Below, in pieces: positions 1 to 64,000 of a stretch of DNA of 64,000 nt (within the stretch, counting starts at the first letter, position 1; every line of letters begins with the position of its first letter). Source of the DNA: an uncultured Alphaproteobacteria bacterium (lineage in GTDB: Bacteria > Pseudomonadota > Alphaproteobacteria > CAAHEQ01 > UBA3637). The DNA is taken from the NCBI GenBank assembly GCA_944392795.1, contig CALXXX010000006.1, forward strand, positions 18,485-82,484. Direction: 5' to 3'. The translations under genes and the position numbers were made by a program. Below the pieces are notes generated by a model. That model was not told the DNA's origin, ran no database searches, and saw only the letters and a list, made by a program, of their open reading frames with translations.

Positions 1-1
1 A

Positions 2-799
2 CATATTGGTAAGAAGATTGCAGCAACACTTGCATCTGTAGGAACGCCGGCTTTTTTCGTTCACCCTGCAGAAGCGAGTCATGGTGATTTAGGCATGTTG
101 ACAACTGATGACACAATTTTAGCTTTGTCTAATTCAGGAGAATCAAAAGAGCTAGCAGACATTATCGCATTTGCTCATCGCTTTGGTATTAAAATGATTT
201 GCATGGTAGGAAATGCTAATAGCACTTTAGCAAAAGCTTCTGATATTATTTTGTGTTATCCTCCTTTTGAGGAAGCTTGTTCTTTTGGTATGGCTCCGAC
301 CACATCTACAACTTTGTCGTTAGCCTTGGGAGATGCTCTTGCCATGACACTTTTAGAGCTTAAAGGGTTTACAAAGGAGCTGTATCGAGATAGACATCCT
401 GGGGGAAAGCTTGGAGCTATGTTGTTAAAAGTAAAAGAGCTTATGGCAACCGGAACGGATATGCCGATTGTTCCGAAGGGGACAACAATGACACAAGCAC
501 TGATTGAAATGACAGGGAAAAGTCTTGGTTGTGTTGGTGTAATCGATACAGATGGTCGATTGATTGGGATGATTACAGATGGAGATTTGCGTCGTCATAT
601 GAGCCCGTCTCTTTTATCTTTAACAGTAGACGAAGTTATGACAAAGTCCCCAAAAACAATTAACGGAGAAATGTTGGCAGCGGAAGCTGTTCGTTTTATG
701 AATGAGAATAAGATTACGAATGTCTTTGCCGTTGATTCAGAAGGCAAGCCAGAAGGTCTCTTACATATTCATCAATGTATGCAGGCGGGAGTTGTATAG
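2..799 (+). CDS. kdsD: Arabinose-5-phosphate isomerase (KdsD/KpsF), 5'-truncated at the window edge
   Basis: Frame 2 translates from nt 2 as HIGKKIAATLASVGTPAFFVHPAEASHGDLGM (SIS domain). Tandem CBS-like motifs follow (GVIDTDGRLIGMITDGDLRR). It sits directly upstream of lptC/lptB. Confidence 0.85.
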   Translation, partial: HIGKKIAATLASVGTPAFFVHPAEASHGDLGMLTTDDTILALSNSGESKELADIIAFAHRFGIKMICMVGNANSTLAKASDIILCYPPFEEACSFGMAPTTSTTLSLALGDALAMTLLELKGFTKELYRDRHPGGKLGAMLLKVKELMATGTDMPIVPKGTTMTQALIEMTGKSLGCVGVIDTDGRLIGMITDGDLRRHMSPSLLSLTVDEVMTKSPKTINGEMLAAEAVRFMNENKITNVFAVDSEGKPEGLLHIHQCMQAGVV

Positions 800-1852
800 G
801 TGAGAACAGCAAGTCGTTCTATTCGTAATCATCGTCGTTTTATACGTTTTTTACGTTTTTTGTTTCCTTTTGTCGCATTCATTATTGCGGCGTGTTTATT
901 ATTGTGGCCGCAATTAGTAAAGCAAAAGAGTTTTATCGATTCATTATTAAAAATTTCTCCTCTTCATTTTTCGACAAAAGCGAATATTGATATGACAAAA
1001 GTACAATTTTTCTCCGAAGATGAGAAAGGTCAACCATTTACAATTGTATCAGAAAAAGTTTTAGAAACAGATCCAACACAGCAACTGGTTCGAATGGACA
1101 ATCCAAAAGGGGAGATGACTTTAAATTCTGGAGTAAAAATTTTTACCTCTTCGCCTTTTGGGCTTTTTTATCAAGGAACTGAGGTTCTTGTTTTTGAAGA
1201 TAAGGTTAAAATTACGACTGATAATGGATATGAGGGTGATTTATCTAATGTCACTTTATATCATAAAGAAAAGTCTGCCCAAAGTTCAGAAAAAATCACT
1301 GTAACTGGTCCTAAAGGCTCTCTGGATGCAGAGGGCTTTAAGATGTGGGATAACGGAGATAAAATTGATTTTTATGGAAATTCAAAATTAATTGTCAAAC
1401 AGACAGAAGAAAGTGACACAATTATTGTTACTAGTCAAAACGGGATGGAAGTTCGTCAAACAGATAAGACGTTGACGGCAAAAGGAAATGCAGTCTTGAC
1501 CCGTGCAGATAATCAGCTATATGCAGATCGAATAACAGGGTATTATACAGAAATACAGCCTAAGAAATATGAACTTGTTTCTATGAAAGCAGTCGGACAT
1601 GTAAAAATTGTGACTCCAACGGAAACGATTACAGGAAATGATGCTTTTTATGATATGAACACAGAAAAGGCTTTTATTACCGGAGATGTTCATGTCCAGC
1701 GTTCCGAAGGTAAAATGAACGGAGATAGAGCTATTATAGATATGAAAAAAGGCGTTAGTCAGTTGGAACAGGATAAAGCTCTTCCAAATGCGACAGGTCG
1801 CGTACAAGGAGTTTTGTTGCCAGCACGGTTAAAAAAAGATAAGATGAATTAA
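800..1852 (+). CDS. LptC-LptA-like LPS transport protein: N-terminal TM anchor plus two OstA-type beta-jellyroll segments in one 350-aa ORF (GTG start)
   Basis: The N-terminal hydrophobic segment FLFPFVAFIIAACLLLW is followed by an LptC-like region. A second LptA/OstA_N-like region carries GNAVLTRADNQLYADRI ... ITGNDAFYD ... ITGDVHV. There is no separate lptA between this ORF and lptB. Confidence 0.6.
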   Translation: MRTASRSIRNHRRFIRFLRFLFPFVAFIIAACLLLWPQLVKQKSFIDSLLKISPLHFSTKANIDMTKVQFFSEDEKGQPFTIVSEKVLETDPTQQLVRMDNPKGEMTLNSGVKIFTSSPFGLFYQGTEVLVFEDKVKITTDNGYEGDLSNVTLYHKEKSAQSSEKITVTGPKGSLDAEGFKMWDNGDKIDFYGNSKLIVKQTEESDTIIVTSQNGMEVRQTDKTLTAKGNAVLTRADNQLYADRITGYYTEIQPKKYELVSMKAVGHVKIVTPTETITGNDAFYDMNTEKAFITGDVHVQRSEGKMNGDRAIIDMKKGVSQLEQDKALPNATGRVQGVLLPARLKKDKMN

Positions 1853-1875
1853 AAGGAAAAGTTTGGATATCAGTC

Positions 1876-2613
1876 ATGGAAATAAAAAAAGAACGCGGTT
1901 TAATTGCAAAAAACATTGGGAAATCTTATAAGAACAGAACAGTTTTGCGAGATATTTCACTTTCTGTTCATCAAGGAGAGGCTGTTGGTCTTTTAGGCCC
2001 TAACGGAGCAGGGAAAACAACGTGCTTTTACTGTATTACAGGTTTGATTAGACCCAATTTTGGTCAGATTTTATTAAATGGTATTGATATTACGTCTTTG
2101 CCGATGTATCAGCGTTCTCGGCTTGGGATAGGTTATTTACCTCAGGAGTCTTCAATTTTTAGAGGATTAACAGTAGAACAAAATATTATGGCTGTTTTAG
2201 AGGTCGTTGAGGATGATGCAACGGCTCGTGAAGCTCGTTTAGATGCCTTATTGGGTGAATTTTCTATCTCTCATTTGCGTCAAGCACCATCTAAAGCTTT
2301 GTCTGGAGGGGAACGTCGCCGATTAGAAATTGCACGGGCTTTAGCTTCTAATCCATCTTTTATTCTTTTAGATGAACCTCTTGCCGGTATTGATCCTATT
2401 GCAGTGGCAGAAATTCGTGATTTAGTGGCTCATTTAAAAAACAGGGGATTGGGTGTTTTAATTACAGATCATAATGTTCGAGAAACTTTAGGCATTATAG
2501 ATCGTGCATATATTTTGAGTGACGGTATTATGTTAAAAGAAGGTGTACCTGATGAAATTGTCGCAGATGAGCGAGTTCGGAAAATTTATTTAGGCGAAAG
2601 CTTTTCCATTTAG
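1876..2613 (+). CDS. lptB: LPS export ABC transporter ATP-binding protein LptB
   Basis: Walker A GPNGAGKTT, ABC signature LSGGERRR and Walker B ILLDEP are present. The gene follows lptC/A. Confidence 0.9.
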   Translation: MEIKKERGLIAKNIGKSYKNRTVLRDISLSVHQGEAVGLLGPNGAGKTTCFYCITGLIRPNFGQILLNGIDITSLPMYQRSRLGIGYLPQESSIFRGLTVEQNIMAVLEVVEDDATAREARLDALLGEFSISHLRQAPSKALSGGERRRLEIARALASNPSFILLDEPLAGIDPIAVAEIRDLVAHLKNRGLGVLITDHNVRETLGIIDRAYILSDGIMLKEGVPDEIVADERVRKIYLGESFSI

Positions 2614-2699
2614 GTTATTGTTTTATTTGTTTTCTTGATAAAATCTTCTTGTATTTATTTTAAAATTCGATTATTTTGAAGGAAAGGAAAGGACTTCAA

Positions 2700-4448
2700 A
2701 TGAATATATTTACCGCTTTAAAAAGTGACATTCAGCAAACTATTCAAAAGTTAGCAGAAGATAAAAAAATCAATCATATGCCGGATTTGTCTCGGATGAC
2801 GACAGAGCCTCCTCGTGATTCTGCTCATGGAGATGTTGCTTCAAACGTAGCAATGGTAGTGGCGGGACAGCTTCAGATGAAACCCAGAGATTTTGCTTCA
2901 TTATTGGCAGAAGAGTTGCAGAAATTGCCATCCGTTGAAACAGTTGAAGTCGCCGGTCCCGGATTTATCAATCTTAAATTATCTAACTCTTTTTGGTATC
3001 AACAATTACGGACAGTTCTTTTAGAAAAGGAACATTATGGTGATTCTGATATGGGAAGAGGCGAAAAAGTTAATGTAGAGTTTGTCTCTGTTAACCCAAC
3101 GGGTCCAATGCATGTTGGTCATTCGCGTGGTGCTATTTTTGGAGATGCTTTGGCTGGATTGTTACAAAAAGCAGGTTTTGATGTTACTCGAGAATATTAT
3201 ATGAATGATGCCGGCGCACAAGTTGATAAGTTGGCTCGTTCAGCTTATTTGCGTTATCGAGAAGCAATGGGTGAAGATATTGGTGAAATACCTGAGGGAT
3301 ATTATCCGGGAGATTATTTAAAGCCTGTCGGTGCTTATATTGCTGAAAAAGACGGCGATAAATGGATGAATGTGGAAGAAAAAGACTGCCATGATTATTT
3401 TCGAGATATCGCTGTTCAAAAAATGATGGAACTGATTAAAGCTGATTTGGATTTATTAGGGATTCATTTTGATGTTTTTTCTTCTGAACGAGCGATTAAA
3501 GAGTCCGGAGGTATTGAAAAGGCCTTGAATATTCTTAGAAGTCGTCATTTAATATATAAAGGAATATTAGAAAAACCTAAAAGTGCTAAAGCTCCGGAAG
3601 ATTGGGAGCCTCAGGAAATGACGATATTTAAATCAACGGAATTCGGAGATGAAGCTGATCGTCCGTTAATGCGTTCGGATGGAACTTATACCTATTTTAC
3701 ACCAGACATTGCGTATCAATATGATAAGTTTTCCAGAGGATTTAAAAAACTGATTATGGTTTTAGGTGCTGATCATGCCGGTTATGTGACACGTTTGAAG
3801 TCAGCAGTAAAAGCCGTGACAAATGGTGAGGCCGATTTAGATATTAAACTCGTTCAAATGGTTAATTTTACGCAAAATGGTCAACCGCTGAAGATGTCAA
3901 AAAGGGCTGGAACTTTTGTGAGCTTTGCCGATCTTTTAAATCAAATTGGTAAAGATGTTGCTCGTTTTTTCATGCTTACGCGCAAAAATGACAGCCAGTT
4001 GGATTTTGATTTCGTTAAAGTTAAAGAGCAATCAAAAGATAATCCTGTCTTTTATGTTCAATATGCTCATGCTCGTGCCCATTCTGTCTTTCGGCATGCT
4101 GCTGAAATGTTTGGAGCAGATATTTTGGAAGGACTGGAAAAAGCAGATATGACATTATTAACAGATGAAACTGAAATAGCTCTTATTCGGACATTGTCAG
4201 CTTTTCCAAGACAAGTGGAATTGGCTGCAGAAGCCAATGAGCCGCATCGGATAGCTTATTATTTATATGATTTGGCTTCTGCTTTTCATGCGTTGTGGAA
4301 TAAAGGACGAGATGATGTTCAAATGCGTTTTTTAGATGAGAAAAACAAAGAATTATCTCGTTCTCGTTTAGCTTTAATTATGGCTGTGACTTATGTTATT
4401 GCAGCCGGTTTATCTATTTTTGGTGTGATCCCGGCAAAGGAGATGTAA
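2700..4448 (+). CDS. argS: Arginine--tRNA ligase
   Basis: Class I HIGH motif (HVGHSRG) and KMSKRAG are present. The start MNIF is preceded by the RBS aaggaaagga. The listed ORF begins at an in-frame TTG at 2676. Confidence 0.92.
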   Translation: MNIFTALKSDIQQTIQKLAEDKKINHMPDLSRMTTEPPRDSAHGDVASNVAMVVAGQLQMKPRDFASLLAEELQKLPSVETVEVAGPGFINLKLSNSFWYQQLRTVLLEKEHYGDSDMGRGEKVNVEFVSVNPTGPMHVGHSRGAIFGDALAGLLQKAGFDVTREYYMNDAGAQVDKLARSAYLRYREAMGEDIGEIPEGYYPGDYLKPVGAYIAEKDGDKWMNVEEKDCHDYFRDIAVQKMMELIKADLDLLGIHFDVFSSERAIKESGGIEKALNILRSRHLIYKGILEKPKSAKAPEDWEPQEMTIFKSTEFGDEADRPLMRSDGTYTYFTPDIAYQYDKFSRGFKKLIMVLGADHAGYVTRLKSAVKAVTNGEADLDIKLVQMVNFTQNGQPLKMSKRAGTFVSFADLLNQIGKDVARFFMLTRKNDSQLDFDFVKVKEQSKDNPVFYVQYAHARAHSVFRHAAEMFGADILEGLEKADMTLLTDETEIALIRTLSAFPRQVELAAEANEPHRIAYYLYDLASAFHALWNKGRDDVQMRFLDEKNKELSRSRLALIMAVTYVIAAGLSIFGVIPAKEM

Positions 4449-4449
4449 A

Positions 4450-5400
4450 ATGAAGTTATTTGATGATGAAGAAAAAAAAGAACCTCTTTCATCTTTAGAA
4501 GAAGAAAATGATGATGAGTTTTCTCAGACCCCGTATGATTTTAGGGCAGAGTATAAAGAAAGAATAACAGGATCACTTCCTGAGACAGAAGAAGCAGATA
4601 AAGCTTTCATGTCTCTTCGTTTTCATGCAATCGGTATCGGAATTTTAATTGGTGTTCTGATTGCTATTTTAGCAAGTGCTTTCTTCTTTGGCGGCAAAGA
4701 TGATGAAGAAACGGCTCCTGTGACAATTACGGGAAATGCTGAACCGATTAAAGAACGCCCGGCAGAACCTGGCGGAATGGAAATACCGGATCAAGATAAG
4801 CTTGTTTATAAAAGGATGCGAACAGATGATATGGATACAAAAGTTGAAAGATTGTTTCCTGAAACTGAACAACCTTTGGCTCCAGTTGTAGAGGAAAAAC
4901 CAAAACCAGTTGAAATCCCAACCAAAGAAGGTCAAATCTTGGGAGCGCCAACTTTTGTTCCAGAAAGTTCAGATCAGATGGAGTTAGAAGTTTTGTCTTT
5001 AAAAGAAAAGTCAATGCAAGTCTCTGTTCCTGCAGTTAAGCCTCAGCCAGTTGAACAAAAAGCTCCAGTTGCTCCGATTCCCGTGGCTAAAAAAGTTTCA
5101 GTTGATACAACTTCTGTGAAAACAGCTCAAACCAATGTTTCTGGATTGTCTCAGAATGCTTGGCATGTTCAACTGATCTCTTTGCCTTCTAAAAATGGTG
5201 CAGAGAAAGCTTGGCCAAAAATTTTAAAAGCTCATTCAGCTTTGTTGTCTGGTTTACCTCATGATGTCGTGGAAGCTCAAATTCCAGGTAAGGGAACTTT
5301 CTATCGTCTGAGAGTCGGTAATTTCAAAGATAGAAATGATGCAAAGGCTTTATGTGATAAATTAAAAGCTCGTAAGCAAGATTGTAGCTTGACAAAATAA
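4450..5400 (+). CDS. SPOR-domain cell-division/peptidoglycan-binding protein
   Basis: Acidic N-terminus, one TM (GIGILIGVLIAILASAFFF), a Pro-rich linker and a C-terminal SPOR-like domain (WHVQLISLPS...FYRLRVGNFKDRNDAKALCDKLK). The argS-SPOR-nagZ order is conserved in alphaproteobacteria. Confidence 0.75.
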   Translation: MKLFDDEEKKEPLSSLEEENDDEFSQTPYDFRAEYKERITGSLPETEEADKAFMSLRFHAIGIGILIGVLIAILASAFFFGGKDDEETAPVTITGNAEPIKERPAEPGGMEIPDQDKLVYKRMRTDDMDTKVERLFPETEQPLAPVVEEKPKPVEIPTKEGQILGAPTFVPESSDQMELEVLSLKEKSMQVSVPAVKPQPVEQKAPVAPIPVAKKVSVDTTSVKTAQTNVSGLSQNAWHVQLISLPSKNGAEKAWPKILKAHSALLSGLPHDVVEAQIPGKGTFYRLRVGNFKDRNDAKALCDKLKARKQDCSLTK

Positions 5401-5409
5401 GGAAGTTTT

Positions 5410-6360
5410 ATGAAAGAAATTAAGTCTGTTATCTTTGGGGTTAGAGGATTAACGCTTTCTCCAGAGGAAGCAGACTTTTTTCATTCAGTTAATCCGTTGG
5501 GGTTTATTATTTTTGATCGAAATGTTAAGGATCCAGAGCAGTTAAAGAGCTTAACGACAGATTTAAGAGCTTGTGTAGAGCGAGAGAATGTTCCTATTTT
5601 GGTTGATCAAGAAGGAGGAAGAGTTCAGAGATTATGGCCGCCTTATTGGGAAGGGTTGCCATTCGCACAAACTTACGGGGATTGGTATCTTCAATCTCCA
5701 GAAAAAGGAATAGAAGGCGTTCGTATTCATGCTCAAAAGCTATCTAAAATGCTTTTGAATGTAGGTATAAATGTTGATTGTTGGCCTTGCTTAGATGTTT
5801 CTAGTCCTAATGTCCATGATGTTATGAGGAAACGCTTATTCGGGAATGAACCAAAAATAGTTTCTGTATTAGCAAAAGAGGCTGTTCAGGAAATGTTGTC
5901 TCAAGGTTTAATGCCGGTCATTAAACATTTGCCTGGATATGGTCGGGCAACAACGGACCCTCATCATTATTTGCCTATTGTTAAAGCTAATTTGAAAGAA
6001 TTGGAAAAAGACTTTTATCCTTTCCAACAAATTCAACAACCTGTTTGGGGGATGACGGCTCATGTATTATATGAAGCGTTAGATACAGAGTTGCCGGCAA
6101 CTCTTTCTCCAACAGTCCTTCGTTTTATTCGTGAGAAAATAGGTTTTCAGGGATTTTTAATTAGTGATGATATTACAATGGGAGCTCTTAAAGGGAATAT
6201 TGTTGATAATACAATTGCTTCTGTTCAAGCAGGATGTGATGCAGTATTGCATTGTAGCGGTATCTTGGACGAAATGAAAAAAATTGCAGAGAGTATACCA
6301 TATCTTTCAGAAGAAGCTTTGACGCGATTGCAGAAGGGGCAGGCTTTGTTACATGTTTGA
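5410..6360 (+). CDS. nagZ: Beta-N-acetylhexosaminidase NagZ (GH3)
   Basis: GH3 N-terminal motifs are present: ILVDQEGGRVQRL and KHLPGYGRATTDPH. Confidence 0.85.
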   Translation: MKEIKSVIFGVRGLTLSPEEADFFHSVNPLGFIIFDRNVKDPEQLKSLTTDLRACVERENVPILVDQEGGRVQRLWPPYWEGLPFAQTYGDWYLQSPEKGIEGVRIHAQKLSKMLLNVGINVDCWPCLDVSSPNVHDVMRKRLFGNEPKIVSVLAKEAVQEMLSQGLMPVIKHLPGYGRATTDPHHYLPIVKANLKELEKDFYPFQQIQQPVWGMTAHVLYEALDTELPATLSPTVLRFIREKIGFQGFLISDDITMGALKGNIVDNTIASVQAGCDAVLHCSGILDEMKKIAESIPYLSEEALTRLQKGQALLHV

Positions 6361-7027
6361 TTTGATGAACTTTTCTATGTTTATTATTCCGCTTTTCTTA
6401 GCAATCGTTTTGCATGAATTGGCACATGGTTGGGTTGCTTTGAAATTAGGAGATCATACGGCGCAAAAAGAAGGACGTTTAACACTTAATCCGCTGCATC
6501 ATATTGATCCCATAGGAAGTATTTTTATACCGGCGATTTTATTTTTATCTCATTCTCCTTTTATGTTCGGATGGGCTAAGCCTGTTCCTGTTCGTTTTGA
6601 AGCTTTGAGGGATCCTAAAAGAGATATGGGTTTGGTCGCTCTTGCTGGTCCGTTAATGAACTTTTTATTAGCCGTCGGAGCTATTTTCGTTTTAGCTTTT
6701 TTTGAAAAATATTTGCCGGCGAAAGGTTTGCTTGGATGGGTGAGAGGAAATTTTGAGGCTCTTTTTGTCATCTCCATTTCATTGTGTGCATTTAATCTAT
6801 TTCCAATGCTTCCTTTAGACGGCGGTCGTATTATTGCCTCTGTTTTGCCCGATAAGTGGGCTCGAGAATATGCAAAGACAGAACAATATGGATTTTTATT
6901 ATTTTTGTTTTTATTAATAGGTTTGCCTTATTTAGGGCGAATTTTACATCTAAATCTAGACATTATAGGGCATTATATGCTATGGATGAGAACAGGGTTA
7001 TTACGCATTATAAGTTGGTTGATCTAA
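6353..7027 (+). CDS. M50-family (site-2 protease-like) membrane zinc metalloprotease
   Basis: HELAHG zinc motif inside TM1 and a second motif LDGGR. The protein is polytopic. Confidence 0.6.
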   Translation: MFDLMNFSMFIIPLFLAIVLHELAHGWVALKLGDHTAQKEGRLTLNPLHHIDPIGSIFIPAILFLSHSPFMFGWAKPVPVRFEALRDPKRDMGLVALAGPLMNFLLAVGAIFVLAFFEKYLPAKGLLGWVRGNFEALFVISISLCAFNLFPMLPLDGGRIIASVLPDKWAREYAKTEQYGFLLFLFLLIGLPYLGRILHLNLDIIGHYMLWMRTGLLRIISWLI

Positions 7028-7040
7028 AAAGGAGGTTAAA

Positions 7041-7388
7041 ATGATTGGTCACACAGAGCTTTTATTGATCTTACTGGTTGTGTTAATTATTTTTGGAGGG
7101 GCTCAAGTTCCTAAATTAGCACGTTCTTTAGGTTCGAGTGTTAACTCTTTTAAGAAAGGACTGAAAGAGGGAGAAGAAGAACCTGTAAAACCTGTTTCTG
7201 TATATGAGAAGTTAGAGAAAGTTTCAGCTGAGCCAGTTGTTGCTAAGTCTACGGTGAAAAAATCAGTAGCTAAGAAGAAAGCAACAAAGAAAACAACAGC
7301 TCGTAAGACTTCGACAAAAACAGCGGTTAAGAAAGCGACAACAAAAAAAACAGCTTCAGCTAAAGGTTCAACTAAAAAGAAGGCCTAA
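7041..7388 (+). CDS. tatA: Sec-independent translocase TatA with a C-terminal Lys/Ala/Thr-rich histone-H1-like tail
   Basis: The N-terminus MIGHTELLLILLVVLIIFGGAQVPKLARSLG is TatA-like. The C-terminal ~50 aa are KKxxxKK repeats. Confidence 0.85.
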   Translation: MIGHTELLLILLVVLIIFGGAQVPKLARSLGSSVNSFKKGLKEGEEEPVKPVSVYEKLEKVSAEPVVAKSTVKKSVAKKKATKKTTARKTSTKTAVKKATTKKTASAKGSTKKKA

Positions 7389-7568
7389 GTGTTCGGAATT
7401 GGTTTTTGGGAGCTAATCGTTATTGCTGGTGTGGCTTTGCTGGTTATTGGTCCAAAGCAAGCAGCCGGTTTTATGCATACACTTGGTCAATTCGCAGGTA
7501 ATGCGTCATCTTACTGGCGCCGTCTGAAACAGGAGATAGAAGACATTGGGAAAGAAGAAGATAAATGA
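7389..7568 (+). CDS. tatB: Minimal TatB (59 aa, GTG start)
   Basis: Not in the ORF track because it is under 60 aa. It translates as VFGIGFWELIVIAGVALLVIGPKQAAGFMHTLGQFAGNASSYWRRLKQEIEDIGKEEDK. The GTG overlaps the tatA stop, and the 3' end overlaps the tatC TTG start. Confidence 0.6.
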   Translation: MFGIGFWELIVIAGVALLVIGPKQAAGFMHTLGQFAGNASSYWRRLKQEIEDIGKEEDK

Positions 7569-8289
7569 AGCCGATACTTTAGGGGCTCATTTTAATGAAC
7601 TTCGGTGGCGGTTATTAATTTGGGCGGTTTCGTTTGTCATTTTAAGTTTCCTAGCTTCTTATTTTAAAGAAGAGTTGTTGGATGTTTTAATGCGACCTCT
7701 TGCTGTTGCAATGAAGCAGACAGATAGCACCCATCGCTTGATTTATACAGGCGTAGCTGAAGGCTTCATGACGGTTTTTAAAGTTTCTTTGTTCGCTGGT
7801 TTTTTCTTATCTATACCTGTTCTCGCTTATGAGGTTTTTGCTTTTGTATGTCCGGGACTTTTTCCTCATGAAAAACGAGCCTTTATGATTTTTGTTTTTG
7901 TTGCTCCGATTTTGTTTTTAATTGGTGCTCTTTTTGCTTATTGGGTTGTATTACCTATGGCGTATTTGTTTTTTTTGGGTTTTCAAATGCCCAATACAAT
8001 GCTACCGATACAATTAGAAGCTAAAATGTCAGAATATTTGTCTTTGACCACAGGGCTTTTAACGGCTTTCGGTATGGCTTTCGAGCTGCCATTAATTTTA
8101 ATCCTTCTTGGAAAAGTCGGTATTCTGACGGCTCAATCTTTAATTAAATTTAGACGTTTCGCTATTGTTTTAATTTTTATTGTTGCCGCTATTTTAACGC
8201 CGCCTGATGTTGTTAGTCAGCTCTGTTTAGCCTTGCCGCTTTTAGCATTATATGAGGTAACCATCTTTTTTATGCCCTCTAAAAGCTAA
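7546..8289 (+). CDS. tatC: Sec-independent translocase TatC (TTG start)
   Basis: FNELRWRLL and six predicted TM segments. The RBS aggag lies 10 nt upstream of the TTG. Confidence 0.85.
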   Translation: MGKKKINEADTLGAHFNELRWRLLIWAVSFVILSFLASYFKEELLDVLMRPLAVAMKQTDSTHRLIYTGVAEGFMTVFKVSLFAGFFLSIPVLAYEVFAFVCPGLFPHEKRAFMIFVFVAPILFLIGALFAYWVVLPMAYLFFLGFQMPNTMLPIQLEAKMSEYLSLTTGLLTAFGMAFELPLILILLGKVGILTAQSLIKFRRFAIVLIFIVAAILTPPDVVSQLCLALPLLALYEVTIFFMPSKS

Positions 8290-9206
8290 TGATTTTGACT
8301 TTTCTTTTCTAGAATAAGATATATATTTGCTCCTAGAATGAGAAGACCTCCAAGGATGATATTTAATGTTAAGGGGCTTTTAAAAAATAAGACATCTAAA
8401 ATAACAGCCGTAACGGGTTCTAGCAATAAAACCATTCCAATTGTGACCGCGGAAATAGAAACGCTGGCTTTATATAAAAGCAAGTTAGGTAGTGTAAAAA
8501 TAATCATACTGTAAAAGATAAAAGCATCGCATAATAAGGGTGGCAAATCAAAACTGAGTATACGAAGCGTTAGATTTTGATATGTTAATTCTGCAAGGGA
8601 AAATAAAAAAAGGATAGGTAAAATAGAGAAAATGTTAGTAGCTAGAAAAGTTCCATAAATTGAAATACCTTGTAGTCTTAAATGGCGGGTTATGAAAACC
8701 CATAAAGAAAGGCCTAAGCCTCCTAAAAAAGAAGAGATAATACCTAGTGTGGAGAATTGCTTATCATTGAATGGATTAACTAAAATAATCATACCAATTA
8801 ACATAATAGCAACTAAAATCCAGTCTATTTTGGATTGCTTTTTATGAAAATAAAAATGTTCAATTAAAATTGTCCACAAAGGTTGTAAGTAAAGAATTAA
8901 AACGATAAGAGAAACCGGAATATTTAGAATAATTGGCATGAATTCACCTAAGTTAATCATAAGCATTGAAAGCATGAAAAGAAGAGTGATTTTTAGAGGA
9001 ATTTTAAAAAATCTTTTAAAATCACGTCGAGCAGGATATAATATTACCAACAAAGATAAAATTTCAGGATAGAGCATTACTTCAAATAAAGAAGCTCCCA
9101 TATTCATCAGAATTTTTCCACCGAATACGATACCTCCAAACAAAATGCCTGATAAGATAAGATACAAATATGCCATTTTCTCCCCCCTTCTATATGGGAG
9201 AGGCAA
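8286..9206 (-). CDS. Polytopic membrane transporter, DMT/EamA-like
   Basis: About 10 hydrophobic helices with a two-repeat architecture. There is no specific motif. Confidence 0.4.
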   Translation of the reverse strand: MPLPYRRGEKMAYLYLILSGILFGGIVFGGKILMNMGASLFEVMLYPEILSLLVILYPARRDFKRFFKIPLKITLLFMLSMLMINLGEFMPIILNIPVSLIVLILYLQPLWTILIEHFYFHKKQSKIDWILVAIMLIGMIILVNPFNDKQFSTLGIISSFLGGLGLSLWVFITRHLRLQGISIYGTFLATNIFSILPILFLFSLAELTYQNLTLRILSFDLPPLLCDAFIFYSMIIFTLPNLLLYKASVSISAVTIGMVLLLEPVTAVILDVLFFKSPLTLNIILGGLLILGANIYLILEKKSQNH

Positions 9207-9223
9207 TGAATGAATTCAAGTTC

Positions 9224-10060
9224 CTATGTATTTTGAAATTGTAATAAAAGATCGTCAGGAATTGAAAGATTTCCTTTCCCTATTCCTAATTGTACGTCTG
9301 GATGTGGAGCACCATGAAAATCAGAGCCTCCAGAAATTAAAAGATGAAGTGTATGAGCTATTTCTAAATATTGTTTTGTTTGTTCTATCGTATGATCAGA
9401 ATGATAGACCTCAATTCCCATTAATCCTTTTGATTGTAAATCTTTTATGAGCTCAAATAAATCATTTCCTTTGTAATTTATGTGACAAGGATGGGCTAAA
9501 ATTGGAAAAGCTCCATTTTCTCGAATAAAGGTAATAGTTTCTTCGACAGAAGGATCATTTTTTTTGACATAGATAGGACATCCATCTCCCATATATTTGT
9601 CAAAAGCTTCACGAAAAGAAGAGATAAATCCTTTTTTTAATAAAGCTTCAGCAAAATGAGGTTTGCCAATTAAACGGCGTTGTTGACCTTTCTCATCTAG
9701 AGCAACATCTTCCCAAGAAAGAGGAATTCCTATTTGATTAAATAATTCAAGCCTTTTATGGTTGGCTTCATTACGAATGGCTAATAATTCTTTTTCTCGT
9801 TGCTGAAAGGGGATTAAATTTGGAATAAATAAAGCTAGAATTTCAATATTAGCTGGATGGTTAACTCCGAGTTCAACTCCGGAGATAGCTTGTAAATTGG
9901 GATAAAATTGAGCTGCTCTTAAAAAATGTGGAATACCCGATACAACATCATGGTCTGTTAATGCAATTGCTTTTAAGTTTATTTCATGAGCTTTTTGAAT
10001 CAGCTGTTCCGGAGAAAAGGAACCATCAGACGCTGTTGAATGCGTATGTAAATCAATCAT
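9224..10060 (-). CDS. PHP-domain phosphoesterase (TrpH/YciV-like)
   Basis: N-terminal MIDLHTHSTASDGS ... ALTDHD. Confidence 0.8.
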   Translation of the reverse strand: MIDLHTHSTASDGSFSPEQLIQKAHEINLKAIALTDHDVVSGIPHFLRAAQFYPNLQAISGVELGVNHPANIEILALFIPNLIPFQQREKELLAIRNEANHKRLELFNQIGIPLSWEDVALDEKGQQRRLIGKPHFAEALLKKGFISSFREAFDKYMGDGCPIYVKKNDPSVEETITFIRENGAFPILAHPCHINYKGNDLFELIKDLQSKGLMGIEVYHSDHTIEQTKQYLEIAHTLHLLISGGSDFHGAPHPDVQLGIGKGNLSIPDDLLLQFQNT

Positions 10061-10887
10061 GAAGCTTCCTTTTGACTTAACTCTTCCAGCTTCAGATCAA
10101 GAAATGCTTGAGCGGTCCGCTGTAGATTCATTAAAAGAAGAGGATCATTTACATCTTTGCCTGCTTGGAAAAACACACGATCTAATAAGTTTCTTTTTTG
10201 CAAAAGTTGAAAAGAAACTAACCAATGTATCTCAAAAATCCAAGAAAGAGAACCGATCAAGAAATCTTCAAAACCTTTTGCAAAACGATAATCGGCTATT
10301 TCGTTATTTTTAAAATTTTGTAAAATCTCTTTAGAAATTTCTTTGGTCGGAGGATACTTGACTAAATTGATGTGGTTAACCATGCTCGGGTTATCAGCAT
10401 AAAGTTGCCAATTTGCAATTTTGTCAGCATCTTGTATTACTTCAAAAATTTGTCGACAATCTGTTTGTTGCTCAGCTGAGAGACGGCGAAATAATATATC
10501 TGTCTCCAGGTCTTGTGTCCTATGCCCATGGTGTTGGATAGCTAGTAGCATTGCCTCATCCGTTAATCCTTCTTCCCTTAATATATCCGCAGAATATTTA
10601 CCATGATCATGTTTCGAGGCAGGATTTTGAGCTAACAACGGAATTTCTCGAAAACGTCCAATATCATGCATTAAGGCGCCAAATAAAAGCCGTTCGGCCT
10701 GTTCATTTGAAAAAGGAACTTTACGCATAGATAAAAGCTCTTGTGCTACGGCTAGAACATCCATTGTATGTTTTACTTTTTCCTGAACAAAAGCTTCACA
10801 CCATGTATAATATTTAATTTGATTAGATGCTTCTTTTATCTTTTTATTTAAAAGGTCCAGAGCACTGGTTAAGTTTTCTTCAATCAT
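10057..10887 (-). CDS. HD-domain phosphohydrolase
   Basis: H..HDIGR motif (ALMHDIGRF). Its stop overlaps the PHP gene start (ATGA), so the two are likely an operon. Confidence 0.7.
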   Translation of the reverse strand: MIEENLTSALDLLNKKIKEASNQIKYYTWCEAFVQEKVKHTMDVLAVAQELLSMRKVPFSNEQAERLLFGALMHDIGRFREIPLLAQNPASKHDHGKYSADILREEGLTDEAMLLAIQHHGHRTQDLETDILFRRLSAEQQTDCRQIFEVIQDADKIANWQLYADNPSMVNHINLVKYPPTKEISKEILQNFKNNEIADYRFAKGFEDFLIGSLSWIFEIHWLVSFQLLQKRNLLDRVFFQAGKDVNDPLLLMNLQRTAQAFLDLKLEELSQKEAS

Positions 10888-11015
10888 GGTTTCTCCTTTT
10901 TGTGAGCTATCTTAATAAGTCGATAATTAAGCGTCAATTGTTTATTATAAACAAAAACATTGACATAAAATGTTGGAATCGTATATACTTAACTTTTCGG
11001 CAAAGGAGTTTAGAA

Positions 11016-11453
11016 ATGAAAATAGATGAAATCAACAGAAAAATTGCTTATGATGGAACCATTTTAGGTAAGGCTCGTAATCTGGCAGAAAAGTATTATG
11101 ATGAGAAAACTTTAAAACAGTTAGATGAGCTAGCCGATAGTGTCCAAGAAAATTTGGCTTTTAATCCACCAAAACTATTGTTGGATGAGTGGAAAGAAAA
11201 AGGTCTTAAAGCCGATGAAGAAAAAATGAAAATTCAAAATGAAATGGCTCAAACAGCTGCGGCCGTTTCTTATTTACATAATATTGATCTGTCCATTCAT
11301 GATTTAATGAAGATTTCTCCAAAGGTCGCACGGACGGTTAGACAATATCAGCAAAAACATTCTTCTCTTGAGGCGGATACTGTCCGCATTGAGGTCAATA
11401 AAAGACAACAATTACAGGCGGCATTGTTGCAACAAAAGGTTTTACAAAGATAA
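11016..11453 (+). CDS. Hypothetical coiled-coil protein (145 aa)
   Basis: The start ATG at 11016 has the RBS aaaggag. The longer listed ORF has no RBS. No recognizable motif. Confidence 0.5.
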   Translation: MKIDEINRKIAYDGTILGKARNLAEKYYDEKTLKQLDELADSVQENLAFNPPKLLLDEWKEKGLKADEEKMKIQNEMAQTAAAVSYLHNIDLSIHDLMKISPKVARTVRQYQQKHSSLEADTVRIEVNKRQQLQAALLQQKVLQR

Positions 11454-11454
11454 T

Positions 11455-11483
11455 AAAAAAGCTCTCGGAAGAGAGCTTTTTTT
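11455..11483. terminator. Bidirectional rho-independent terminator
   Basis: AAAAAA-GCTCTC-ggaa-GAGAGC-TTTTTTT. Confidence 0.7.
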
Positions 11484-11488
11484 ATAAT

Positions 11489-12853
11489 TTACATAAATAG
11501 TTGTTTTAAATAATCAGCTAATTTAGAAACTTCAATGCGCTCCTGTTTCATGGTGTCTCTATCACGTAAAGTCACAGTTGCTGGTTGTTGTTCAATTGAT
11601 TCAAAATCAACAGTAATGCAAACAGGCGTTCCGATTTCGTCATGACGGCGATATGCTTTACCGATATTTCCACTGTCTTCAAACATAATGCGTCCAATTC
11701 CTGTTTTTAATAAGTCTTGTTTGATCTGATGTGCGAGTTCAACAATTTGCGGATGATTCCGTTTTAATGGAATAACAGCCACTTTTACAGGGGCTAAGTG
11801 TTTTTTTAATTTTAAAACGGTTCGTGTTTCTCCATTCGGTAATGTTTCTTCAGTATAAGCCTCTGTTAAAACAGCTAACACACCGCGATCTACACCAGCA
11901 GATGGTTCAATAACAAAAGGAACAAACCATTTTTTTTCTTGGTCATCATAAACAGCTAATTTTGCTTCACTGTCTTTGTTTTCGTGAACATGAGAAGTTA
12001 AGTTAAGTTCATTCTGATAGCGTGTATGATTGCCTAAATCATAGTCTGTTCTATTGGCAATTCCCTCTAATTCTTCAATTCCATGAGGAAATTTAAACTC
12101 AATATCATATGTCGCTTTTGAATAGTGGGCTAAATCTTCTTTGGCAATTTTATGAATATGAATATTTTCAGGCTTTAAACCTTGTTCTTCCCACCACTTA
12201 ACGCGTGCTTCTTTCCATTTTTCATGCCACTCTTCATCTGTTCCTGGTTTAACAAAAAACTCTAACTCCATTTGTTCCATTTCCCGAACACGGAAAACGA
12301 AATTACGAGGGGTAATTTCATTACGGAAAGACTTTCCGATTTGAGCAATTCCAAAAGGAACTTTACGAGCGGTAGAATCAACGACATTTTTGAATTGTGT
12401 AAAAATAGCTTGAGCCGTTTCTGGACGTAAATAAGCGTAATTTGAACCATCATCAATTGGACCAACCGTTGTTTTAAACATCAAGTTAAATGGGCGAGGC
12501 TCTGTTAAATCTGTTGAGCCACAATTAGGGCATTTACCATCTTTAATATGATCAGCTCTCATTCTGGCTTTGCATTTTCTACAGTCACAAAGAGGATCTG
12601 TAAAAGTTGCTTCGTGACCACTGTATTGTAGGACTTTACGATGTGTTAAAATAGCAGCGTCTAAGCCTTCAACGTCATCTCGCTCATAAACCATAGAACG
12701 CCACCAGGCAGCCTTTAAATTGTTTTTTAATTCTACGCCTAATGGACCGTAATCATATATACCTTGTAAACCTCCATAAATATCTGCGTTTTGAAAAATA
12801 AATCCACGACGTTTACATAATGATACAAGTTGATCCATTGTTGTTGCAGGCAT
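11489..12853 (-). CDS. glyQS: Glycine--tRNA ligase, dimeric alpha2 (GlyQS/eukaryote-like) type
   Basis: N-terminus [41 protein letters not shown] and class II motifs are present. There is a Cys-rich insertion CDCRKCKAR...CPNCG. Confidence 0.9.
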
Positions 12854-13022
12854 TTTTAATCTCCATTTGTAAAAAAAACTAAATGCTGATTATACGCAAT
12901 CAAAAAAGAAAGTCAAGGTTTCTCATTGTTTTGTTTTATGACGTACTTATTAAGTTTTTTTAATTCAATTTATTGTTTTTTTTTAACAGTCGTTTGTTTC
13001 GAAAACTGGTTTAGTATAAAGT

Positions 13023-13052
13023 TTGACTTTTCCTAGAGTAATATGATATAAT
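13023..13052 (+). promoter_or_regulatory. Sigma70-like promoter (TTGACT, 18 nt spacer, TATAAT) for the 13101 gene
   Basis: -35 at 13023-13028 and -10 at 13047-13052. Two tandem 11-bp repeats (agtaatataat at 13065-13086) follow, before the RBS aagggag. Confidence 0.5.
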
Positions 13053-13100
13053 ACTAATGTAAATAGTAATATAATAGTAATATAAAAGACTAAGGGAGAA

Positions 13101-13826
13101 ATGACGATTATGGTAAAAGAAACAAATTTGGATGAAGAAAAGAAATATGTTGAAGGAGAAGATTTTTTTGCCACTCCAGCAGAACGGATGAAGGGTAATA
13201 TGGATATGCTTAAAAATGCCAGCAATTTTGCTGATTTATCACCTGAGCAAGCGGAACAGATGGCAGAAAAGATTAATGGATTAGTTCAATCGGTTCTTGA
13301 GGGAATGAGCATGCTTACTCCAGATCAATTAAAAGAAAACACAGAGATTTTAAAAGGATTAGTTGAAAAAGGCTATGTACAAGCAGGAGATGCGTTATCC
13401 AAGCTGAATGAAAAAACGAAAGGCAGTGTTGAAGCTTTTTTGGGTTCAAATCCAAAAGATGTAATGAATGTCGTGGAAGGAACAGTCAAAGCTGTTGACG
13501 GTTTGGATAAAAATAGTGATACTCAGGTATTGGATGGGATGATTCAAGCTGGCGTTGGTGCTTTGAATATTGCTGCTGAACAAACACCAGAAGGACGGGC
13601 TATCTCAATGGTCAATAATATGGTAAATATGAGTGGTGATTTAAAGGAAGACTTAAAAAAAGCATCTAACTTCGGGCAAGGCACTAATGAAGGTGTAGCA
13701 ACACCGTCTATCCCTTCTGAAAAAGAGGCACAAAAGACAGAACTTCAATCTTTCATGGATCAAAAATACTCTGTTCAAAATGTGCCTTCTCAACTAATAA
13801 AAGGACGTGGCGGGCGTAATGATTAA
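13101..13826 (+). CDS. Hypothetical protein (241 aa), no signal peptide
   Basis: Good RBS (aagggag). Acidic and helical, with no known motif. Confidence 0.55.
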   Translation: MTIMVKETNLDEEKKYVEGEDFFATPAERMKGNMDMLKNASNFADLSPEQAEQMAEKINGLVQSVLEGMSMLTPDQLKENTEILKGLVEKGYVQAGDALSKLNEKTKGSVEAFLGSNPKDVMNVVEGTVKAVDGLDKNSDTQVLDGMIQAGVGALNIAAEQTPEGRAISMVNNMVNMSGDLKEDLKKASNFGQGTNEGVATPSIPSEKEAQKTELQSFMDQKYSVQNVPSQLIKGRGGRND

Positions 13827-13835
13827 GAGGCAATC

Positions 13836-14633
13836 ATGAACTTGAAAAAAAGTTTAGAACACGGAGTTCTTTTAGGTGCGACATTGTTAGCAACCAATGT
13901 CGCAGAGATGCAAAAATCAGAAATGGATAGTCCTAAAAAAGTTCAGCAGGAACAGGTTCATCATTCTCAATTAAAACTAATACAGGAAAATATAGATTCG
14001 TCTTGTAAGGCATATTATCATAATGGTCAACTGAGAGCTGAATTTCCAGCTTGTCCAGATGGAGTTGTCCCTGATAACGTTTCCTATGATGTTTTTGATG
14101 AAAGTGGCAGAAAAATTCAAACTAGGACTCAGCTTAGGAAAGAAATATTCAAAAGTGAGACAATCCGAGTTGATGATTTGGCTTTCAAATTAGAGGAAGC
14201 GAAAAGGCTTCCAGAGGCAGAACGAGACGAATTTATTTTAAATTTGCTTCAGAATTACACTCCCAAAGAAACAACTCAATCTATCCATATACTGAACCAG
14301 TGGAGAGTGTCTTTATATGACAAAGATCAAAAGCCTGCTGGAAGCTATACTCTAGAAGATACCGATTTTATTTGCCGCGATAATGATGAAGGTTCTTCTG
14401 GCTGGAAAACAGGTTATTTACGTAGCTATTCTCTTCCTGATGCTAATGGTGAAATGAAAACTTATGAAGTTAAAGGAAATTTTGCGTTAAAACGGCATTT
14501 ATCTATTGCTCAATTAAAATTTATTGATACCAATTTAAAACAGAAAGGTAAACGGCTCGATGTCGATAAATTTGATAATGCTGATTCGTCCCAGCTTTCT
14601 ATATTAGCTCTTCGAAAAGGAAGAGATTTATAA
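13836..14633 (+). CDS. Hypothetical secreted protein (265 aa)
   Basis: N-terminal signal-like segment LEHGVLLGATLLATNVAEMQ. Four Cys. No known motif. Confidence 0.55.
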   Translation: MNLKKSLEHGVLLGATLLATNVAEMQKSEMDSPKKVQQEQVHHSQLKLIQENIDSSCKAYYHNGQLRAEFPACPDGVVPDNVSYDVFDESGRKIQTRTQLRKEIFKSETIRVDDLAFKLEEAKRLPEAERDEFILNLLQNYTPKETTQSIHILNQWRVSLYDKDQKPAGSYTLEDTDFICRDNDEGSSGWKTGYLRSYSLPDANGEMKTYEVKGNFALKRHLSIAQLKFIDTNLKQKGKRLDVDKFDNADSSQLSILALRKGRDL

Positions 14634-14662
14634 AAAAAAGCCGCTTTTGTAAGCGGCTTTTG
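14634..14662. terminator. Bidirectional rho-independent terminator
   Basis: AAAAAAAG-CCGCTT-ttgt-AAGCGG-CTTTTG, lying between the convergent 13836 gene and rpsD. Confidence 0.7.
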
Positions 14663-14679
14663 ATTCATTTGTAACTTTA

Positions 14680-15294
14680 TTATCTGGAGTAGAATTCGAC
14701 GACCAGATTTGGTTCCATTTGGCAAGCATATGGAATATCGGCCAAGTTTGGAACGCGAACAAAAGTACCGGACATATTTTTTTCATCAACTGTAATGTAA
14801 TCTGGAACAGAGCGTTCAGCAGAGGCCATGGCTTCGATTACCAGAGCCATTTCTTTTGCTTTTCCATTAACTTCAATGACATCTCCTTCTTTTACAAGAT
14901 AAGAAGGAATATTGACTTTTTTACCGTTGACTAAAATATGACCATGATTTACGAACTGACGTGCAGCGAAAACAGTCGGAACAAACTTCATCCGATATAC
15001 AACTGCATCCAAGCGGCTTTCCAAAATACCCACTAAGTTTTCGGAAGTATCACCTTTACGACGAATAGCTTCAGCATAATACTTACGTAATTGTTTTTCA
15101 GAAACATTGCCGTAATAACCTTTTAAGCGTTGTTTAGCACGCAACTGTGTGCCATAGTCGGTTGGTTTGCCATGATGTTGACCATGTTGACCGGGACCAT
15201 ATTCACGTTTGTTAAAAGGAGATTTTGCACGACCCCACAAGGATGTTCCTAAGCGGCGTTCAATTTTATACTTTGCATTAATGCGTTTTGACAT
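14680..15294 (-). CDS. rpsD: 30S ribosomal protein S4
   Basis: [38 protein letters not shown]. The gene is monocistronic. Confidence 0.95.
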
Positions 15295-15550
15295 GTTGTT
15301 TTTCCTTTATTGTCAATAATTTCCCCAATAGTTCCTGCCAGCGAAGCTGCGGACCGAATGAACAGGAAACCAACACCTGCATTCACTTTCTTGAGATTTG
15401 AGGAATGCATTTTATTAAAAAAAAAGCGACATGTCAAGATATATTTATTCTCGTTTGTCTGTTGTTGCTGTTGGGATGAGTGGCATTGATAAAAATTGAT
15501 TTGTTTTAAAAATATGCTATATTTTTTTTTATAAATTAAAAGGAAAGAAA

Positions 15551-16432
15551 ATGCAGCATTTTTCACTTCATACACATACGATTGGTTTTGATGGGCAAAA
15601 TACGGTCGAGGAAATGGTTAAGCAAGCCAAAAAATTACGTTGGTCAAGAATTGGGATTGCCAATCATTTTATTGTTCATCCTGACATAAAAAAGGCAACT
15701 TTTTATGCCTATGCCTGTAAAGGAAATTACCAAAATATTTATTCTGAAAACTTTGAAGAGGCTCTATTTAAATTTTTTCCTTTATTTCAAGAAATAAAGA
15801 GAATTGAACAAATCACTCAGTTTCCTATTTATAAAGGAATGGAGGTCGATTTTTTCGATACAACTCAGTGGAAGGGTGATTTTTATCGTATTATCAATCT
15901 TTTGAAACCAGACTATTTAATTGGTTCTGTGCATTTTGTCGATTATAAAGGTCATTTGTTAAATACACATGATATGAAGAAAGCATCTTTTATGGAACAA
16001 AAAGAGATTTTGAAAATATATTGGAAAAATGTGCGTTCGGCTATTAAATTTAAAGCCTTTGATTTTATGGCGCATTTAGATTTGCCGGCAAAAGTTGGAT
16101 TAGGGTATGGGAAAGAGTGGGAGAAAGAAGAAGAGGAAACAATAGCTCTGTTGGCTGCATGTGGAGGTAAAGCTGAAGTAAATACAAGTGCTTTGAGACA
16201 AAAAGATGAAGCTTATCCATCTAATCGAATTTTGAAATTACTTGCTAAGTATGAGATTCCTGTTGTGCTTTCAGATGATGCTCACAGCGTTTCGCAAATG
16301 GGGCAGTATTTTGAAAAAGGAACGGAATTGATGAAAAATGCAGGGATTAAACGTTCTATTTATCCAATTATGATTGCAGACCATATAAGGCAGCGAATTT
16401 ATATGGATTGGCATTTTATGCGAGTGAGATGA
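15551..16432 (+). CDS. PHP-domain phosphoesterase (histidinol-phosphatase-like family)
   Basis: N-terminal HTHT motif (MQHFSLHTHTIGFDG), later conserved His/Asp residues, and a C-terminal LSDDAHS. Confidence 0.6.
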   Translation: MQHFSLHTHTIGFDGQNTVEEMVKQAKKLRWSRIGIANHFIVHPDIKKATFYAYACKGNYQNIYSENFEEALFKFFPLFQEIKRIEQITQFPIYKGMEVDFFDTTQWKGDFYRIINLLKPDYLIGSVHFVDYKGHLLNTHDMKKASFMEQKEILKIYWKNVRSAIKFKAFDFMAHLDLPAKVGLGYGKEWEKEEEETIALLAACGGKAEVNTSALRQKDEAYPSNRILKLLAKYEIPVVLSDDAHSVSQMGQYFEKGTELMKNAGIKRSIYPIMIADHIRQRIYMDWHFMRVR

Positions 16433-16453
16433 ATTCAATTTTATAAAAAAGAT

Positions 16454-16482
16454 TTGCATTTAAGGAGAAAGAGTGATATAAG
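16454..16482 (+). promoter_or_regulatory. Sigma70-like promoter for tRNA-Pro
   Basis: TTGCAT (16454-59), a 17-nt spacer, then TATAAG (16477-82). The tRNA 5' end lies 12 nt downstream. Confidence 0.5.
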
Positions 16483-16494
16483 CTTTTTCATTGT

Positions 16495-16571
16495 CGGGGC
16501 GTAGCTCAGCCTGGTAGAGTACTTGTATGGGGTGCAAGGGGTCGTGGGTTCAAGTCCCGCCGCCCCGACCA
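16495..16571 (+). tRNA. tRNA-Pro (anticodon GGG)
   Basis: Manual cloverleaf: acceptor stem CGGGGCG/CGCCCCG with C1:G72 (typical of tRNA-Pro); D-arm GCTC..GAGT; anticodon stem CTTGT/GCAAG; loop ATGGGGT (U33, G34G35G36, G37); T-arm GTGGG-TTCAAGT-CCCGC; discriminator A; encoded CCA. Confidence 0.9.
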
Positions 16572-16574
16572 TTT

Positions 16575-16606
16575 AAGCCCTTGTTTTTCTAGGGCTTATT
16601 TTTTTT
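16575..16606 (+). terminator. Rho-independent terminator after tRNA-Pro
   Basis: AAGCCCT-tgtttttct-AGGGCTT followed by ATTTTTTTT. Confidence 0.8.
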
Positions 16607-16757
16607 GAAATCTAGCGTTATTTTTTGTCATTGATTTTAAAAGTTTTTTGAATTTCTAAAAATTTTTATCTGTTAAAAACAGAAAATGCAATATTCCTTC
16701 TTTATTAAAAATTCTTGAAAATTATTTTTTTGATGATATCCTTTGTAAGGAGGGAAA

Positions 16758-17840
16758 ATGCAACTCATAAAATCAAAAGTGCTTCGTAAAGGAGATACAA
16801 TAGCAGCAATTACATTGTCATTCGGAGCTGCTGGGTTGTTTCCTCATCGTTTTGAGCAGGGTGTTCGCCAGATTAAAGAGAGTTTTGGGATAAGTGTTGT
16901 TCCGACTTCACATGCATTGGATATGCCCGAAGAGGTTTATGCGCATCCAGAATATCGCTTAGCTGATTTAATGGAAGCTTTTGAGAATCCTGAGATTAAA
17001 GGCGTTTTGTGTAATATAGGAGGAGATGATACCATTCGTTTGCTGCAGTTGATGAACGAAAAACACTTTGATATTATTCGACAACATCCAAAAGTGTTTT
17101 TAGGATTTTCTGATACGACAGTTAATCATTTCATGTGTTTTGAAGCAGGCCTTTGTTCTTTTTATTCTCCCTCTCTTTTATTCGGATATGCTGAAAACGG
17201 AGGGATTCCGAATATAATGGTTGAAAATGCAAAAAAAACTTTATTTTCATCAGAACCTGTTGGCATTTTACCGGAAAGTGAAGCTTTTATTGTGGATACG
17301 ATTGATTGGTCAGATCAAACGGCGCCCATTCGTCCTCGTATTCCCTCAACACCTTGGCGGTATATTCAAGGAGAAAAAGTCGTTCAAGGTCATTTATTGG
17401 GAGGGTGTTTTGATGTATTAATGGGGTGTATTAATGGGACATCGTTATGGCCTTCTAAAGATGTTTGGGATGGAGCTATTTTGTTTCTGGAAATCAGCGA
17501 AGAAAGACCATCACCTTCATGGATAAAGTATTGGCTCAGATGTTTAGGTGCTCAGGGAATTTTAGAAAAGTTGAACGGGCTTTTGTTCGCAAGACCAGGG
17601 AATGGTTTTTTTAAGGATCAGGAAGATAGAGAGAATTGGTTAGCTCATTATACGGATTATGATACGGCTATTTTGACAGTTTTAAAAGAGTATGGTCGTT
17701 CAGATATGCCAGTTGTTACTCATATGGATTTTGGGCATACATTGCCACAACTTATTTTACCTTATGGGGTGCAGGCTCAAATCAATCCTGAGAAAAAACA
17801 AGTCGCATTATTAGAGAACGGTGTTGTAGATGATAATTAA
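16758..17840 (+). CDS. S66-family serine peptidase (LD-carboxypeptidase / microcin C7 immunity MccF-like)
   Basis: Nucleophile motif GFSDTTVNH within LD-carboxypeptidase-like N- and C-lobes. The protein is 360 aa. Confidence 0.7.
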   Translation: MQLIKSKVLRKGDTIAAITLSFGAAGLFPHRFEQGVRQIKESFGISVVPTSHALDMPEEVYAHPEYRLADLMEAFENPEIKGVLCNIGGDDTIRLLQLMNEKHFDIIRQHPKVFLGFSDTTVNHFMCFEAGLCSFYSPSLLFGYAENGGIPNIMVENAKKTLFSSEPVGILPESEAFIVDTIDWSDQTAPIRPRIPSTPWRYIQGEKVVQGHLLGGCFDVLMGCINGTSLWPSKDVWDGAILFLEISEERPSPSWIKYWLRCLGAQGILEKLNGLLFARPGNGFFKDQEDRENWLAHYTDYDTAILTVLKEYGRSDMPVVTHMDFGHTLPQLILPYGVQAQINPEKKQVALLENGVVDDN

Positions 17841-17865
17841 CAAGTTCTTTTGAAGAGGAAATAAA

Positions 17866-18399
17866 ATGTTGAAATTGTTTTTAGCTGAAGAGATTAATCT
17901 GCAAAAAATAAAAAAAGGATTACAAGAAATCAAGGATCATCCGTCTCCTTATGATATTTATCAAGTCAGGAAAGCAATTACTTTTATGGAAAAGGATTTT
18001 AAGGATTATTTAATTTATTTAAAAGAATGTTGTTCAGATAATCAACCAGAGGGTAGAGTTCCATCGACGGTTTTATTTTTATTCAATGATGATGTATTTG
18101 TCGGCGTTTATAATGTGCGGCATGAGTTGAATGAGGAGTTAAGGAAAAGCGGAGGGCATATTGCTTATGAAATTGTGCCATCTTATCGTCAAAAAGGTTA
18201 TGTGAAAGAAGGGCTTAAATTGATTTTGAAATGGTGTTCTGAGCAACTTAATTTACAAGAAGTTCTTCTTTCTTGCATTGCAGAGAATAAACCTTCGTAT
18301 CGGGCGATGATATCTGTTATGAAAGAAAAAGGGGGTTATGAAGATACACCGATAAAAATTGATAATCATTTAGAGTATAGGGTATGGATTAAAACTTAA
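17866..18399 (+). CDS. GNAT-family N-acetyltransferase
   Basis: GNAT core VGVYNVRHE...IAYEIVPSYRQKGYVKEGLKLIL. It lies immediately downstream of the S66 peptidase. Confidence 0.6.
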   Translation: MLKLFLAEEINLQKIKKGLQEIKDHPSPYDIYQVRKAITFMEKDFKDYLIYLKECCSDNQPEGRVPSTVLFLFNDDVFVGVYNVRHELNEELRKSGGHIAYEIVPSYRQKGYVKEGLKLILKWCSEQLNLQEVLLSCIAENKPSYRAMISVMKEKGGYEDTPIKIDNHLEYRVWIKT

Positions 18400-18502
18400 A
18401 ATGTGAAGTCAATTTCTTGGAATAAATGATGGAAAATAATTTAAAAATCTTGACAAAAATATCATTTTAGCATAATATCATTTTCGTTTAAAAGAGTGGA
18501 AA

Positions 18503-19966
18503 ATGATATTTGAAAACATACGAGATTATTTCCTTTTTTTTGAAGAAAAAATTTTACCTGAATTAAAGCAACATTCATATCAATCACCTAAAGGATACCA
18601 TGGTTTAGAAACACATACTTATCAGGTTGTCTTTCGCGCCATAGATTATGCTTTTCAACTTCATCAAGATCCTATGCCTGTTTTATTTGCCGCCGCTTTA
18701 CATGATTGTGCTCGTATAGATGACAGGTATGATGTGGAGCATGGTTTAAAGGCATTACCTTTAGCACGTCAAATTTTAAATCGTTTTCGAGAAGTTATAT
18801 CTCCTTCAAAGGATGAGGCTATTTTACGAGCTATTGCTCAGCATACCACGGGGCATCAACCAGTAGATTATATCAGCGCTTGTTTATGGGATGCAGACAG
18901 AACTCGTTTATCTTGGGAAAGGGGATTTGATGCTTCTTATTTTTCAACAGAGTATGCTAAAAAAAGAGCTTCTTCAGATCCAAGAATTTATTTAAATTAT
19001 CAAGCTCAAACTTTGAATAAAGCTTTCGAAGATCGTGAGGGCGTTCTTGTAGATTTTAAATCATTGATTAGAGACATTCATATTCAATCAGAAAAAACAT
19101 TTTGTTTACGTCATCAATATATGTTATGGGGGCGTCGGCAGCCTTTTAAAAATTTAGGTATCGTTGAAGATTTAAAACGTTTTTTGACAAAAGGGGTGCT
19201 TGTCGGTATAGACGGATTTTATTCATATCTTTGTTCCAGTCGGATAGAGGAAGATATGAATCCTGAAAAAATATATTTATTTTTTAATCTTCCTGAGGCA
19301 AAATTACAAGCACCTTTTTTTCGTTTAGATCATACAGCATGTGAAATAGATTTGGACAAAAAAGGGATAGAGAGTTTCTACTTAATGAATCAATATTTAC
19401 TCACAGATTTTTTACCTTGTTTGCAAACCGGTCTTGTTCGAGAAGGGTGGCAGGAAATAGAACCGATTTCTCTTAATTTTGATAAATGGGAAAATATGAT
19501 TTATCGTATTCCAGAGGAAGCTAAGATTACAGCTATTCGTCTCAGAAATAAGAAACCGTATTATTATCAATATTTACTTGAAAACAAAAAGAAAGAACAA
19601 TATATCTTTGAGCCGGAACAGCATTTGATGGATGGTTTTTCTCATAAGGTGGCAGTTGCTATAGAAGACGCTTTATTTGGACGGGCTGAGAACTTTTCAA
19701 AAGCTTATACGGATTTTATTCAAAATAAAATAATGCCTCTTGTAGAAAAAGAAAATTGGACTTGTGCTCTTGTTTTTCGAGGTCAGCAATTTCCTGCTCC
19801 GGAACGTATTATATATAAGGGATATGTTTTATTTGATAACAGCATTGATAGTTGTTTAGAAGTGGCAAATAAAATAACGCCGGCTTTTTTAAAACAAATA
19901 GAAGAAAAAAATATAATACATCATCACCAACTTCAGTTAGATTTAAAGGAGCATTCAAGAAGTTAA
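18503..19966 (+). CDS. HD-domain protein with a ~330-aa C-terminal region of unknown function
   Basis: N-terminal H...HD...H...D pattern (HGLETHTYQV, AALHDCARIDD, HTTGH, WDADR). Confidence 0.5.
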   Translation: MIFENIRDYFLFFEEKILPELKQHSYQSPKGYHGLETHTYQVVFRAIDYAFQLHQDPMPVLFAAALHDCARIDDRYDVEHGLKALPLARQILNRFREVISPSKDEAILRAIAQHTTGHQPVDYISACLWDADRTRLSWERGFDASYFSTEYAKKRASSDPRIYLNYQAQTLNKAFEDREGVLVDFKSLIRDIHIQSEKTFCLRHQYMLWGRRQPFKNLGIVEDLKRFLTKGVLVGIDGFYSYLCSSRIEEDMNPEKIYLFFNLPEAKLQAPFFRLDHTACEIDLDKKGIESFYLMNQYLLTDFLPCLQTGLVREGWQEIEPISLNFDKWENMIYRIPEEAKITAIRLRNKKPYYYQYLLENKKKEQYIFEPEQHLMDGFSHKVAVAIEDALFGRAENFSKAYTDFIQNKIMPLVEKENWTCALVFRGQQFPAPERIIYKGYVLFDNSIDSCLEVANKITPAFLKQIEEKNIIHHHQLQLDLKEHSRS

Positions 19967-19967
19967 A

Positions 19968-20333
19968 ATGTATGAAGATATTTTAAGAAAATTATCTCAA
20001 TCTTCATTTCGTAATCGTTTTCACTTGAGTGATCAGGATAAACAGTATGTGCGTCAAAAAGGAATAGAGACAATTCGAAAACATGCACAAGATTTTATTC
20101 AAAAACGAATTGCTCCTGAAGTTATTTTAAATGATGGGAAACAAACACCAATGCGTGGTCATCCTGTTTTCGTTGCGCAGCATGCAACGGCAACTTGTTG
20201 TCGAGGCTGTATTGAAAAATGGCATTATTTTTCAAAAGGATATCTTTTGACTGAAAAAGAGCAAGAATATCTCATCGGTTTAATTATGCTTTGGATAGAC
20301 CGACAAATGCTAGAAGAAAAAAAACAATCATAA
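19968..20333 (+). CDS. Small Cys-containing hypothetical protein (DUF4186-like)
   Basis: 121 aa with CCRGC...WHYFSKGY. The ATG overlaps the upstream stop. Confidence 0.5.
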   Translation: MYEDILRKLSQSSFRNRFHLSDQDKQYVRQKGIETIRKHAQDFIQKRIAPEVILNDGKQTPMRGHPVFVAQHATATCCRGCIEKWHYFSKGYLLTEKEQEYLIGLIMLWIDRQMLEEKKQS

Positions 20334-20341
20334 ATATCTTT

Positions 20342-22156
20342 TTAGTTTTTTTCCTTATGTAAAAAAGAATGCCATAAGTTTATTTCTTTTTTTATGTTTT
20401 CGTTTGCTGTTTCTTCAAACATATTTTTGAAAAAAGGTGTTTTATAAAGAGGAGACATGTTTTGAAGTTTTTTTAAGACTTCTAATCTTTTTTTTGAAAA
20501 AATTTTAATGGGCACATTTTTAAATTCTTCCCGAATTTTTTGGACATATAAAAAATAGCCGTTATGTGTTCCTAATATACTCAAATTTATATCGAAAATA
20601 ATTTTTTGTAATAACGTTGTTAGTTCATTTTTTTCTTGAACGTTTGTCGAATAAATTAAATCTGATAAAAGTTTTAGACTATCTTTTCCATATTCTCCTT
20701 TTTTTAAAAAATCCACAGCTTTTTTTGCTGAGATATCTTTATTGTTTAAGTCGTAATCATGGTAAAAAATGGCTGTTTTTAGCAAAGCGCGTTCTTTCGC
20801 TTTTAATGAACTAGATAAGCTTTCAAAGATTTGAAGGAAGTTAAACTGACGAGCCACATGCGATAAAGTATGATAAGACCTGTTTTCTTGATAGGCTAAA
20901 ACGAGTTCTTGAAAGCTGTCTGAAGCAGTCGAAGATGGAATTTTAAAAAAAGAACATAAATTAAAAAATTCTTTTTGAAGGTATTTTTCCATTAAAGCTT
21001 CATGAACTGTCGGGAAGATATATTCTTCTGCAACAATATATTCTCCACTTTCACAAAGCATTTTTGTATCGCTGGAAGAGATATGAGCTAAAATTTGTTG
21101 ATTGTCCGGCGTTAAAGTAAAAGCGCCGAGTTCTTTATTTCTTACGCTAAGGAGCTTTTGGTTAATGGTTGTTAATCTTGCTTCGTATTCGTGATCGTTA
21201 GTATTGCGTTCGCCTCGTAGAAGTGTGTTCGCGCCTACTTTTAAAGCGGCATCAATAGTCATTCCTTCATAAGCGACAACTTCTAATACTTCAGGTTTTT
21301 GTTTTAATTTGAGATAAGCCAATTTTTCTGTTTCAGAGAAGATAATATTATTAAGCTCTCTCATTTCATAGGCTTTTTTAAAATCGTCAATAGTTTGATG
21401 AATTAATTTAACTCTTTCCGGAGGAGAAAAAAGTGTTTTTTTATCAGGATTAACGCCGATACCGACATAAACTTTATCACAATGATGGATTGCTGCACAA
21501 ATTAGATTCCAATGCCCTTTTGTCATAGGATCAAAAGAACCTGCGTAAAATCCAATTAAAGGTTTATGATAATTGCTTTGAATAGAAGTCAGAATGGCAT
21601 CCAGTTGATTATGTAGTCCTTCAAGTGTGTCTGATAAAATGAGATAAGTTGATTTTTTCTTTTTTTCTTCCACTGACATTTGTTTCTGAAGAAGAGTTTC
21701 ATATTTTTCTTCTGTCATTCCAGGTCGAGCTAATGCGCGTCTTTTTTGTTCTTTTGAATCAATATACAGACAAACAGTGCTGTTGCATAAACGATCTAAT
21801 TCTGTTTCAAAAAGTAAAGGCGCATCAATAACAACAAGAGGTATATTTTTCTTGCGGAAAGAGTCTAAAGCTGCTTGTATTTCATGCATCACATAAGGCA
21901 TTGTCATGTCTTCTATTTTTTTTAAAGCTGTCGGATGGCTGAAAACGAGATGTGATAGCTTTTGTCTGTCTAATTGGTTATTTGTAAAAGCTTGTGGAAA
22001 AGCTTCAATCAGCTCTGTTTTTAACAAAGGATGATTTGCTTGCAATTCATGGACAAGAGCATCGCAATCAATAATTGGGCATCCTTTTTCTTTTAGATAA
22101 GTACTGGCAGTTGATTTTCCTGAAGCAATTGAACCTGTTAGACCAATGATGTGCAT
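20342..22156 (-). CDS. Tri-domain fusion: dephospho-CoA kinase (CoaE) + phosphopantetheine adenylyltransferase (CoaD-like) + C-terminal HD-like domain
   Basis: Residues 1-195 carry the CoaE P-loop GLTGSIASGKST. Residues ~198-370 carry CoaD motifs GSFDPMTKGHWNL, ERNTNDHEYE and ISSSDTK. Residues ~375-604 carry HTLSH...IFYHDYD. Confidence 0.7.
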   Translation of the reverse strand: MHIIGLTGSIASGKSTASTYLKEKGCPIIDCDALVHELQANHPLLKTELIEAFPQAFTNNQLDRQKLSHLVFSHPTALKKIEDMTMPYVMHEIQAALDSFRKKNIPLVVIDAPLLFETELDRLCNSTVCLYIDSKEQKRRALARPGMTEEKYETLLQKQMSVEEKKKKSTYLILSDTLEGLHNQLDAILTSIQSNYHKPLIGFYAGSFDPMTKGHWNLICAAIHHCDKVYVGIGVNPDKKTLFSPPERVKLIHQTIDDFKKAYEMRELNNIIFSETEKLAYLKLKQKPEVLEVVAYEGMTIDAALKVGANTLLRGERNTNDHEYEARLTTINQKLLSVRNKELGAFTLTPDNQQILAHISSSDTKMLCESGEYIVAEEYIFPTVHEALMEKYLQKEFFNLCSFFKIPSSTASDSFQELVLAYQENRSYHTLSHVARQFNFLQIFESLSSSLKAKERALLKTAIFYHDYDLNNKDISAKKAVDFLKKGEYGKDSLKLLSDLIYSTNVQEKNELTTLLQKIIFDINLSILGTHNGYFLYVQKIREEFKNVPIKIFSKKRLEVLKKLQNMSPLYKTPFFKNMFEETANENIKKEINLWHSFLHKEKN

Positions 22157-22168
22157 CTTTTTCTCCTT

Positions 22169-22681
22169 TTAAAAATTTTTATTTTGAATTTGGCACATAA
22201 TCTTTTCTGCCGCTTCTTTCGCTGAGATATTTGAAACATCAATGTGCTCTGTTTTCATATCTTGATATAATTTCTGATAGGCTAAGCTGCGTTCTATAAT
22301 ATCTTTGGTACGATGTCCAGCTTGAATTTCTTTTTCAAGTCTTGAACAAAGAGCTTTATCAGAGCAGGTGAGGGTAAAACGATATTCTTGAAAAGATAAA
22401 TCTTTTAGAGAACTGATGATTGTTTCAAAGATAATTTCATTCGGAATAACCCAAGAAAATATGACATATTCAAAAGAATCATTTTTTAAAAAAGAGCGCA
22501 ATAAAAAACAAATGTTTTCCATAACCATAGTTTTATTTTTTTCTGTCACTTGAAAAGGAGACATATCCCAACACCAGTCTCCGTCCAGATAAACAGAAGG
22601 GGTTATTTTTTGTTTGAGTAATTTGGATGTTGTTGTCTTTCCGACACCCATTGTGCCATTAATAAAAATCAGTTTTTTCAT
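22169..22681 (-). CDS. P-loop NTPase/kinase, TmrB/chloramphenicol-phosphotransferase-like (AAA_33-type)
   Basis: Walker A INGTMGVGKTTTSK. The protein is 170 aa. Confidence 0.55.
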   Translation of the reverse strand: MKKLIFINGTMGVGKTTTSKLLKQKITPSVYLDGDWCWDMSPFQVTEKNKTMVMENICFLLRSFLKNDSFEYVIFSWVIPNEIIFETIISSLKDLSFQEYRFTLTCSDKALCSRLEKEIQAGHRTKDIIERSLAYQKLYQDMKTEHIDVSNISAKEAAEKIMCQIQNKNF

Positions 22682-23211
22682 CTTAATATTTTACTAATAT
22701 GATATTCGTCGTGCCATTCGCCATTTATAAAAGCGACTTCGTGAAAAAGGCCATCAATTTCAAAACCTTGCTTTAAGTAAAGATTGATGCCACGTTTGTT
22801 TGTGGAGCGGACCAGTCCTTCAATACGATGCAAGTTTTGTTTACGAGCCCATTCTTCTATCTTTTGCATTAAATAAGTTCCAAGCCCTAGGCCATAATAG
22901 GCTTTAAGGATCGAAATTCCAAAAGAGGCGTTTCTGCCTGTCCATGGGTGTCCAGGTTTGTTGATTGCAATGGATATTTGACCAACAATTTCACCATTTT
23001 CTGCAAAAGCGCTTAAAAATAAATTTGTCGGTAATTCATAGATTCTAATAGAATTTTCTTTATCCCGATAAGGTTGTCCAGGATATTGATTAGTAAAAAC
23101 GGTTTCTTTTGATAAACGATCTAAAAAGAGCATAACAGCCTCATAGTCTTTTGCTTGAGTTTCTCTAATAATTAGTTTTTCACCGTTTTTAAGCGTAAAA
23201 AATTCATTCAT
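22678..23211 (-). CDS. GNAT-family N-acetyltransferase (RimJ/RimL-like)
   Basis: GNAT core EIVGQISI...RNASFGISILKAYYGLGLGTYLM. Its stop overlaps the kinase start (ATGA). Confidence 0.65.
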   Translation of the reverse strand: MNEFFTLKNGEKLIIRETQAKDYEAVMLFLDRLSKETVFTNQYPGQPYRDKENSIRIYELPTNLFLSAFAENGEIVGQISIAINKPGHPWTGRNASFGISILKAYYGLGLGTYLMQKIEEWARKQNLHRIEGLVRSTNKRGINLYLKQGFEIDGLFHEVAFINGEWHDEYHISKILR

Positions 23212-23222
23212 TTTATTCCTCC

Positions 23223-24122
23223 TTAAAAGATATGAAATAAATCAGCATATTGAAATGAAAGACCTATCATAAAATTGCTACCAGTTACAGATGCTCCGCG
23301 CGCTTTTCCGAGCCGATATGAAACATAGGGAGCTAGTGCTAATGTTTGAGTTATGCTGACATCCATTCTGGCTTTAACATTTAAATCATATTTTAAATCT
23401 GTCGCTTCATATTGGCTAAAGCTAAAATATGGCCTAAAATAACCTTCTGCAGCGAACTTAACGCCTTCTCGAATAGGATAATTTGCTCTAAAGCCGATTT
23501 CCGCAGCAGATTTGTAATTCGTCGGGCTATACGTAAAATCAGATTCACCGACCATGGCAATATATAGCTCTTCCAGATATTGACCATTAAAGAGTTTGAG
23601 ACCTCCCTTTAAACGAGCGACTTTATTACGAGGTGCATCTTGATTTGCAGTAAACTCAGTTTGAAAACCAATGCTGGCAAATGGACCTAAATCCGCTGTT
23701 TGGACTTTCCAAAGCTTTTGAGCTAAATCTGTCGTTACTAAAATTTCATCCGCATCTTCATTAGATGTTTTTTCTCCATTAGCTTTTTTAATTTTTGTTT
23801 TCCCATACTCCATATATAGGCCATTATTCCAAGTAAAATGATTTTGTTGATATTCTAGAACAAAATCAAAAACACCATTGATTTGCATTTCACTGTCAGC
23901 GTTGAATTCGCTAATGGGAGAATCTTGATATTCCTCTGCATGACTAACACTGGTATTAGAAAACTCCAAGGCAATTCGGCGAAAATTAGCTTTTAAAGTC
24001 GAAGGGGTATCTAATTTTTCGACAGGCTTTATATCAAGAAAAGAGTTTTCCTGAGCGGAAAGGGGAAGAGTAATTAAAAAAAAGCTCAGTATTATTCCTA
24101 TTTTTTTTCCAATTATCATCAC
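23223..24122 (-). CDS. Outer-membrane beta-barrel protein with signal peptide
   Basis: Signal peptide MMIIGKKIGIILSFFLITLPLSAQ, alternating amphipathic beta-strands, and a C-terminal ...FQYADLFHIF ending in Phe. Confidence 0.6.
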   Translation of the reverse strand: MMIIGKKIGIILSFFLITLPLSAQENSFLDIKPVEKLDTPSTLKANFRRIALEFSNTSVSHAEEYQDSPISEFNADSEMQINGVFDFVLEYQQNHFTWNNGLYMEYGKTKIKKANGEKTSNEDADEILVTTDLAQKLWKVQTADLGPFASIGFQTEFTANQDAPRNKVARLKGGLKLFNGQYLEELYIAMVGESDFTYSPTNYKSAAEIGFRANYPIREGVKFAAEGYFRPYFSFSQYEATDLKYDLNVKARMDVSITQTLALAPYVSYRLGKARGASVTGSNFMIGLSFQYADLFHIF

Positions 24123-24260
24123 TTAAAATCCTTTTTTATAAAAGTTCTTCTAGCGTATCTGATAATATTTTTTTTGACAAGAAATTTAATCAAAAATACT
24201 ACGATTTATTGATTTTTGTTTATTTTTTTGTTAAAATGCTTTTTACATATGGAGATTAAA

Positions 24261-24914
24261 ATGACACCAGAAAAAGCAATGCTAGAAGAAGTACAGGAAG
24301 CCGAGGTTATGCAGGAATTGTTAAATAAATTAGCTGAAATACCTCGTCGTGGTTGGGTTTTAAGAGGAGTTCAAAATCCGGAGAATGTGGCAGAACATTC
24401 ATTAGGTGTTGCAATGCAAGCCATGATGTATTGTTCGCGTGACCTTAATGCAAAGCGAGTACATGAGTTAGCTCTTATTCATGATTTGCCAGAAATTTAC
24501 GCAGGTGATGTAACGCCGCAAGATTGTGTCTCAAAAGCAGAAAAAGAAGCCGCAGAAAGACAAGCGATGGAGCGTATTATTCACGAAACAGGATGTACAT
24601 ATTTAATGCCTTTGTTTGAGGAGTTCCTAGAGCAAAAAACGCCAGAGGCTCATTTTGTAAATGATATGGATCGTTATCAGTGCGTTTTACAAGCAGAATA
24701 CTATGATAAAAATAACTTAGCTTCTCAGGAACTTGTTCCAGAATTTTATGCTTATGCAAACACTAAAATGAAAACGTCTATTGGAAAAAGTTTAATGGAA
24801 ATGTTCTATCGCCGGTGGGAACCTCAAGCTCAACAACGTCGTATTCTTCGTTCAAAGTGGCATGGAGGCGTTGTCTGTATCGCAGGTCAGCTAATAGAAT
24901 TAGCAAGAGATTAA
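24261..24914 (+). CDS. HD-domain hydrolase (YfbR-like 5'-deoxynucleotidase family)
   Basis: RRGW...ENVAEHS...HDLPE motif pattern. The start MTPEK is preceded by the RBS ggag. Confidence 0.6.
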   Translation: MTPEKAMLEEVQEAEVMQELLNKLAEIPRRGWVLRGVQNPENVAEHSLGVAMQAMMYCSRDLNAKRVHELALIHDLPEIYAGDVTPQDCVSKAEKEAAERQAMERIIHETGCTYLMPLFEEFLEQKTPEAHFVNDMDRYQCVLQAEYYDKNNLASQELVPEFYAYANTKMKTSIGKSLMEMFYRRWEPQAQQRRILRSKWHGGVVCIAGQLIELARD

Positions 24915-25276
24915 TCTTTCTTCTTAAATTCTAATGCACTTGAATTGATGCAATAGCGATTTCCTGTCGCAGTGGGACCATCAGGGAAAAGATGTCCGAG
25001 GTGTCCTTTACATTTTGCACAGGTTACCTCTATTCTTCGCATACCCAAAGTTGTGTCTTCATGAAATTCAACACTGCCAGGAAGGGCTTCATCAAAGCTT
25101 GGCCATCCACAGGATGATTTGAATTTAGCCGTTGAACTAAATAATAAATGACCACAGCCGGCACAATAATAAAATCCATTTTCATTAAAGTTGACATATT
25201 TTCCCGTAAATGGTCGATCAGTTCCTTTTTCTCTTAAAACATAATATTGTTCTACAGTTAGTTTCTTTTCTCTCAT
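24911..25276 (-). CDS. msrB: Peptide-methionine (R)-S-oxide reductase MsrB
   Basis: CAGCGHLLF, CxxC zinc motif pairs, and RYCINS. Confidence 0.9.
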   Translation of the reverse strand: MREKKLTVEQYYVLREKGTDRPFTGKYVNFNENGFYYCAGCGHLLFSSTAKFKSSCGWPSFDEALPGSVEFHEDTTLGMRRIEVTCAKCKGHLGHLFPDGPTATGNRYCINSSALEFKKKD

Positions 25277-25302
25277 AATTTACGCCTTTCTAATCCAAGT
25301 TC

Positions 25303-25782
25303 CTATTTAGCATGACAATGACAACCACTTGCTTTTTCCAAGTATTTTTGATGATATTCTTCTGCTGGGTAAAAAAGATCTAATTTTTCTACACTTGTTA
25401 CAATAGGACGCTTAAAAGAATCTTCTTTAGAGAGTTCTTGAATCTTTTTTAAAGCAATTTGTTTTTCTTCTTCCGTACGATAAAAGATTGTCGAACGATA
25501 TTGAGTGCCATAGTCGGCTCCTTGACGGTTAAGAGAAGTTGGATCGTGAATTTTAAAAAAAATGTCAAGCAACTCATTAAATGAAATTTGTCTTGTATCA
25601 TAGATAATTTCTACAGCTTCAGCATGACCTGTTAAGCCTGAACAAACTTGTTCATATGTTGGATGTGCTAAGTTTCCTCCAGTATAACCGACTTGTGTTG
25701 AGATCACTCCAGGGATTTTATCGAATTCAGCTTGAACTTTCCAAAAACAACCCGCAGCAATAATAAGTGTTGATAAAATCAT
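25303..25782 (-). CDS. msrA: Peptide-methionine (S)-S-oxide reductase MsrA
   Basis: GCFW active-site motif close to the N-terminus. The start MILS is preceded by the RBS gggaggg. The longer listed ORF is an unsupported extension. Confidence 0.85.
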   Translation of the reverse strand: MILSTLIIAAGCFWKVQAEFDKIPGVISTQVGYTGGNLAHPTYEQVCSGLTGHAEAVEIIYDTRQISFNELLDIFFKIHDPTSLNRQGADYGTQYRSTIFYRTEEEKQIALKKIQELSKEDSFKRPIVTSVEKLDLFYPAEEYHQKYLEKASGCHCHAK

Positions 25783-25952
25783 TTTTCCCTCCCTTATAAA
25801 AGAAATAGGATATTTGTTAGAAAATGCTACTATTAAAACAAAAATAGGAAAATAATCCTTGACTTTTTTTCTGAAGCATGCTATACCCATTTTGTTTCTA
25901 GGGTAGACCTGTGTCTTGTGACACGGGTCTTTTTTTATGAAAAGGAGGAAAA

Positions 25953-27152
25953 ATGACCCAAGAAGGAACTCAAGTAACGACACCTCAAATACAATATGTT
26001 GGAGATGGTGTTCAGACAAATTTTAGCTTTTCCTTTCAAATCTTTGAAGAAAGTAATTTGAAAGTTTATTTAGGGAGTGTTTTACAACAAAAAGGCTATA
26101 CAGTTCAGAAGGAAGAAGAAAGTTTAGGGGGAACAGTTATTTTTAATGAAGCTCCGGTATCTGGTGAGCTTATTACTTTAGTACGAGAGCTTGATTTAGA
26201 GCGGACAACAGATTTCGCTTCCGGAGGCGTTTTACGAGCTGCTGATTTAAACTATGAGTTTGATTATCAAATGGGATGTTTGCAACAATTATCTTCTGGA
26301 TTGAGCCGTTCTTTATTGTTGCCTGTTTTTGAAAATAAAGAGGGGATTGATTTTAGCTTACCAGCACCTGAGGCTAATAAAGCTCTTGTCTGGAATGCAC
26401 AAGGTAATTCGTTGATGAATAGTCAAGTTGAAATAGGGAATTTAGATGCTTCTCTTACTCAGGCAGTATCAACAGTTTCTGATTTGGCTGAAGAGGTCAG
26501 TCAAATGAAAGAAAATGCTCAAGAAGCTGCAACGACAGCTACGACGCAAGCAGCAATAGCGACACAGAAAGCACAAGAAGTTCAGCAGAACTTCTCTAAT
26601 TTATATCCTTTTCATGTCAATTCGAACAGTTGTGATTTAAATAGCTTAACAGCCTCAGGAATTTATGAAGTGATAGCTTCGGCGCATTATCCTTTAGATA
26701 CAGGATATTATCATGTTGAGGTATATGTTCCGTCACAAGGTAATATAGTTCAGACAGCTTATGCAGTTGGTGCAAGTATGGGAGGGTATCCAGCTACTTA
26801 TCGTCGTCGTTTTATAAACAGTGCTTGGGAAGATTGGCTTCAGATTTCTAATGAAGGAATGGGGAGTCCTTCAGGGCAAGTGATTAATATTTCTGTAGAA
26901 AGTGCCGGAGAACAACATGTTTTAAATTCTCCTGCAAATGGATTTTATTGCTTGATAGGTTTATCAACTGCAGCTTCTCAGGAAGTTTATTTGAGTAATT
27001 CAGTAAATGGTATGGCTGTTTTAAGCTCTGCAACAGCTCCATCTAAGAATCTCGCAATTTTCTTGCCGGTCTCAGCTAATCAAAATGTGCGCTATTTATA
27101 TACAACAGCAGGTACAGTGACATTGAAATTTATTTATGCGAAAGGAGTTTAA
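25953..27152 (+). CDS. Phage T7 gp17-like tail-fibre protein (N-terminal tail-attachment domain plus a divergent C-terminal domain)
   Basis: N-terminus QYVGDGVQTNFSFSFQIFEESNLKVYL...TDFASGGVLRAADLNYEFDYQ parallels T7 gp17 YQLDGSNRDFNIPFEY...VDFTDGSILRAYDLNVAQIQ. Confidence 0.65.
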   Translation: MTQEGTQVTTPQIQYVGDGVQTNFSFSFQIFEESNLKVYLGSVLQQKGYTVQKEEESLGGTVIFNEAPVSGELITLVRELDLERTTDFASGGVLRAADLNYEFDYQMGCLQQLSSGLSRSLLLPVFENKEGIDFSLPAPEANKALVWNAQGNSLMNSQVEIGNLDASLTQAVSTVSDLAEEVSQMKENAQEAATTATTQAAIATQKAQEVQQNFSNLYPFHVNSNSCDLNSLTASGIYEVIASAHYPLDTGYYHVEVYVPSQGNIVQTAYAVGASMGGYPATYRRRFINSAWEDWLQISNEGMGSPSGQVINISVESAGEQHVLNSPANGFYCLIGLSTAASQEVYLSNSVNGMAVLSSATAPSKNLAIFLPVSANQNVRYLYTTAGTVTLKFIYAKGV

Positions 27153-27153
27153 G

Positions 27154-27441
27154 ATGTATTATATTATTGATGAAAAAGGACAAATAAAAATGTCTGCAGA
27201 TTTTCGTTTTTCAGAAAACTGTATAGAAACAGAAAAAAATATTGTGACAGGTTTTGATGGAAAACTTTATTTTGAAGGAGAAGAACCTGTAAAACCAGAG
27301 CCAACTTATATTGAGCTTCGGCAGGCGGCGTATCCTCCTATTTCTGATCAGTTAGATATGTTATATTGGGATGCAGTAAACGGGACGACGATATGGAAAG
27401 ATACAATTTCAGAGATTAAAACACAATATCCTAAAAGTTGA
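27154..27441 (+). CDS. Small hypothetical protein (95 aa), possible tail-fibre partner or chaperone
   Basis: The start MYYIIDEKG is preceded by the RBS aaaggag. It is followed by a terminator at 27446-27476. Confidence 0.45.
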   Translation: MYYIIDEKGQIKMSADFRFSENCIETEKNIVTGFDGKLYFEGEEPVKPEPTYIELRQAAYPPISDQLDMLYWDAVNGTTIWKDTISEIKTQYPKS

Positions 27442-27445
27442 AGAA

Positions 27446-27476
27446 AAGGGCTTCTTAACTGAAGCCCTTCTTTTTT
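27446..27476 (+). terminator. Rho-independent terminator
   Basis: AAGGGCTTC-ttaact-GAAGCCCTT-CTTTTTT. Confidence 0.8.
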
Positions 27477-27550
27477 AGTAAAAATAAAAGTCGTTGACAT
27501 CCAAGAGCAATCTTTTTAAAATACCGCACATTAAAAGAAAAAGGTAAAAA

Positions 27551-28300
27551 ATGAAAAGAAATGTCGGTATTGTGGGATGTGGTGTTATTGGAGGTGCTTT
27601 AAAGGAATGGCTTGAAAACCATACAGAGCATACGGTACTTGTATCAGATCCACCTAAAGGTTATAATGATGATTTATCAACATGTGATGTTATTTTTATG
27701 AGCCTACATGTTCCAACAGAGAAAGATGGAACACAAGATTTATCTCTTTATAAAAGTCTTTTAAGAACATTACCTGATCATACACCTATTTTTATTCGGA
27801 CGAGTATTTTGCCAGGAACTTCTGCTCAGTTAGCACAAGAGACAGGAAAAGAAGTATACTTTATGCCAGAGTTTTTAACTGAGCGAACTTCTGTCTCAGA
27901 TTTTGAACATCAAGATATTATTTTTACGGCACATGTTGATTTACTAAAGGAAATTTTTCCTGGCAAAAAATATCAAGTTATGTCTTCGATTGAAGCTGAA
28001 ATTGCAAAATATGTTCACAATGTTTTTGGTGCATTAAAAGTCACTTATTTTAATGCTGTATATGACTATTGTCAAAAAATGGGGGCAGATTATAAGACTG
28101 TTCAAAAAGGCGTTTTAATGTCGGGTTATATCAATCCAACGCATACATTTGTTCCTGGACCTGATGGCAAATTTGGATACGGAGGAAAATGTTTTCCAAA
28201 AGATGTCAATGCTTTTGCAAAAGCGACAGAACATGAAAACTTAGGAAAAATATTGGCGGTTATTGCACCGTTAAATGATAAATTCAGAAATAATAAATAA
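27551..28300 (+). CDS. UDP-glucose/GDP-mannose 6-dehydrogenase-family protein, C-terminally truncated (249 aa; the UDP-binding domain is absent)
   Basis: Rossmann GIVGCGVIGG. PEFLTERTSVSDF matches Ugd PEFLREGKALYD. The catalytic-Cys region GYGGKCFPKDVNAF matches GYGGYCLPKDT. The ORF ends ~140 aa early compared with Ugd. Confidence 0.55.
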   Translation: MKRNVGIVGCGVIGGALKEWLENHTEHTVLVSDPPKGYNDDLSTCDVIFMSLHVPTEKDGTQDLSLYKSLLRTLPDHTPIFIRTSILPGTSAQLAQETGKEVYFMPEFLTERTSVSDFEHQDIIFTAHVDLLKEIFPGKKYQVMSSIEAEIAKYVHNVFGALKVTYFNAVYDYCQKMGADYKTVQKGVLMSGYINPTHTFVPGPDGKFGYGGKCFPKDVNAFAKATEHENLGKILAVIAPLNDKFRNNK

Positions 28301-28318
28301 AAAATTAAAGGAATATGT

Positions 28319-30481
28319 ATGACTGAAGGCTTGATTAAAGTAAGTGTTATTCTTCCTATTTATAATGTAGAAAAATATATTTCACAAAGCCTAGATAGTT
28401 TACTTAATCAGACTTTAAAAGAAATTGCAATTATTTGTGTCGATGATGGTTCTACTGATAATACTCCTAAAATTTTAGAGGACTATCGTCAAAAAGATAG
28501 TCGAATTCATGTTATCAGGCAAAAAAATCAATATGCTGGGGTGGCTCGTAATAATGGGTTTGAGTATCAATTGCGGTTGCCAGGCGGTGGTGCTCCGTAT
28601 GTTATTTTCTTAGATCCAGATGACATATATGCTAAAGATATGTTGGAAAAACTGTATAATCGAGCTATTGAAACAAAAGCTGATGTTGTTTTGTCTCATT
28701 TAAATTATATTATTGATAATCGTGTAAGCTTTCGACCTTCTAGTTTTTATGAAAGTTATTTGATACACAAATACATAAAAGATGTTTTTTCTTGGAAAGA
28801 AATAGGCGGTGATGTTTTCTTTTTCCATGTTTATCCTTTTAATAAATTATGTTCTGTAGATTTTCTTCAGAAAAACCACTTTCGCTTTCAAGGTGTTAGA
28901 AATACAAATGATGCTGTTTTCGGATTAGATATTATTAGCTTCGCAGAGAGAATTGCACATATTGCGGATGCGCCGTATTTTTATCGTTTTAATCGAGATA
29001 ATAATACCCGAACGACGAAAGGAAAAAATTTAGATAGTGTATTATTGGCTTATGATGAGGCTTTAAGACATATTCAAAAGCATCCTGACTATGAAAAGAT
29101 AAAACCACAATTTTTATTGGCTCTTGTTCAATTTTATGCTTTTCATATTTATACATATTGTGTTAAGGAAGATAAGAAAAAAGAGTGTTTTTCTCTTATC
29201 TCAAAACAAAAAGATTTTTTTCATAAAGCTCAGGCTTTTATTAGAAAAACTTATTTAGAGACGCCAGATGTGTTAATCATGCAAAGGTATGCATTCCCAA
29301 AACAATTACCTAGAACAGAAGATTTAGGTTTGCATATAGAGCGTTTTTTAAAACAAAAAAAATTTTCTATATACAAAAAAATTAAACATTTTATATGGCA
29401 TCAAAAAGCAAAAAATGACATAATAAAAATGTATTTATTGGGCTTTCTTATTTTTAAAAAAGAAAAAAAACAAAACAAAACCATATGTAAGGTTTTAGGA
29501 ATTTCATTATATAAAGAAAAGAAAAAAAATAATATTATAATCGGGAAATTATGTGGAATTAAGATTTTTAAATCCAAGGCACTTCCATATAAAAGAATCT
29601 TGTCTCAGATGATTCATAAGGCTGATATACATAGAGGAGAAGATGCATATATTCTTTTTGTGAATAGTGGAGAAACATATTTAGTTGCTCAAGTTTTAAA
29701 GGATTTCTACCAGAAGGAAAGGCCTAATAGACCTAAAATTATTGTTCCTCGATTATATCAAAAAATAATTATATCTATGTATGCTCCTTGGGCAGATGTT
29801 GTTGTTTTTCCTGAAAAAAATGAAAATTATCGTCATGTTTGTAGATATATAGAGAAAAAATCTTATATAAAAGGAGTTCATTTTAAAAATATTATACCAA
29901 TAGATATGTGGTATGGTGAGGAAGTTAAAAAAGTTCATTATTTTTCTTTAATTATGAAGATGATGGGACTTCCGATTGAAAAAACATGTTTATTTCAAAA
30001 GCCTCAATTTATTTCATTCGGTAAAAAATGGGGTGTACAACAACGTTTTTTACAGATGAATTTAAATAGAGATCGCTTTATATTTCTTTCTCCAGAGGCT
30101 ACAACAATTTCTCCAATACCTAATCATTTATGGCAAGATTTTATAGATAAAGTGAGAGAAAAAGGATATGATGTATTTTTAAACACAACTTGTTCACCTC
30201 AGTTAGAGGGATGTAAAAGTTGTTTTTTAGATTTTGAAGAAGCGTATGAGCTAGCTTCTTATGCTAAAGCTATTATTGGTTTGAGGAGTGGTTTTTTAGA
30301 AACATTAACAACAATAAATACACCATTCCATGTAATTTATAATAGGGATATACAAGGTAATAACAATCGTCTTCTTCGTAATACTTTATTAAAATTACCA
30401 GGTGTTCATCCGGAACAAATACATGAATATGATTATTTGAAAAATCCAAGATGTTTGGAAGATATCTTGAAATTGTTATAA
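28319..30481 (+). CDS. Multidomain glycosyltransferase: N-terminal GT2, central Lys-rich ~19-aa repeats, C-terminal GT9 (heptosyltransferase)-like domain
   Basis: GT2 motif ILPIYNVEKYISQSLDSLLNQT...CVDDGSTDNT. Repeats MYLLGFLIFKKEKKQNKTI / CKVLGISLYKEKKKNNIII / GKLCGIKIFKSK. C-terminus FIFLSPEATT...IIGLRSGFLE is GT9-like. Confidence 0.6.
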   Translation: MTEGLIKVSVILPIYNVEKYISQSLDSLLNQTLKEIAIICVDDGSTDNTPKILEDYRQKDSRIHVIRQKNQYAGVARNNGFEYQLRLPGGGAPYVIFLDPDDIYAKDMLEKLYNRAIETKADVVLSHLNYIIDNRVSFRPSSFYESYLIHKYIKDVFSWKEIGGDVFFFHVYPFNKLCSVDFLQKNHFRFQGVRNTNDAVFGLDIISFAERIAHIADAPYFYRFNRDNNTRTTKGKNLDSVLLAYDEALRHIQKHPDYEKIKPQFLLALVQFYAFHIYTYCVKEDKKKECFSLISKQKDFFHKAQAFIRKTYLETPDVLIMQRYAFPKQLPRTEDLGLHIERFLKQKKFSIYKKIKHFIWHQKAKNDIIKMYLLGFLIFKKEKKQNKTICKVLGISLYKEKKKNNIIIGKLCGIKIFKSKALPYKRILSQMIHKADIHRGEDAYILFVNSGETYLVAQVLKDFYQKERPNRPKIIVPRLYQKIIISMYAPWADVVVFPEKNENYRHVCRYIEKKSYIKGVHFKNIIPIDMWYGEEVKKVHYFSLIMKMMGLPIEKTCLFQKPQFISFGKKWGVQQRFLQMNLNRDRFIFLSPEATTISPIPNHLWQDFIDKVREKGYDVFLNTTCSPQLEGCKSCFLDFEEAYELASYAKAIIGLRSGFLETLTTINTPFHVIYNRDIQGNNNRLLRNTLLKLPGVHPEQIHEYDYLKNPRCLEDILKLL

Positions 30482-30485
30482 ATTT

Positions 30486-32639
30486 TTAATTTATTTTTTC
30501 AAGAATATCGTCTATGACAGAATCATAATCTTCCGGTCGAATTCGAAAGTATTCATAGCAATTGTTTGTTTGTGTAATGAGATTAATGCTATAAACTTCC
30601 TGAACCCATTTATTAACATCAACTAAGAAAGAAAAGTGAGCCGGATGGCGATCTAAATAAAAAATAAATTTTTTAGCTTTTGTTTCTTGCATACATTCTG
30701 AAAACCCACTTCGTCCTGCGATCATGTAGCCGCACAGCTCAATAAAATGAAATGTTGCTGAAAAGTTTAAGAAAATTTTGTGAACATGAGTATTCAGAAC
30801 AGTATCGTAGGCCGTTCCTTTCGTATTAATAACGATATCAAAATGACGTTTTCTGAAGGAGTTGATTAACTTCTCCATCAATTCTATTGGAAAGTTTCCA
30901 AAAAAGTCTGTTTCTGGGGATAAAAATATTACTTTATTTTGGGTTAGTTTTAAATTTTTGAATGCTGTTTCAGCTTCTTTAATAGCTTGTTGAGAAATAT
31001 GGGGAAGTTCATGAGGCGTGTTTTGGTCTAACAATAAGAAGTCTTTAATAACATGATTGATTGGATAAAAATGCCATTGTTTTTTATCATCTGTAAATGT
31101 TTGAATACCATGTACTTGATCTTTCCATCCATGCTTAGTTTCACGAATCGTGATGTAATTTAATAATTTACCTTTTGCATTATAGAAAAAACCGGAAGAA
31201 GGAGTAAAATGTTTGATATGAATAAAATGAGTATCGATATAGTCTTTTGAAAAACCAAACATTTCAAGTATTTGTTTAGTATAAGGGAAAAAACTACCAA
31301 TAAAAACTTCTTGTTTTAGTTTTTTTTGGAGCTCTCTTAATAGACTAAAAATATAATAGCTCTCACCAGAATGATAATTCAGGTAAAGGAATGGATGCCC
31401 ATTGGCTTGTTTACGTAAAAAGGACATCCAATTGTTAAAAGCTTCTGTTCTAAAATTCTTATTATGATAAACTTTGATGCCCAAAATAGAGATAATTAAT
31501 TTTTTGTTTTTGACTTTTCGGCTAAAGAAAGGAATACCCAAAACAGAAATATTCATTTTATAAGAATTTTTGTGATTTACATAGCGTATAATTCCACCCA
31601 ATAATTTATATTTTTCATTTTTTTTCCTAAAAATAGGAAATCCAAAAATTTCATACTTTAAATTATCCTTTTTTGTTTCCTTTTTGAAAAAAGGAATAAA
31701 GTTAAATAAGAAAATGCGCTTTTTATTATTTTTTTCTTTAAAACGCAATAGAGGAATGATGCCAAATAAATAAATTTTTTTCTTTTTGGGTAAAGCTTGA
31801 TGAAGTAAAATCTCTTCCTGAATATCTTGAATATTAAAAAGTGTTTTAAACGAAAATACAGAATACGTTTTTTTGTCGGTTGAATAATAAACATAAAGTT
31901 TTCTATTAGGTGCAAAGGCAATTAAATCGCATAAACCACTTCGTAAGGCATGTACTTCGTGGCAGTATGTTGCAAGCATGATTACTTCTTCTAAATTTAA
32001 AGGGATATTAGGTACTCCTTTAATGAGAGATTCTTCCTTCGTTATATTAGATACGACGATATATCCTTTATTAAGAAAATTATGAGCTAATTTTTCCCAA
32101 AAACGAGGGGATAAAGGCGGAACGGAATTTGCCTCTGGTAATAATAAAACTATTTTTTCTAACGGGCCATATTGAGCTAATTTTTCTTTTAATCTTTGAG
32201 AGAGAACGGGATATTTAAATGGTTTTGAAAATGAAGCAGTCGTAGGTAATTTTAGAAAATCCTTATACCAGCTTAAGAATGTCAAATGTTCGCGATGTTC
32301 TTTCATCTCTTGAACGAACTTTTTAGCCCAAGGGTGAAAATCTGGATGAGCAACAAATATTTTTCCTAATTCTGGTTTCGGCGTTTTTAAAGCAAAAGAA
32401 AAAAGAGAGGCTTTGTCAAAAGAGGCGATAACATAATCTTTAGTGTCATATAGCTGCGCAACAATCATATGAGAGGGTTTAATGATGAAATGAACTTTCC
32501 CCTTTAATTGCTTTTCTATTTCTTTTTTTAAGCCGATCAGGCAAAGAGAATCTCCCAATCCGCATGGAGATAGGAAATAATAAACATCTGATCTGCCTTT
32601 AAAAGAGCTTAAGTCATTGATGACAGATGAAGAATTCAT
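30486..32639 (-). CDS. Multidomain glycosyltransferase with two GT9-like modules flanking an array of ~6 Lys-rich 19-20-aa repeats
   Basis: N-module FLSPCGLGDSLCLIG (GT9 GxGD motif). C-module VIFLSPETDF...MIAGRSGFSE. The central repeats follow the pattern h-h-G-I-P-h-F-x-K-K-x-x-K. Confidence 0.55.
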   Translation of the reverse strand: MNSSSVINDLSSFKGRSDVYYFLSPCGLGDSLCLIGLKKEIEKQLKGKVHFIIKPSHMIVAQLYDTKDYVIASFDKASLFSFALKTPKPELGKIFVAHPDFHPWAKKFVQEMKEHREHLTFLSWYKDFLKLPTTASFSKPFKYPVLSQRLKEKLAQYGPLEKIVLLLPEANSVPPLSPRFWEKLAHNFLNKGYIVVSNITKEESLIKGVPNIPLNLEEVIMLATYCHEVHALRSGLCDLIAFAPNRKLYVYYSTDKKTYSVFSFKTLFNIQDIQEEILLHQALPKKKKIYLFGIIPLLRFKEKNNKKRIFLFNFIPFFKKETKKDNLKYEIFGFPIFRKKNEKYKLLGGIIRYVNHKNSYKMNISVLGIPFFSRKVKNKKLIISILGIKVYHNKNFRTEAFNNWMSFLRKQANGHPFLYLNYHSGESYYIFSLLRELQKKLKQEVFIGSFFPYTKQILEMFGFSKDYIDTHFIHIKHFTPSSGFFYNAKGKLLNYITIRETKHGWKDQVHGIQTFTDDKKQWHFYPINHVIKDFLLLDQNTPHELPHISQQAIKEAETAFKNLKLTQNKVIFLSPETDFFGNFPIELMEKLINSFRKRHFDIVINTKGTAYDTVLNTHVHKIFLNFSATFHFIELCGYMIAGRSGFSECMQETKAKKFIFYLDRHPAHFSFLVDVNKWVQEVYSINLITQTNNCYEYFRIRPEDYDSVIDDILEKIN

Positions 32640-32648
32640 AAAAAGCCT

Positions 32649-33878
32649 CTATAGATTGATATTTTGAACAAATTTAATCGCCTCATACATTGAAACATCA
32701 GCATTTTGGTATTGCCATTGTCCCCATCTTCCAACGCCAAACAAGTGTTGAGGATGATAATACTCCAGAACATTCTTAATTGCTTGAGCATGTCCGATAA
32801 CAGGAATTGGATAAGCAGCTTGTGTTTCAAAATGAGCTAATGCTTTTGTTCCCATAACAGGATCATCTCCTTGGAAACGTTTAATATTTGTTTCAATATA
32901 AATACCATTTTTCTTGCTGTCGAAAGCAAAGTTAGAAATATAAAATTCCCGATGATAACGACGATTGATATCCGGAACATAGCGCCAATGCCAATTGACA
33001 TCGTAGTCTTTTTCATATAAAGAAACGACGATACGGTTGTATTGCATTTTTGCAAAATCATCTTTTAGAACAGAAGGTTCACCTAAAGCTTTGAACAAAT
33101 CAGGCCAAGGAGCTGTGTTTATTACATTTTTTGCTTGATATTGTTCATTGATGAGCCATGTTCCATCTGCTTGATATTGCATTTTCGTGACAGGCGTATT
33201 GAGAACGACATTAGAAGCTTCATCTTTGTAGATTGCATCAAAAATAGCTTGGAAGCCGCCTTTTTTAGGGTAGTAGAAGCCTATATGAGCAGGGAATTTC
33301 GTGACGTCTTGCTTACGATCCAAACTGTATTTTAAAACTTCTTCCACATTAACACGTGGAATTTTGTATAACCAGTCGACATCCATTTCGGCAGGTGTGA
33401 CTCCCCAAAGCTTAGTATTGTAAGGGATCATATAAGTGTCACAGATTTTATCACCTAGTTTCCAGCGAATCCATTCTTCATAATTTTTTGGTTCAGGTTT
33501 TCCTAAAGATTCTCCATTACGAATGACAGAGATTAAATAGGAAATCTGTTCATCTTGAGGTAATTGCCACAAGTTAGATTCAATAGGATAGTCAATGGTT
33601 GTTTCGCCAATTAACTGCTTTGAAACTCGTGGAATAAAATTAAATTCGCTTTCGGGAATATGGCTGAAAATATAGTCATAAACTTCTTGATGCTTTGTTC
33701 CAAAAAAGTGTCCACCGCCGATATCTAAAATATGACCATCAATTATTTTGGTCGTACATAAACCACCAGCTTCTTTTCCAGCTTCCAGAACCACAACGTT
33801 TTTAATGCCTTTTTCTTTTAATTTTTTGCATAAAGTAACACCAGTGACTCCTGCACCAATAATCAGATAATCATACAT
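32649..33878 (-). CDS. glf: UDP-galactopyranose mutase
   Basis: FAD-binding MYDYLIIGAGVTG at the N-terminus and Glf-family motifs throughout. The true start at 33878 has the RBS aaggaaaa. Confidence 0.85.
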   Translation of the reverse strand: MYDYLIIGAGVTGVTLCKKLKEKGIKNVVVLEAGKEAGGLCTTKIIDGHILDIGGGHFFGTKHQEVYDYIFSHIPESEFNFIPRVSKQLIGETTIDYPIESNLWQLPQDEQISYLISVIRNGESLGKPEPKNYEEWIRWKLGDKICDTYMIPYNTKLWGVTPAEMDVDWLYKIPRVNVEEVLKYSLDRKQDVTKFPAHIGFYYPKKGGFQAIFDAIYKDEASNVVLNTPVTKMQYQADGTWLINEQYQAKNVINTAPWPDLFKALGEPSVLKDDFAKMQYNRIVVSLYEKDYDVNWHWRYVPDINRRYHREFYISNFAFDSKKNGIYIETNIKRFQGDDPVMGTKALAHFETQAAYPIPVIGHAQAIKNVLEYYHPQHLFGVGRWGQWQYQNADVSMYEAIKFVQNINL

Positions 33879-33889
33879 TCTCTTTTCCT

Positions 33890-34948
33890 TTATAAAGATT
33901 GATACCAAGTATAGAAAGCTTGAATGCCTTCTTCCAAAGAAATCTTTGGTTCCCACCCCAAAGCTTTAATTCGTGTGGCATCCATCATTTTTCGCGGTGT
34001 CCCATTCGGCTTTGAAGTATCATACTCAATTTTCCCTTGATAATTGGTAATACGTTTTGTTAATTCAAACAAATTCTTCAATTGAATATCATCACCTTTT
34101 GTAATATTAACAAATTCACCAATTTCGTTATAATCTTTGTTATTCATCAAGTAAATACAAGCATCGGCTAAGTCATCTGAACACATCATTTCGCGATAAA
34201 CTGAACCATCTCCCCACATAACCACTTTATCTGAATATACTCCTACTTTTTCTAAAGCTTTTAAAAGATTATTTTGGTCGTTAAAATCAAGATGTTCATC
34301 TAATCCCCAACCTAATTTATAGCGCTTTAAATCTGTTTTAATCGCATCCCAATCATTTTGCATCAATAACTTTGCTAAATGGAAACGACGCATGATAACC
34401 GGTAATAAGTGCCCGGTTTCCATATTAAAGTTATCTCCTTGACCATATTGATTGGTCGGCATGACTGAAATAAAGTTTGTTCCATATTGTTTATTATAAT
34501 ATTGGCAAAGTTTAATAGCCGATATTTTTGCAAGAGCATACGCTTCATTTGTTTTTTCTAGTTCTCCAGTTAACAGAGCTTCTTCCTTCATCGGTTGAGG
34601 CGCCATACGTGGATAGATACAAGAAGAGCCTAAATTTAAGAGTTTTTTGACACCTGTTTTATACGCACTATCAATTACATTACAAGCGATCATCAGATTT
34701 TGATAAATAAACTCAGCAGGGTAAGTTGAATTTGCCATAATTCCCCCCACTTTTGCAGCTGCCAAAAGAACATATTCTGGCTTTTCTTGCTCAAAGAAAG
34801 AAAGTGTCTGAGCCTGATTTGTTAAATCTAATTCAGAAAAAGTTCTTGTAATAATGTTAGTATAACCAGCTTTTTTTAAGCCTCGATGAATGGCAGAACC
34901 AACCAAGCCCATATGTCCTGCTAAATAAATCTTTGCATCTTTTTCCAT
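33890..34948 (-). CDS. fcl: GDP-L-fucose synthase (GDP-4-keto-6-deoxy-D-mannose 3,5-epimerase/4-reductase)
   Basis: KIYLAGHMGLVGSAI...LLAAAKVGGI...YGQGDNF. It contains a ~30-aa insertion relative to the typical ~320-aa Fcl. Confidence 0.85.
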   Translation of the reverse strand: MEKDAKIYLAGHMGLVGSAIHRGLKKAGYTNIITRTFSELDLTNQAQTLSFFEQEKPEYVLLAAAKVGGIMANSTYPAEFIYQNLMIACNVIDSAYKTGVKKLLNLGSSCIYPRMAPQPMKEEALLTGELEKTNEAYALAKISAIKLCQYYNKQYGTNFISVMPTNQYGQGDNFNMETGHLLPVIMRRFHLAKLLMQNDWDAIKTDLKRYKLGWGLDEHLDFNDQNNLLKALEKVGVYSDKVVMWGDGSVYREMMCSDDLADACIYLMNNKDYNEIGEFVNITKGDDIQLKNLFELTKRITNYQGKIEYDTSKPNGTPRKMMDATRIKALGWEPKISLEEGIQAFYTWYQSL

Positions 34949-34953
34949 ATTAT

Positions 34954-36048
34954 TTACACCTCCTGAGGGATTAAAACCTGATATCCATTTCCTGTTAAGA
35001 ATTTTTCACGCATTGCTTCTTTCATATCAGATTCAACCATATCTTTAACCAACTCTTCTAAAGAATGTTCTGCTTTCCAACCCAACTTCTTTTCAGCTTT
35101 ACTAGGGTCTCCTAATAATAAATCGACTTCTGCGGGACGAAAGTATTTTGGATCTACTTCGATAAGGACATTGCCGGTGGCGGCATCAATTCCTTTTTCG
35201 TTTATGCCTTCACCTTCCCATTTTAACTGATATCCTAATTCTTTAAAGACCAAGTTACAAAAATCTCGAATTGTTGTTGTTTTTCCGGTCGCTAAAACAA
35301 AGTCTTCAGCTTTTTCTTGTTGAAGCATTAACCACATGCCTTTTACATAATCTTTTGCATGTCCCCAGTCGCGTTTTGAAGATAAGTTACCTAAGTAGAG
35401 TTTATCTTGCATACCAAGGCGGATTCGAACAGCAGCTCTGGTAATTTTTCGTGTAACAAATGTTTCTCCTCGACGAGGGCTTTCATGGTTGAATAGAATG
35501 CCATTACAAGCAAACATGCCATAGCTTTCACGGTAGTTAACCGTAATCCAGTAAGCATATAATTTAGCACAACCATAGGGGGAACGAGGATAAAAAGGCG
35601 TCGTTTCCTTTTGAGGTGTTTCTTGTACGAGTCCGTAGAGTTCAGAAGTTGAGGCTTGATAAAATCTTGTTTTCTTTTCTAAACCAAGGATACGAATAGC
35701 CTCTAAGAAACGTAATGTTCCGATACCATCAGCATTTGCAGTATATTCTGGAACATCAAAAGAGACTTTAACATGTGATTGAGCGGCTAAATTATAAATC
35801 TCATCAGGCTGAATTTCTTGTAAGAGACGAATGATATTGCTTGTGTCTGTTAAATCTGCATAATGTAAATAAAAATTACGATTCGCACTATGAGTATCTT
35901 GATATAAATGATCGATGCGAGCTGAGTTAAAGGAGGAAGCACGTCGTTTCATTCCATGCACTTCATATCCTTTTTCCAATAATAACTCTGCTAAATATGA
36001 ACCATCTTGTCCGGTAACACCGGTAATTAAAGCCACTTTTTTTGTCAT
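34954..36048 (-). CDS. gmd: GDP-mannose 4,6-dehydratase
   Basis: [29 protein letters not shown] and the SDR catalytic region. Confidence 0.9.
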
Positions 36049-36056
36049 TATCTATC

Positions 36057-36488
36057 CTATTTTTTCCAATTATTTAAAATCCACGAAGAAGAATTCATTT
36101 TATTTTCTCCTCCAACTCCGAAACGTAACTCAACTTGATAGGCTTTACAAGTATCAATTTCTGGAATATTTGTTTGTGTTCTGTCTCCGCCGTTTGCAAA
36201 AACAAGTCGATCATGTGGGTATTTCTGACGAGCCTTACGAATACCATCACTTGCGGAGTTATCAGAATCATCAAAACTAATTACGTCTATAACGCCTTTG
36301 ATATTTTCACAGATTGTTTGGCGTGTCTTTTGAGACATAAAATTTTTCCCTTTCTTCCGACATAACCACTCATCTGAATTTAAAAGTAAAATAACGCCAT
36401 CCGATTCTTTTTGTGAGGCTTTAATCATTTCAATATGACCTTCATGAATAGGATCAAACCCTCCACTGACAATGTAGTAAGTTTTCAT
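36057..36488 (-). CDS. Cytidylyl/adenylyl-transferase-like protein (HldE domain II / heptose-1-phosphate adenylyltransferase-like)
   Basis: Nucleotidyltransferase HxGH motif VSGGFDPIHEGHI, then LLNSDEW...KG and ...FANGGD. Confidence 0.65.
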   Translation of the reverse strand: MKTYYIVSGGFDPIHEGHIEMIKASQKESDGVILLLNSDEWLCRKKGKNFMSQKTRQTICENIKGVIDVISFDDSDNSASDGIRKARQKYPHDRLVFANGGDRTQTNIPEIDTCKAYQVELRFGVGGENKMNSSSWILNNWKK

Positions 36489-36621
36489 TTTTTTTTGTCT
36501 TTCTTTTATGAATAGTTGAAGGAATTATAATAGATAAAAACTGAAAAGCAAGTAGAAAATCTTTTAAGTTCAATATTTTTTTTAATCGTATCCATTTTTG
36601 TTTAAAATGGTATTTTTATAG

Positions 36622-37482
36622 TTATTCTTGAGGTAGATGCCATCCTTCTTTTTTTGTATAAAAAAGAATTTTGTTAGTATGAAGATATTTATACTTATCC
36701 TTTTTGCGCCAAAGATGACGTTGTTTCCAAAGGTGATAAATTGTCTTTAAAGAAATTTTTTCTTTTCCTACAATTTCTTCCATTTCTTTTCGGTATTGAA
36801 AAATATTTTCTGATAATTGGCCAGGTCGGGTGCGGGCAGCGGCTAAAAAAGTGTTAGCTATATAAAGAGGCGTTTGTTGAGCAAAAGACCACCATAGATA
36901 AAAATCTCCGGCCAAATGAAAAGAAGAGAATTTTTTATAATTGAAATTATTCATTAACGAACGTCTCCAAAAAGTCGTTTCTTGTTGAATAAAAGGGAGT
37001 TGATTTCCATAATAACCTTTTAAAATATCTTGTTGAAAATATTCAAAAGGAAGACGATTAAAGATGATATTTCCTTTTTCGTCTGTCGTACATTGACGGC
37101 TGCATAACCAAGAAATCTGAGGATATTTGTCGAAAATGGAACAGGCAAACTCAAAGGCATTAGGTAGATAATAATCATCAGCGTTAATATAGGCCATAAT
37201 ATCCCCTGTTGCTAGTTTGAAGCCTTTTGCAATTCCGTCATACATACCTTGATCTTTTTCTGATATTACTTTCATTTCAATCCGAGGCTTTAGAAGAAGA
37301 TCTTGTTTTTGTTTTAAATTATCTTGAAAATTTGAAATGATCTGTAGGCTCTTATCAGAGGATAAGCCATCAATTATAATATACTCCAGATCAAAGTTTC
37401 CTTTTTGTGAAACGACACTGTTTAAGGTTTCATAAATATATTTATCGCAGTTGAGACAAGGTGTTATAATTGATATTTTCAT
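36622..37482 (-). CDS. Glycosyltransferase family 2
   Basis: ISIITPCLN...IIIDGLSSD...NADDY (DxD). Confidence 0.75.
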   Translation of the reverse strand: MKISIITPCLNCDKYIYETLNSVVSQKGNFDLEYIIIDGLSSDKSLQIISNFQDNLKQKQDLLLKPRIEMKVISEKDQGMYDGIAKGFKLATGDIMAYINADDYYLPNAFEFACSIFDKYPQISWLCSRQCTTDEKGNIIFNRLPFEYFQQDILKGYYGNQLPFIQQETTFWRRSLMNNFNYKKFSSFHLAGDFYLWWSFAQQTPLYIANTFLAAARTRPGQLSENIFQYRKEMEEIVGKEKISLKTIYHLWKQRHLWRKKDKYKYLHTNKILFYTKKEGWHLPQE

Positions 37483-37518
37483 CTTATAGTGGTTTCTTTT
37501 TAATTTATTTTTTTACTT

Positions 37519-38718
37519 TTAGTTTAATATTGTTTTTAGTAAAGTAAAGCAGTTTTTTGAAAAACTTTCTCGAGAGTAATGTTGTGTAAAATAATCTTGT
37601 AAAAAGCGGATGTCATTTTCAACTTCTGTCATATCTTTTTGATAAAAAGTATGTAGAGCTTCTTCAATTTCAGATATAGAACATGTTTCAAGATAAATAC
37701 CTTTTCCTTTAGGTAAATCAATTCCGGCATCTCGGCTAATAATAGGATATAAACCTGCGTTTAAAGCCGTAATTGCTGCGGTTGATGTTGCTTCTGAGCC
37801 AGAAGCATTTACGAAGGCAACGCATTTTGATAAAATTTGCTTGAACAAATCTGAATTAGGTTGAACTAAACCATAACAATGGATATTTTTTGTTTCAAAT
37901 AACTCTTTTTGATAGACTTCTACAAAATCTTTTTCTGACTGGATTTTTCCGGCAATGTGCAAATGCCATTCAGGGTGCTTTGAAAAAACTTCTAAAAGGC
38001 GATCTAAGCCTTTTAAAATAGCTCCTGCACCGCCGATCCATAAGATACCCCTGTCGCTAGGAGGAGGAATAAAATCTTTTTGTTTTGCTGTATTGCTTAA
38101 ATCGGAACCGGTTAAATTTAATAAGTGAATTTTTGAACGTAAATTTTTAGGGTATGTATTAAGGGTGTGCTTATTTCCAAGCAAAATAGCGATATCAGCT
38201 TTTTCTAAAGAAGAGCGCAATTCCTGAGCATCATCTAAAAAACGCTTAGGTTGACAACAAGCTTTTCTACGTTGATTAAGAGATTGGCATCTTTGTTGTT
38301 CTTTTTGATTCTGATAGAAAGGATCACTTCCTGTTAGATATTGTACTTTTAAGCAGTTCGGAGGTAGTTTCCAAAAATTAAAATGAGTTCCTAAATCAAT
38401 AATGACACGATAATCTTTATGTGGCTTAAAAAGAAGATTTTTGTAAAAAATAACATCAACATTGTAGCCTAGTTTAAGTAGAGATTGCACTAGTTCTTTA
38501 TTTTCCCATTGATTAGAGTGATATTGAAAAAGGCTTTTTTTCTTTGGTTCTATGGCCCAGTCTACTAGGTAAGAGACAAGAGCCCATGGAGCATCAGATT
38601 TTGTTATAAAAGAAGCTTCCTCTTTTATAAGAAGAGATGTTAAAAAAAGTTGTGCTTTATGGCGCATTTCTCTGTTTGGAATGAAGCAAGTTATGGCCTT
38701 TATTAATTTTTTTTTCAT
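37519..38718 (-). CDS. Glycosyltransferase family 4 (GT-B, GT1-clan)
   Basis: The C-terminal half (ILWIGGAG...FVNASGSEATSTAAITALNAGLYPI) is GT4-like. The start was reassigned to MKKKL, which overlaps the upstream stop (TAATG). Confidence 0.65.
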   Translation of the reverse strand: MKKKLIKAITCFIPNREMRHKAQLFLTSLLIKEEASFITKSDAPWALVSYLVDWAIEPKKKSLFQYHSNQWENKELVQSLLKLGYNVDVIFYKNLLFKPHKDYRVIIDLGTHFNFWKLPPNCLKVQYLTGSDPFYQNQKEQQRCQSLNQRRKACCQPKRFLDDAQELRSSLEKADIAILLGNKHTLNTYPKNLRSKIHLLNLTGSDLSNTAKQKDFIPPPSDRGILWIGGAGAILKGLDRLLEVFSKHPEWHLHIAGKIQSEKDFVEVYQKELFETKNIHCYGLVQPNSDLFKQILSKCVAFVNASGSEATSTAAITALNAGLYPIISRDAGIDLPKGKGIYLETCSISEIEEALHTFYQKDMTEVENDIRFLQDYFTQHYSRESFSKNCFTLLKTILN

Positions 38719-39551
38719 TATAATTTCTCCAATATTTTTCGCTTTAAGGAATTCGCTCCGATCCACAGACAAGATCGTCTGATTTCAGAAGAGGGACATT
38801 GATAAAGAGCTTTTAAAAGAGACAGAGGAAAAATATAGGTTTTTGCAATTTTTTCAAAATCAGCATGAGGACAAAATTGAGAATAGTTTTTACGATATAA
38901 GTAAACTTTTTCTTCGAGATGTAATTCTTCCTTTTGGTCTGTTAATCCGCCTCGGCGAAATGTTGCTAAAGTTTCTTTAATCGCAACGCCGTGATAGCCT
39001 TGAAGATAAAGGCGTAAAATTAAATCATAGTCTCCGATTAACTTGAATTTTTTATCAAAACCGCCTATTTTTTCGAAAATGTCTTTAAAAATAAACATTC
39101 CTGGATGTGGGAAAGGCATATTTCTCAATAATCGTTCCAGTTTTATTTTTCCGATTTCTTGTCCTTTTTTTTTCTCATTAAGAATGATAATAGGCGCATA
39201 AGAGAAATCATATCCTCTCGATAAAGCGTTGACAGCTAATTCAATTGCTTTCGAATTATGGAAATAATCATCGGAATTTAAGAAAGTTATAATCTCACCT
39301 TGAGAAAGTTGAGCTCCTGTATTCATAGCATCATAGATGCCTTGGTCCGGTTTTGAAATATATTTAATCCAGCCTTTTTGTTCATATTTCTTAAGAAGTT
39401 CAATTGTCCCGTCTGTAGAAGCGCCATCAATTATAATATGTTCTGTATCAGTATGGGTTTGTTGTTGGACACTTTTAAGCATTTGAACAAAAGTTTTAAC
39501 ACGTTTTGCTTGAATTAAATTGAAAACAATAGAGATAACTGATACTTTCAT
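38718..39551 (-). CDS. Glycosyltransferase family 2
   Basis: VSVISIVFN...IIIDGASTDGT...NSDDY (DxD). Confidence 0.75.
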   Translation of the reverse strand: MKVSVISIVFNLIQAKRVKTFVQMLKSVQQQTHTDTEHIIIDGASTDGTIELLKKYEQKGWIKYISKPDQGIYDAMNTGAQLSQGEIITFLNSDDYFHNSKAIELAVNALSRGYDFSYAPIIILNEKKKGQEIGKIKLERLLRNMPFPHPGMFIFKDIFEKIGGFDKKFKLIGDYDLILRLYLQGYHGVAIKETLATFRRGGLTDQKEELHLEEKVYLYRKNYSQFCPHADFEKIAKTYIFPLSLLKALYQCPSSEIRRSCLWIGANSLKRKILEKL

Positions 39552-39683
39552 TTATATCTTCCTTTAGTTTTGTTCAGCATAGGGAAAATCCGACGGAAAG
39601 TAAAGTTGTTTTTAAAAGAATGATATTTTTTGACTTTTAGAAGAAAAAAGATTAAAATCAGCTTATTTTAAAAGGAAAGAAAA

Positions 39684-41945
39684 ATGAAAATAGAACTTTT
39701 AGCACCGGCTGGAGATGTCGAGGCCGGATATGCAGCTCTTTATTATGGCGCAGATGCAGTTTATTTGGGGCTTCAACAATTTTCAGCACGAGCGACAGCA
39801 ACTAATTTTACACCGGAAGCATTAGCAGATTTTACAGGATATGCTCATTCTTTGAATAGAAGGGTTTATGTGACCGTTAATACTTTAGTCCAGGAAGCGG
39901 AGTTGAAAGATTTGCTTCAAACATTAGAGGCTTGTAGTGCTGCCAGCGTTGATGGCATCATTTTACAAGACTTGGGTGTGGCTCGCATTATTCGAGATAC
40001 TTTTCCTGAATTAGAACTCCACGCCAGTACACAAATGGCTGTTCATAATAAAGAGGGAGCTTTAGCTTTACAAAAATTGGGTTTTTCTCGAGTTGTTTTG
40101 GCAAGAGAGCTTAGTTTAAAAGAAATCAAAGAAATTGCCGCCTTGCCAAATCTTGAGACAGAGGCGTTTATTCACGGAGCTCTTTGTTATTCTTACAGCG
40201 GGTTATGTTTGTTTTCCTCAATGGAGACAGGAAAGAGCGCTAATCGCGGTAAATGTTTATATCCATGCCGTTCTTGCTTTGAAGGAAAAGAAGGTTCAGG
40301 GCATTTTTTTTCAATGAAAGATATGGCATTATGTGAGGATGTTTTAAAAATGCCTGTGACCAGTTTGAAAATAGAAGGTCGCAAGAAAAGTGCTCTTTAT
40401 GTAGCAGCAGTGACTGATTTTTATCGAAAAATTATGGACGGAAAAGGAGTAGATACACATTGTGAAGAAAATATTCGGCAAATTTTTTCACGTCCTTGGA
40501 CAAAATTCCATTTTAATGGAAAAGATAAAGAAGTGGTCGATCGAAATTTTGTTGGACATCGAGGACTTGAAATTGGCTCGGTTGAGGCCGCTTTTCAAGG
40601 AAAATTAATTTTCCATACAACTCATGCGATTGCCAGGTATGATGGTTTGCAAATTGATGTTGCCGGTTCTGAAAAACCTTTTGGTTTTTCTTTGGAAAAA
40701 ATGCGTCTTGCGGGGCGTTCTGTTTTTGAGGCTAAAGCAGGGGATAAGGTAGAGGTTTCTTTACCTTCGAATGCTCCCTTTGTTCGAAAAGGGGAAAAAA
40801 TTTATTTAGCTTCTTCTACGGCTGTTAAAGGCGCTTATCCTTATAAAAAGCCTAAATCGGGAGCTTTTATGCCTAAAAAACCTTTATGCGTTGAACTGAA
40901 AATTATGCCTTCTTTTTTAGAGGCTAAAGCTATGGATAAGGTTTGCAAAATGGAAGGAAATTTTGAAGTTGCCCAAAATCCCGAGAAAACGAACAACGCA
41001 GCTCAACAGGCCTTTAGTAAAACAGATCAATTTCCATTTTATTTATCAGATTTAAAAGTGGATAATTCACAATCCTTGTTTGTGCCTGTTTCTATATTAA
41101 ACGAATTACGCCGTCAATTATATCAAAAGTTGGAGATACAAAAAGATGTGCGAGTATTCCCTTCTTTACCAATGGCCTTGTCGGCGAGAAAAAAAGTTTT
41201 TGCAGTGAAAACAGATTCAGCAGAACTTTTAAAAAAGCTGGATTTATCACAAATGAATGAGATTATTTATTTACTGAATCCACAATCCGATATTCATATT
41301 TTGAAAGATCTGCCGAAGAATAAGGTTCGTTTAGCTTTGCCGACAGTTTGTCGTCATCCGATGGTTTTTGCTCCTCTCGTAGAGAAATTATTGGAACAGG
41401 GGTATAAAAAATGGGAAATCGGAAATCTGTGGGGATTGTCGATTTTACCCAAAAAGGGAATAGATATCAGTTTTGATACACCTCTTTATATGATGAATAC
41501 GCAAGCTTTTGCAATGGCTAAAGAAATAGGGGCGACACGAGCTTGTTTTGCTATAGAGGATACTTTGGAAAATATTCAAAAATTAGATCAACAAGCTTGT
41601 ATTGAAACAACTTTTGTTATTTATCAAGATGTCCCCTTGTTTACAAGTGCCGTATGTGTTCGTTCTAACGCTTGTCAAGATTGTTTAAAAGGTAAAAAGT
41701 GGTTTGAAATTAAACAGGGGAAAGAGCAATATGATATCTTATCTCAAAATTGTGAAACAAAAGTTTTTGGCAGAAAGCCTCTTTGTTTGGCAAAAGAAGC
41801 AGCCTCTGTTCCGGCCGATTTTTATCGCATTGATTTCGTGGATAAGGCTTATTCCGTTGAGAGGGCTGCCTATTTAATTAAAGAACTTTGTCAGTTTAAA
41901 GACGTTCCGAACATAAGTAAAGGAAATATGTTCCGGCGACTTTAA
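39684..41945 (+). CDS. Long U32-family peptidase-like protein (YdcP/RlhA-like, with C-terminal extension)
   Basis: N-terminal U32 fold motifs ELLAPAGD...AVYLG, Cys cluster CYSYSGLC...CLYPCRSC, 753 aa. Confidence 0.7.
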   Translation: MKIELLAPAGDVEAGYAALYYGADAVYLGLQQFSARATATNFTPEALADFTGYAHSLNRRVYVTVNTLVQEAELKDLLQTLEACSAASVDGIILQDLGVARIIRDTFPELELHASTQMAVHNKEGALALQKLGFSRVVLARELSLKEIKEIAALPNLETEAFIHGALCYSYSGLCLFSSMETGKSANRGKCLYPCRSCFEGKEGSGHFFSMKDMALCEDVLKMPVTSLKIEGRKKSALYVAAVTDFYRKIMDGKGVDTHCEENIRQIFSRPWTKFHFNGKDKEVVDRNFVGHRGLEIGSVEAAFQGKLIFHTTHAIARYDGLQIDVAGSEKPFGFSLEKMRLAGRSVFEAKAGDKVEVSLPSNAPFVRKGEKIYLASSTAVKGAYPYKKPKSGAFMPKKPLCVELKIMPSFLEAKAMDKVCKMEGNFEVAQNPEKTNNAAQQAFSKTDQFPFYLSDLKVDNSQSLFVPVSILNELRRQLYQKLEIQKDVRVFPSLPMALSARKKVFAVKTDSAELLKKLDLSQMNEIIYLLNPQSDIHILKDLPKNKVRLALPTVCRHPMVFAPLVEKLLEQGYKKWEIGNLWGLSILPKKGIDISFDTPLYMMNTQAFAMAKEIGATRACFAIEDTLENIQKLDQQACIETTFVIYQDVPLFTSAVCVRSNACQDCLKGKKWFEIKQGKEQYDILSQNCETKVFGRKPLCLAKEAASVPADFYRIDFVDKAYSVERAAYLIKELCQFKDVPNISKGNMFRRL

Positions 41946-43789
41946 TTGTTCTCTAATTTTTCTCCTAATTGCAACCAACATTCTTCTGCAGAAGAAATAA
42001 GATTATCAATGGTTGATAACTCTTTTTGTAGGTTTGTAATTTCCTCAGAACTTAAAGGTGAGGTAAATTTCTGTTCTATATTTTTCTTTTTTTGATAAAG
42101 TTTTTCCATTTCTGATTCAAGCTGCTGCATTTCTTTTCGTAAAGGAGCTAAAGAAGCTCTTTTTTCGGCTTTACGCTTACGTTCTTCTCTGGCGGAGATT
42201 GTTTCTTTTTTTGTTTTTTCTATTTCTTCGGTTGTTTTTTCTAAAAGAAGCTTTTTATAATCTTCCAAGTCTCCATTAAAAGGTTTACAAGTTTGATTTT
42301 GAATAAGCCATAGCTTATCGGCAATAAGTTCAATTAAATGTAAGTCGTGCGTAATCAGGATAACCGCTCCTTCATAAGCGTTTAAGGCCTCTATTAACGC
42401 CTCTCTTGCATCCATATCCAGATGATTTGTCGGTTCGTCTAGAATTAACAAGGCTGGTGCTTCATAACACATGGCTGCAAAAAGAAGACGAGCTTTTTCT
42501 CCGCCGGAGAGCTTCCAGATAACGGTTAAAGCTTTTTCTCCTTCTAATCCAAAGCGAGCTAAATGAGAGCGAACTTTTGTTTCGGTGGCTTCTTTCATTA
42601 AGTGAGAAATAAAGGTAAGAGGCGTTTGTCCTAAAGGAAGTTCTTCTGCCTGATGTTGAGCAAAATAACCGACGGCCAGTTTTTTCGAATGTGTTATTGA
42701 GCCTTCCAGAAGTTTTAAACGTCCTGCTAAAAGTTTGGCAAAAGTTGATTTACCATTGCCGTTTGCGCCTAATAGGGCGATACGATCATCGCTATTGATT
42801 TGAAGTGTTAAATTTTTTAAAACAGCTTTTTCATTATAACCAACCGCTCCTTTTTCAAGCGAAATCAAAGGTGGCGCTAAATGAAGCGGATTGGGAAAGT
42901 CAAAGCGAGCTCCTCCTTCATCAGTCAGAAGGGTAATCGTTTTCATTTTTTCTAACATTTTAAGGCGGCTTTGAGCTTGTTTAGCTTTTGTTGCTTTGTA
43001 GCGAAAACGGTCTACGAAAGATTGCAAGTGCTGTCGTCTTTGTTCTTGCTTTGCCGCAAGTTTTTGTAACAGTTCTTGTTTTTGAGCCCGTGTTTGAGTA
43101 AAGGTATCATAGTTTCCGCTATAAAGTGTTAGTCCTTGATGTTCCAAATGCAAAATTTGGGTGCACAATGTATTAAGAATGGTTCTATCATGACTGATGA
43201 GCAGAAGCGTTCCTCTGTATTTTTGTAAATGAGAGACAAGCCATAAGACGGCTTCCAAGTCCAGATGATTTGTTGGTTCATCCAATAAAAGAGTATCCGA
43301 AGGGGCAAATAATGTTCCGGCTAACGCAACACGCATACGCCATCCTCCTGAAAATTCGGAAAGAGGACGGTAAATATCTTCTTCTTTAAAACCTAAACCG
43401 GTTAAAATATGGGCTGCGCGAGCAGGTGCACTATCAGCTTCAATCATTGTAAGACGTTCATGAATGTCGGCTAATTCATCCGGTCTTGCTACTTTTAGCT
43501 TTTCTAACAGATGTGTTCGTTCTATATCTTTTTGTAAAACGTAGTCTAAAAGAGATAATGAGAGATTTTTTAACTCTTGCTCCATATATGAAATTCGAGT
43601 TTTTGAGGGAAAGGAAACAGAGCCTGTTTCTGTTCCTATTTCTCCCAACAAAACACGAAATAGTGTTGATTTTCCACAACCGTTCAATCCAACCAGCCCG
43701 ACTTTTTGTCGGTCAGAAATATGGGCGCTGGCGTGTGAGAGTAAAATTTTAGAGCCCATACGCACAGTAATGTCATTTATGTCAATCAT
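41942..43789 (-). CDS. ABC-F family ATPase (Uup/YheS-like; two ABC domains plus C-terminal coiled coil)
   Basis: Two Walker A motifs (GLNGCGKST, GANGNGKST), two LSGG signatures, and a C-terminal KKETISAREERKRKAEKR coiled coil. Confidence 0.85.
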   Translation of the reverse strand: MIDINDITVRMGSKILLSHASAHISDRQKVGLVGLNGCGKSTLFRVLLGEIGTETGSVSFPSKTRISYMEQELKNLSLSLLDYVLQKDIERTHLLEKLKVARPDELADIHERLTMIEADSAPARAAHILTGLGFKEEDIYRPLSEFSGGWRMRVALAGTLFAPSDTLLLDEPTNHLDLEAVLWLVSHLQKYRGTLLLISHDRTILNTLCTQILHLEHQGLTLYSGNYDTFTQTRAQKQELLQKLAAKQEQRRQHLQSFVDRFRYKATKAKQAQSRLKMLEKMKTITLLTDEGGARFDFPNPLHLAPPLISLEKGAVGYNEKAVLKNLTLQINSDDRIALLGANGNGKSTFAKLLAGRLKLLEGSITHSKKLAVGYFAQHQAEELPLGQTPLTFISHLMKEATETKVRSHLARFGLEGEKALTVIWKLSGGEKARLLFAAMCYEAPALLILDEPTNHLDMDAREALIEALNAYEGAVILITHDLHLIELIADKLWLIQNQTCKPFNGDLEDYKKLLLEKTTEEIEKTKKETISAREERKRKAEKRASLAPLRKEMQQLESEMEKLYQKKKNIEQKFTSPLSSEEITNLQKELSTIDNLISSAEECWLQLGEKLENN

Positions 43790-43890
43790 GAAGGATAGAG
43801 TATCAAAAACTAGGATTATTGTAAAGTTTTTGATAAAGGGCTTGAAAAAATAAATATGATTGTTCTATATTTAATCCAAAGGGGAATAGG

Positions 43891-45009
43891 ATGTTCTTTT
43901 TTATAACAACAATTTTAACGATTTTAGTCGCAGCTTACATTATTAAATCTTTGGTGTTGCCTCTTTCTGCGGCTTTATGGATTAAAATGATTTTAGCCGG
44001 ATTGATTTTAATTGGTTCTCAAAAAATGGGAATTTATTGGCTTTTGGGAAACATTTTCCCTGTGTTGCAAATGAGAGGTGTTATGATTTTCTTTGGAATT
44101 GCTCAAGCCTGGATTTTTATTATGTTCTTGGGTGTTATAGTGTTAAATCTGTTGAGCTTATTTAAGGTTTTTATTCCAGGGGCTTTGCCGATTATGTTAA
44201 TTGGCACTTTTTTTATTGCTGTTTTTTCCGTGTGGCAAGCTTTGCGTGTCCCTAGTGTTAAGGAGGTAAAAGTTGCTTTGAAAGAACTTCCTTCATCCTG
44301 GCAACCACTTCGGATAGTTCAATTGTCTGATTTGCATATCGGTTCTGGATTTAACGGAAAATGGTTAAAACAGGTCGTTACAAAAGTAAATGATTTATCT
44401 CCTGATTTAATTGTGATTACGGGAGATTTGATAGATGGTTCACCAGCTCAGCTGATGCCTGATTTAGAGCCGTTAAAAGACTTAAAAGCTGCTCAAGGTG
44501 TGTTTATGGTTTATGGTAATCATGAGTATTATTACGGGCCGGAACGATGGATGCCTGCGTTTAAGGAGTTAGGTTTAGATTTAGTTATGAATGAAGCGCG
44601 GCTTTTAACTCATCATGAAACAGCTTTTGCTGTGGGAGGCTTACCGATGCCTGGTGCTAATCGATTTAGTTTGCCCGGACCGCAATTATCTAAAACTTTT
44701 GAAAATATAGGTGGTAATGTTCCCCGTTTTTTGATGGCTCATTATCCAAGCCAAGTTTCGGACGCTGCAAAGCATCAGGTTCTTTTACAGTTTTCTGGCC
44801 ATACACATGGCGGACAGTTGTTTTGGCCTTTTAACCTTTTAGCATCTTCTGCAAATAATGGGTTCTTAAAAGGTTTTTATCAAGTCGGGCCAACACGACT
44901 ATATGTTAGTTCCGGGACCGGTTTGTGGGGAGGTTTCCCCGTCAGGTTGGGAACGAGTCCGGAAATTACACTTTTTATTGTCGAAAAAGCGGAAAAGCTC
45001 GACGCATAA
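43891..45009 (+). CDS. Membrane-anchored calcineurin-like metallophosphoesterase
   Basis: About four N-terminal TM helices, then DLHIG...GDLID...GNHE...GHTHGG. Confidence 0.75.
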   Translation: MFFFITTILTILVAAYIIKSLVLPLSAALWIKMILAGLILIGSQKMGIYWLLGNIFPVLQMRGVMIFFGIAQAWIFIMFLGVIVLNLLSLFKVFIPGALPIMLIGTFFIAVFSVWQALRVPSVKEVKVALKELPSSWQPLRIVQLSDLHIGSGFNGKWLKQVVTKVNDLSPDLIVITGDLIDGSPAQLMPDLEPLKDLKAAQGVFMVYGNHEYYYGPERWMPAFKELGLDLVMNEARLLTHHETAFAVGGLPMPGANRFSLPGPQLSKTFENIGGNVPRFLMAHYPSQVSDAAKHQVLLQFSGHTHGGQLFWPFNLLASSANNGFLKGFYQVGPTRLYVSSGTGLWGGFPVRLGTSPEITLFIVEKAEKLDA

Positions 45010-45706
45010 TATTTTCAATTTCTTCACATCTTGTAGTGTCTTCTTGGTGTAAGACAAAACCTGGATGTAAAGAAAATGGTTTTTGCGAACCAAGTGTTCC
45101 TTGTATTAAAACACGTTTTGGCATTTTTCCGGCTCTCGGCCAAAAAGGAACTAAAATAATTCCGCCTAATTTTTCGGAAAGGATAGAAAGAATTTCAGGG
45201 ACTCTTTCAGTTCGGTGTATCAATGTGAGCGTTCCTTTTGGTTTTACCTTTTTGATACAGAAATGAAGCCATGTCGATAATGGAACACTTTCTTGATGTG
45301 CGATAGCAATTGTTTTGTTTTGTCGTTGAGGCGTTTCTGTAAAATAAGGAGGATTTGTGACGACATGATCAAATGTTTTACCAATAAGCTCTTTTGGCGG
45401 ATGAGCAACATCTCCTTTTAAAATTTGCATTTCAACTTGGTTTAAAACAGCATTTTCTTTGGCTAGTTCTATCATTTCATCTTGGATTTCTAAGCCTGTT
45501 AAGGAGAGCCCTTTAATGCGTGCTTCTAAACAAAGAGAAACAGCTCCTGTTCCCAACCCCACATCTAAAATACTTTGTCCGGATTTTGCCTGTATAGATG
45601 CAGCTAATAAAACGGCATCGCTTGTTGCCCGATATCCGTCTTTTAATTGTTTTAAGCGCACAAGACCGCCCAAAAAATCATCTGTTGTATAATCATTCAT
45701 AAGCAT
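44975..45706 (-). CDS. SAM-dependent N6-adenine methyltransferase (tRNA m6A37 TrmN6/YfiC-like)
   Basis: SAM motif LDVGLGTGAV and N6-MTase motif VTNPPYF. Confidence 0.7.
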   Translation of the reverse strand: MLMNDYTTDDFLGGLVRLKQLKDGYRATSDAVLLAASIQAKSGQSILDVGLGTGAVSLCLEARIKGLSLTGLEIQDEMIELAKENAVLNQVEMQILKGDVAHPPKELIGKTFDHVVTNPPYFTETPQRQNKTIAIAHQESVPLSTWLHFCIKKVKPKGTLTLIHRTERVPEILSILSEKLGGIILVPFWPRAGKMPKRVLIQGTLGSQKPFSLHPGFVLHQEDTTRCEEIENIMRRAFPLFRQ

Positions 45707-45718
45707 TCGTTTTAAAAA

Positions 45719-46165
45719 TTAGCGACTTTGTCCACGATTAGCAGGGAAACGTCCAAAATTGCCAATCATTTCTTCCCACATACTTAAGTCTTTTCCATAA
45801 GTTTCTGTTTCGTCTTTGTCATAGGGTATTTCTATCCCATCGGCTAAGGTTAATTCTTGGATTTTTTCAACGACACCATCTTTGTTGAAAGTAATGACAT
45901 CAACATTTCTTTCAATTTCTTCTGGCGGCAGGAATGCACGTTGTTGTTCTTTCGATGCAATATAAAGCCATGTTTCTTTTTCAAAAAGAGTAATAGATGT
46001 CGGAGACCCTATCAAACGAGTAACATCTTCTTTTGTGTGCTTACCTGTCTTTATGGCATGCAAACGAGTATCAGAAGGTGTATCACCGACTTGATTGGTC
46101 GGAAGATTACACGCTGTTAAACAAAGCCAACAAAAAGCACAAAAAAATAAACTTATCTTGCTCAT
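45719..46165 (-). CDS. bamE: Outer-membrane lipoprotein BamE (SmpA/OmlA)-like
   Basis: Lipobox LTAC, then GKHTKEDVTRLIGSP. Confidence 0.6.
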   Translation of the reverse strand: MSKISLFFCAFCWLCLTACNLPTNQVGDTPSDTRLHAIKTGKHTKEDVTRLIGSPTSITLFEKETWLYIASKEQQRAFLPPEEIERNVDVITFNKDGVVEKIQELTLADGIEIPYDKDETETYGKDLSMWEEMIGNFGRFPANRGQSR

Positions 46166-46229
46166 TTTTATCTTCTTTCTTATAATCTATTTAAGATATA
46201 GTCGAAAAATACAAAAAAGGAAAGAAAAA

Positions 46230-46766
46230 ATGCAACAATCTTCAGAGATGCCTTATTTAATAGATATTTATAAAATTCCAGAAAAAGGCAAAGAATTAAT
46301 AATTAAAGCTAATGCTGAACAATGTGTGGCTATTGCTAAAAGATTGAAAATCCCAGCTGTTTTATCTTTGACAGCTTCTGCTAATATAACAAAAGGTTCC
46401 TCTATTCGAGTTCAATGTCGTTTTGAGGCCGATTTAAAACAAAATTGTGTGATTACATTGGAAACAATTCAAACACATGTTCAAGGGAAATTTGAAGAAT
46501 TTTTTACGCCTTCTTCTGGAAGTTGTAAAAAAAATGATATCATTGAACTGGATATGGAGAACGAGGACCCCTTACCTTTGGAAGGGCATGAATTAGATGT
46601 CGGAGAGTTAATTTTAGAGCATTTGTCTCTGTCAATGAACCCGTATCCAAAGAAAGAAGGCTTGCCAGAAGATTTCTTTTTTAAAGATGAAAACTTCGAT
46701 TCTCCTAAACAAGAAAGTCCTTTTGCAAAACTAGCTGATTTAAAGTTGAAAAAAGGCTCAACTTGA
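46230..46766 (+). CDS. yceD: YceD/DUF177-family protein
   Basis: ATG at 46230 with the RBS aaaaaagga. Acidic C-terminus. The family size and position fit, but no rpmF follows. Confidence 0.5.
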   Translation: MQQSSEMPYLIDIYKIPEKGKELIIKANAEQCVAIAKRLKIPAVLSLTASANITKGSSIRVQCRFEADLKQNCVITLETIQTHVQGKFEEFFTPSSGSCKKNDIIELDMENEDPLPLEGHELDVGELILEHLSLSMNPYPKKEGLPEDFFFKDENFDSPKQESPFAKLADLKLKKGST

Positions 46767-46818
46767 TTTTATCTGTAAATTATGTTAGATTCAACCTGTT
46801 TAAAAAGAGGAGGGTGTG

Positions 46819-47475
46819 ATGGAACAAAAAGAAAAGATACAGCCTATTCATCAAACAAAAGAAAATTTTAATCCTAAAACAGTGAATTTTGAAAAAATCG
46901 ATATTCGGAATGTTCCGAGTTTTGATGAAAATAGTAGAACAGCAGAAGTTTTCGATGAAATTACATCAGATGGGAAAGTAACTCGCGAGGAATTTGGGCA
47001 GATGTTAAAAGCCCATTCTCAAATTATTCGAGATTTCCTTGTTGCTCAAGAAACTGTTGCTCGCATGGAAAAAGATCCAAACACCTCTCCGGCCGAACTA
47101 GATGCCGCTCGTTTTATGCTTCAATGGCTTATGATCGAGCGTGATAAATCTTATCAATATACATATCAAGCTTTCTTTTATAATCAGCTTTCTAAAGAAG
47201 AGATAAAAAAACGTGAAATGCGTCGTCAAATAGGGGAGCATATTAAATTAGATGTTAATCCGTATTTGATTTTTGGAATGGATGGTTCGGCTCATAAGAT
47301 TTTTGATTATGCTCGAGAAAAAGAACAAAAAATAATGATGACGCCAGAAGAACTAAAAAAAACGCAACAGAAAATTCAAAAGAAATTAGAAGAATTAGTT
47401 GAAGTAAAAAGTCCAACAGAGCGAGATTTAATGTTGCAACGTTTCCTTCAAGAAGAAAGGCAACGTGTTGGCTAA
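46819..47475 (+). CDS. Hypothetical coiled-coil protein
   Basis: The RBS agaggaggg precedes GTG/ATG at 46816/46819. No known motif. Confidence 0.5.
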   Translation: MEQKEKIQPIHQTKENFNPKTVNFEKIDIRNVPSFDENSRTAEVFDEITSDGKVTREEFGQMLKAHSQIIRDFLVAQETVARMEKDPNTSPAELDAARFMLQWLMIERDKSYQYTYQAFFYNQLSKEEIKKREMRRQIGEHIKLDVNPYLIFGMDGSAHKIFDYAREKEQKIMMTPEELKKTQQKIQKKLEELVEVKSPTERDLMLQRFLQEERQRVG

Positions 47476-47483
47476 AAAAGCTC

Positions 47484-47512
47484 TTGACAACTTGTAAAAA
47501 AAAGGATATATA
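47484..47512 (+). promoter_or_regulatory. Sigma70-like promoter of the rpmH operon
   Basis: TTGACA (47484-89), a 17-nt spacer, then TATATA (47507-12). Confidence 0.55.
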
Positions 47513-47569
47513 AGAAGCCTTCTTGAAAAGAAGAGTAAATTTGTTAATAGAAGAAACGGAGAAAAAGCC

Positions 47570-47704
47570 ATGAAACGTACATATCAACCTTCACAATTGG
47601 TTCGCTCTCGCCGTCATGGTTTCAGAAGCCGTATGGCAACAGTCGGTGGTCGCAAAGTATTAAGTGCGCGTCGTCGTAAAGGCCGTAAGGTTTTAAGTGC
47701 CTAA
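47570..47704 (+). CDS. rpmH: 50S ribosomal protein L34
   Basis: [44 protein letters not shown]. It is below the ORF-track length cutoff and was found by direct translation. Confidence 0.95.
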
Positions 47705-47720
47705 GACCTAGGGGTTTCCC

Positions 47721-48074
47721 ATGGGATCTTTGGTGCGCTTGAAAAAACGCAGAGAGTTTATCAAAGTTGCTGAACAAGGGCAGAAATATGTGACTTCCGG
47801 TCTGATTTTACAAGCCCTTTTTCGTTCAGAAGATGCACAATTTCAGAATGTAATACGTGTTGGTTTCACGACAAGCCGAAAAATAGGAAATGCCGTGAAA
47901 CGCAACCGTGTTCGTCGCCGCTTGCGCGAGGCTGCACGTTTGTTGCTGCCGCAGTATGGGATTTTTGGTATGGATTATGTGCTTATCGGTAGAGCGCGAA
48001 CGGTTGATTTGCCATTTACTCAACTGATAGAAAATTTAAAAGAAGCTTTAAATAAAATAAAGGAGGCTTCTTAA
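47721..48074 (+). CDS. rnpA: RNase P protein component
   Basis: It sits directly after rpmH and carries the basic RNR motif KRNRVRRRLRE. Confidence 0.9.
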   Translation: MGSLVRLKKRREFIKVAEQGQKYVTSGLILQALFRSEDAQFQNVIRVGFTTSRKIGNAVKRNRVRRRLREAARLLLPQYGIFGMDYVLIGRARTVDLPFTQLIENLKEALNKIKEAS

Positions 48075-48325
48075 TGAATTTTCTACAAAAAATAGGTTTG
48101 TTTTTAATTGATTGTTATCGTGTCTTAGTTTCACCTTTTAAGGCACCATGTTGTCGATTCCAACCTACTTGTTCTCAATACGCAAAAATAGCGATACAAA
48201 AACATGGATTTTTTAAAGGAAGTCTGCTAGCATTCAAACGACTCTTAAGATGTCATCCCTGGGGAGGTTGTGGTTATGATCCAGTCCCTGATAATTTAAA
48301 GGAAAAATATACGAATGAAAAATGA
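48074..48325 (+). CDS. yidD: Membrane protein insertion efficiency factor YidD
   Basis: YQVLVSP...CRFQPTCSQYA. Confidence 0.9.
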   Translation: MNFLQKIGLFLIDCYRVLVSPFKAPCCRFQPTCSQYAKIAIQKHGFFKGSLLAFKRLLRCHPWGGCGYDPVPDNLKEKYTNEK

Positions 48326-49997
48326 AAATAAAGGTATTTTAACAGCAGTTTTATTGTCTTTGGTTGTTATTTTTGGAATGGAGTTATTGTTTCCAACGCA
48401 AAAAACAGTTCAAACCCCAGCTTCTACAAAGGTCGTAGCTCAAAATCAGCCTGTTGCAATAGATGAGACTATATCTGTCCCGGAAGTTATTCTCCCTTTA
48501 AAAAATGATACAAGTCCAACCGTCTTGATTCAAAGTGAAACTTTGTCTGGCTCTCTTCGTTTAAAAGGAGCTCGTTTTGATAATCTTGTTTTCTTGAAAT
48601 ATAAAGAAACAACAGCAACAGATAGTCCTGATGTTTCTTTTTTAACGCCAGAATTTTTTGCAGATTTTGCAGTATCATCTCTTGATAAAAATATTGAGGT
48701 GCCGACGGTTGAGACCGTTTGGAGTTCTTCTCATGCTGTTTTGACCCCAGAGCAGCCAGTTATTTTAACTTGGACAAATAAACAAGGCTTTATTTTTGAA
48801 AGAACAATCTCGTTAGATGAGAATTATATGTTCACAATCGTGGATAAAGTGAATAATCCGACAAAAGAAACGATTTCTTTAAGTTTTAATGGAAGTATAA
48901 TACGTGTTAATCCTCCTGAGAAAGGAACAGCAACAGTTCATGAGGGCTTTGTTGGTGTTATGAATGGTACTTTGGAAGAAGAAAAATATCCTATTGTAAA
49001 GGATGAGCAAAAAATGTCATTTACGACAGAGGGAGGATGGATTGGACAAACTGATAAATATTGGTTGGCTGCCTTGGCTTTTAATCAAAAAATAGCAAAT
49101 GTTAAAGCAGATTACTACTATCAAGAGCTTTATGGAAAAAATGTTTTTCTGACACGTTTTGTTATGCCGACAGTTTCTTTGAAATCGGGGGAAACAGTTG
49201 AAAATAAATCGTTTTTCTTCGCAGGGCCTAAAGAATTAAAAGTTATTACGAATTATATGGATAATTTGGGAATCGAAAAATTTGATTTAGCTATTGATTT
49301 TGGTTGGTATTATTTTTTAACAAAACCTTTTCTTTATATTTTAGGTTGGTTAAATCAATTAGTCGGGAATATGGGAATTGCGATCTTAATTTTTGCAACT
49401 TTACTGAGAATCTTACTTTTGCCGATTGCCGGAAAATCTTTTGAAAGTATGGCTAAGATGCGTAAATTACAACCTAAAATTCAAGAAATACAAGAACGCT
49501 TTAAACATGATAAATTGCGTCAAAATCAGGAAACAATGGCTCTTTATAAAAAAGCTCAAGTTAATCCTGCTTCCGGTTGCTTACCTTTATTTATTCAAAT
49601 CCCTGTATTCTTCTCATTATATAAAGTTTTATCTGTTTCAATAGAAATGCGTCAAGCTCCTTTCTTTGGATGGATACACGATTTATCAGCTCCAGATCCA
49701 ACCTCTGTTTTTACATTATTCGGATATCTTCCCTGGCCTATTCCTGGAATTTTAAATATCGGTGTTTGGCCCGTTTTAATGGGGATAACTATGTATTTAC
49801 AGCAAAAAATGTCATCGCCGACAACAGGTAATACTCAAGAAAATCCGACAATGTCTGCGATGAAATGGATACCGCTGATTTTTATGTTTATGATGGGACA
49901 CTTTGCTTCCGGTTTGGTTATCTACTGGACATGGAGTAATATCCTATCTATTGCTCAACAGCGTTATGTTATGCATAAATACGGTGTGGATAAATGA
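48315..49997 (+). CDS. yidC: Membrane protein insertase YidC
   Basis: N-terminal TM, a large periplasmic domain, and the conserved C-terminal 5-TM core (MAKMRKLQPKIQEIQERFK...). Confidence 0.92.
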   Translation: MKNENKGILTAVLLSLVVIFGMELLFPTQKTVQTPASTKVVAQNQPVAIDETISVPEVILPLKNDTSPTVLIQSETLSGSLRLKGARFDNLVFLKYKETTATDSPDVSFLTPEFFADFAVSSLDKNIEVPTVETVWSSSHAVLTPEQPVILTWTNKQGFIFERTISLDENYMFTIVDKVNNPTKETISLSFNGSIIRVNPPEKGTATVHEGFVGVMNGTLEEEKYPIVKDEQKMSFTTEGGWIGQTDKYWLAALAFNQKIANVKADYYYQELYGKNVFLTRFVMPTVSLKSGETVENKSFFFAGPKELKVITNYMDNLGIEKFDLAIDFGWYYFLTKPFLYILGWLNQLVGNMGIAILIFATLLRILLLPIAGKSFESMAKMRKLQPKIQEIQERFKHDKLRQNQETMALYKKAQVNPASGCLPLFIQIPVFFSLYKVLSVSIEMRQAPFFGWIHDLSAPDPTSVFTLFGYLPWPIPGILNIGVWPVLMGITMYLQQKMSSPTTGNTQENPTMSAMKWIPLIFMFMMGHFASGLVIYWTWSNILSIAQQRYVMHKYGVDK

Positions 49998-50626
49998 GTG
50001 AAAAAGAAGAACTCATAAAAGCCGGAGATCTTTTGTTTAATAAGCCTTGTGTGTTTATGTTAGGCGTGGCTCAGCCGGAACAAGTTCCGCCTGCAGACCG
50101 TCTTGAAATAGCATTTGCAGGTCGTTCTAATGTCGGTAAATCAAGTTTAATTAATGCTCTTGTTCGACGTAAGGATTTGGCTCGCGCTTCTGCGACGCCT
50201 GGTCGGACGCAACAGCTTAATTATTTTAATTTAGCTGATTTAATTTACTTAGTGGATTTGCCTGGCTATGGATTTGCTTATGCTCCGGAGAAAAATGTCA
50301 AGTTATGGAATAGTTTGGTTTTCTCTTATTTAAAAGGTCGTCCCTCTTTGCGACGTGTTTTCCTATTGATTGATTGTCGTCAGGGGATAACAAAAAAAGA
50401 TCTAGAAGTAATGAAAATGCTGGATAAAGCAGCCGTTTCTTATCAAGTAGTTTTAACAAAAGTAGATAAATTGAAGCCGACAGCTTTGGAAAAAGTAAAA
50501 ACAATAATGGAAGAGCAAATAAAAGAGCATACGGCTTGTTATCCGGAAATGCTTGTGACGAGTTCTGAGAAAAATCTAGGGATAGATACTGTTCGTGCAG
50601 CAGTCGCTGAGCTGTTGACGCACTAG
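49994..50626 (+). CDS. engB: Ribosome biogenesis GTPase YihA/EngB
   Basis: G1 GRSNVGKSSLINAL, G3 DLPGYG, G4 TKVDK. Confidence 0.9.
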   Translation: MSEKEELIKAGDLLFNKPCVFMLGVAQPEQVPPADRLEIAFAGRSNVGKSSLINALVRRKDLARASATPGRTQQLNYFNLADLIYLVDLPGYGFAYAPEKNVKLWNSLVFSYLKGRPSLRRVFLLIDCRQGITKKDLEVMKMLDKAAVSYQVVLTKVDKLKPTALEKVKTIMEEQIKEHTACYPEMLVTSSEKNLGIDTVRAAVAELLTH

Positions 50627-50653
50627 CTTTATTTTAAGAGAAAATAAATTTTT

Positions 50654-50682
50654 ATAGCCTGCTTGACGCAGGCTATTTCTTT
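50654..50682. terminator. Bidirectional terminator between engB and secB
   Basis: ATAGCCTGC-ttgac-GCAGGCTAT flanked by A- and T-runs. Confidence 0.7.
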
Positions 50683-50696
50683 GAGAGGAAAATAAG

Positions 50697-51170
50697 TTAA
50701 TTTTTAGCAGTTTCTTTTGCTTTTTTAGTTTCTGCTTCTAAACGACTGCGATATAAAGCAGCAAAATCAATCGGTTGTAAAGCTAATGGAGCCAGACCTG
50801 CTTCTCGTGTTGTATTCGCAATAATGGCTCTTACATAAGGGAAAAGAAGATGAGGAATTTCAATCAGAAGAACTGGTTGAATATGCTCTTCTGGAAGATT
50901 TAGCATTACTAATCCACCATAAGTTAGTTCGCAGATAAAGGCTGTTTTTTCTTTTGCTTTTGCGTTTATTTTAACAACCAAATCAACGGTAAAGATATTT
51001 TTTTCTTTATCTACTTTTTTAGCATTAACATCAATAGAAATATCAATTTTAGGTGCGTCTGTCATTTCAGCAACTAGGAAAGGCATTTGAGGGGCTTCAA
51101 AAGAAAAATCTTTGATGTATTGGCTCAAGATTTGAAGATTAGGTTGTTGTATCTGTTGATTATCAGTCAT
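50697..51170 (-). CDS. secB: Protein-export chaperone SecB
   Basis: The start MTDNQQIQQ is preceded by the RBS gaggaaaaaa. SecB fold motifs are present. Confidence 0.85.
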   Translation of the reverse strand: MTDNQQIQQPNLQILSQYIKDFSFEAPQMPFLVAEMTDAPKIDISIDVNAKKVDKEKNIFTVDLVVKINAKAKEKTAFICELTYGGLVMLNLPEEHIQPVLLIEIPHLLFPYVRAIIANTTREAGLAPLALQPIDFAALYRSRLEAETKKAKETAKN

Positions 51171-51315
51171 TTTTTTCCTCTTAATGTTTTTATTGATGTT
51201 TTTCAAATGAAAACTATATATGAATATAATCTAAAAAAAAGATTTGTCAGTAAAAAAATATATACTTTTTGAAAAAGAACTGATATTCTATGCACGAAAG
51301 AAGAAAGAGGAAAAA

Positions 51316-51918
51316 ATGCAAGCTGAATGGATTATTTTAACCGTCATAGTTGTTTTACTTGTTTCAAAGCTCATATCTGTATTGGGAAAAGAGCCTGTTC
51401 AAGGTGAAAAAGTGCGTTTAGTTTCTAAGAATTCTGGTCAGATATTAGAAATGCGCTTGATTAAAGGCAAGGAGTTAGAAAAAAAAGAAAAAACGCCGCT
51501 CTCTTTTAATGAGGAAGATTTTTTAATGGGAGCCAAAATGGCATTTCATGCAGTTGTTGATGCTTTTGCCTGTGGGAATAAAGAGGCTTTAAAACCTTTG
51601 TTATCAAAAAAAGTTTATGATGCTTTTGTGTCTGATATTGAAGAGCGTCAGAAGAAAGAGGAAAAAATGGAATTTTCTCTTATAGCTATAGATTCATCTA
51701 AAGTTCTTCAAAAATCTTCAGAGCAACAACCAACAACTGTGACCGTTGAGTTTATATCTGAGCAAATGAATGTTTTAAAAAATAAAGAAGGTGTCGTATT
51801 AGAAGGAGATCCGATTTTAATTACAAAAGTTTTAGATATTTGGACTTTTGAAAAAGAACCAAAGGGACGTTCTAATTGGGTCGTTACAGCCACTAAAAGC
51901 GAGGCATTTCATGCTTAG
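51316..51918 (+). CDS. Tim44-like domain protein
   Basis: N-terminal TM (WIILTVIVVLLV) plus a Tim44-like C-terminal domain. It is a conserved neighbour of secB in alphaproteobacteria. Confidence 0.7.
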   Translation: MQAEWIILTVIVVLLVSKLISVLGKEPVQGEKVRLVSKNSGQILEMRLIKGKELEKKEKTPLSFNEEDFLMGAKMAFHAVVDAFACGNKEALKPLLSKKVYDAFVSDIEERQKKEEKMEFSLIAIDSSKVLQKSSEQQPTTVTVEFISEQMNVLKNKEGVVLEGDPILITKVLDIWTFEKEPKGRSNWVVTATKSEAFHA

Positions 51919-53017
51919 AGTAAGATTTTGGTTAACGGCTATTTTACTTGTATTAACGGCTTGTGCCAGAGAGCCGGAAAAGTCTTTTGAATTAAAACGA
52001 GTTTCTTTTAAAGAGTTACCCGGATGGCGTGAAGATGCTCTGAATGAGGCAATGCCGGCTTTGTTAAAAACGTGTTCTTCTCCCATTGAAGGATGGGAAA
52101 ACTTTTGTACAGGTCTTATGCGTGTTCAAGATAGGTCAGAACGTCAGATCCGAAGTTATTTAGAAGCAATGCTTGTTCCTTATGAAGTTCGTTCTTATGG
52201 GCAAACAGAAGGGACGTTTACAGGATATTATGAAGCTTCTTTGCATGGTTCTTTTAATAAGTGTGAAAAGAATAAAGTACCATTATATGGTTTGCCGGAA
52301 GATTTAATTCGGTTGGATACACGAACAGTTTGTGAGCCCGGAGGCGATAAAGGAACTGTTATGGGAAGAATACAAAACGGCAAATTTCAACCTTACTTTA
52401 CACGAGCGGAAATAGAACAACAGTCAGTTAATGCTCCTGTTCTTTTATGGGTTGACGATGAGGTGGATGCCTTTATTTTGCATATTCAAGGTTCCGGTCG
52501 TGTTGAAACAGAAAAAGGGGTCGTTCATGTTGGCTATGCAGGCAACAATGGGCATCCATTTCAAGGAATTGGCGGAATTATGGCAAAAGAAGGTCTTTTA
52601 GAGCCCGGAAAAGCCTCTATGCCTCATATTCGAGCGTGGTTACAGAAAAATCCCGAGAAAGCTCGTGAGTTGATGGCTAAGAATCCGCGTTTTATTTTCT
52701 TTCGTATTTTACCTGAAGCCGATGGACCAATGGGAGCCGCCGGTGTTACTTTAACGCCGGAAAGAAGTTTAGCCGTTGATCCGCGTTTTATTCCTTTAGG
52801 TAGTCCACTTTATTTAGTGACAACCGATCCCGATGGCGAACCTGTGGAGAAATTGGTTGTTGCACAAGATATCGGTTCCGCAATTAAAGGAGCTGTTCGT
52901 GGAGACTACTTTTGGGGATATGGTGAAAAAGCTTTTCAAAAAGCTGGTCGGATGAAAAGTGCCGGACGATATTATTTGCTTTGGCCAAAGGGACAGGAAC
53001 CTCCGGTTTCTTTCTAA
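51911..53017 (+). CDS. mltA: Membrane-bound lytic murein transglycosylase A
   Basis: Lipoprotein signal MLRVRFWLTAILLVLTAC. MltA-specific and 3D-domain motifs are present (DTGSAIKG...). Confidence 0.85.
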   Translation: MLRVRFWLTAILLVLTACAREPEKSFELKRVSFKELPGWREDALNEAMPALLKTCSSPIEGWENFCTGLMRVQDRSERQIRSYLEAMLVPYEVRSYGQTEGTFTGYYEASLHGSFNKCEKNKVPLYGLPEDLIRLDTRTVCEPGGDKGTVMGRIQNGKFQPYFTRAEIEQQSVNAPVLLWVDDEVDAFILHIQGSGRVETEKGVVHVGYAGNNGHPFQGIGGIMAKEGLLEPGKASMPHIRAWLQKNPEKARELMAKNPRFIFFRILPEADGPMGAAGVTLTPERSLAVDPRFIPLGSPLYLVTTDPDGEPVEKLVVAQDIGSAIKGAVRGDYFWGYGEKAFQKAGRMKSAGRYYLLWPKGQEPPVSF

Positions 53018-53026
53018 GGAAAAGAT

Positions 53027-53413
53027 ATGAAAAGTGATGATGAAGCTATATGGAGAGCTTATATAAAAACAGTTTCTCCGTTGAAAAAAAAGAGTCTGCC
53101 TAAAGTACGTTCTGTTAGACGTTTTTTCTTATTTACTCCTTTTCTTCCGCCTCGTTTGGATTTACATGGCTTGACACTACAGCAAGCGTATGAAGCTTTT
53201 ATTGATTTTTTTGATTTGCATGTGAAAGAGAAAACGCGAAAAATTGTTGTTGTAACCGGAAAAGGGCCTAATGGAAAAGGCTCTTTAAAAAAAGAGTTTC
53301 CTTTATGGCTTGAAAAAAAAGAAATAAGAGATAAAATAAGCCACACAGAAATTCCTCCAGAACATAAAGGAGGAGCCGGTGCTGTTATTATTTATTTAAA
53401 ACGGAATACTTAA
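53027..53413 (+). CDS. Smr-domain protein
   Basis: LDLHGLTLQQA...VVTGKG. Confidence 0.8.
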   Translation: MKSDDEAIWRAYIKTVSPLKKKSLPKVRSVRRFFLFTPFLPPRLDLHGLTLQQAYEAFIDFFDLHVKEKTRKIVVVTGKGPNGKGSLKKEFPLWLEKKEIRDKISHTEIPPEHKGGAGAVIIYLKRNT

Positions 53414-54439
53414 ATGTTGGTAATGGGAATCGAATCCAGTTGTGATGAAACAGCTTGCGCTATTGTTTCGGAGAAAAAAGAAATTCTATCATCAGTTGTT
53501 TGGTCTCAGTATGAAGAGCATCGCCGCTTTGGTGGAGTCGTTCCGGAAATTGCGGCTCGAGCTCATTTGGAGCAGGTTGATGTGATTGTTAAAGAAGCGA
53601 TAGAAGAAGCTCATATTGATTTTTCTGATTTATCCGGTGTGGCAGTTGCCGGAGGACCTGGATTAATCGGAGGCGTTATTGTGGGGGTTATGACCGCAAA
53701 AGCCATCGCTATGTCCCATAATTTGCCGTTTATAGCAGTTAATCATTTAGAAGGACATGCCTTGATGGCTCGATTAACAAATGAGATAGAATTTCCATAT
53801 TTGCTTTTATTGACTTCTGGGGGACATTGCCAAATTTTAGTTGTTAATGGTCCAGGTAAGTATGAGCGGTTAGGAGGAACAATAGACGATTCTGCAGGAG
53901 AAGCTTTCGATAAAGTGGCTAAGATGTTAGATGTCGGCTATCCCGGTGGACCAAATGTTCAACGCGCAGCTTTATTGGGAAATGCAAAAAGATTTAATTT
54001 ACCTCATCCAATGAAGGGACGTCCAGGATGTGATTTTTCTTTTTCAGGCTTGAAAACAGCTGTTCGACATCAAATAGAATTGTTAGGAACATTAACAGAG
54101 CAAGATAAAGCCGATATGTGTGCTTCTTTTCAAGCAACCGTCGTTGATACAATTATAGATCGTTTAAAGCATGGTATTCAGATATTTCAGGAGAAGTATC
54201 CTCAAGGTAAACAGTTGGTCGTTTCAGGAGGAGTCGCTGCTAATACCATTTTACGAAACGCTTTGGAAAACTTAGCACAAAAAAAACACTTACAATTTGC
54301 AGCTCCTCCAATAAAATTGTGTACAGATAATGGTGTTATGATTGCATGGGCTGGAATTGAACGATTACGTTTGGGGTTAACAAACACTTTGGATTTTCGA
54401 GCACGTCCCAGATGGCCACTTGACAAGCCTTTAGAATAA
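53414..54439 (+). CDS. tsaD: tRNA N6-adenosine threonylcarbamoyltransferase TsaD
   Basis: GIESSCDETACAIV and HLEGH. Confidence 0.92.
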   Translation: MLVMGIESSCDETACAIVSEKKEILSSVVWSQYEEHRRFGGVVPEIAARAHLEQVDVIVKEAIEEAHIDFSDLSGVAVAGGPGLIGGVIVGVMTAKAIAMSHNLPFIAVNHLEGHALMARLTNEIEFPYLLLLTSGGHCQILVVNGPGKYERLGGTIDDSAGEAFDKVAKMLDVGYPGGPNVQRAALLGNAKRFNLPHPMKGRPGCDFSFSGLKTAVRHQIELLGTLTEQDKADMCASFQATVVDTIIDRLKHGIQIFQEKYPQGKQLVVSGGVAANTILRNALENLAQKKHLQFAAPPIKLCTDNGVMIAWAGIERLRLGLTNTLDFRARPRWPLDKPLE

Positions 54440-54480
54440 CTCTATCTTGATTAAGATGTCTTTAAGTAAGGAGAAAACCA

Positions 54481-54795
54481 ATGAATATAATTGATGATTC
54501 CAGTTTCGAAACGGAAGTTATGAAAGCCTCAAAGCCTGTTTTAGTCGACTTTTTCGCGGAATGGTGTGGCCCCTGTCGTCAAATGTTGCCAATTGTCACA
54601 GAAGTTGCTGAAGAAATGGCTGATAAAATTAAAATTGTTAAAATGAATATTGATGATGCTCCGAAAACACCTACTCAATTTGGAATACAAACAATTCCGA
54701 CTTTTATGCTGTTTAAAAATGGAAAGGCAGTTGATAAAAAAATTGGCAGCATGCCTAAATCACAGTTAGTCGAATGGATTAACTCTCATATTTAA
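54481..54795 (+). CDS. trxA: Thioredoxin
   Basis: WCGPC active site; 104 aa. Confidence 0.92.
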   Translation: MNIIDDSSFETEVMKASKPVLVDFFAEWCGPCRQMLPIVTEVAEEMADKIKIVKMNIDDAPKTPTQFGIQTIPTFMLFKNGKAVDKKIGSMPKSQLVEWINSHI

Positions 54796-54817
54796 TTTTT
54801 TCTCGTCGCATTATAAA

Positions 54818-54852
54818 AATGAAGAACTATTTTAAAAGTTCTTCATTTTTTG
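54818..54852 (+). terminator. Rho-independent terminator after trxA
   Basis: AATGAAGAAC-loop-GTTCTTCATT-TTTTG. Confidence 0.75.
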
Positions 54853-54906
54853 TTTACTATTTTATTTTAAACTACACACAGCTTTATGTATGTTTTAGAG
54901 GTAAAA

Positions 54907-57900
54907 ATGAAAAAAATACTCTTCTTCGTGTGTGGTTTAATTTTGTTTTATTCATCAGCATATGCTTTCAACTCGTCTAAGGAACCTATTTTGCAGGTTC
55001 TTTCTTATGTAAAACAAAGAAATTCTGTTGGACTTCATGCTGCCGTTCAAAAAGGTTTGTCCATCGATTCCGTAGATAGTTTAAATAGAACGGCGTTGTG
55101 CTTTTCAGTTATGGCGGGTGATCATGTTGGATATGACATGTTAATTAAAGAAGGTGCTTCAACGAACCATGCCTGTATGCGTCAGATGCCTCAATCACAA
55201 TTAAAAAAGTTTTATACTATTCATCAAAATTGTGGTCCTATGGGATGCTTGCAAAAACAAGTTTTACCTTTTTATAAACAGCCTTATTTTTGGTTAGGAA
55301 CCGGAGCTGCTTTGGCAGGGGGTACTGCTTTGGCTTTTGTTATCGCAGATAGTGGAGATGATGATAAGAATGAAAGTAGTAATGGAGGTTCTGATTTACC
55401 GCCTTCAGTAGAGCCAGGAGAAGAAGAAATAGCTGCGACATTTAGAACACCAGAATTTACTCAAGAAAATTTTCAGAATGGTTCTAACTTCTTAGGGCAA
55501 ATTAAAGCAGAATATGCTTATGCTCGAGGTTATACAGGAACGTATATTGACCCAGATACAGGTCTTTCTACTGGAGAGGCTGTCGTCGTTGGTATTATTG
55601 ATAATGGATTAGATTATACTCATTCAGATTTGACGAATAATGTTTTACGAGATGATCTTAATAATGTTATCGGAGCTAATTTTAACTATGGTCCTTGTCG
55701 CAATGGTGATCGGACTAATTGTTGGGTTTACGAAAATGGGACGGCAACTTTTTATGAAGCTGATGGAACAATAGGAAAAAACTCAACAATCGACCAAGCT
55801 GATTGGGATGAATGGGTTCTATTATTCCCGGATGATTATGATTGGGATGCCGTTCAAGGGGATCCTATGCCTCCGACAGAAGCGAATAGTCATGGAACAC
55901 ATGTCGCAGGAATTATAGCTGGTTCTAAAAATGGAAATGGAATGCATGGCGTTGCTTATGATGCAAAAGTTGTTTCTATTCAAATGCCTTTTGACATGGC
56001 TAGAGCTTATGATGATGATTTAGTGAATGCTTTTAAAACAGTGATAGATAATGGTGCTGTAGCGATTAATAACAGTTGGGGAACTACTCTTTATTTGAGC
56101 AATGAAGTTTTGCTTAATCAGTTGTTTTTTGATGCAGTCTATGAAAATAGTTTGAAAAAAGGTTTGGAGTATGCTATCGCGGATACGAATGATCAAGGAG
56201 AACAAAAAAGAAAAACAATTACTGTTTTTGCGGCCGGAAATGATGGTAATGATTATACACCTTCTATCGAGGCGGCTGCACCGCAAGTTATTCCGCAGTT
56301 ATTGTATTATCGAGACGCAGAGAATAATTTACAGCCTTTTACAGAGTTTCCTACAGATACAAGTACGATTGCTTCCAGTTTGTTCTTGAGTGTCGTATCT
56401 GTCAATTCAGAGAATAAATTAACTTATTACAGTCAAAAATGTGGTCCAGCAGCAATGTGGTGTTTAGCAGCGCCTGGTGGAGAATTGTTTTTAGATAATA
56501 ATGACAATATTGTGGGAGAGGGAATTGTCTCAACCGTTCCGGGAAATACATACGAAACTATGCAAGGAACCTCGATGGCTGCCCCCGTTGTAACGGGTAG
56601 TATCGCTGTCATGACAGGGGCTTTTCCGTATTTATCTCCTGAAGAAATTGTTGCGATTTTATTCGAAACGGCAACGGATTTAGGAGATGCTGGTGTTGAT
56701 GAAGTTTACGGACATGGTTTGTTGAACCTGGAAGCGGCAACACGTCCTGTGGGGAATTTGACTTTAGCGGCTGGTAATTCTGCTAAAACAGAGCAAGTTG
56801 CTTTAGCTGGAAGTCGAGTAACACTCCCTCATATTTTTAACTCAGCTTTAGCAGAGCATTTGCCTCAGCAAATTGTTATGTTAGATAAATATGCGCGTGC
56901 TTTCCCAATTCCAACATCTAATTTAATTGCTTCTACACATCGCTCTAAACAAGCTTTCGCAGACAATTTAAAAATGTTTACTTTGGGAAATCCTGTTCAA
57001 AAGATGAATGTGTCTGAGAATTTCTCTATGGCTTTTTCAGAAAGTCGTCATTTGGATTCTGATTTAAATGTTGGTTCTTTTGATATGACTTTCCATTTGG
57101 GAGAAAATGCCTCTTTTAACTTATTCTATACAGAAGATACGATGCAAACAAGAGGAGATTATTTTACAAAAAATTTAAAGAATCCTTTTATTGCGATGGA
57201 TAATGCTTATGGACTTGAAAATTCATTTAAATTGAATGATAAACTTAATTTTAAGATGTCTATGGCAATAGGAGACAATGGTTTCTTTGACGGTAATGAT
57301 TTCTTGGACTTCGAACAAGATGATGCAATGCAAACTTCTTCAGCCGAGGTAACATATCAACCGTTTAAATATCTTTCCGTTGGCTTTTTGGGAGGACTTT
57401 TGCGTGAAGAAGATTCTTTCTTAGGCTTATCTGGTCAAGGAGCCTTTAATACATCATCAACTTCTACTTACTTTATGGGAACTAAAATAGGTCTTTATCC
57501 AACAGAAAAGTTATCACTAGAGGCAAGTTATTACTATGGTTTAAGTAATACAGCTGGTCAAATGAATGCTTTTATGCATATGACAGATTTAACAAGCGAT
57601 AGTTTTGCGGTTAATGCGAAATATCAATTAGAAAAAGAGGCTTTTGTCGGATTACAAATGTCTTCGCCTTTAAGAGTGCGTTCAGGTCGAGCTAACTTTG
57701 ATCTGCCAATTGGACGAGATTCTGTGACGGATGAAATTTATAGAGAAAACTTTGATGTTTCAATGAAACCTAAAGCACGCGAATTGAATTTCGGACTTTA
57801 TTATGCTCAATCCGTTGATGATTTAACTTTCCAAGCAGAAATTGGGACTCGGCTTCATCCTGATCATATAGAAGATGCTCGTCCAGATCATCGTTTGATG

Positions 57901-57924
57901 ATGAGTATCGGGTGGCAATATTAA
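54907..57924 (+). CDS. Autotransporter with subtilisin-like (S8) serine-protease passenger and C-terminal beta-barrel
   Basis: Signal peptide MKKILFFVCGLILFYSSAYA. S8 triad motifs VGIIDNGLD (Asp), HGTHVAGIIAG (His), GTSMAAPVVTG (Ser). The C-terminal ~300 aa are an amphipathic beta-strand domain. Confidence 0.8.
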   Translation: MKKILFFVCGLILFYSSAYAFNSSKEPILQVLSYVKQRNSVGLHAAVQKGLSIDSVDSLNRTALCFSVMAGDHVGYDMLIKEGASTNHACMRQMPQSQLKKFYTIHQNCGPMGCLQKQVLPFYKQPYFWLGTGAALAGGTALAFVIADSGDDDKNESSNGGSDLPPSVEPGEEEIAATFRTPEFTQENFQNGSNFLGQIKAEYAYARGYTGTYIDPDTGLSTGEAVVVGIIDNGLDYTHSDLTNNVLRDDLNNVIGANFNYGPCRNGDRTNCWVYENGTATFYEADGTIGKNSTIDQADWDEWVLLFPDDYDWDAVQGDPMPPTEANSHGTHVAGIIAGSKNGNGMHGVAYDAKVVSIQMPFDMARAYDDDLVNAFKTVIDNGAVAINNSWGTTLYLSNEVLLNQLFFDAVYENSLKKGLEYAIADTNDQGEQKRKTITVFAAGNDGNDYTPSIEAAAPQVIPQLLYYRDAENNLQPFTEFPTDTSTIASSLFLSVVSVNSENKLTYYSQKCGPAAMWCLAAPGGELFLDNNDNIVGEGIVSTVPGNTYETMQGTSMAAPVVTGSIAVMTGAFPYLSPEEIVAILFETATDLGDAGVDEVYGHGLLNLEAATRPVGNLTLAAGNSAKTEQVALAGSRVTLPHIFNSALAEHLPQQIVMLDKYARAFPIPTSNLIASTHRSKQAFADNLKMFTLGNPVQKMNVSENFSMAFSESRHLDSDLNVGSFDMTFHLGENASFNLFYTEDTMQTRGDYFTKNLKNPFIAMDNAYGLENSFKLNDKLNFKMSMAIGDNGFFDGNDFLDFEQDDAMQTSSAEVTYQPFKYLSVGFLGGLLREEDSFLGLSGQGAFNTSSTSTYFMGTKIGLYPTEKLSLEASYYYGLSNTAGQMNAFMHMTDLTSDSFAVNAKYQLEKEAFVGLQMSSPLRVRSGRANFDLPIGRDSVTDEIYRENFDVSMKPKARELNFGLYYAQSVDDLTFQAEIGTRLHPDHIEDARPDHRLMMSIGWQY

Positions 57925-57932
57925 AGGAAAAA

Positions 57933-57960
57933 GAAAAGCTCCCAAAAGGGAGCTTTTTTA
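57933..57960. terminator. Bidirectional terminator
   Basis: AAAGCTCCC-aaaa-GGGAGCTTT-TTTT. Confidence 0.75.
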
Positions 57961-58710
57961 TACTCTACCTAATTGACGTAAAGCTGCTGTTGTAAGCATA
58001 GTATGACGTTGACGCCATTTCTTCATTTGTTGGCGAACGGTTTGTAAAGTTTTAGGCTGAAGTCTTATATGTTCTTTTAATGCTTCTCTGCGATTATCTT
58101 GTAGCATTTCTGTAAGCCGAATATATCCAAACTTTGGAATGTTAACACCTTTCGTTTCATTTTGAAGCGTTTTAGCCTTTTTTTCCATTAATTCATCGGG
58201 TTTCAAGCTTCCGGGAGCTTTCCCATCATCTTTTAAAACTTCTACTAATTTGTCCTCTTGTTTCTTTAACTCCTTCGTTAAACCATTCCCTTCTTCTGTT
58301 AGACTAAAAGGATTAGCGCCAGCTATACGAATGAAACGATTTTTTTGCTCATCAGTTAAATGAAAACCATGTTTTTTTTCAGCATCTTCAATTTCTTTTT
58401 TTGCAATAGACATACGATAAAGTTGCATGCGCTTTTCTAACTCTCGTATTTTCTTTTTGTTTTCTTCAGTATGCTTAAAAGAATTATTATGGAAGTTTTC
58501 AGCTTCTGTATTATCACCGTGCAAGTTGTTATGGTCGTTTTGTTTTAATTTATAAATCGCCATGTTTTGATTGATAATATCTCTAGGTATCTTAAGAGAT
58601 TGAGAAAATAATTTTTTTTCTGTTATATCGCGAATAGGCACAGCAAACTTAATCGTCCAGTTTGTCTTTGGTTTTTCAGTTTGTTGACGCATTCGTTCTG
58701 GTTCAAACAT
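57958..58710 (-). CDS. Hypothetical charged protein (250 aa)
   Basis: No signal peptide or TM. Lys/Glu-rich. No known motif. Confidence 0.45.
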   Translation of the reverse strand: MFEPERMRQQTEKPKTNWTIKFAVPIRDITEKKLFSQSLKIPRDIINQNMAIYKLKQNDHNNLHGDNTEAENFHNNSFKHTEENKKKIRELEKRMQLYRMSIAKKEIEDAEKKHGFHLTDEQKNRFIRIAGANPFSLTEEGNGLTKELKKQEDKLVEVLKDDGKAPGSLKPDELMEKKAKTLQNETKGVNIPKFGYIRLTEMLQDNRREALKEHIRLQPKTLQTVRQQMKKWRQRHTMLTTAALRQLGRV

Positions 58711-58786
58711 AATATTCCTCTCTTTATTTTATGATATCAAAAATAGGGGATTTTGTCAATGTTTTGAACAGAAATGTATATTTCAG

Positions 58787-59860
58787 TTAATACATATCTT
58801 TTTCAATAATTCCACCGCCTAGGACGATATCATTATCATAAAATACCATTGATTGTCCTGGTGTAATGGATTTTTGTGGTTTTTCAAAATGGACATGTAC
58901 TTTATCTCCCTCAGGGACAATCAGAGCTGGCTGAGGAATGGCTGTTGAACGTTGTTTCGCTTGAACTGAAAGAGGTCCAGTCAATTTGGAAACAGCAATC
59001 CAATTTAAGTCAGAGACAAGAGCATCTTGCTTTTGAGCATCTGTAGCTGAACCAACCCATACTATGTTATGATGAGCATCTAACTCTAAAACAAAAAGTG
59101 GTTCGGTGTAGCTTATTCCTAATCCTTTTCGTTGACCAATAGTGTAGTTCCAGTACCCTTGATGGTATCCCAGTATGGTTCCATTAACATGCATGATTTT
59201 CCCTTTTTTGGGGGGGATTTGAAGTAAATCATTATAGTCTCCAGCATAAAAATCTTGGCTGTCTGGTTTGTCGTAAGTGTCCAAATTTCTATTTTTGGCT
59301 AAAGTTCTGACCTCTTCTTTTGTTAAATCTCCTAAAGGAAAAAGAGTATGAGCTAATTGATTTTGAGTTAAGCGATAGAGGAAATACGTTTGATCTTTCT
59401 TTATATCAATGCCTCTTTTTAAAATATAACGTCCATTTTCTTCTTCAATTCTAGCATAATGACCGGTCGCAAAATAATCAAAATGAATACCTGCTTCAAG
59501 CGCTTTTTGTTGGAGTAATCCAAATTTCATAACAGCATTACATTTTACACAGGGATTAGGAGTAATTCCTTGCAGATAAGCTTCTTTAAAATAAGATAAA
59601 ACCAAACGTTTATAATCTTCTGAGCAATCAAAAACGTATGTTTCAATGCCAATTTTTTCTCCAAATAGATGGATGTCTTTGATATCTTTTTTTTCTTCTG
59701 AACCATAACAAGCGTTTCCAGCAGCTTTTAATGCGGGTATATCTTTATCATAAATAGACATGGAAACACCAATGACATGATATCCTTTTTCTTTTAAAAG
59801 GCAGGCGACTAAAGAAGAATCAACTCCACCGCTAAGACCAACTATAACTGTTTTTGGCAT
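58787..59860 (-). CDS. mnmA: tRNA-specific 2-thiouridylase MnmA
   Basis: PP-loop GLSGGVDSS. Confidence 0.92.
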   Translation of the reverse strand: MPKTVIVGLSGGVDSSLVACLLKEKGYHVIGVSMSIYDKDIPALKAAGNACYGSEEKKDIKDIHLFGEKIGIETYVFDCSEDYKRLVLSYFKEAYLQGITPNPCVKCNAVMKFGLLQQKALEAGIHFDYFATGHYARIEEENGRYILKRGIDIKKDQTYFLYRLTQNQLAHTLFPLGDLTKEEVRTLAKNRNLDTYDKPDSQDFYAGDYNDLLQIPPKKGKIMHVNGTILGYHQGYWNYTIGQRKGLGISYTEPLFVLELDAHHNIVWVGSATDAQKQDALVSDLNWIAVSKLTGPLSVQAKQRSTAIPQPALIVPEGDKVHVHFEKPQKSITPGQSMVFYDNDIVLGGGIIEKDMY

Positions 59861-59869
59861 TTTTGCTCC

Positions 59870-61567
59870 TTACAGTTCTTCATCATTTCTTTCAATAGGC
59901 ATATTCTCTTCAAAAGTTTCTCCCTTATGAAGGTGAAAAGTATCAACTTTTGCACCGGGAAAGGTCGAAAGTACTTCTTGAACCAAAGGATGAAGAGAAA
60001 GAGTTTCTTTTAACTTGCGTTTGTTTTCTTGAGCTTCTTCTTTAATCGAATGTCCTCCATTTCCTTCTACAAGAGCAATATCCCATTTAATGCCTGTTTG
60101 AGCGTCTAAAAATTGTCGAAGTGTTTGACATAAATTCCCAGGAGCTTCTATCGGTGCAGAAAAATGAAGTTTGCCCATACCGACTTCTATAGGATGAACA
60201 AAATTAGCAACATTGAAAGATAATAACATTTCTCCAGCTTTTTTGGCAAGAATAACAATATCCATTACGGATTGAATTTGTGGGCGATTAAAAGATAGGG
60301 GTGTTTCTGAAGAGGCTTCGGAAAGCGAAGCTGTTTTAGTGCTTGTTTGAATAGAAGGAGCTAAATTTTCAGTTTTTTTTTGAGCCTCTGCCGTTATGGC
60401 TGGATTTTTTTTAAACTCTTCAATGAGTTCAATAGGACTTGGCAGCTCGGAAGCATAAGCCAAACGGATTAAAAGCATTTCTAAAGATTTTAAAGGACTT
60501 TCAGAAAATTTAATTTCAGAAATTCCTTTGAGAAGCATTTGCCAAGTCCGAGTTAAAGTGCTGATAGCTAAAGAGGAGGCCATTTTTTGTCCCATTTCTT
60601 TTTCCGTTTCTGAAATGGTAATGTCATTTGTTAGCTCTGGCGAGATTTTAATACGAGTGAGCCAGTGCGTTAATTCTAATAAATCTTGAGCTAAAATTAA
60701 AGGATCTGTTCCTAAATTATATTGATTTTCTGCAGCTTGTAGGGTTTCTTCGATTTTTCCTTGCATCAACTTTTCATAAAGATTGAACAGAACTGTTTTG
60801 TCAGTTAACCCAATCATTTGTCGAACTTGCTCAGCTGTTACATTTCCGTTTCCATGAGCAATAGCTTGATCCAATAAAGATAGACCATCTCGAACAGAAC
60901 CATCCGCCGCCTTTGCAATAAGCGCAACAGCTTCTTCTTCGGCAGTTACATTTTCTTTTTGAATAATCGTTTTAAAATAATCTGTTAATGTTTTTTGATC
61001 GATTCGTCTTAAGTCAAAGCGTTGACAACGAGAAAGAATAGTGACGGGTACCTTACGAATCTCAGTTGTAGCAAAAATAAACTTTAAACGCTCCGGTGGT
61101 TCTTCTAGTGTTTTTAAAAGAGCATTAAAAGCAGATTTTGAAAGCATATGTACTTCATCGATAATGTATATTTTATATCGCGCTGATAAAGGATTATACT
61201 TAGCTCCTTCAATAATTTCGCGAATATTATCAACCCCGGTGTTACTGGCAGCATCAATTTCAATTACATCAACATGGCAATCATTGGCTATATCCTGACA
61301 ATGCTTGCAGACACCGCAAGGATTCGGCGTCATGCCGCCTTTCCCGTCAGGTCCAATACAGTTTAAGGCTCGAGCGATAATACGGGCTGAGGAGGTTTTC
61401 CCAATACCGCGAATTCCTGTTAGAATATAAGCTTGAGCTAGGCGATCTTTTTGAATAGCATTTGTAATCGTTCGTACAAGAGCCTCCTGTCCGATTAAGT
61501 CAGAAAAAACTTTCGGTCGATATTTACGGGCTAGAACTCTGTATTTTGTTTGCGGTTCGTTTTCCAT
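59870..61567 (-). CDS. dnaX: DNA polymerase III subunit gamma/tau
   Basis: YRPKVFSDLIGQ, Walker A GIRGIGKTS, and a zinc module CGVCKHC. The start was moved to MENEP (RBS AGGA), because the longer listed ORF would overlap the SRP RNA gene. Confidence 0.88.
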   Translation of the reverse strand: MENEPQTKYRVLARKYRPKVFSDLIGQEALVRTITNAIQKDRLAQAYILTGIRGIGKTSSARIIARALNCIGPDGKGGMTPNPCGVCKHCQDIANDCHVDVIEIDAASNTGVDNIREIIEGAKYNPLSARYKIYIIDEVHMLSKSAFNALLKTLEEPPERLKFIFATTEIRKVPVTILSRCQRFDLRRIDQKTLTDYFKTIIQKENVTAEEEAVALIAKAADGSVRDGLSLLDQAIAHGNGNVTAEQVRQMIGLTDKTVLFNLYEKLMQGKIEETLQAAENQYNLGTDPLILAQDLLELTHWLTRIKISPELTNDITISETEKEMGQKMASSLAISTLTRTWQMLLKGISEIKFSESPLKSLEMLLIRLAYASELPSPIELIEEFKKNPAITAEAQKKTENLAPSIQTSTKTASLSEASSETPLSFNRPQIQSVMDIVILAKKAGEMLLSFNVANFVHPIEVGMGKLHFSAPIEAPGNLCQTLRQFLDAQTGIKWDIALVEGNGGHSIKEEAQENKRKLKETLSLHPLVQEVLSTFPGAKVDTFHLHKGETFEENMPIERNDEEL

Positions 61568-61585
61568 GCTCATTCCTAAAGGTTG

Positions 61586-61682
61586 GTGGAAGGGCAGAAA
61601 ACGACCCACTTGCTAAGGTTGAGCTGCTTTCTTCCGAACCTGACTCGGTTTCCTGAACTTGTGTCCGCTTTTGTCCTTCCGT
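61586..61682 (-). ncRNA. ffs: Signal recognition particle RNA (4.5S/ffs)
   Basis: The minus strand reads GGAAGGAC...CCGAGUCAGGUUCGGAAGAAAGCAGCUC...GCCCUUCC. The domain IV motif matches E. coli CAGGUCAGGUCCGGAAGGAAGCAGCC. It forms a long hairpin, is GC-rich and lies directly upstream of dnaX. The ends are approximate (+/-5 nt). Confidence 0.85.
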
Positions 61683-61834
61683 TTATAAGTATTCTGATTT
61701 TTGAGAAAAATGCAAGGGAAAAATAAAAAAAGACTTTATTCAAAAAAGATTGACAAAAAACAAAAAGAAGTTTATTTTATTTTTTCCTTCTGATTATGAA
61801 GGAATGAAAATAAATATAAATAGGATATATAGTT

Positions 61835-62179
61835 ATGTTAACAAAAGAGAAAGTCACAGAAATTGCTTTAGAAACTTTTGATGAGTATGTGGGTAAAAAA
61901 ATAAAGCCAGAACAAAATTTATATCTTGACTTAGGTCTCGATAGTTTGGATTATGTTGAACTTGTTCTTAATCTTGAAGAAAGATTAGCTGCTTCCTTAA
62001 GAACAATGGATTTAAATGCTAATAAAGCCAAAACAGTCCAGGATGTTTTAAATTTTATATATATTGATATGGGATTTGAAAAACAGCAAGAAAAACCAAT
62101 AACAATATCTAAAAAGCAATTTTTACCATTTTTCAATATTCAAAAAGGAAAAGAAAATGACAGAACAAGAAATTCTTGA
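61835..62179 (+). CDS. Acyl-carrier-protein-like protein (114 aa) with phosphopantetheine-attachment motif
   Basis: LGLDSLDYVELV (DSL serine motif) and a ~35-aa C-terminal extension. Confidence 0.55.
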   Translation: MLTKEKVTEIALETFDEYVGKKIKPEQNLYLDLGLDSLDYVELVLNLEERLAASLRTMDLNANKAKTVQDVLNFIYIDMGFEKQQEKPITISKKQFLPFFNIQKGKENDRTRNS

Positions 62180-62510
62180 TAAAAGTCTTGTTAATGCAGT
62201 TTTACAGACTGATCTGACAAAAGTTCGTTTTTTGCTTGAACGAGGAGCTAATCCCAATGCAAAATATCTTGAAAATAGGGAATTTTGTTGGTATGAGCCA
62301 GTTGTTTATTTGGTTGCAAAACGGGGTGATGCAGCTATGTTGCAAGATTTTATTGATCATGATGTTAAAGTGGATGCTTTTTTATTAGATGCAGCGGAAC
62401 AATCTAAAGAACCTCAAAAGCCTGTTTCTATTATTCGTGCGGAGATGCGTCGCCGAGATATTTTGAAGCTAATTTTCTCTAAAGGGCGTAATAATTTCGA
62501 ACGGTTTTGA
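62157..62510 (+). CDS. Small ankyrin-repeat protein (2 repeats)
   Basis: LVNAVLQTDLTKVRFLLERGANPNA and VVYLVAKRGDAAMLQDFIDHDVKVD. It overlaps the ACP-like ORF by 23 nt. Confidence 0.5.
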   Translation: MTEQEILDKSLVNAVLQTDLTKVRFLLERGANPNAKYLENREFCWYEPVVYLVAKRGDAAMLQDFIDHDVKVDAFLLDAAEQSKEPQKPVSIIRAEMRRRDILKLIFSKGRNNFERF

Positions 62511-62515
62511 TAATT

Positions 62516-62548
62516 AAAAAACGGAGCGTTGATTGCTCCGTTTTTTTG
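62516..62548 (+). terminator. Rho-independent terminator
   Basis: AACGGAGC-gttgatt-GCTCCGT-TTTTTTG. Confidence 0.8.
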
Positions 62549-62667
62549 TATTTTAATTTTTGGCATGCTTTATAAGAGGGCATTTTTTGTCTGTCATAAA
62601 AATTTAATTTTCTTTTTTGAAAAAATGTGTATGATGAAAAACAAGTTTTAATAAAAAGGAGAGATTT

Positions 62668-63597
62668 ATGACAAAAGCACTCGTGTTTCCTGGCCAAGGT
62701 TCTCAATCTGTCGGTATGGGAAAAGATTTATTTGATGCTTTTTCAAGCGCTAAAGATGTCTTTTTAGAAGTCGATGATGCTTTAAGCATGAAATTATCCG
62801 AAGTGATTTTTAATGGTCCAATAGAAGACTTAACTTTAACTCAAAATGCGCAACCGGCGTTAATGGCTACCTCAATGGCTGTGGTTCGAGTATTAGAAAA
62901 AGATTATAATCTTTCTTTGCCAGAGCAGTTTTCTTATGTGGCAGGACATTCTTTAGGACAATATGCCGCTTTATGCGCTAGTGGCGCTCTTTCTTTGGGA
63001 GATACAGCTCGATTGTTGCAAAAGCGAGGCTTGGCCATGTCTCGGGCAGCAGAAGAAAATCCAGGGAAAATGGCAGCTATTATTGGTTTATCGATTGAGG
63101 ACGTGAAAGAAATTGCTGAAAAGACAGGTTCTTTTGTTGCTAATGATAATTCAATCGGACAAGTAGTTTTAAGCGGTTCTTCTGAGAATATTGAAAGAGC
63201 TTTGCCGTTGGCAATAGAAAAAGGTGCTAAACGTGCTTTGCCGTTAGTGGTTTCCGGTGCCTTTCACAGTCCTTTAATGAAAAAAGCTCAAGAAGAAATG
63301 ACAGAAGTTTTAGAAAATGCACCTATTCAGACACCAAAAATAGCTTTGGTTGATAATGTGACAGCAAAGGCAGTAACGAATCCAGTAGAAATAAAAAAAC
63401 TTTTAATAGAGCAAATAACTGGCTCAGTCCGATGGACGGAGAGTGTGCAGTATATGAATCAGCAAGGTGTTAATATGTTGGTAGAAGTAGGCGCTGGGAA
63501 AGTTTTATCTGGTTTAACAAAACGAATTGTGGCAGAGATGAAAGCAATTTCAATAAATAATATTTTATCTCTTGAAGAATTTGTAAAAACGTTATAA
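62668..63597 (+). CDS. fabD: Malonyl-CoA:ACP transacylase
   Basis: GHSLGQYAAL active-site motif. Confidence 0.92.
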   Translation: MTKALVFPGQGSQSVGMGKDLFDAFSSAKDVFLEVDDALSMKLSEVIFNGPIEDLTLTQNAQPALMATSMAVVRVLEKDYNLSLPEQFSYVAGHSLGQYAALCASGALSLGDTARLLQKRGLAMSRAAEENPGKMAAIIGLSIEDVKEIAEKTGSFVANDNSIGQVVLSGSSENIERALPLAIEKGAKRALPLVVSGAFHSPLMKKAQEEMTEVLENAPIQTPKIALVDNVTAKAVTNPVEIKKLLIEQITGSVRWTESVQYMNQQGVNMLVEVGAGKVLSGLTKRIVAEMKAISINNILSLEEFVKTL

Positions 63598-63632
63598 ATA
63601 TAACTTAATATTAGAAAAAAAAGGAAAAGGAT

Positions 63633-64000
63633 ATGTTTGATTTTAAAGGAAAAACAGCTCTTGTAACTGGTGCAACGGGTGGTATTGGTCGTCAAATTGT
63701 AAAAAAATTACATTCTTTGGGATGTACGGTTGCCATCACAGATATGAATAAAGAAGTTTTAGATGCTTTTGCTGCTGAGTTAGGAAGTAATGTTTTTACT
63801 TATGAAGCGAATCTTACGGATGCAGACAGCATTTTAAAGCTTGTTAAAGATGCTGAGACTGATATGGGAAAAATAGACATTCTCGTTAATAACGCAGGGA
63901 TTACAAAGGATGGATTGTCCATGCGTATGACGGACGAGCAATTTAAGCTCGTTTTAGAAATTAATTTGATTGCAGCATTCCGTTTAATGCGGGCAGTGAT
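63633..64000 (+). CDS. fabG: 3-oxoacyl-ACP reductase FabG, 3'-truncated at the window edge
   Basis: KTALVTGATGGIGR (Rossmann) and NNAG. Confidence 0.88.
   Translation, partial: MFDFKGKTALVTGATGGIGRQIVKKLHSLGCTVAITDMNKEVLDAFAAELGSNVFTYEANLTDADSILKLVKDAETDMGKIDILVNNAGITKDGLSMRMTDEQFKLVLEINLIAAFRLMRAV

What the first reader, a model, noticed from the sequence alone, without database searches (positions are those of the whole stretch)
800..1852. Apparent single-polypeptide LptC-LptA fusion in the kdsD-lptC-lptA-lptB operon
Between kdsD and lptB there is one 350-aa ORF, where lptC (~200 aa, TM-anchored) and lptA (~180 aa, periplasmic with signal peptide) are normally separate genes. Its N-terminal half is LptC-like (TM plus jellyroll). 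Its C-terminal half has the LptA/OstA_N signature (GNAVLTRADNQLYADRI, ITGNDAFYD, ITGDVHVQ) with no internal signal peptide, stop or RBS. A covalent LptC-LptA bridge would be an interesting simplification of the Lpt trans-envelope bridge, perhaps linked to a narrow periplasm.
Basis: seen in the sequence. Interest (0 to 1): 0.55.

Follow-up and report, generated by a model that had tools for sequence, protein, structure and literature searches.

The report
Natural one-piece LptC–LptA LPS bridge protein
In a group of uncultured gut Alphaproteobacteria, two normally separate proteins that carry lipopolysaccharide across the periplasm (membrane-anchored LptC and soluble LptA) are encoded as one conserved 350-residue protein, a natural version of a fusion so far only made in the laboratory.

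Summary
Window 800-1852 (+) is one 350-aa ORF between kdsD and lptB. Residues 28-196 match LptC and residues 201-341 match LptA, each half passing its Pfam cut-off on its own. There is one N-terminal transmembrane helix and no internal signal peptide.

It is not an artefact. The identical ORF lies on four independent metagenome contigs, 13 species-level MAGs carry it in the same operon slot, and both halves and the junction are under purifying selection.

Unfused relatives have lptC (228 aa) plus a two-module lptA (280 aa). The fusion keeps nearly all of LptC and only the second LptA module, which is about the size of E. coli LptA. AlphaFold2 predicts one continuous beta-jellyroll.

Related lineages carry LptC fused to two, three or more LptA modules (up to 625 aa). 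These grew by recent tandem duplication.

I found no paper describing a natural fusion. An engineered E. coli LptC-LptA fusion works in vitro.

Whether a free LptA also exists elsewhere in these genomes could not be tested. This is a new variant of a known system and of moderate interest.

The parts
1..799 (+). 3' part of kdsD (arabinose-5-phosphate isomerase, SIS + CBS domains). The gene starts upstream of the window. Its TAG stop is at 797-799.
   Evidence: Pfam SIS + CBS. The full-length orthologue on the same-species contig L001 scores TIGR00393 288.5 bits against a cut-off of 203.7, with KdsD as best hit.
787..802 (+). Translation start region of the fusion gene: GGGAG (787-791), kdsD stop TAG (797-799) and GTG start (800-802). 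The stop and start abut, which suggests translational coupling.
   Evidence: Sequence. The same GTG start and N-terminus are conserved in orthologues L005, L006, L007, L008, L012 and L015.
800..1852 (+). lptC-lptA fusion gene, 350 codons plus stop.
848..910 (+). Single N-terminal transmembrane helix (residues ~17-37), preceded by an Arg-rich cytoplasmic tail. This is the LptC-type membrane anchor.
   Evidence: Kyte-Doolittle peak of 2.5 at residues 17-35. The AlphaFold2 helix spans residues 4-50.
881..1387 (+). LptC beta-jellyroll module (residues 28-196).
   Evidence: PF06835 at residues 28-196. TIGR04409 at residues 21-196, 58.9 bits against a cut-off of 38. 32% identity to the separate LptC of L018 over fusion residues 8-198, matching LptC residues 30-219 of 228. 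Foldseek matches LptC structures 6mit_C and 3my2.
1397..1420 (+). Fusion joint (residues ~200-207, KQTEESDT): a short loop between the last LptC strands and the first LptA strands, not a long linker.
   Evidence: The pLDDT block for residues 201-210 is 76, flanked by 93 and 94. Strands lie at 188-192, 195-199, 208-212 and 216-219. The 28-sequence alignment is almost indel-free here.
1400..1822 (+). LptA-type beta-jellyroll module (residues 201-341). It corresponds to the second module of the two-module alphaproteobacterial LptA and to nearly all of mature E. coli LptA. It ends in the conserved tail RVQGVLLP (residues 334-341, nt 1799-1822).
   Evidence: PF03968 at residues 216-318. TIGR03002 positions 3-141 of 142. 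32% identity to L018 LptA residues 132-270 of 280. The family profile aligns to 2R19 LptA residues 22-146 of 159, including the C-terminal tail. Foldseek TM-score 0.75-0.80 to LptA and LptH.
1876..2613 (+). lptB, the ATPase of the LptB2FG(C) transporter and the next gene in the operon.
   Evidence: TIGR04406 370.5 bits against a cut-off of 240.

Best explanation
The ORF is a genuine, conserved gene fusion of lptC and lptA. Its product is a bitopic inner-membrane protein. An Arg-rich cytoplasmic tail and one transmembrane helix (the LptC anchor that in E. coli sits between LptF and LptG) are followed by one uninterrupted beta-jellyroll. That jellyroll consists of the LptC module joined by an ~8-residue loop to a single LptA module. 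Shown here: the domain content, the orthology of each half, the conservation, the selection, the operon position and the predicted continuous fold. Inferred from the E. coli Lpt pathway: LptB2FG extracts LPS and loads it onto the LptC end. LPS then slides along the hydrophobic groove of the fused rod. The LptA-type C-terminal edge, with its conserved tail RVxGxLxP, docks on the N-terminal jellyroll of LptD. The weak, dissociable LptC-LptA contact is thereby replaced by a peptide bond, and the number of LptA units per bridge is fixed in cis at one. Most parsimonious history (inferred): lptC and a two-module lptA, translationally coupled (TAATG), fused with loss of the LptA signal peptide. The lineage of this window then lost the first LptA module, while other lineages gained modules by tandem duplication. 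That the fusion is the only LptA in the cell is likely (about 0.6) but not shown.
For: Each half independently passes Pfam cut-offs for LptC and for LptA/LptD_N, and TIGR04409 LptC passes its cut-off. Reciprocal similarity: fusion residues 8-198 match L018 LptC residues 30-219 (E 3e-31), and residues 210-345 match L018 LptA residues 132-270 (E 6e-18), whereas the C half against LptC gives only E 0.24. By sequence, the family profile hits only LptA chains in the PDB, and the alignment includes the C-terminal tail. The AlphaFold2 model has pLDDT 78.8, with 85-94 across residues 100-310, one helix and about 25 consecutive strands. Foldseek finds LptA, LptH and LptC. The identical ORF is on four independent contigs. 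16 loci from 13 species have kdsD-fusion-lptB with no other LptA-like ORF in the flanks, while 7 unfused loci have kdsD-lptC-lptA-lptB. pN is 0.045-0.16 against pS of 0.61-0.88 in both halves and at the junction. There is no second LptC- or LptA-like ORF in the 64-kb window. The genome-wide pattern scan used a motif conserved in free alphaproteobacterial LptA ([DSA][RK]A[VI][IVM][DN]M[KR][TKS]G), and it returned only one locus per fusion-bearing genome. An engineered E. coli LptC-LptA fusion binds LptB2FG stably and delivers LPS to LptDE in an ATP-dependent manner in vitro (PMC12065857). Monomeric LptA suffices in vivo (PMC5575297).
Against: No complete genome of a fusion-bearing organism could be searched. 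A free LptA elsewhere, and the presence of lptD, lptF and lptG, therefore remain unverified. None of these lies in the 64-kb window. The C half scores below the curated TIGR03002 LptA cut-off (37.5 against 71.7), although the bona fide free LptA of L018 also fails it (55.4). All members are from uncultured MAGs, so there is no expression, processing or functional evidence. The structure is a monomer prediction built from only 28 sequences.
Confidence: 0.8

Rival explanations
1. The fusion is real, but a separate soluble LptA is encoded elsewhere and still extends the bridge. In that case the fused module only tethers the first LptA unit to the inner membrane.
For: E. coli LptA oligomerises head to tail, and the number of LptA units per bridge is unknown (PMC5575297). 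The periplasmic part of the fusion is only about 65% as long as LptC plus LptA of the unfused relative L018. Whole genomes were not searchable.
Against: The lptA slot of the operon is empty in all 16 fusion loci. The scan of GTDB species genomes with a motif conserved in free alphaproteobacterial LptA found one locus per fusion genome. The only apparent stand-alone match, P0030, is a chimeric scaffold. Related lineages lengthen the rod in cis by adding modules, which would be unnecessary if free LptA filled the gap.
Confidence: 0.25
2. It is simply a long LptC: the C half is a duplicated LptC jellyroll, and the real lptA lies elsewhere.
For: LptC and LptA are homologous (same Pfam clan), and the C half gives weak LptC hits (19.7 bits Pfam, 29.9 bits TIGR04409). 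NCBI annotates several members as LptC.
Against: The C half scores 48.2 bits on PF03968 against 19.7 on LptC. It aligns to the LptA of L018 at E 6e-18 but to the LptC of L018 only at E 0.24. It shares the LptA-specific C-terminal tail with E. coli LptA. There is no internal repeat above shuffled background in the protein. Synteny shows it occupies the lptA position.
Confidence: 0.04
3. It is a sequencing or assembly artefact, or a frameshifted pseudogene joining two genes.
For: The source is metagenomic.
Against: An identical protein occurs on four independently assembled contigs. The same architecture occurs in 13 species down to 41% identity, with a near indel-free junction. Purifying selection acts on the junction. 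About 160 residues are missing relative to the separate genes, which a frameshift cannot produce.
Confidence: 0.01
4. The machine moves a cargo other than LPS, for example surface lipoproteins as proposed for the Borrelia Lpt homologues. The fused rod would then be adapted to that cargo.
For: Lpt homologues exist in LPS-free Borrelia, with an unusual lipoprotein LptC (bioRxiv 10.1101/2022.12.21.521298). Lipid A genes were not seen in the window.
Against: The gene is translationally coupled to kdsD, a Kdo biosynthesis gene, and is followed by an equivalog-level lptB. The window also carries a GDP-sugar and glycosyltransferase surface-polysaccharide cluster.
Confidence: 0.05

Closest known systems
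Canonical E. coli LptC (191 aa, TM-anchored) plus LptA (185 aa, secreted), encoded by kdsD-kdsC-lptC-lptA-lptB
   Same: The operon neighbourhood is the same (kdsD upstream, lptB downstream). Both have an N-terminal TM anchor, two head-to-tail OstA-type beta-jellyrolls and an LptA-type C-terminal tail. The fold matches 2R19/2R1A LptA and 3MY2/6MIT LptC.
   Different: Here the two are one polypeptide. The LptA signal peptide is absent, and the non-covalent LptC-LptA interface is replaced by an ~8-residue loop. That interface has Ki ~1.8 uM in E. coli and is broken by thanatin-type compounds (PMC10208570). kdsC is not present between kdsD and the fusion.
Engineered E. coli LptC-LptA fusion protein (Nat Commun 2025, PMC12065857)
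   Same: It is a covalent LptC-LptA. It forms a stable complex with LptB2FG and supports ATP-dependent LPS transfer to LptDE in vitro. It is therefore a functional precedent for the mechanism proposed here.
   Different: It is man-made, was built to overcome LptA oligomerisation in vitro, and was not reported as a natural architecture. The natural protein is conserved and under selection in a whole clade.
Separate lptC plus two-module lptA of related Alphaproteobacteria (L018, L019 and Rhodospirillaceae L020-L023)
   Same: These are the orthologous genes in the same operon slot. The fusion's N half is 32% identical to their LptC, and its C half is 32% identical to their LptA module 2.
   Different: They are two genes coupled by TAATG. 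Their LptA has a signal peptide and two PF03968 stretches (~280 aa), and rpoN follows lptB. The fusion lacks the last ~9 residues of LptC, the signal peptide and the whole first LptA module.
Multi-module LptC-(LptA)n fusions in sister MAG lineages (for example MBQ9270747.1 at 501 aa, P0178 at 457 aa, P0045 at 625 aa)
   Same: They have the same TM-LptC head, the same kdsD-X-lptB slot and the same LptA-type C-terminal tail.
   Different: They carry two, three or more LptA-type modules. Some were made by recent tandem duplication of 64-95-aa units, at 57-59% identity between copies. The window protein is the minimal one-module form.
Six-protein Lpt bridge in E. coli LptF suppressor mutants that lack LptC (PMC4986956, PMC9972910)
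   Same: It is another way to reduce the number of separate bridge components from seven to six.
   Different: There LptC is lost and LptA contacts LptF directly. Here both modules are kept and joined.

Membership tests
LptC (PF06835 / TIGR04409) | The curated family models match above their cut-offs. | tested here: met
   TIGR04409 scores 58.9 bits (cut-off 38) over residues 21-196, covering model positions 2-177 of 180. PF06835 scores 39.4 bits (cut-off 21). The N half alone scores 38.8 and 26.6 bits.
LptC (PF06835 / TIGR04409) | A single N-terminal transmembrane anchor with the jellyroll in the periplasm. | tested here: met
   There is one hydrophobic segment (Kyte-Doolittle 2.5, residues 17-35) after an Arg-rich tail. 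The AlphaFold2 helix at 4-50 is followed by beta strands.
LptC (PF06835 / TIGR04409) | The gene lies between kdsD(/kdsC) and lptA/lptB. | tested here: met
   kdsD stop at 797-799, fusion at 800-1852, lptB at 1876. The arrangement is the same in 16 loci.
LptC (PF06835 / TIGR04409) | It binds LptF/LptG and modulates LptB2FG ATPase activity. | not testable with these tools
   This needs biochemistry or multimer modelling. lptF and lptG are not in the window.
LptA (PF03968 / TIGR03002) | An OstA/LptA-type jellyroll is recognised by the Pfam model and by fold. | tested here: met
   The C half scores 48.2 bits on PF03968 (cut-off 20.4). Foldseek TM-score is 0.75-0.80 to 2R19/2R1A LptA and 4UU4 LptH.
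LptA (PF03968 / TIGR03002) | The equivalog model TIGR03002 matches above its cut-off. | tested here: inconclusive
   The score is 35-37.5 bits against a cut-off of 71.7, but the match covers model positions 3-141 of 142. The undisputed free LptA of L018 also fails (55.4), as do the longer fusions (33.7-60.5). The model is evidently too narrow for this class.
LptA (PF03968 / TIGR03002) | Orthology to lptA by reciprocal similarity and gene position. | tested here: met
   Residues 210-345 match L018 LptA residues 132-270 (E 6e-18), against E 0.24 to L018 LptC. It occupies the lptA slot.
LptA (PF03968 / TIGR03002) | A secreted, soluble periplasmic protein with a cleavable signal peptide. | tested here: not met
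   There is no hydrophobic segment after residue 37 (maximum Kyte-Doolittle 0.73 in residues 150-330). The module is covalently continuous with LptC. It is therefore an LptA-homologous module, not a canonical free LptA protein.
LptA (PF03968 / TIGR03002) | A C-terminal edge and tail that dock on the LptD N-terminal domain. | not testable with these tools
   The tail RVxGxLxP is invariant or nearly invariant in the family (R334, V335, G337, P341) and aligns with the E. coli LptA tail RVTTVLVPSQL. Binding itself was not tested, and lptD was not found in the window.
Natural LptC-(LptA)n fusion family (defined here) | A TM helix, an LptC module and at least one LptA module in one ORF between kdsD and lptB, with no separate lptA alongside. 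| tested here: met
   Window. L001-L016 and L025-L027. About 55 clusters at 50% identity among the best 150 profile hits.

The most novel reading that the evidence does not exclude
In this gut alphaproteobacterial radiation the whole periplasmic span between LptFG and LptD is a single polypeptide, and no free LptA exists. The length of the LPS bridge would then be set genetically in cis by the number of LptA-type modules. That number ranges from one in this window to four or more in relatives, and it changes by tandem duplication and deletion of 64-95-aa jellyroll units. The fusion family would thus act as a molecular ruler that tracks periplasm width. It would also remove the LptC-LptA and LptA-LptA interfaces that thanatin-class antibiotics attack.
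Probability: 0.3. Interest if true: 0.75.

Novelty: new variant of a known kind. Interest (0 to 1): 0.55.

Why it matters
How many LptA units make up the LPS bridge, and whether the bridge is stable or transient, are open questions. [quoted passage not shown] A natural protein in which LptC and exactly one LptA module are covalently joined shows that a 1:1 bridge anchored permanently at the inner membrane is evolutionarily viable. The sister forms with 2-4 modules give a natural length series. That series could be tested against periplasm width, or transplanted into E. coli.

The fusion also removes the weakest contact of the bridge, the LptC-LptA interface (micromolar in E. coli). That interface is a target of thanatin-type antibiotics, so the protein is relevant to resistance and to in vitro reconstitution and structural work. 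An engineered fusion was already needed for such reconstitution.

Practically, databases label these proteins inconsistently as LptC, LptA/OstA family or hypothetical. As a result, genomes of this clade would wrongly appear to lack one of the two components.

Tried and rejected
1. I guessed that the minus-strand ORFs at 36048-30486 (364, 352, 435 and 717 aa) were lptF-lptG-...-lptD. Pfam shows GDP-mannose 4,6-dehydratase, an NAD epimerase, a flavin oxidoreductase and an unknown protein, which is a surface-polysaccharide cluster. No other Lpt gene apart from lptB lies in the window.

2. P0030 (235 aa, 74% identical, LptA half only) looked like a free LptA in a close relative. Its N-terminus is ribosomal protein L15 and it follows the ribosomal operon, so it is a chimeric scaffold.

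3. Self-BLAST for internal repeats returned nothing. I replaced it with split local alignments using shuffle controls.

4. The first bootstrap tree timed out. I redid it with a fast distance calculation.

5. A Foldseek search of AFDB50, intended to find named organisms with the same fold, was unavailable.

6. Five literature searches for a natural LptC-LptA fusion found only operon names ('lptCA'), tagged constructs and one engineered fusion.

7. Cluster look-ups gave no taxonomy finer than 'Alphaproteobacteria bacterium'.

8. I considered an internal translation start at Met216 and rejected it. There is no Shine-Dalgarno motif at a proper distance, and the product would lack a signal peptide.

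Full report
OBSERVATION. Window 800-1852 (+) is one uninterrupted 350-codon ORF starting with GTG. The GTG abuts the TAG stop of the upstream gene (797-799), and a GGGAG motif lies 8 nt upstream of it. The upstream gene is a KpsF/GutQ-family sugar-phosphate isomerase that best matches KdsD (TIGR00393, 288.5 bits against a cut-off of 203.7). The downstream gene at 1876-2613 is LptB at equivalog level (TIGR04406, 370.5 bits against 240). The protein has a single transmembrane-grade hydrophobic segment (residues 17-35) and nothing comparable later: the maximum Kyte-Doolittle value is 0.73 in residues 150-330. It therefore has no internal signal peptide. Promoter-like and terminator-like matches in the region do not exceed the shuffled expectation.

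DOMAIN CONTENT. The whole protein hits PF06835 LptC (residues 28-196) and PF03968 LptA/LptD_N (residues 216-318), both above the gathering score. When the protein is split at residue 194, the N half alone still passes LptC (26.6 bits against 21). The C half alone passes PF03968 (48.2 bits against 20.4) and gives only 19.7 bits on LptC. NCBIfam gives TIGR04409 LptC at 58.9 bits (cut-off 38). It gives TIGR03002 LptA at 35-37.5 bits, below the 71.7 cut-off, although the match covers the model end to end (positions 3-141 of 142). That cut-off is not informative here, because the undisputed free LptA of a related MAG also fails it at 55.4 bits. A profile of the family finds only LptA chains in the PDB by sequence. 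It aligns residues 221-347 to residues 22-146 of the 159-residue mature E. coli LptA, including the C-terminal tail.

NOT AN ARTEFACT. The identical 350-aa protein is encoded on four independently assembled contigs from different samples, always in the order RNase-D-like, kdsD, the fusion gene, lptB, argS. A word-indexed search found 29 further relatives of 322-360 aa, down to 41% identity. They align with almost no indels across the junction, and invariant residues lie on both sides of it. A scan of GTDB species genomes found the fused gene in 13 species-level MAGs of uncultured Alphaproteobacteria from human, Hadza, yak and sheep gut or rumen. In all 16 fused loci the order is kdsD, fusion, lptB, with no other LptA-like ORF in the flanks. 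Among the three closest orthologues, non-synonymous differences are few (pN 0.045-0.16) while synonymous sites are near saturation (pS 0.61-0.88). This holds in the LptC half, in the LptA half and in the junction window of residues 185-230.

WHAT WAS FUSED AND WHAT WAS LOST. The same scan returned unfused relatives. Two gut MAGs (L018, L019) and several Rhodospirillaceae (L020-L023) have kdsD, lptC (about 228-238 aa), lptA (278-297 aa, with a signal peptide), lptB and rpoN. In L018 the lptC stop overlaps the lptA start (TAATG). Their LptA contains two PF03968 stretches. Fusion residues 8-198 align to L018 LptC residues 30-219 of 228 (32% identity, E 3e-31). Fusion residues 210-345 align to L018 LptA residues 132-270 of 280 (32% identity, E 6e-18). 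The C half has no significant match to LptC (E 0.24). The fusion therefore equals nearly all of LptC plus only the second LptA module. The last ~9 residues of LptC, the LptA signal peptide and the first LptA module are gone, about 160 residues in all. The retained module is about the size of the whole E. coli LptA.

STRUCTURE. AlphaFold2 on the 28-sequence alignment gives mean pLDDT 78.8 and pTM 0.66. The model has a helix at residues 4-50, a low-confidence tether at 49-65, and then about 25 consecutive beta strands from 67 to 339. The pLDDT is 85-94 over residues 100-310. The only dip (76) is at residues 201-210, the joint, flanked by 93 and 94. Foldseek against the PDB returns LptA (2R19/2R1A, TM-score 0.75-0.80 on the target), LptH (4UU4), LptC within LptB2FGC (6MIT_C, 0.63) and isolated LptC (3MY2, 0.75). 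The joint is thus a short loop inside one continuous jellyroll, not a flexible linker.

A WIDER FAMILY. An exhaustive profile search of 1.84 billion cluster representatives gave 6,167 hits at E <= 0.001 and 140 at E <= 1e-30. I classified the best 150 with separate HMMs for the two halves. About 55 clusters at 50% identity are fusions, in three classes.
- LptC plus one module: 322-364 aa.
- LptC plus two modules: about 377-470 aa.
- LptC plus three or more modules: 465-625 aa.
The remaining hits are ordinary free two-module LptA proteins and a few free LptC proteins. Two of the longer forms were checked in NCBI MAG assemblies. They sit in the same kdsD-X-lptB slot. Several long forms contain recent tandem duplications. 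P0031 has 59% identity over 95 aa at a period of 95, and P0036 has 57% over 63 aa. The window protein has no internal repeat above shuffled background. A KdsD+LptB neighbour-joining tree (558 columns, 200 bootstraps) places all one-module fusions in one clade (100%), sister to a two-module fusion lineage (98%). The branching order of the unfused gut lineage and a three-module lineage is unresolved (58%). The most parsimonious reading is that lptC fused end to end with a two-module lptA, and the ancestor of the window's clade then lost module 1. The number of fusion events is not settled.

MECHANISM (inferred from the E. coli pathway). The transmembrane helix and LptC module should associate with LptB2FG. 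LPS would travel along the single rod, and the LptA-type C-terminal edge would dock on the LptD N-terminal jellyroll. That edge carries the conserved tail RVxGxLxP (R334, V335, G337 and P341 are invariant or nearly so). The literature supports feasibility in three ways.
- An engineered E. coli LptC-LptA fusion forms a stable complex with LptB2FG and delivers LPS to LptDE in an ATP-dependent manner (PMC12065857).
- A monomeric LptA supports growth, and a bridge with one LptA is estimated at ~16 nm against a ~21-nm periplasm (PMC5575297).
- The E. coli LptC-LptA contact is weak (Ki ~1.8 uM, against ~35 nM for LptA-LptA) and is broken by thanatin-type compounds (PMC10208570).
Fusion would remove that weak, drug-sensitive contact and fix the stoichiometry at one. 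By residue count, the periplasmic part (about 285 aa) is roughly 88% of E. coli LptC plus one LptA, and about 65% of LptC plus LptA in L018. Fused relatives with up to four or more modules show that fusion as such is not tied to a short bridge.

LIMITS. No whole genome of a fusion-bearing organism could be searched. The window has no second LptC-, LptA- or LptD_N-like ORF, and its other envelope locus is a polysaccharide cluster, not lptDFG. The pattern scan used a motif that is conserved in free alphaproteobacterial LptA, and it returned one locus per fusion genome. The one apparent stand-alone hit is a chimeric scaffold. This makes a free LptA unlikely but does not exclude it. All members are uncultured. 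There is no expression or functional evidence.

KNOWN OR NEW. Five full-text searches found no description of a natural LptC-LptA fusion. Database names for members are 'LptC', 'LptA/OstA family protein' or 'hypothetical protein'. The components, fold and pathway are well known, and fusion of adjacent homologous genes is a common evolutionary event. I therefore rate this a new variant of a known kind, with moderate interest (0.55). The interest would rise if the cis-encoded, variable-length bridge proves to be the only LptA in these cells.

Noticed in passing
L018:1930-2772, L019:6609-7445, L022:6666-7520, L020:5941-6834: The free LptA of these Alphaproteobacteria is about 280-297 aa and contains two PF03968 stretches. 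It is a roughly 1.6-module jellyroll, much longer than the 185-aa E. coli LptA. Most of the best free-LptA hits in the exhaustive search share this two-stretch layout.
   Followed up: partly
P0031, P0036, P0045, P0047, P0072 (proteins), L025-L027 (loci): LptC-(LptA)n fusions with 2-4 or more modules carry recent internal tandem duplications of 64-95-aa units, with up to 59% identity between copies. This suggests accordion-like length evolution of the bridge.
   Followed up: partly
window 2614-4448, L018:3591-5051, L025:8339-9372: rpoN follows lptB directly in every unfused locus (L018, L019, L021-L024). tblastn finds no rpoN in the 64-kb window or in the flanks of any fused locus. In the window lptB is followed by argS, and in L025/L026 by hpf and a PTS-EIIA gene, as if rpoN had been excised.
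   Followed up: partly
window 28319-38772: This is a surface-polysaccharide gene cluster: two GT2 and one GT1 glycosyltransferases, GDP-mannose 4,6-dehydratase, an NAD epimerase, a flavin oxidoreductase and a 717-aa protein with no Pfam match. It lies in the lowest-GC part of the window (0.29 at 28-32 kb against ~0.35 overall), so it may have been acquired horizontally.
   Followed up: no
L028:5001-5708 (protein P0030): This is a chimeric metagenome scaffold. An ORF call joins the ribosomal protein L15 N-terminus to the last 146 residues of a fusion gene, and so mimics a stand-alone LptA.
   Followed up: yes
window 25953-27152 (+): A 399-aa ORF gives a sub-threshold hit to the phage T7 tail-fibre N-terminal domain (23.5 bits against a cut-off of 25.2). 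It may be a prophage remnant.
   Followed up: no
window 16495-16568 (+) and 61585-61680 (-): A tRNA gene and the bacterial small SRP RNA are the only Rfam matches at gathering score in the window.
   Followed up: no
L001:609-3826 (same species, upstream of the window start): A pentapeptide-repeat protein and a type IV secretion coupling protein (TraG/VirD4 family) lie a few kb upstream of kdsD on one contig (L001), but not on the others. This points to strain-level mobile-element variation next to the operon.
   Followed up: no
window 54886-57924 (+): A 1,012-aa subtilase (Peptidase_S8) is encoded here, and a 753-aa U32 peptidase at 39684-41945. Both are large secreted-protease candidates in a small, low-GC gut bacterium.
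   Followed up: no

What the first reader, a model, noticed from the sequence alone, without database searches (positions are those of the whole stretch)
16433..24914. tRNA-Pro-adjacent accessory island made almost entirely of nucleotide and peptidyl-nucleotide processing enzymes
Just downstream of tRNA-Pro(GGG) the gene content changes from housekeeping to a dense set of small-molecule nucleotide enzymes arranged as two convergent operons whose stops lie 9 nt apart. The plus operon is S66 MccF-like peptidase, GNAT, HD-domain protein and DUF4186-like protein. The minus operon is OMP, GNAT, TmrB-like P-loop kinase and a CoaE-CoaD-HD fusion. It is flanked by a PHP phosphoesterase (15551) and a YfbR-like HD 5'-nucleotidase (24261). 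In total the island holds one kinase, one adenylyltransferase, three HD and one PHP phosphohydrolase, two GNATs and an amide-bond peptidase of the family that detoxifies aminoacyl-adenylate antibiotics. That mix is what would be expected either for self-immunity and detoxification of a Trojan-horse aminoacyl-nucleotide antibiotic (microcin C or agrocin-84 class, the latter being an alphaproteobacterial product) or for synthesis or salvage of a modified nucleotide or cofactor. I do not know of a described system with this architecture.
Basis: partly seen in the sequence, partly recalled or inferred. Interest (0 to 1): 0.72.

Follow-up and report, generated by a model that had tools for sequence, protein, structure and literature searches.

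The report
Ordinary gene cluster, not an island
The flagged stretch is a vertically inherited piece of chromosome from an uncultured gut alphaproteobacterium. Its essential coenzyme-A synthesis gene sits next to several small, unrelated, detox-type enzyme genes, so it is neither a mobile island nor a single antibiotic-immunity system.

Summary

The "accessory island / single system" reading fails every test I could run.
- Composition and codon usage match the rest of the window.
- There is no integrase and no repeat of the tRNA end.
- A sister species (~80% aa identity) has the same tRNA-Pro and every one of these genes in the same order. About 10 kb of other genes is interleaved, including 4.4 kb between the two "convergent operons".

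The CoaE-CoaD-HD fusion is a lineage-wide core gene. Its CoaD-HD homologs in 31 related genomes never sit next to the kinase, a GNAT or an S66. Among 39 S66-ortholog loci of at least 6 kb, only the sister species keeps the same partners.

What remains is three small independent modules:
- an MccF-clade S66 peptidase plus a GNAT (catalytic triad and adenine-stacking Trp conserved);
- a GNAT/P-loop-kinase pair, whose family is recurrently fused to GNATs elsewhere;
- an HD protein with DUF4186.

Modest novelty lies in the PDE-like HD domain fused to CoaD. Interest is low to moderate.

The parts
15551..16432 (+). PHP-domain phosphoesterase of the HisJ (histidinol-phosphatase) family; backbone gene, not part of any island
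   Evidence: Pfam PHP 2e-11. TIGR01856 scores 90.0 bits against a cutoff of 90.2. It is 76% identical and lies in the same place next to rpsD in the sister species.
16495..16571 (+). tRNA-Pro(GGG); conserved at the same position in the same-species MAG and in the sister species
   Evidence: ARAGORN. Its 3' end is not repeated anywhere in the 64-kb window.
16758..17840 (+). S66 serine peptidase of the MccF / Ba3275 clade; triad S118, E245, H327; W184 aligns with the adenine-stacking W186 of MccF
   Evidence: Pfam S66 N- and C-terminal domains. PDB hits: Ba3275 2e-85, E. coli MccF 4e-20, LdcA 5e-13. Alignment with genuine MccF from the mcc cluster in L175. More than 2000 homologs, many at 50-70% identity in alphaproteobacterial MAGs.
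17866..18399 (+). GNAT1, an N-acetyltransferase of the Acetyltransf_3 (RimJ/RimL-like) type, 25 nt downstream of S66; its sister-species ortholog is fused to a NUDIX domain
   Evidence: Pfam PF13302 6e-10. PDB 3fbu 5e-7. It is 68% identical to the N-terminal half of a 313-aa GNAT::NUDIX protein. Its similarity to the MccE acetyltransferase domain (9e-5) is no better than that of the control GNAT2 (3e-4).
18503..19966 (+). 487-aa protein: an N-terminal HD phosphohydrolase module (aa 1-~175) plus a ~310-aa C-terminal region of unknown fold, found only in this species and its sister
19968..20333 (+). DUF4186 protein (E. coli YneG family), 1 nt downstream of the HD protein; function unknown
   Evidence: Pfam PF13811 6e-51. 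YneG is listed as an uncharacterised DUF4186 protein (PMC11502571). The pair with HD-487 is kept in the sister species, but not next to other HD-module proteins.
20342..22156 (-). Triple fusion: CoaE (dephospho-CoA kinase, aa 1-176), CoaD (phosphopantetheine adenylyltransferase, aa ~200-391, with an insertion) and a PDE-like HD domain (aa ~395-604, nt 20345-20974); a lineage core gene
22169..22681 (-). Small P-loop NTPase/kinase (AAA_18), overlapping the upstream GNAT2 by 4 nt; member of a family repeatedly fused to GNAT domains
   Evidence: Pfam AAA_18 6e-16. Weak matches to Gar/GrdA (34 bits), BH3686 (2bdt, 4e-5) and TmrD (2vli, 3e-4). There are 1015 representative homologs, and 11 of 26 multidomain ones carry a GNAT.
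22678..23211 (-). GNAT2, an N-acetyltransferase of the Acetyltransf_1 type (nearest named models YhhY/PRK10140 and ArsN1, far below their cutoffs)
   Evidence: Pfam PF00583 8e-16 and NCBIfam. It has a 45% ortholog next to MsrB/HD_3 in the more distant relative L174, with no kinase and no CoA fusion there.
23223..24122 (-). DUF3078 outer-membrane beta-barrel-like protein, first gene of the minus-strand set
   Evidence: Pfam PF11276 1.5e-6. It is 85% identical in the sister species. A 50% homolog lies two genes upstream of the 41%-identical fusion in L005.
24216..24914 (+). HD_3 / YfbR-like HD phosphohydrolase; a backbone gene overlapping msrB by 4 nt
   Evidence: Pfam HD_3 5e-35 and YfbR-like 2e-10. 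It is conserved next to MsrB in the sister species (70%) and in L174 (36%).

Best explanation
The region is an ordinary, vertically inherited chromosome segment of an uncultured, low-GC, gut-associated alphaproteobacterium. It is a mosaic of independent units, not a mobile island and not one pathway.

(a) Backbone genes are shared with relatives: rpsD, HisJ-like PHP, tRNA-Pro, DUF3078 OMP, HD_3 and msrBA.

(b) The lineage's core CoA gene is a CoaE-CoaD fusion that performs the last two steps of CoA synthesis. It carries an extra PDE-like HD domain. I infer that this domain is a phosphodiesterase acting on a phosphopantetheine- or CoA-related phosphodiester, because it is fused to CoaD in more than 30 related genomes.

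(c) Three small modules of the stand-alone detox / house-cleaning type have collected in this rearrangement-prone stretch:
- S66 + GNAT1. The S66 is an MccF-clade serine carboxypeptidase that most likely cleaves an acyl/aminoacyl-nucleotide-type amide bond. The GNAT probably N-acetylates the same class of compound.
- HD-487 + DUF4186. This is a metal-dependent phosphohydrolase with an unknown partner.
- GNAT2 + AAA_18 kinase. This is a two-enzyme small-molecule modification pair (acetylation plus phosphorylation), like known antibiotic-modifying pairs.

What is shown: the domain identities, the conserved catalytic residues, vertical inheritance, and the lack of linkage between the modules. What is inferred: the substrates and the detox roles.
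For: Organism. L008 (99% aa, 96.4% nt) and 30+ homolog loci are all gut/rumen 'uncultured Alphaproteobacteria' MAGs.

Not an island.
- GC is flat.
- GC3 and codon usage do not differ from the rest of the window (p = 0.55 and 0.88), and tetranucleotide distance is within range.
- There is no att-like repeat.
- No integrase was found among the scanned genes.
- tRNA-Pro is conserved in the sister species.
- Every gene has a sister-species ortholog at 60-85% identity, like the flanks.

Not one system.
- The sister species has EptA, DUF4491, Band_7 and a 266-aa ORF between DUF4186 and the fusion. It has HIT, NUDIX and a 74-aa ORF between GNAT1 and HD-487. It has six genes between the tRNA and S66.
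- Neighbours of the 31 CoaD-HD loci are flavin reductase (8), NrdD (5), NrdG-like (4), cation efflux (4) and FTHFS (3). No GNAT, AAA_18 or S66 family appears in the frequent list.
- More distant full-length fusions sit beside relA/spoT-lepB-rnc-era, rpoZ, or rpsF-rpsR-rplI.
- Across 63 S66 ortholog loci, the 126 immediate neighbours include GNAT only 6 times. The rest are MFS, methyltransferases, APH, glyoxalase, nitroreductase and NUDIX.
- The more distant relative L174 (rpsD 91% identical) has rpsD ... HD-module protein - HD_3 - MsrB - GNAT2 ortholog, with no S66, kinase or CoA fusion.

Module evidence.
- The S66 triad and W184 match MccF S118/E243/H311/W186 (PMC8323819).
- All four informative loci with at least 65% S66 identity have a GNAT within ~2 kb: the window, the sister species, L090 and L095.
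- GNAT1 is fused to NUDIX in the sister species.
- AAA_18-family homologs are fused to a GNAT in 11 of 26 multidomain representatives, in both orders.
- GNAT2 and AAA_18 overlap by 4 nt.
Against: - Clustering of 2 GNATs, 4 HD domains and an S66 in 8 kb is more than a naive per-gene expectation. The sister species has even more (4 GNAT, 4 NUDIX domains, HIT, nitroreductase). Some shared selective logic, such as a detox-gene hotspot, cannot be excluded.
- No whole genome was available, so I could not show that the fusion is the only CoaD/CoaE.
- Substrates are wholly inferred.
- The closest solved S66 homolog (Ba3275) is itself uncharacterised, and no literature on it was found.
- The GNAT2 ortholog in L174 lacks an adjacent kinase, so the GNAT2-kinase pairing is not obligatory.
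- The excess of GNAT neighbours around S66 (6 of 126) is not clearly above the internal control (at most 2 of 115 around CoaD-HD).
Confidence: 0.75

Rival explanations
1. First reader's reading. The whole 8.5-kb block is one dedicated system for self-immunity to, or detoxification of, a Trojan-horse aminoacyl-/peptidyl-nucleotide antibiotic (microcin C or agrocin 84 class). All peptidase, GNAT, kinase, HD and adenylyltransferase activities would act on one compound.
For: - The S66 is MccF-like, with the triad and the adenine-stacking Trp conserved.
- GNAT and (in the sister species) HIT are the other two known McC resistance chemistries (PMC7157772).
- The agrocin-84 plasmid carries an MccF-like gene, agnC5, 27% identical to this S66.
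Against: - The modules are separated by unrelated genes in the sister species.
- The modules do not co-occur in 31 CoaD-HD loci or in 39 S66 loci of at least 6 kb.
- The 'adenylyltransferase' is a bona fide PPAT fused to CoaE and is a lineage core gene.
- No MccB/ThiF-like enzyme, precursor peptide or exporter is nearby, unlike the real mcc cluster.
- GNAT1's similarity to MccE is no better than that of a control GNAT.
Confidence: 0.05
2. A horizontally acquired genomic island integrated at tRNA-Pro(GGG).
For: - It is adjacent to a tRNA gene.
- Gene content downstream of the tRNA differs between the two species: six extra genes in the sister species.
- There is strain-level cassette variation nearby.
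Against: - No integrase or recombinase was found.
- The tRNA 3' end has no direct repeat.
- Composition and codon usage are indistinguishable from the flanks.
- Orthologs in the sister species diverge like the flanking genes.
- The block contains the lineage's core CoA gene.
Confidence: 0.05
3. The minus-strand operon is a CoA salvage line. The AAA_18 kinase would phosphorylate pantetheine or pantothenate, the fusion would convert 4'-phosphopantetheine to CoA, the HD domain would release phosphopantetheine from carrier proteins or CoA derivatives, and the OMP would import the precursor.
For: - The four genes are tightly packed, with gaps of 11, -4 and 12 nt.
- A DUF3078 OMP also lies near the 41%-identical fusion in L005.
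- The HD domain is constantly fused to CoaD.
- CoaE-GrpB fusions and an AAA_18-GrpB fusion show some shared fusion partners.
Against: - The kinase and GNAT2 are next to the fusion only in two sister species, out of 33 lineage loci.
- The AAA_18 family is broad and is mostly paired or fused with GNAT, HAD, APH and similar domains, not with CoA genes.
- There is no similarity to any known pantothenate kinase model.
- The GNAT2 ortholog occurs without kinase or fusion in L174.
Confidence: 0.07
4. The S66 protein is simply the cell's LD-carboxypeptidase for murein-peptide recycling, and its GNAT neighbour is coincidental.
For: - Sources annotate homologs as LdcA / LD-carboxypeptidase.
- The gene is highly conserved (50-70%) across many Alphaproteobacteria, like a core gene.
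- In L090 it follows mltG (YceG).
Against: - It is closer to MccF than to LdcA (4e-20 against 5e-13), and it scores only 36 bits against the 378-bit cutoff of the LdcA equivalog model.
- It has the MccF-type insert carrying the adenine-stacking Trp.
- Its neighbours across 63 loci are detox-like genes rather than cell-wall genes.
Confidence: 0.2

Closest known systems
MccF (E. coli microcin C7 immunity peptidase) and stand-alone MccF homologs such as the B. anthracis enzyme
   Same: - Two-domain S66 fold.
- The Ser118-Glu-His triad is conserved.
- W184 aligns with MccF W186, the Trp that stacks on adenine.
- It is a stand-alone chromosomal gene, like many MccF homologs (PMC8323819).
   Different: - Only 26-27% identical to MccF and to agnC5.
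- It is not in an mcc-like cluster.
- Positions 246-247 of MccF (RK) are EE here.
- Activity is untested.
B. anthracis Ba3275 'MccC family protein' (PDB 5F9M, 5F5X, 5F1Y, 5JYB)
   Same: It is the closest solved homolog, at E 2e-85 over the full length, and shares the same insert and Trp.
   Different: Ba3275 itself has no published function that I could find, so the match gives a fold and a clade but not a substrate.
Bifunctional PPAT/DPCK enzymes (eukaryotic CoA synthase; bacterial CoaE+CoaD two-domain proteins in Clostridia and other MAGs)
   Same: The last two CoA steps are on one polypeptide. Pfam CoaE + CTP_transf_like architecture also occurs in ~370-400-aa bacterial proteins.
   Different: - The order here is CoaE-CoaD.
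- It has a third, PDE-like HD domain that Pfam does not recognise.
- The full triple fusion was seen in only about seven protein clusters (P0001-P0006, P0019).
- The CoaD-HD two-domain form is the common one in gut Alphaproteobacteria.
- The domain order of eukaryotic CoA synthase is from my own knowledge and was not tested here.
HD-superfamily phosphohydrolases / class-I cyclic-nucleotide phosphodiesterase catalytic domains (PDE8A, PDE7A, PDE5; bacterial YedJ, 2pq7, YpgQ, YqeK)
   Different: - 13-18% identity to the PDEs.
- The fusion domain has no Pfam HD hit.
- Substrates are unknown.
Small P-loop antibiotic kinases/ATP-binding resistance proteins (Gar/GrdA, TmrB/TmrD, chloramphenicol phosphotransferase-like) and bifunctional acetyltransferase-phosphotransferase resistance enzymes
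   Same: - Size, Walker A motif and AAA_18 fold class.
- Weak hits to Gar (PMC7085159 describes gar), TmrD (2vli) and, in some homologs, CPT.
- Recurrent fusion or pairing with GNAT domains.
   Different: - All named-family scores are far below cutoffs.
- No substrate is known.
- The comparison with AAC-APH bifunctional enzymes is an analogy from my own knowledge. Those use an APH-type kinase fold, not a P-loop.
tRNA-linked genomic islands
   Same: It lies directly downstream of a tRNA gene, and gene content there varies between species.
   Different: It lacks the integrase, flanking direct repeats and composition bias, and it is not absent from relatives.

Membership tests
MccF-type S66 peptidase (aminoacyl-/peptidyl-nucleotide amidase) | Two-domain S66 fold with a Ser-Glu-His catalytic triad | tested here: met
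   Pfam S66 N- and C-terminal domains. S118, E245 and H327 are invariant in 10 orthologs and align with MccF S118, E243 and H311.
MccF-type S66 peptidase (aminoacyl-/peptidyl-nucleotide amidase) | Trp in the inserted loop that stacks on the adenine (MccF W186; PMC8323819) | tested here: met
   W184 aligns with W186. A Trp is present in most orthologs, but it is Phe in P0070.
MccF-type S66 peptidase (aminoacyl-/peptidyl-nucleotide amidase) | Closer to MccF than to the murein LD-carboxypeptidase LdcA | tested here: met
   PDB phmmer gives MccF 4e-20 and LdcA (6uuk) 5e-13. The LdcA equivalog NF008424 scores 36 bits against a cutoff of 378.
MccF-type S66 peptidase (aminoacyl-/peptidyl-nucleotide amidase) | Hydrolyses processed McC or aminoacyl-adenylate analogues and confers resistance | not testable with these tools
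   This needs an enzyme assay or heterologous expression.
mcc-like biosynthetic/immunity cluster | MccB (ThiF-like adenylyltransferase), precursor peptide and exporter next to the immunity genes | tested here: not met
   No ThiF or MFS genes were found among the genes scanned from 11.5 to 32.6 kb. Genuine cluster for comparison: L175.
MccE-CTD / RimL-type acetyltransferase (GNAT1) | Specific similarity to the MccE C-terminal acetyltransferase domain beyond generic GNAT similarity | tested here: not met
   GNAT1 against MccE gives E 9e-5 at 21% identity. The control, GNAT2 against MccE, gives 3e-4. No MccE structure appears among the PDB hits at E<=0.01. Only the broad Acetyltransf_3 family matches.
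tRNA-linked genomic island | Integrase or recombinase gene at the tRNA-proximal end | tested here: not met
   None is present among the Pfam-scanned genes of the window or the sister locus.
tRNA-linked genomic island | Direct repeat of the tRNA 3' end marking the far boundary | tested here: not met
   A 25-mer with up to 3 mismatches and a 16-mer with up to 2 mismatches each match only the tRNA itself in the 64-kb window.
tRNA-linked genomic island | Atypical composition or codon usage, and absence from close relatives | tested here: not met
   MWU p = 0.09, 0.55 and 0.88, and tetranucleotide distance is in range. All genes are present in the sister species.
CoaE (dephospho-CoA kinase) | Equivalog-level match | tested here: met
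   TIGR00152 scores 137.4 bits against a cutoff of 65.55. Pfam CoaE 8e-40.
CoaD (phosphopantetheine adenylyltransferase) | Equivalog-level match and the H/TxGH nucleotidyltransferase motif | tested here: inconclusive
   TIGR01510 scores 99.0 bits, just under the 103.3 cutoff, because of a ~40-aa insertion. The family profile hits more than 30 solved PPATs at 1e-23 to 5e-34. T212, G214 and H215 are invariant. I take it to be a PPAT.
HD superfamily (fusion C-terminal domain) | H...HD...D metal ligands and the HD/PDEase helical fold | tested here: met
TmrB/TmrD or Gar antibiotic-resistance P-loop proteins (AAA_18 gene) | Family-level profile match | tested here: not met
   Gar/GrdA scores 34.3 bits against a cutoff of 170. 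TmrD structure 2vli matches at only E 3e-4. The sole Pfam family above its gathering score is AAA_18.
YfbR-type 5'-deoxynucleotidase (HD_3 gene) | Pfam family membership / NCBI equivalog | tested here: inconclusive
   PF13023 scores 121 bits and PF12917 scores 40.9 bits (above its cutoff), but the equivalog PRK03826 scores 30.5 against 122. It is a family member whose substrate is not established.

The most novel reading that the evidence does not exclude
The plus-strand genes, best seen in the sister species as S66 - GNAT::NUDIX - HIT - NUDIX - HD-487 - DUF4186, could form a multi-enzyme operon that dismantles toxic aminoacyl-/peptidyl-nucleotide antibiotics in gut Alphaproteobacteria. It would combine all three known microcin-C resistance chemistries (amidase, N-acetylase, phosphoramidase) with new NUDIX/HD nucleotide clean-up steps. 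The window species would carry a reduced version. Separately, the PDE-like HD domain fused to CoaD could be a new phosphopantetheine-recycling phosphodiesterase.
Probability: 0.15. Interest if true: 0.55.

Novelty: new member of a known kind. Interest (0 to 1): 0.25.

Why it matters
It matters mainly as a negative result. A suggestive concentration of nucleotide-processing domains next to a tRNA gene does not by itself indicate an island or a system, and comparison with a single sister genome was enough to break it apart.

Three smaller points may be useful to specialists:
1. Gut-associated Alphaproteobacteria encode CoaD permanently fused to a PDE-like HD domain that Pfam does not recognise. 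In a few lineages CoaE is fused as well. This suggests an undescribed step in CoA or phosphopantetheine turnover.
2. A family of ~170-aa P-loop proteins is recurrently fused or paired with GNAT acetyltransferases. This suggests a two-step small-molecule modification module of the antibiotic-resistance type.
3. An MccF-clade peptidase that retains the adenine-stacking Trp is widespread and well conserved in Alphaproteobacteria. That makes it a candidate intrinsic resistance factor against aminoacyl-nucleotide antibiotics in gut communities, where microcin C is produced.

Tried and rejected
- Att-site search with the tRNA 3' end found nothing.
- A PADLOC defence-system scan of all ten proteins gave nothing except a sub-threshold VakA hit for the kinase, so I rejected the anti-phage defence reading.
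- Pfam at E<=10 on the fusion C-terminal domain and on the HD-487 C-terminal region gave no hits.
- The AF2 model of HD-487 is unusable beyond residue 180 (pLDDT below 50), so its C-terminal ~310 aa remain uncharacterised.
- The AFDB fold library was not available.
- A literature search for Ba3275 or its PDB codes found nothing.
- I found no open-access source for MccF substrate-binding residues other than S118 and W186. The RK to EE difference at MccF 246-247 is therefore reported without interpretation.
- DUF4186 is not a regular partner of HD-module proteins.
- The promoter/terminator scan was uninformative. Counts were at the shuffle level. The only result worth noting is one good promoter-like site before HD-487, and there is no terminator in the 8-nt convergent gap.

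Full report
OBSERVATION.
- PHP protein, 15551-16432 (+)
- tRNA-Pro(GGG), 16495-16571 (+)
- S66 peptidase, 16758-17840 (+)
- GNAT1, 17866-18399 (+)
- 487-aa HD protein, 18503-19966 (+)
- DUF4186, 19968-20333 (+)
- 604-aa CoaE-CoaD fusion, 20342-22156 (-)
- AAA_18 P-loop protein, 22169-22681 (-)
- GNAT2, 22678-23211 (-)
- DUF3078 outer-membrane protein, 23223-24122 (-)
- HD_3/YfbR-like protein, 24216-24914 (+)
- msrB and msrA follow.

The convergent gene sets end 8 nt apart, and GNAT2 overlaps the kinase gene by 4 nt. Pfam and NCBIfam confirm every family call except 'TmrB-like'. That protein matches only AAA_18, plus weak sub-threshold resemblance to Gar/GrdA (34 bits against a cutoff of 170), BH3686 and the TmrD structure 2vli (E 3e-4).

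ORGANISM. The fusion protein occurs exactly on one ENA metagenome contig (L001). It occurs at 99% in an 'uncultured Alphaproteobacteria' MAG (L008) and at 80% in a second MAG (L009/L088). More distant homologs come almost entirely from gut and rumen alphaproteobacterial MAGs. L008 is 96.4% identical in DNA over 17.5 kb, so it is the same species. L088 is 68-85% identical in DNA, so it is a sister species.

IS IT AN ISLAND? No.
- GC is flat at 0.30-0.38.
- The eight genes from S66 through the OMP (16758-24122) do not differ from 55 other ORFs of the window in GC (p = 0.09), GC3 (p = 0.55) or codon-usage distance (p = 0.88).
- The region's tetranucleotide distance (0.0124) lies inside the range of 8-kb sliding windows (0.0076-0.0141).
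- The tRNA 3' end is not repeated anywhere in the window.
- No integrase appears among the scanned genes.
- The sister species has tRNA-Pro(GGG) at the same place, after rpsD and PHP.
- The sister species has every gene of the region in the same order and orientation: PHP 76%, S66 78%, GNAT1 68%, HD-487 60%, DUF4186 73%, fusion 80%, kinase 72%, GNAT2 76%, OMP 85%, HD_3 70%, MsrB 71%. Divergence is like that of the flanks, which indicates vertical descent.

IS IT ONE SYSTEM? No. The sister-species order is: rpsD - PHP - tRNA-Pro - [269-aa ORF, nitroreductase, GNAT, GNAT, NUDIX, 177-aa ORF] - S66 - GNAT1::NUDIX - [74-aa ORF, HIT, NUDIX] - HD-487 - DUF4186 - [266-aa ORF, Band_7, DUF4491, EptA] - fusion - kinase - GNAT2 - OMP - HD_3 - MsrB - MsrA. 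The two 'convergent operons' are therefore 4.4 kb apart there.

Among 31 loci from related genomes that encode a CoaD-HD or CoaE-CoaD-HD homolog, none has a homolog of the kinase, GNAT2, S66, GNAT1, HD-487 or DUF4186 within 10 kb. Pfam scanning of their 115 nearest neighbours gives flavin reductase (8), NrdD (5), radical-SAM/NrdG-like (4), cation efflux (4), FTHFS (3) and so on, with no GNAT or AAA_18 among the frequent families. More distant full-length fusions lie beside relA/spoT-lepB-rnc-era, after rpoZ, or near rpsF-rpsR-rplI. The fusion is thus a lineage-wide core gene whose neighbours here are incidental.

I also fetched eighty S66 ortholog loci from metagenomes. Of the 39 loci of at least 6 kb (these also include L088-L091), only the two sister-species loci keep GNAT1, HD-487 and DUF4186. 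Among 126 immediate neighbours in 63 loci, GNAT is the commonest family but with only 6 members. The rest include MFS (5), methyltransferases (4), APH, glyoxalase, nitroreductase and NUDIX (2 each).

A more distant relative, L174 (rpsD 91% identical), has rpsD ... alr, a ubiquitin-like ORF, a 200-aa ORF, an HD-module::alpha/beta-hydrolase protein, HD_3, MsrB and a 45% ortholog of GNAT2. It has no S66, no kinase and no CoA fusion. The rpsD...msrB neighbourhood is therefore old, and its contents have been reshuffled repeatedly.

THE COA FUSION. Residues 1-176 are an equivalog-level dephospho-CoA kinase (TIGR00152, 137 bits). Residues ~200-391 are a PPAT. TIGR01510 scores 99 bits, just under its cutoff because of a ~40-aa insertion. 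A profile of the family hits more than 30 solved PPATs at E down to 5e-34.

The two-domain CoaD-HD form (~400 aa) is the common one in gut Alphaproteobacteria. The triple fusion was seen in only about seven protein clusters (P0001-P0006, P0019). I infer, without a test, that the HD domain acts on a phosphopantetheine- or CoA-related phosphodiester.

THE S66 MODULE. The closest solved relative is the uncharacterised B. anthracis Ba3275 (E 2e-85). E. coli MccF follows at 4e-20 and LdcA at 5e-13. I retrieved the genuine mcc cluster from an E. coli plasmid: ThiF-like MccB, MFS MccC, methyltransferase MccD, 589-aa MccE and S66 MccF (L175). I aligned its MccF with the window protein.

The nucleophile S118, E243 and H311 of MccF align with S118, E245 and H327. 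W186, which stacks on the adenine of processed microcin C (PMC8323819), aligns with W184. The review also states that LdcA does not protect against McC and that stand-alone MccF homologs are numerous.

GNAT1 belongs to the broad Acetyltransf_3 (RimJ/RimL-like) group. Its similarity to the MccE acetyltransferase domain (9e-5) is no better than that of the unrelated GNAT2 (3e-4), so there is no specific MccE relationship.

Points in favour of a functional S66-GNAT link within this clade:
- All four informative loci with at least 65% S66 identity have a GNAT within about 2 kb.
- GNAT1 is fused to a NUDIX domain in the sister species, where a HIT hydrolase also follows.
- S66, GNAT and HIT are the three known enzymatic McC resistance types (PMC7157772).

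I therefore consider a stand-alone 'toxic aminoacyl-nucleotide clean-up' role the most likely function of S66+GNAT1. The probability is only moderate.

THE GNAT2-KINASE MODULE. An exhaustive HMMER search found 1015 representative homologs of the 170-aa P-loop protein. Of the 26 multidomain proteins among the best 150, eleven carry a GNAT domain, in either order. Other partners are HAD, UPF0167, SnoaL_2, DUF6557, GrpB, a YbaK-like tRNA_edit domain, GT8 and APH. Some members also weakly match chloramphenicol-phosphotransferase-like models.

This Rosetta-stone pattern, together with the 4-nt overlap, argues that GNAT2 and the kinase act together on one small molecule. Their adjacency to the CoA fusion is confined to the two sister species. 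The GNAT2 ortholog of L174 has no kinase beside it.

VERDICT. The region is a vertically inherited, rearrangement-prone stretch in which a core CoA-synthesis gene is flanked by independent small detox-type modules. Novelty is limited to new members or variants of known families. Interest is low to moderate.

Noticed in passing
window 28319-32639: This stretch has the lowest GC in the neighbourhood (0.26-0.30). It holds a 720-aa GT2 glycosyltransferase and a 717-aa ORF with no Pfam hit. The 24-32 kb window has the highest tetranucleotide distance in the whole 64 kb (0.0141). It looks more island-like than the flagged region.
   Followed up: partly
window 12921-14632 (ORFs 13101-13826 and 13836-14633) vs L008 17515-20551: There is a strain-variable cassette between ProRS and rpsD. 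The window and L001 carry two ORFs with no Pfam hits (241 and 265 aa). The same-species MAG L008 carries a 616-aa and a 367-aa ORF there instead. The sister species has both sets (PMT_2 and GT2/GtrA plus the 239- and 265-aa ORFs).
   Followed up: partly
window 23562 / L001 1-2553: Metagenome contig L001 is 99.96% identical to window 10342-23562. It then diverges in the middle of the DUF3078 OMP gene into unrelated genes (LPG_synthase_C and others). L008 supports the window's arrangement, so L001 is probably a chimeric assembly or a strain rearrangement.
   Followed up: partly
window 25953-27152 (+): A 399-aa ORF has a weak match to the N-terminal domain of the phage T7 tail fibre (5e-5, below cutoff). 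It overlaps the start of msrA by 67 nt. It is conserved as a 320-aa protein in the sister species.
   Followed up: no
L173 5001-7128: A homolog of the HD-487 N-terminal HD module is fused to an ART-PolyVal (ADP-ribosyltransferase-like) domain. It sits beside an ADP-ribosylglycohydrolase gene. The HD module is promiscuously fused across many proteins (alpha/beta-hydrolase, UDG, glycosyltransferase).
   Followed up: partly
L174 7303-8463 (-): A 386-aa ORF in a bacterial (alphaproteobacterial) contig has Pfam ubiquitin and Rad60-SLD hits. It lies between alr and an HD-module protein.
   Followed up: no
L010, L014 (record titles): Contigs encoding typical alphaproteobacterial CoaD-HD proteins are labelled Muribaculaceae and Lactobacillaceae in their MAG titles. 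This is probably mis-binning.
   Followed up: no
window 10057-10887 (-): Another HD-domain protein (276 aa) lies 5.7 kb upstream of the flagged region. HD proteins are therefore not confined to the 'island'.
   Followed up: no
window 15249-15575 (-): A 108-aa GTG-start ORF overlaps the rpsD and PHP gene starts. It is low-complexity (a Q-run) and most likely spurious.
   Followed up: no

What the first reader, a model, noticed from the sequence alone, without database searches (positions are those of the whole stretch)
20342..22156. Unusual CoaE - CoaD(PPAT) - HD three-domain fusion protein
A single 604-aa ORF carries a full dephospho-CoA kinase (P-loop GLTGSIASGKST), a full PPAT-type nucleotidyltransferase (GSFDPMTKGHWNL, ISSSDTK) and a ~230-aa C-terminal region with an HD-like pattern (HTLSH...IFYHDYD). 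In bacteria coaD and coaE are normally separate and unlinked. Here the order is kinase then transferase, the reverse of eukaryotic COASY (PPAT then DPCK). The extra phosphohydrolase-like domain suggests either regulated turnover of CoA or 4'-phosphopantetheine, or an enzyme that makes and trims a different adenylylated, phosphorylated product. It sits in an accessory nucleotide-enzyme island rather than with housekeeping genes.
Basis: seen in the sequence. Interest (0 to 1): 0.62.

Follow-up and report, generated by a model that had tools for sequence, protein, structure and literature searches.

The report
CoaE–CoaD enzyme fused to HD domain
One real, conserved gene in a gut alphaproteobacterium joins the last two coenzyme A-making enzymes to a phosphodiesterase-like HD domain from a large uncharacterised family, and that family has fused to these two enzymes repeatedly, which gives it its first testable functional lead.

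Summary
Window 20342-22156 (-) is one 604-aa ORF with three domains:
- CoaE, aa 1-195.
- Bacterial-type PPAT/CoaD, aa 196-391, with a ~29-aa insertion.
- An all-helical C-terminal domain, aa 392-604.

It is not a frameshift artefact. Homologues at 29-99% identity keep the three-domain form, and all three domains are under purifying selection.

The wider result is that this HD domain is fused to PPAT and/or CoaE in at least five domain orders and several lineages. That links the family to the end of CoA metabolism.

- The gene is not in a mobile or accessory island. It is chromosomal, and homologues sit among core genes.
- In this protein three metal-site residues are substituted (E→K473, H→V506, canonical Asp→N524), so hydrolytic activity here is doubtful.

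The substrate is unknown. I found no paper describing the fusion.

The parts
20342..22156 (-). Whole 604-aa ORF (stop codon at 20342-20344): CoaE-PPAT-HD three-domain protein
   Evidence: ORF; domains; conserved full-length homologues
21572..22156 (-). Dephospho-CoA kinase (CoaE) domain, aa 1-195. Has the P-loop GLTGSIASGKST, the DCD motif (canonical DAD) and PLLFE
   Evidence: Pfam PF01121 E 8e-40; TIGR00152 137 bits against cutoff 65.6; solved CoaE 1uf9 E 1e-27
20984..21571 (-). Bacterial-type phosphopantetheine adenylyltransferase (CoaD/PPAT) domain, aa 196-391. Motifs GSFDPMTKGH, NPDKK, RGERNxxDHEYE, INQ and ISSS are all present
   Evidence: TIGR01510 99.0 bits against cutoff 103.3; end-to-end alignment to 3nd5 PPAT; invariant columns in A1
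21305..21391 (-). Insertion of ~29 aa (about aa 256-284) within PPAT relative to solved PPATs. Shared by the ~400-aa gut-alphaproteobacterial PPAT-HD proteins. Absent from P0018, P0019 and the ~370-aa PPAT-HD proteins
   Evidence: gap between PPAT positions 58 and 60 of 3nd5; split PPAT hits in the insert-less forms
20345..20983 (-). C-terminal all-helical HD domain with a phosphodiesterase-like fold, aa 392-604. It is the type labelled by sources 'predicted metal-dependent HD superfamily phosphohydrolase'. H429, H433, H466 and D467 are present; K473, V506 and N524 replace the family-conserved E, H and D
22163..22168 (-). AAGGAG ribosome-binding site, 6 nt upstream of the ATG and just after the stop codon of the upstream gene
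   Evidence: sequence read directly
22169..24122 (-). Likely co-transcribed upstream genes: DUF3078 protein (23223-24122), GNAT acetyltransferase (22678-23211) and a small AAA_18 kinase-like protein (22169-22681). The same order occurs in the sister species that carries P0002
   Evidence: 12-bp and 4-bp spacings, Pfam; the same four-gene order in L090/L091; no convincing internal terminator

Best explanation
This is the organism's own terminal CoA-synthesis enzyme pair on one polypeptide.

Shown:
- The PPAT domain has every catalytic motif needed to convert 4'-phosphopantetheine + ATP to dephospho-CoA.
- The CoaE domain has every catalytic motif needed to phosphorylate dephospho-CoA to CoA.
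- The gene descends from a two-domain PPAT-HD gene that is common in gut Alphaproteobacteria.
- The C-terminal domain is a phosphodiesterase-fold member of a huge, uncharacterised HD family. That family has become fused to PPAT and/or CoaE repeatedly.

Inferred:
- In the window's lineage coaE was added at the N-terminus, probably after becoming adjacent to coaD, as in L015.
- In the family as a whole, the HD domain is a metal-dependent phosphoesterase whose substrate or product is shared with the PPAT step.
- Most likely it releases 4'-phosphopantetheine from a phosphodiester- or pyrophosphate-linked donor (a holo-carrier protein, as AcpH does, or a CoA-derived or cyclic phosphopantetheine species). 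PPAT and CoaE would then rebuild CoA. I put this at about 0.35.
- Next most likely it hydrolyses CoA or dephospho-CoA as a counter-activity, at about 0.25.
- In this particular protein and its closest relatives the metal site is degraded (K473, V506, N524), while most other family-conserved residues and purifying selection remain. Here the domain probably binds its ligand with little or no hydrolysis, acting as a regulatory or structural module on the PPAT oligomer.
For: Domain identity.

Fusion is real and selected.

Descent:
- The PPAT motif [GA]FY[AS]GSFDP is shared with alphaproteobacterial CoaD of Nitratireductor, Bosea and Hyphomicrobium.
- Two-domain PPAT-HD proteins occur in 12 gut Alphaproteobacteria MAG loci with no coaE within 8 kb.
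- L015 has separate coaE and coaD genes 4 bp apart.

HD domain:
- Profile match to the HD proteins YedJ (E 4.5e-5) and BH2835.
- 15,536 clusters at 50% identity match the domain profile.

Recurrent fusion:
- Among 191 sampled HD-domain proteins there are 64 PPAT-HD, 13 CoaE+PPAT+HD and 2 scored CoaE+HD; one of the two, P0045, also has a PPAT domain by Pfam.
- Pfam-verified orders are CoaE-PPAT-HD, PPAT-HD-CoaE, PPAT-CoaE-HD and CoaE-HD, plus HD-X-PPAT-CoaE inside a giant ORF.
- Fused members are scattered among stand-alone ones in a rough NJ tree.

Precedent: an HD-family enzyme, AcpH, releases 4'-phosphopantetheine from holo-carrier proteins (PMC8557913).

Metal-site decay with retained constraint.
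Against: - No biochemical data exist for any member.
- Stand-alone members have acidic predicted pI (median 5.7), which does not suggest docking of the very acidic ACP.
- They are frequent in CPR/Patescibacteria. To my knowledge those organisms mostly lack fatty-acid synthesis and ACP.
- Stand-alone genes have no conserved neighbours that point to CoA.
- Whether this gene is the only coaD/coaE in the genome could not be checked. Only the 64-kb window was searched, and it has no second copy.
- The PPAT score is 4 bits below NCBI's equivalog cutoff.
- Sampling of architectures is biased towards fused forms, because the query profile was built from them. With a stand-alone-based profile only 1 of the 120 best hits was fused.
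Confidence: 0.5

Rival explanations
1. Counter-activity or homeostasis enzyme. The HD domain hydrolyses CoA or dephospho-CoA, either the 3'-phosphate (reversing CoaE) or the pyrophosphate (reversing PPAT hydrolytically). The polypeptide would then be a synthesis/turnover switch like SpoT, GlnD or PFK-2/FBPase-2. This is essentially the reader's 'regulated turnover' idea.
For: - A direct CoaE-HD fusion without PPAT exists (P0090).
- Class I phosphodiesterases, the closest fold, cleave the P-O3' bond of an adenine nucleotide. This is from my own knowledge.
- Several conserved Arg residues (R426, R542, R557) fit a phosphate-rich nucleotide ligand.
- Acidic pI and a CPR distribution fit a small-molecule substrate.
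Against: - A covalently coupled futile cycle needs reciprocal regulation, and nothing is known that would provide it.
- Known CoA-degrading enzymes are Nudix hydrolases (my own knowledge).
- PPAT, not CoaE, is by far the commonest fusion partner.
- In the window protein the metal site is degraded.
Confidence: 0.25
2. By-product or side-product hydrolase, analogous to NadD-YqeK. In that pair a HIGH-type adenylyltransferase is linked or fused to an HD-domain Ap4A hydrolase. Here the HD domain would clear a dinucleoside polyphosphate, PPi or another adenylyl side product, not a CoA intermediate.
For: - PPAT and NadD belong to the same nucleotidyltransferase superfamily. The PPAT domain gives weak NadD and NMNAT hits, including NF005519, a 361-position NadD model.
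- The stand-alone family is widespread with no pathway context, as expected for a general nucleotide housekeeping hydrolase.
Against: - The C-terminal domain gives no match to the YqeK model TIGR00488.
- I know of no report that PPAT forms Ap4A.
- Repeated additional fusion to CoaE is better explained by a CoA-specific role.
Confidence: 0.12
3. The nucleotidyltransferase and kinase domains are paralogues that make a different adenylylated or phosphorylated product, and canonical coaD and coaE exist elsewhere in the genome.
For: - The PPAT score (99.0) is just under the TIGR01510 cutoff (103.3).
- There is a lineage-specific 29-aa insertion.
- The local neighbours are GNATs, a small kinase and other HD proteins.
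Against: - All PPAT substrate and catalytic motifs are canonical and invariant across the family.
- The insert-less PPAT-HD protein P0064 passes the cutoff at 104.3 bits.
- CoaE scores twice its equivalog cutoff.
- The PPAT signature matches alphaproteobacterial CoaD.
- Homologues sit among core genes.
- PPAT is the most constrained domain (dN/dS 0.03).
Confidence: 0.08
4. Assembly or frameshift artefact that merged adjacent genes.
For: None found.
Against: - The identical architecture appears in independent assemblies at 99%, 98% and 80% identity, and at 29-46% identity in P0003-P0006 and P0019.
- The PPAT C-terminal helix runs straight into the HD domain with no linker.
- All domains are under purifying selection.
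Confidence: 0.01

Closest known systems
Eukaryotic CoA synthase (COASY), bifunctional PPAT/DPCK
   Same: Both terminal CoA activities sit on one polypeptide. The window's CoaE domain matches the DPCK domain of mouse COASY (2f6r, E 2.6e-14).
   Different: - The domain order is reversed (kinase first).
- The PPAT domain is the bacterial CoaD type (TIGR01510 and solved bacterial PPATs).
- There is an additional C-terminal HD domain.
- The fusion arose independently in bacteria.
Bacterial CoaE/CoaD fusions and CoaE with other extra domains (for example M. tuberculosis CoaE with a C-terminal UPF0157/GrpB domain, PMC2765170)
   Same: - Fused PF01121+PF01467 proteins of 340-400 aa occur in both orders in Clostridia, Tenericutes and other MAGs.
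- CoaE carrying an extra C-terminal domain of unclear function has precedent (P0046-P0048 with PF04229).
   Different: Those proteins lack the HD domain. None of the papers retrieved describes a PPAT-HD or CoaE-PPAT-HD architecture.
'Predicted metal-dependent HD superfamily phosphohydrolase' family, often mis-annotated 'N-methyl-D-aspartate receptor NMDAR2C subunit' (I recall this as COG4339; that identifier was not verified here)
   Same: - The C-terminal domain is a clear sequence member. It scores E 1e-58 against a profile of 191 members.
- It keeps 26 of 32 positions that are at least 85% conserved in stand-alone members.
   Different: - Most members are stand-alone ~200-220 aa proteins.
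- The window copy is fused and has K473, V506 and N524 at metal-site positions.
- No function is known for the family. Searches for three identifiers recalled from memory (COG4339, IPR009218, PIRSF035170), none verified here, found no functional study.
Class I cyclic-nucleotide phosphodiesterase catalytic domain
   Same: - The YHNxxH-type and HD motifs are shared.
   Different: - Sequence identity is only 13-18%, and there is no Pfam PDEase_I hit.
- The HDxxH second His and the ~120-residue C-terminal substrate-pocket subdomain are missing.
- The Foldseek E-values (3.5e-3 or weaker) are marginal.
AcpH (acyl carrier protein phosphodiesterase, HD family)
   Same: It is an HD-superfamily metal-dependent phosphodiesterase whose product, 4'-phosphopantetheine, is the PPAT substrate (PMC8557913). 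This makes it a functional analogy for the favoured hypothesis.
   Different: There is no detectable sequence relationship (no PF04336 hit) and no AcpH among the top structural matches. The resemblance is by analogy only.
NadD-YqeK (adenylyltransferase plus HD-domain Ap4A hydrolase, operonic or fused)
   Same: A HIGH-type adenylyltransferase of a cofactor pathway is coupled to an HD-domain hydrolase. This architectural parallel is from my own knowledge.
   Different: It is a different HD subfamily: TIGR00488 does not match the C-terminal domain. The transferase and the pathway are also different.

Membership tests
Dephospho-CoA kinase (CoaE, TIGR00152 / PF01121) | Score above the curated equivalog cutoff over the full domain | tested here: met
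   TIGR00152 137.4 bits against cutoff 65.55, profile positions 1-174 of 188; PF01121 136.8 bits against 27
Dephospho-CoA kinase (CoaE, TIGR00152 / PF01121) | P-loop GxxGxGKS/T and the catalytic Asp motif after strand 2 | tested here: met
   GLTGSIASGKST at aa 5-16 and IDCDALVH at aa 29-36, read and conserved in A1
Dephospho-CoA kinase (CoaE, TIGR00152 / PF01121) | Enzymatic phosphorylation of dephospho-CoA | not testable with these tools
   Needs an enzyme assay or complementation
Bacterial PPAT (CoaD, TIGR01510) | Score above the curated equivalog cutoff | tested here: not met
   99.0 bits against cutoff 103.3. The shortfall coincides with a ~29-aa insertion. The insert-less PPAT-HD homologue P0064 scores 104.3
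Bacterial PPAT (CoaD, TIGR01510) | Catalytic and substrate motifs: GxFDPxTxGH, K of (S/N)PxKK, RGxR, D/E of DxEYE, N of MN, ISSS | tested here: met
   G206, F208, P210, T212, G214, H215, K239, R314, R317, E325, N332, S360 and S361 are invariant, and D321 is at least 90% conserved, across 19 homologues. They align with the same motifs of 3nd5
Bacterial PPAT (CoaD, TIGR01510) | Being the genome's sole or housekeeping coaD | not testable with these tools
   The 64-kb window has no second copy.
HD superfamily (PF01966-type metal-dependent phosphohydrolases) | Conserved H...HD...D metal ligands | tested here: not met
   H433 and H466-D467 are present, but the last Asp is N524. That Asp is the second D of DxDL, aligned to the DAD motif of YedJ and BH2835. 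It is D in 104/104 stand-alone and 75/79 fused members
HD superfamily (PF01966-type metal-dependent phosphohydrolases) | All-helical HD fold | tested here: met
   [not shown]
'Predicted metal-dependent HD superfamily phosphohydrolase' family (stand-alone ~200 aa) | Significant full-length profile match and the family motifs RxYHxLxH, AIFxHD, NExxS, LIxATxH, DxDLxILG, IRxEY, GR, ARxN | tested here: met
   E 1e-58 over profile positions 2-215. 26 of 32 conserved positions are retained; the E, H and D of three motifs are substituted. Source names
Class I cyclic-nucleotide phosphodiesterase (PF00233) | Sequence signature HD[LIVMFY]xHx[AG]xxNx[LIVMFY] and a PDEase_I profile match | tested here: not met
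   No PF00233 hit for the protein or for 18 homologues, even at E<=10. The sequence reads HDYDLNNK. The similarity is in fold only
AcpH-type phosphopantetheinyl hydrolase (PF04336) | Profile match to ACP_PD | tested here: not met
   No hit in the 18 members scanned at E<=10
YqeK-type Ap4A hydrolase (TIGR00488) | Profile match | tested here: not met
   No TIGR00488 hit for the 604-aa protein. The neighbouring 487-aa HD protein has only a weak one (E 3e-4)
Anti-phage defence system component (PADLOC) | Match to any defence-system model in the gene or its neighbours | tested here: not met
   No hit for the 604-aa protein. The only hit is a sub-threshold VakA match (E 7e-4) for the AAA_18 neighbour

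The most novel reading that the evidence does not exclude
The stand-alone 'NMDAR2C-like' HD family (more than 15,000 clusters at 50% identity) is a missing, widespread enzyme of CoA or 4'-phosphopantetheine salvage or repair. Candidates are a third class of phosphopantetheinyl hydrolase, a phosphodiesterase that opens cyclic or diester-linked phosphopantetheine, or a phosphatase that corrects mis-phosphorylated CoA (iso-CoA). PPAT and CoaE would then convert its product back to CoA. On this reading the fused proteins are complete 'recycle-to-CoA' machines, and the window's N524/K473/V506 variant is a derived ligand-sensing pseudoenzyme that regulates PPAT.
Probability: 0.2. Interest if true: 0.8.

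Novelty: new variant of a known kind. Interest (0 to 1): 0.55.

Why it matters
CoA synthesis is essential and is a drug target, and its last two bacterial steps are normally described as separate enzymes.

This gene and its relatives show two things:
1. A recurrent PPAT-HD architecture in gut Alphaproteobacteria and elsewhere, which none of the papers I could search describes.
2. Repeated, differently ordered fusions that tie a very large uncharacterised HD/phosphodiesterase-like family to the PPAT and CoaE steps.

That is a concrete 'Rosetta-stone' lead for assigning a function to the family, for example phosphopantetheine recycling or CoA turnover, and for understanding CoA salvage in gut and reduced-genome bacteria.

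If the lead fails, the gene is still simply the organism's fused CoaE/CoaD with an extra domain. That would be useful for annotation but not remarkable.

Tried and rejected
- The search for related loci with the C-terminal alignment A2 failed because no stretch was conserved enough. The single genome-contig scan was then spent on A1, so the rest of the MAG could not be searched for separate coaD, coaE, coaBC or acpH.
- The afdb50 fold library was unavailable.
- Context comparison: neighbours of the window gene are not shared with the two-domain loci L002-L013. The conserved neighbours of those loci (nrdD/nrdG, flavin reductase, a LysR regulator, a Zeta-toxin-like kinase) say nothing about CoA.
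- No stand-alone HD gene lies next to a canonical coaD in 65 other loci.
- Neighbourhoods of stand-alone family members are heterogeneous. This holds on plasmids and in CPR, Planctomycetota and cyanobacterial contigs. One Burkholderia copy follows an adenylate cyclase and a patatin, and one Leptolyngbya copy lies near an NRPS. Both are anecdotal.
- Contexts of P0020 and P0022 are uninformative.
- PADLOC gave nothing, so the defence-island idea was dropped.
- Global charge of the HD domain as a proxy for ACP docking was inconclusive or negative.
- Literature searches found no description of the fusion or of the HD family's function. Terms tried: PPAT + HD domain + fusion, COG4339, NMDAR2C subunit, IPR009218/PIRSF035170, and bifunctional PPAT/DPCK in bacteria.
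- The promoter and terminator scans gave counts no higher than in shuffled sequence.
Full report
**Observation**

One search lists one ATG-initiated ORF at 20342..22156 on the minus strand. An AAGGAG ribosome-binding site lies 6 nt upstream of the ATG. The gene starts 12 bp after the stop codon of the upstream gene.

Pfam and NCBIfam place the domains as follows:
- A dephospho-CoA kinase at aa 3-176. PF01121 gives E 8e-40. TIGR00152 scores 137 bits against a cutoff of 65.6.
- A PPAT-type nucleotidyltransferase at aa 202-391. TIGR01510 scores 99.0 bits against a cutoff of 103.3.
- Residues 392-604 match no model.

Solved CoaE and PPAT structures are the only significant PDB sequence matches. 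The PPAT part aligns end to end with E. faecalis PPAT 3nd5, including GSFDPMTxGH, RGxRNxxDxEYE, xNQ, SSS and the C-terminal helix. The exception is a ~29-residue insertion between PPAT positions 58 and 60.

**Not an artefact**

The same three-domain protein is found in several independent sources:
- at 99% identity in an independent MAG (L001, 'uncultured Alphaproteobacteria bacterium SI.O49.metabat-bins.29');
- at 98% (P0001) and 80% (P0002, several contigs);
- at 29-46% in P0003-P0006 and P0019.

Codon-level comparison with the P0002 gene gives dN/dS of 0.09 (CoaE), 0.03 (PPAT) and 0.13 (C-terminal domain). Against L001 the values are 0.05, 0.02 and 0.03. All three parts are therefore maintained by selection.

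**Organism and setting**

The window is a chromosomal piece of a low-GC (about 35%) gut-type alphaproteobacterium. Annotated genes in the window include:
- a kdsD-like gene, lptC/A, argS, a class II aaRS, tatC, rpsD and tRNA-Pro;
- msrA/msrB and a polysaccharide gene cluster;
- yidC, dnaX and mnmA.

Immediately upstream on the same strand lie a DUF3078 protein, a GNAT and a small AAA_18 kinase-like protein. Their spacings of 12 bp and -4 bp suggest an operon. This four-gene order is conserved in the sister species that carries P0002. The downstream genes (DUF4186, a 487-aa HD-like protein, a GNAT, an LD-carboxypeptidase) are not conserved there.

Other three-domain homologues lie among core genes. 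P0006 is followed by relA/spoT-lepB-rnc-era. P0005 follows rpsF-rpsR-rplI, a DUF3078 gene and a CDF transporter. Nothing matches defence-system models. The 'accessory island' reading is therefore not supported.

The 64-kb window holds no second CoaE, PPAT or HD copy. The rest of the genome could not be examined.

**Origin of the architecture**

About a dozen gut Alphaproteobacteria MAGs (deer, human and other guts) carry ~400-aa two-domain proteins. These consist of PPAT, with the same insertion, plus the same C-terminal domain. They have no coaE within 8 kb.

The PPAT N-terminal signature [GA]FY[AS]GSFDP is the one found in ordinary alphaproteobacterial CoaD of Nitratireductor, Bosea, Hyphomicrobium and others. 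This argues for vertical descent of the housekeeping coaD.

One Alphaproteobacteria MAG (L015) has separate coaE and coaD genes 4 bp apart, in the same order as in the window and without the extra domain. A Tenericutes MAG has a fused CoaE-PPAT. Several Clostridia MAGs encode PPAT followed by CoaE, and fused proteins exist in both orders.

Linkage or fusion of the two genes is thus uncommon but not unique in bacteria. The window's protein is best read as a PPAT-HD gene that later captured coaE at its 5' end.

**The C-terminal domain**

An alignment-based AlphaFold2 model is confident (pLDDT 94.8, pTM 0.91) and all-helical. The structural matches are:
- Foldseek also ranks PDE4D first, but with marginal E-values.

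At the sequence level, profiles of the domain match only the HD proteins YedJ (E 4.5e-5) and BH2835 (E 5e-4). No Pfam, NCBIfam, AcpH or YqeK model matches.

An exhaustive profile search finds 15,536 clusters at 50% identity with E<=1e-3, and 10,901 with E<=1e-10. Most are stand-alone proteins of 200-220 aa. Their sources label them 'predicted metal-dependent HD superfamily phosphohydrolase' or, misleadingly, 'N-methyl-D-aspartate receptor NMDAR2C subunit'. They come from Patescibacteria, Planctomycetota, Verrucomicrobiota, Chloroflexota, cyanobacteria and Pseudomonas megaplasmids. I found no paper on their function.

**Recurrent fusion to the CoA module**

Among 191 sampled members of the HD family the architectures are:

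| Architecture | Count |
|---|---|
| Stand-alone | 104 |
| PPAT-HD | 64 |
| CoaE, PPAT and HD together | 13 |
| CoaE-HD by the phmmer domain scan (P0045 also has PPAT by Pfam) | 2 |
| Other long forms | 8 |

Pfam confirms four domain orders:
- CoaE-PPAT-HD: the window, P0019 and P0071;
- PPAT-HD-CoaE: P0020;
- PPAT-CoaE-HD: P0022 from a Spirochaetales MAG, P0040 and P0045;
- CoaE-HD: P0090.

A fifth order, HD-X-PPAT-CoaE, is embedded in a giant ORF of more than 3,800 codons in L034.

In a rough neighbour-joining tree most PPAT-HD proteins form one large clade. Several fused proteins are scattered among stand-alone ones, which suggests more than one fusion event.

Two caveats apply. The tree is crude. 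The sample is also biased towards fused forms, because with a profile built from stand-alone members only 1 of the 120 best hits is fused.

Even so, five different domain orders involving the same three activities are hard to explain without a functional link between this HD family and the PPAT and CoaE steps. Gene neighbourhoods add nothing. Stand-alone genes have heterogeneous contexts, and none lies beside a canonical coaD in 65 loci.

**State of the HD site in this protein**

Family-wide, the following are nearly invariant: RxYHxxxH, the HD dyad, NExxS, ATxH, DxDL, IRxEY, a GR Arg and an ARxN Asn.

The profile alignment to YedJ and BH2835 equates DxD with their DAD motif. From general knowledge of HD domains, the second Asp of that motif is the canonical fourth metal ligand.

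The window protein keeps H429, H433, H466, D467, S476, T504 and D522, and 26 of the 32 most conserved positions overall. It differs at three metal-site positions:
- K473 replaces the Glu.
- V506 replaces the His of ATxH.
- N524 replaces the second Asp, which is D in 104/104 stand-alone and 75/79 fused members.

P0001 and P0002 share K473 and N524. P0005 has lost more, and P0017/L011 have lost every ligand while keeping the domain. More distant three-domain proteins (P0003, P0004, P0006, P0019) and almost all two-domain proteins have an intact site.

Because the domain is still under purifying selection, the window's copy is most simply read as functionally retained. Its hydrolytic activity is probably weakened, altered or lost. 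It may be a ligand-binding, regulatory or structural module.

The full-length model is well ordered (pLDDT 89, pTM 0.74). The PPAT C-terminal helix runs directly into the HD domain, which fits a fixed PPAT-HD arrangement.

**Mechanism**

Shown by sequence: the two N-terminal domains have what is needed for 4'-phosphopantetheine → dephospho-CoA → CoA.

Inferred: the ancestral HD domain is a metal-dependent phosphoesterase acting on something shared with PPAT. My ranking is:
1. About 0.35. It releases 4'-phosphopantetheine from a phosphodiester- or pyrophosphate-linked donor, so that the fusion recycles it to CoA. The precedent is AcpH, an unrelated HD-family phosphodiesterase that frees 4'-phosphopantetheine from holo-carrier proteins and whose cellular role is still unclear (PMC8557913).
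2. About 0.25. It hydrolyses CoA or dephospho-CoA as a counter-activity.
3. About 0.12. It clears an adenylyl side product, as YqeK does beside NadD.

Three points count against the ACP version of option 1:
- There is no similarity to AcpH.
- Stand-alone members have an acidic pI.
- They are abundant in Patescibacteria, which to my knowledge mostly lack ACP-dependent lipid synthesis.

None of these options can be settled computationally with the tools at hand.

**Comparison with known systems and novelty**

The protein works like a CoA synthase (COASY). It differs in having the reverse domain order, bacterial-type domains and a third domain. It is not a class I phosphodiesterase, AcpH or YqeK by sequence.

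Fused bacterial CoaE/CoaD proteins, and CoaE with other C-terminal domains, are already in the databases. An example is the M. tuberculosis CoaE with a UPF0157 domain (PMC2765170). The PPAT-HD and CoaE-PPAT-HD architectures are also present in the databases, annotated only as PPAT or CoaE. No paper I could search describes them.

I therefore class the finding as a new variant of a known kind. Its main value is as a lead to the function of a very large orphan HD family.

Noticed in passing
L034:2001-13400 (+): In an 'uncultured bacterium' MAG contig, one reading frame stays open for more than 3,800 codons and runs off the locus end. It contains histidine-kinase-like ATPase segments, then HD - ~200 aa of a degenerate nucleotidyltransferase-like stretch - PPAT - CoaE, then membrane-spanning and HTH/sigma-like regions. 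It is a giant multidomain gene that embeds the whole CoA module.
   Followed up: partly
window 18503-20333 (+): A 487-aa protein has only a weak N-terminal HD match (Pfam E 1.6e-4; faint YqeK-like hit). It is followed 1 bp later by a DUF4186 protein. The pair is convergent with the 604-aa gene, with stop codons 8 nt apart. It is absent from the sister species, where an EptA-like gene sits instead.
   Followed up: partly
window 22169-23211 (-): A small AAA_18 kinase-like protein (weak similarity to the Gar/GrdA gentamicin-resistance ATP-binding family, 34 bits against a cutoff of 170) overlaps a GNAT acetyltransferase by 4 bp. Together they sit directly upstream of the CoaE-PPAT-HD gene. The order is conserved in the sister species. 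The function is unknown.
   Followed up: partly
window 25953-27441 (+): A 399-aa ORF with a weak phage T7 tail-fibre N-terminal domain match (E 5e-5) is followed by an overlapping 101-aa ORF. A T7-tail-like gene is also present at the equivalent place in the sister species (L090/L091). No other phage genes were seen nearby.
   Followed up: no
window 20984-21571 vs L001:8586-9176: Synonymous divergence between the window and the 99%-identical MAG L001 is 0.43 in the PPAT segment. It is only 0.05 in the CoaE segment and 0.12 in the HD segment. This may be a recombination patch.
   Followed up: no
window 9224-10887, 15551-16432, 24216-24914, 43891-45009: The window holds an unusual number of stand-alone phosphoesterase-type genes: two PHP-domain proteins, an HD protein (overlapping one PHP gene by 4 bp), an HD_3/YfbR-like 5'-deoxynucleotidase and a calcineurin-like metallophosphoesterase.
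   Followed up: no
L011:7854-9104 and P0017: A PPAT-HD homologue keeps the C-terminal domain at full length but has lost every HD ligand (KYRGKSE at the seven tracked positions). It is no longer detected by the family profile, which makes it an apparent pseudo-enzyme version of the fusion.
   Followed up: partly
L082:316-5555 (Burkholderia stagnalis plasmid NZ_CP156687.1): A stand-alone member of the HD family lies directly after an adenylate/guanylate cyclase-domain gene and a patatin-like phospholipase. This is an anecdotal hint of a cyclic-nucleotide context for some members.
   Followed up: no
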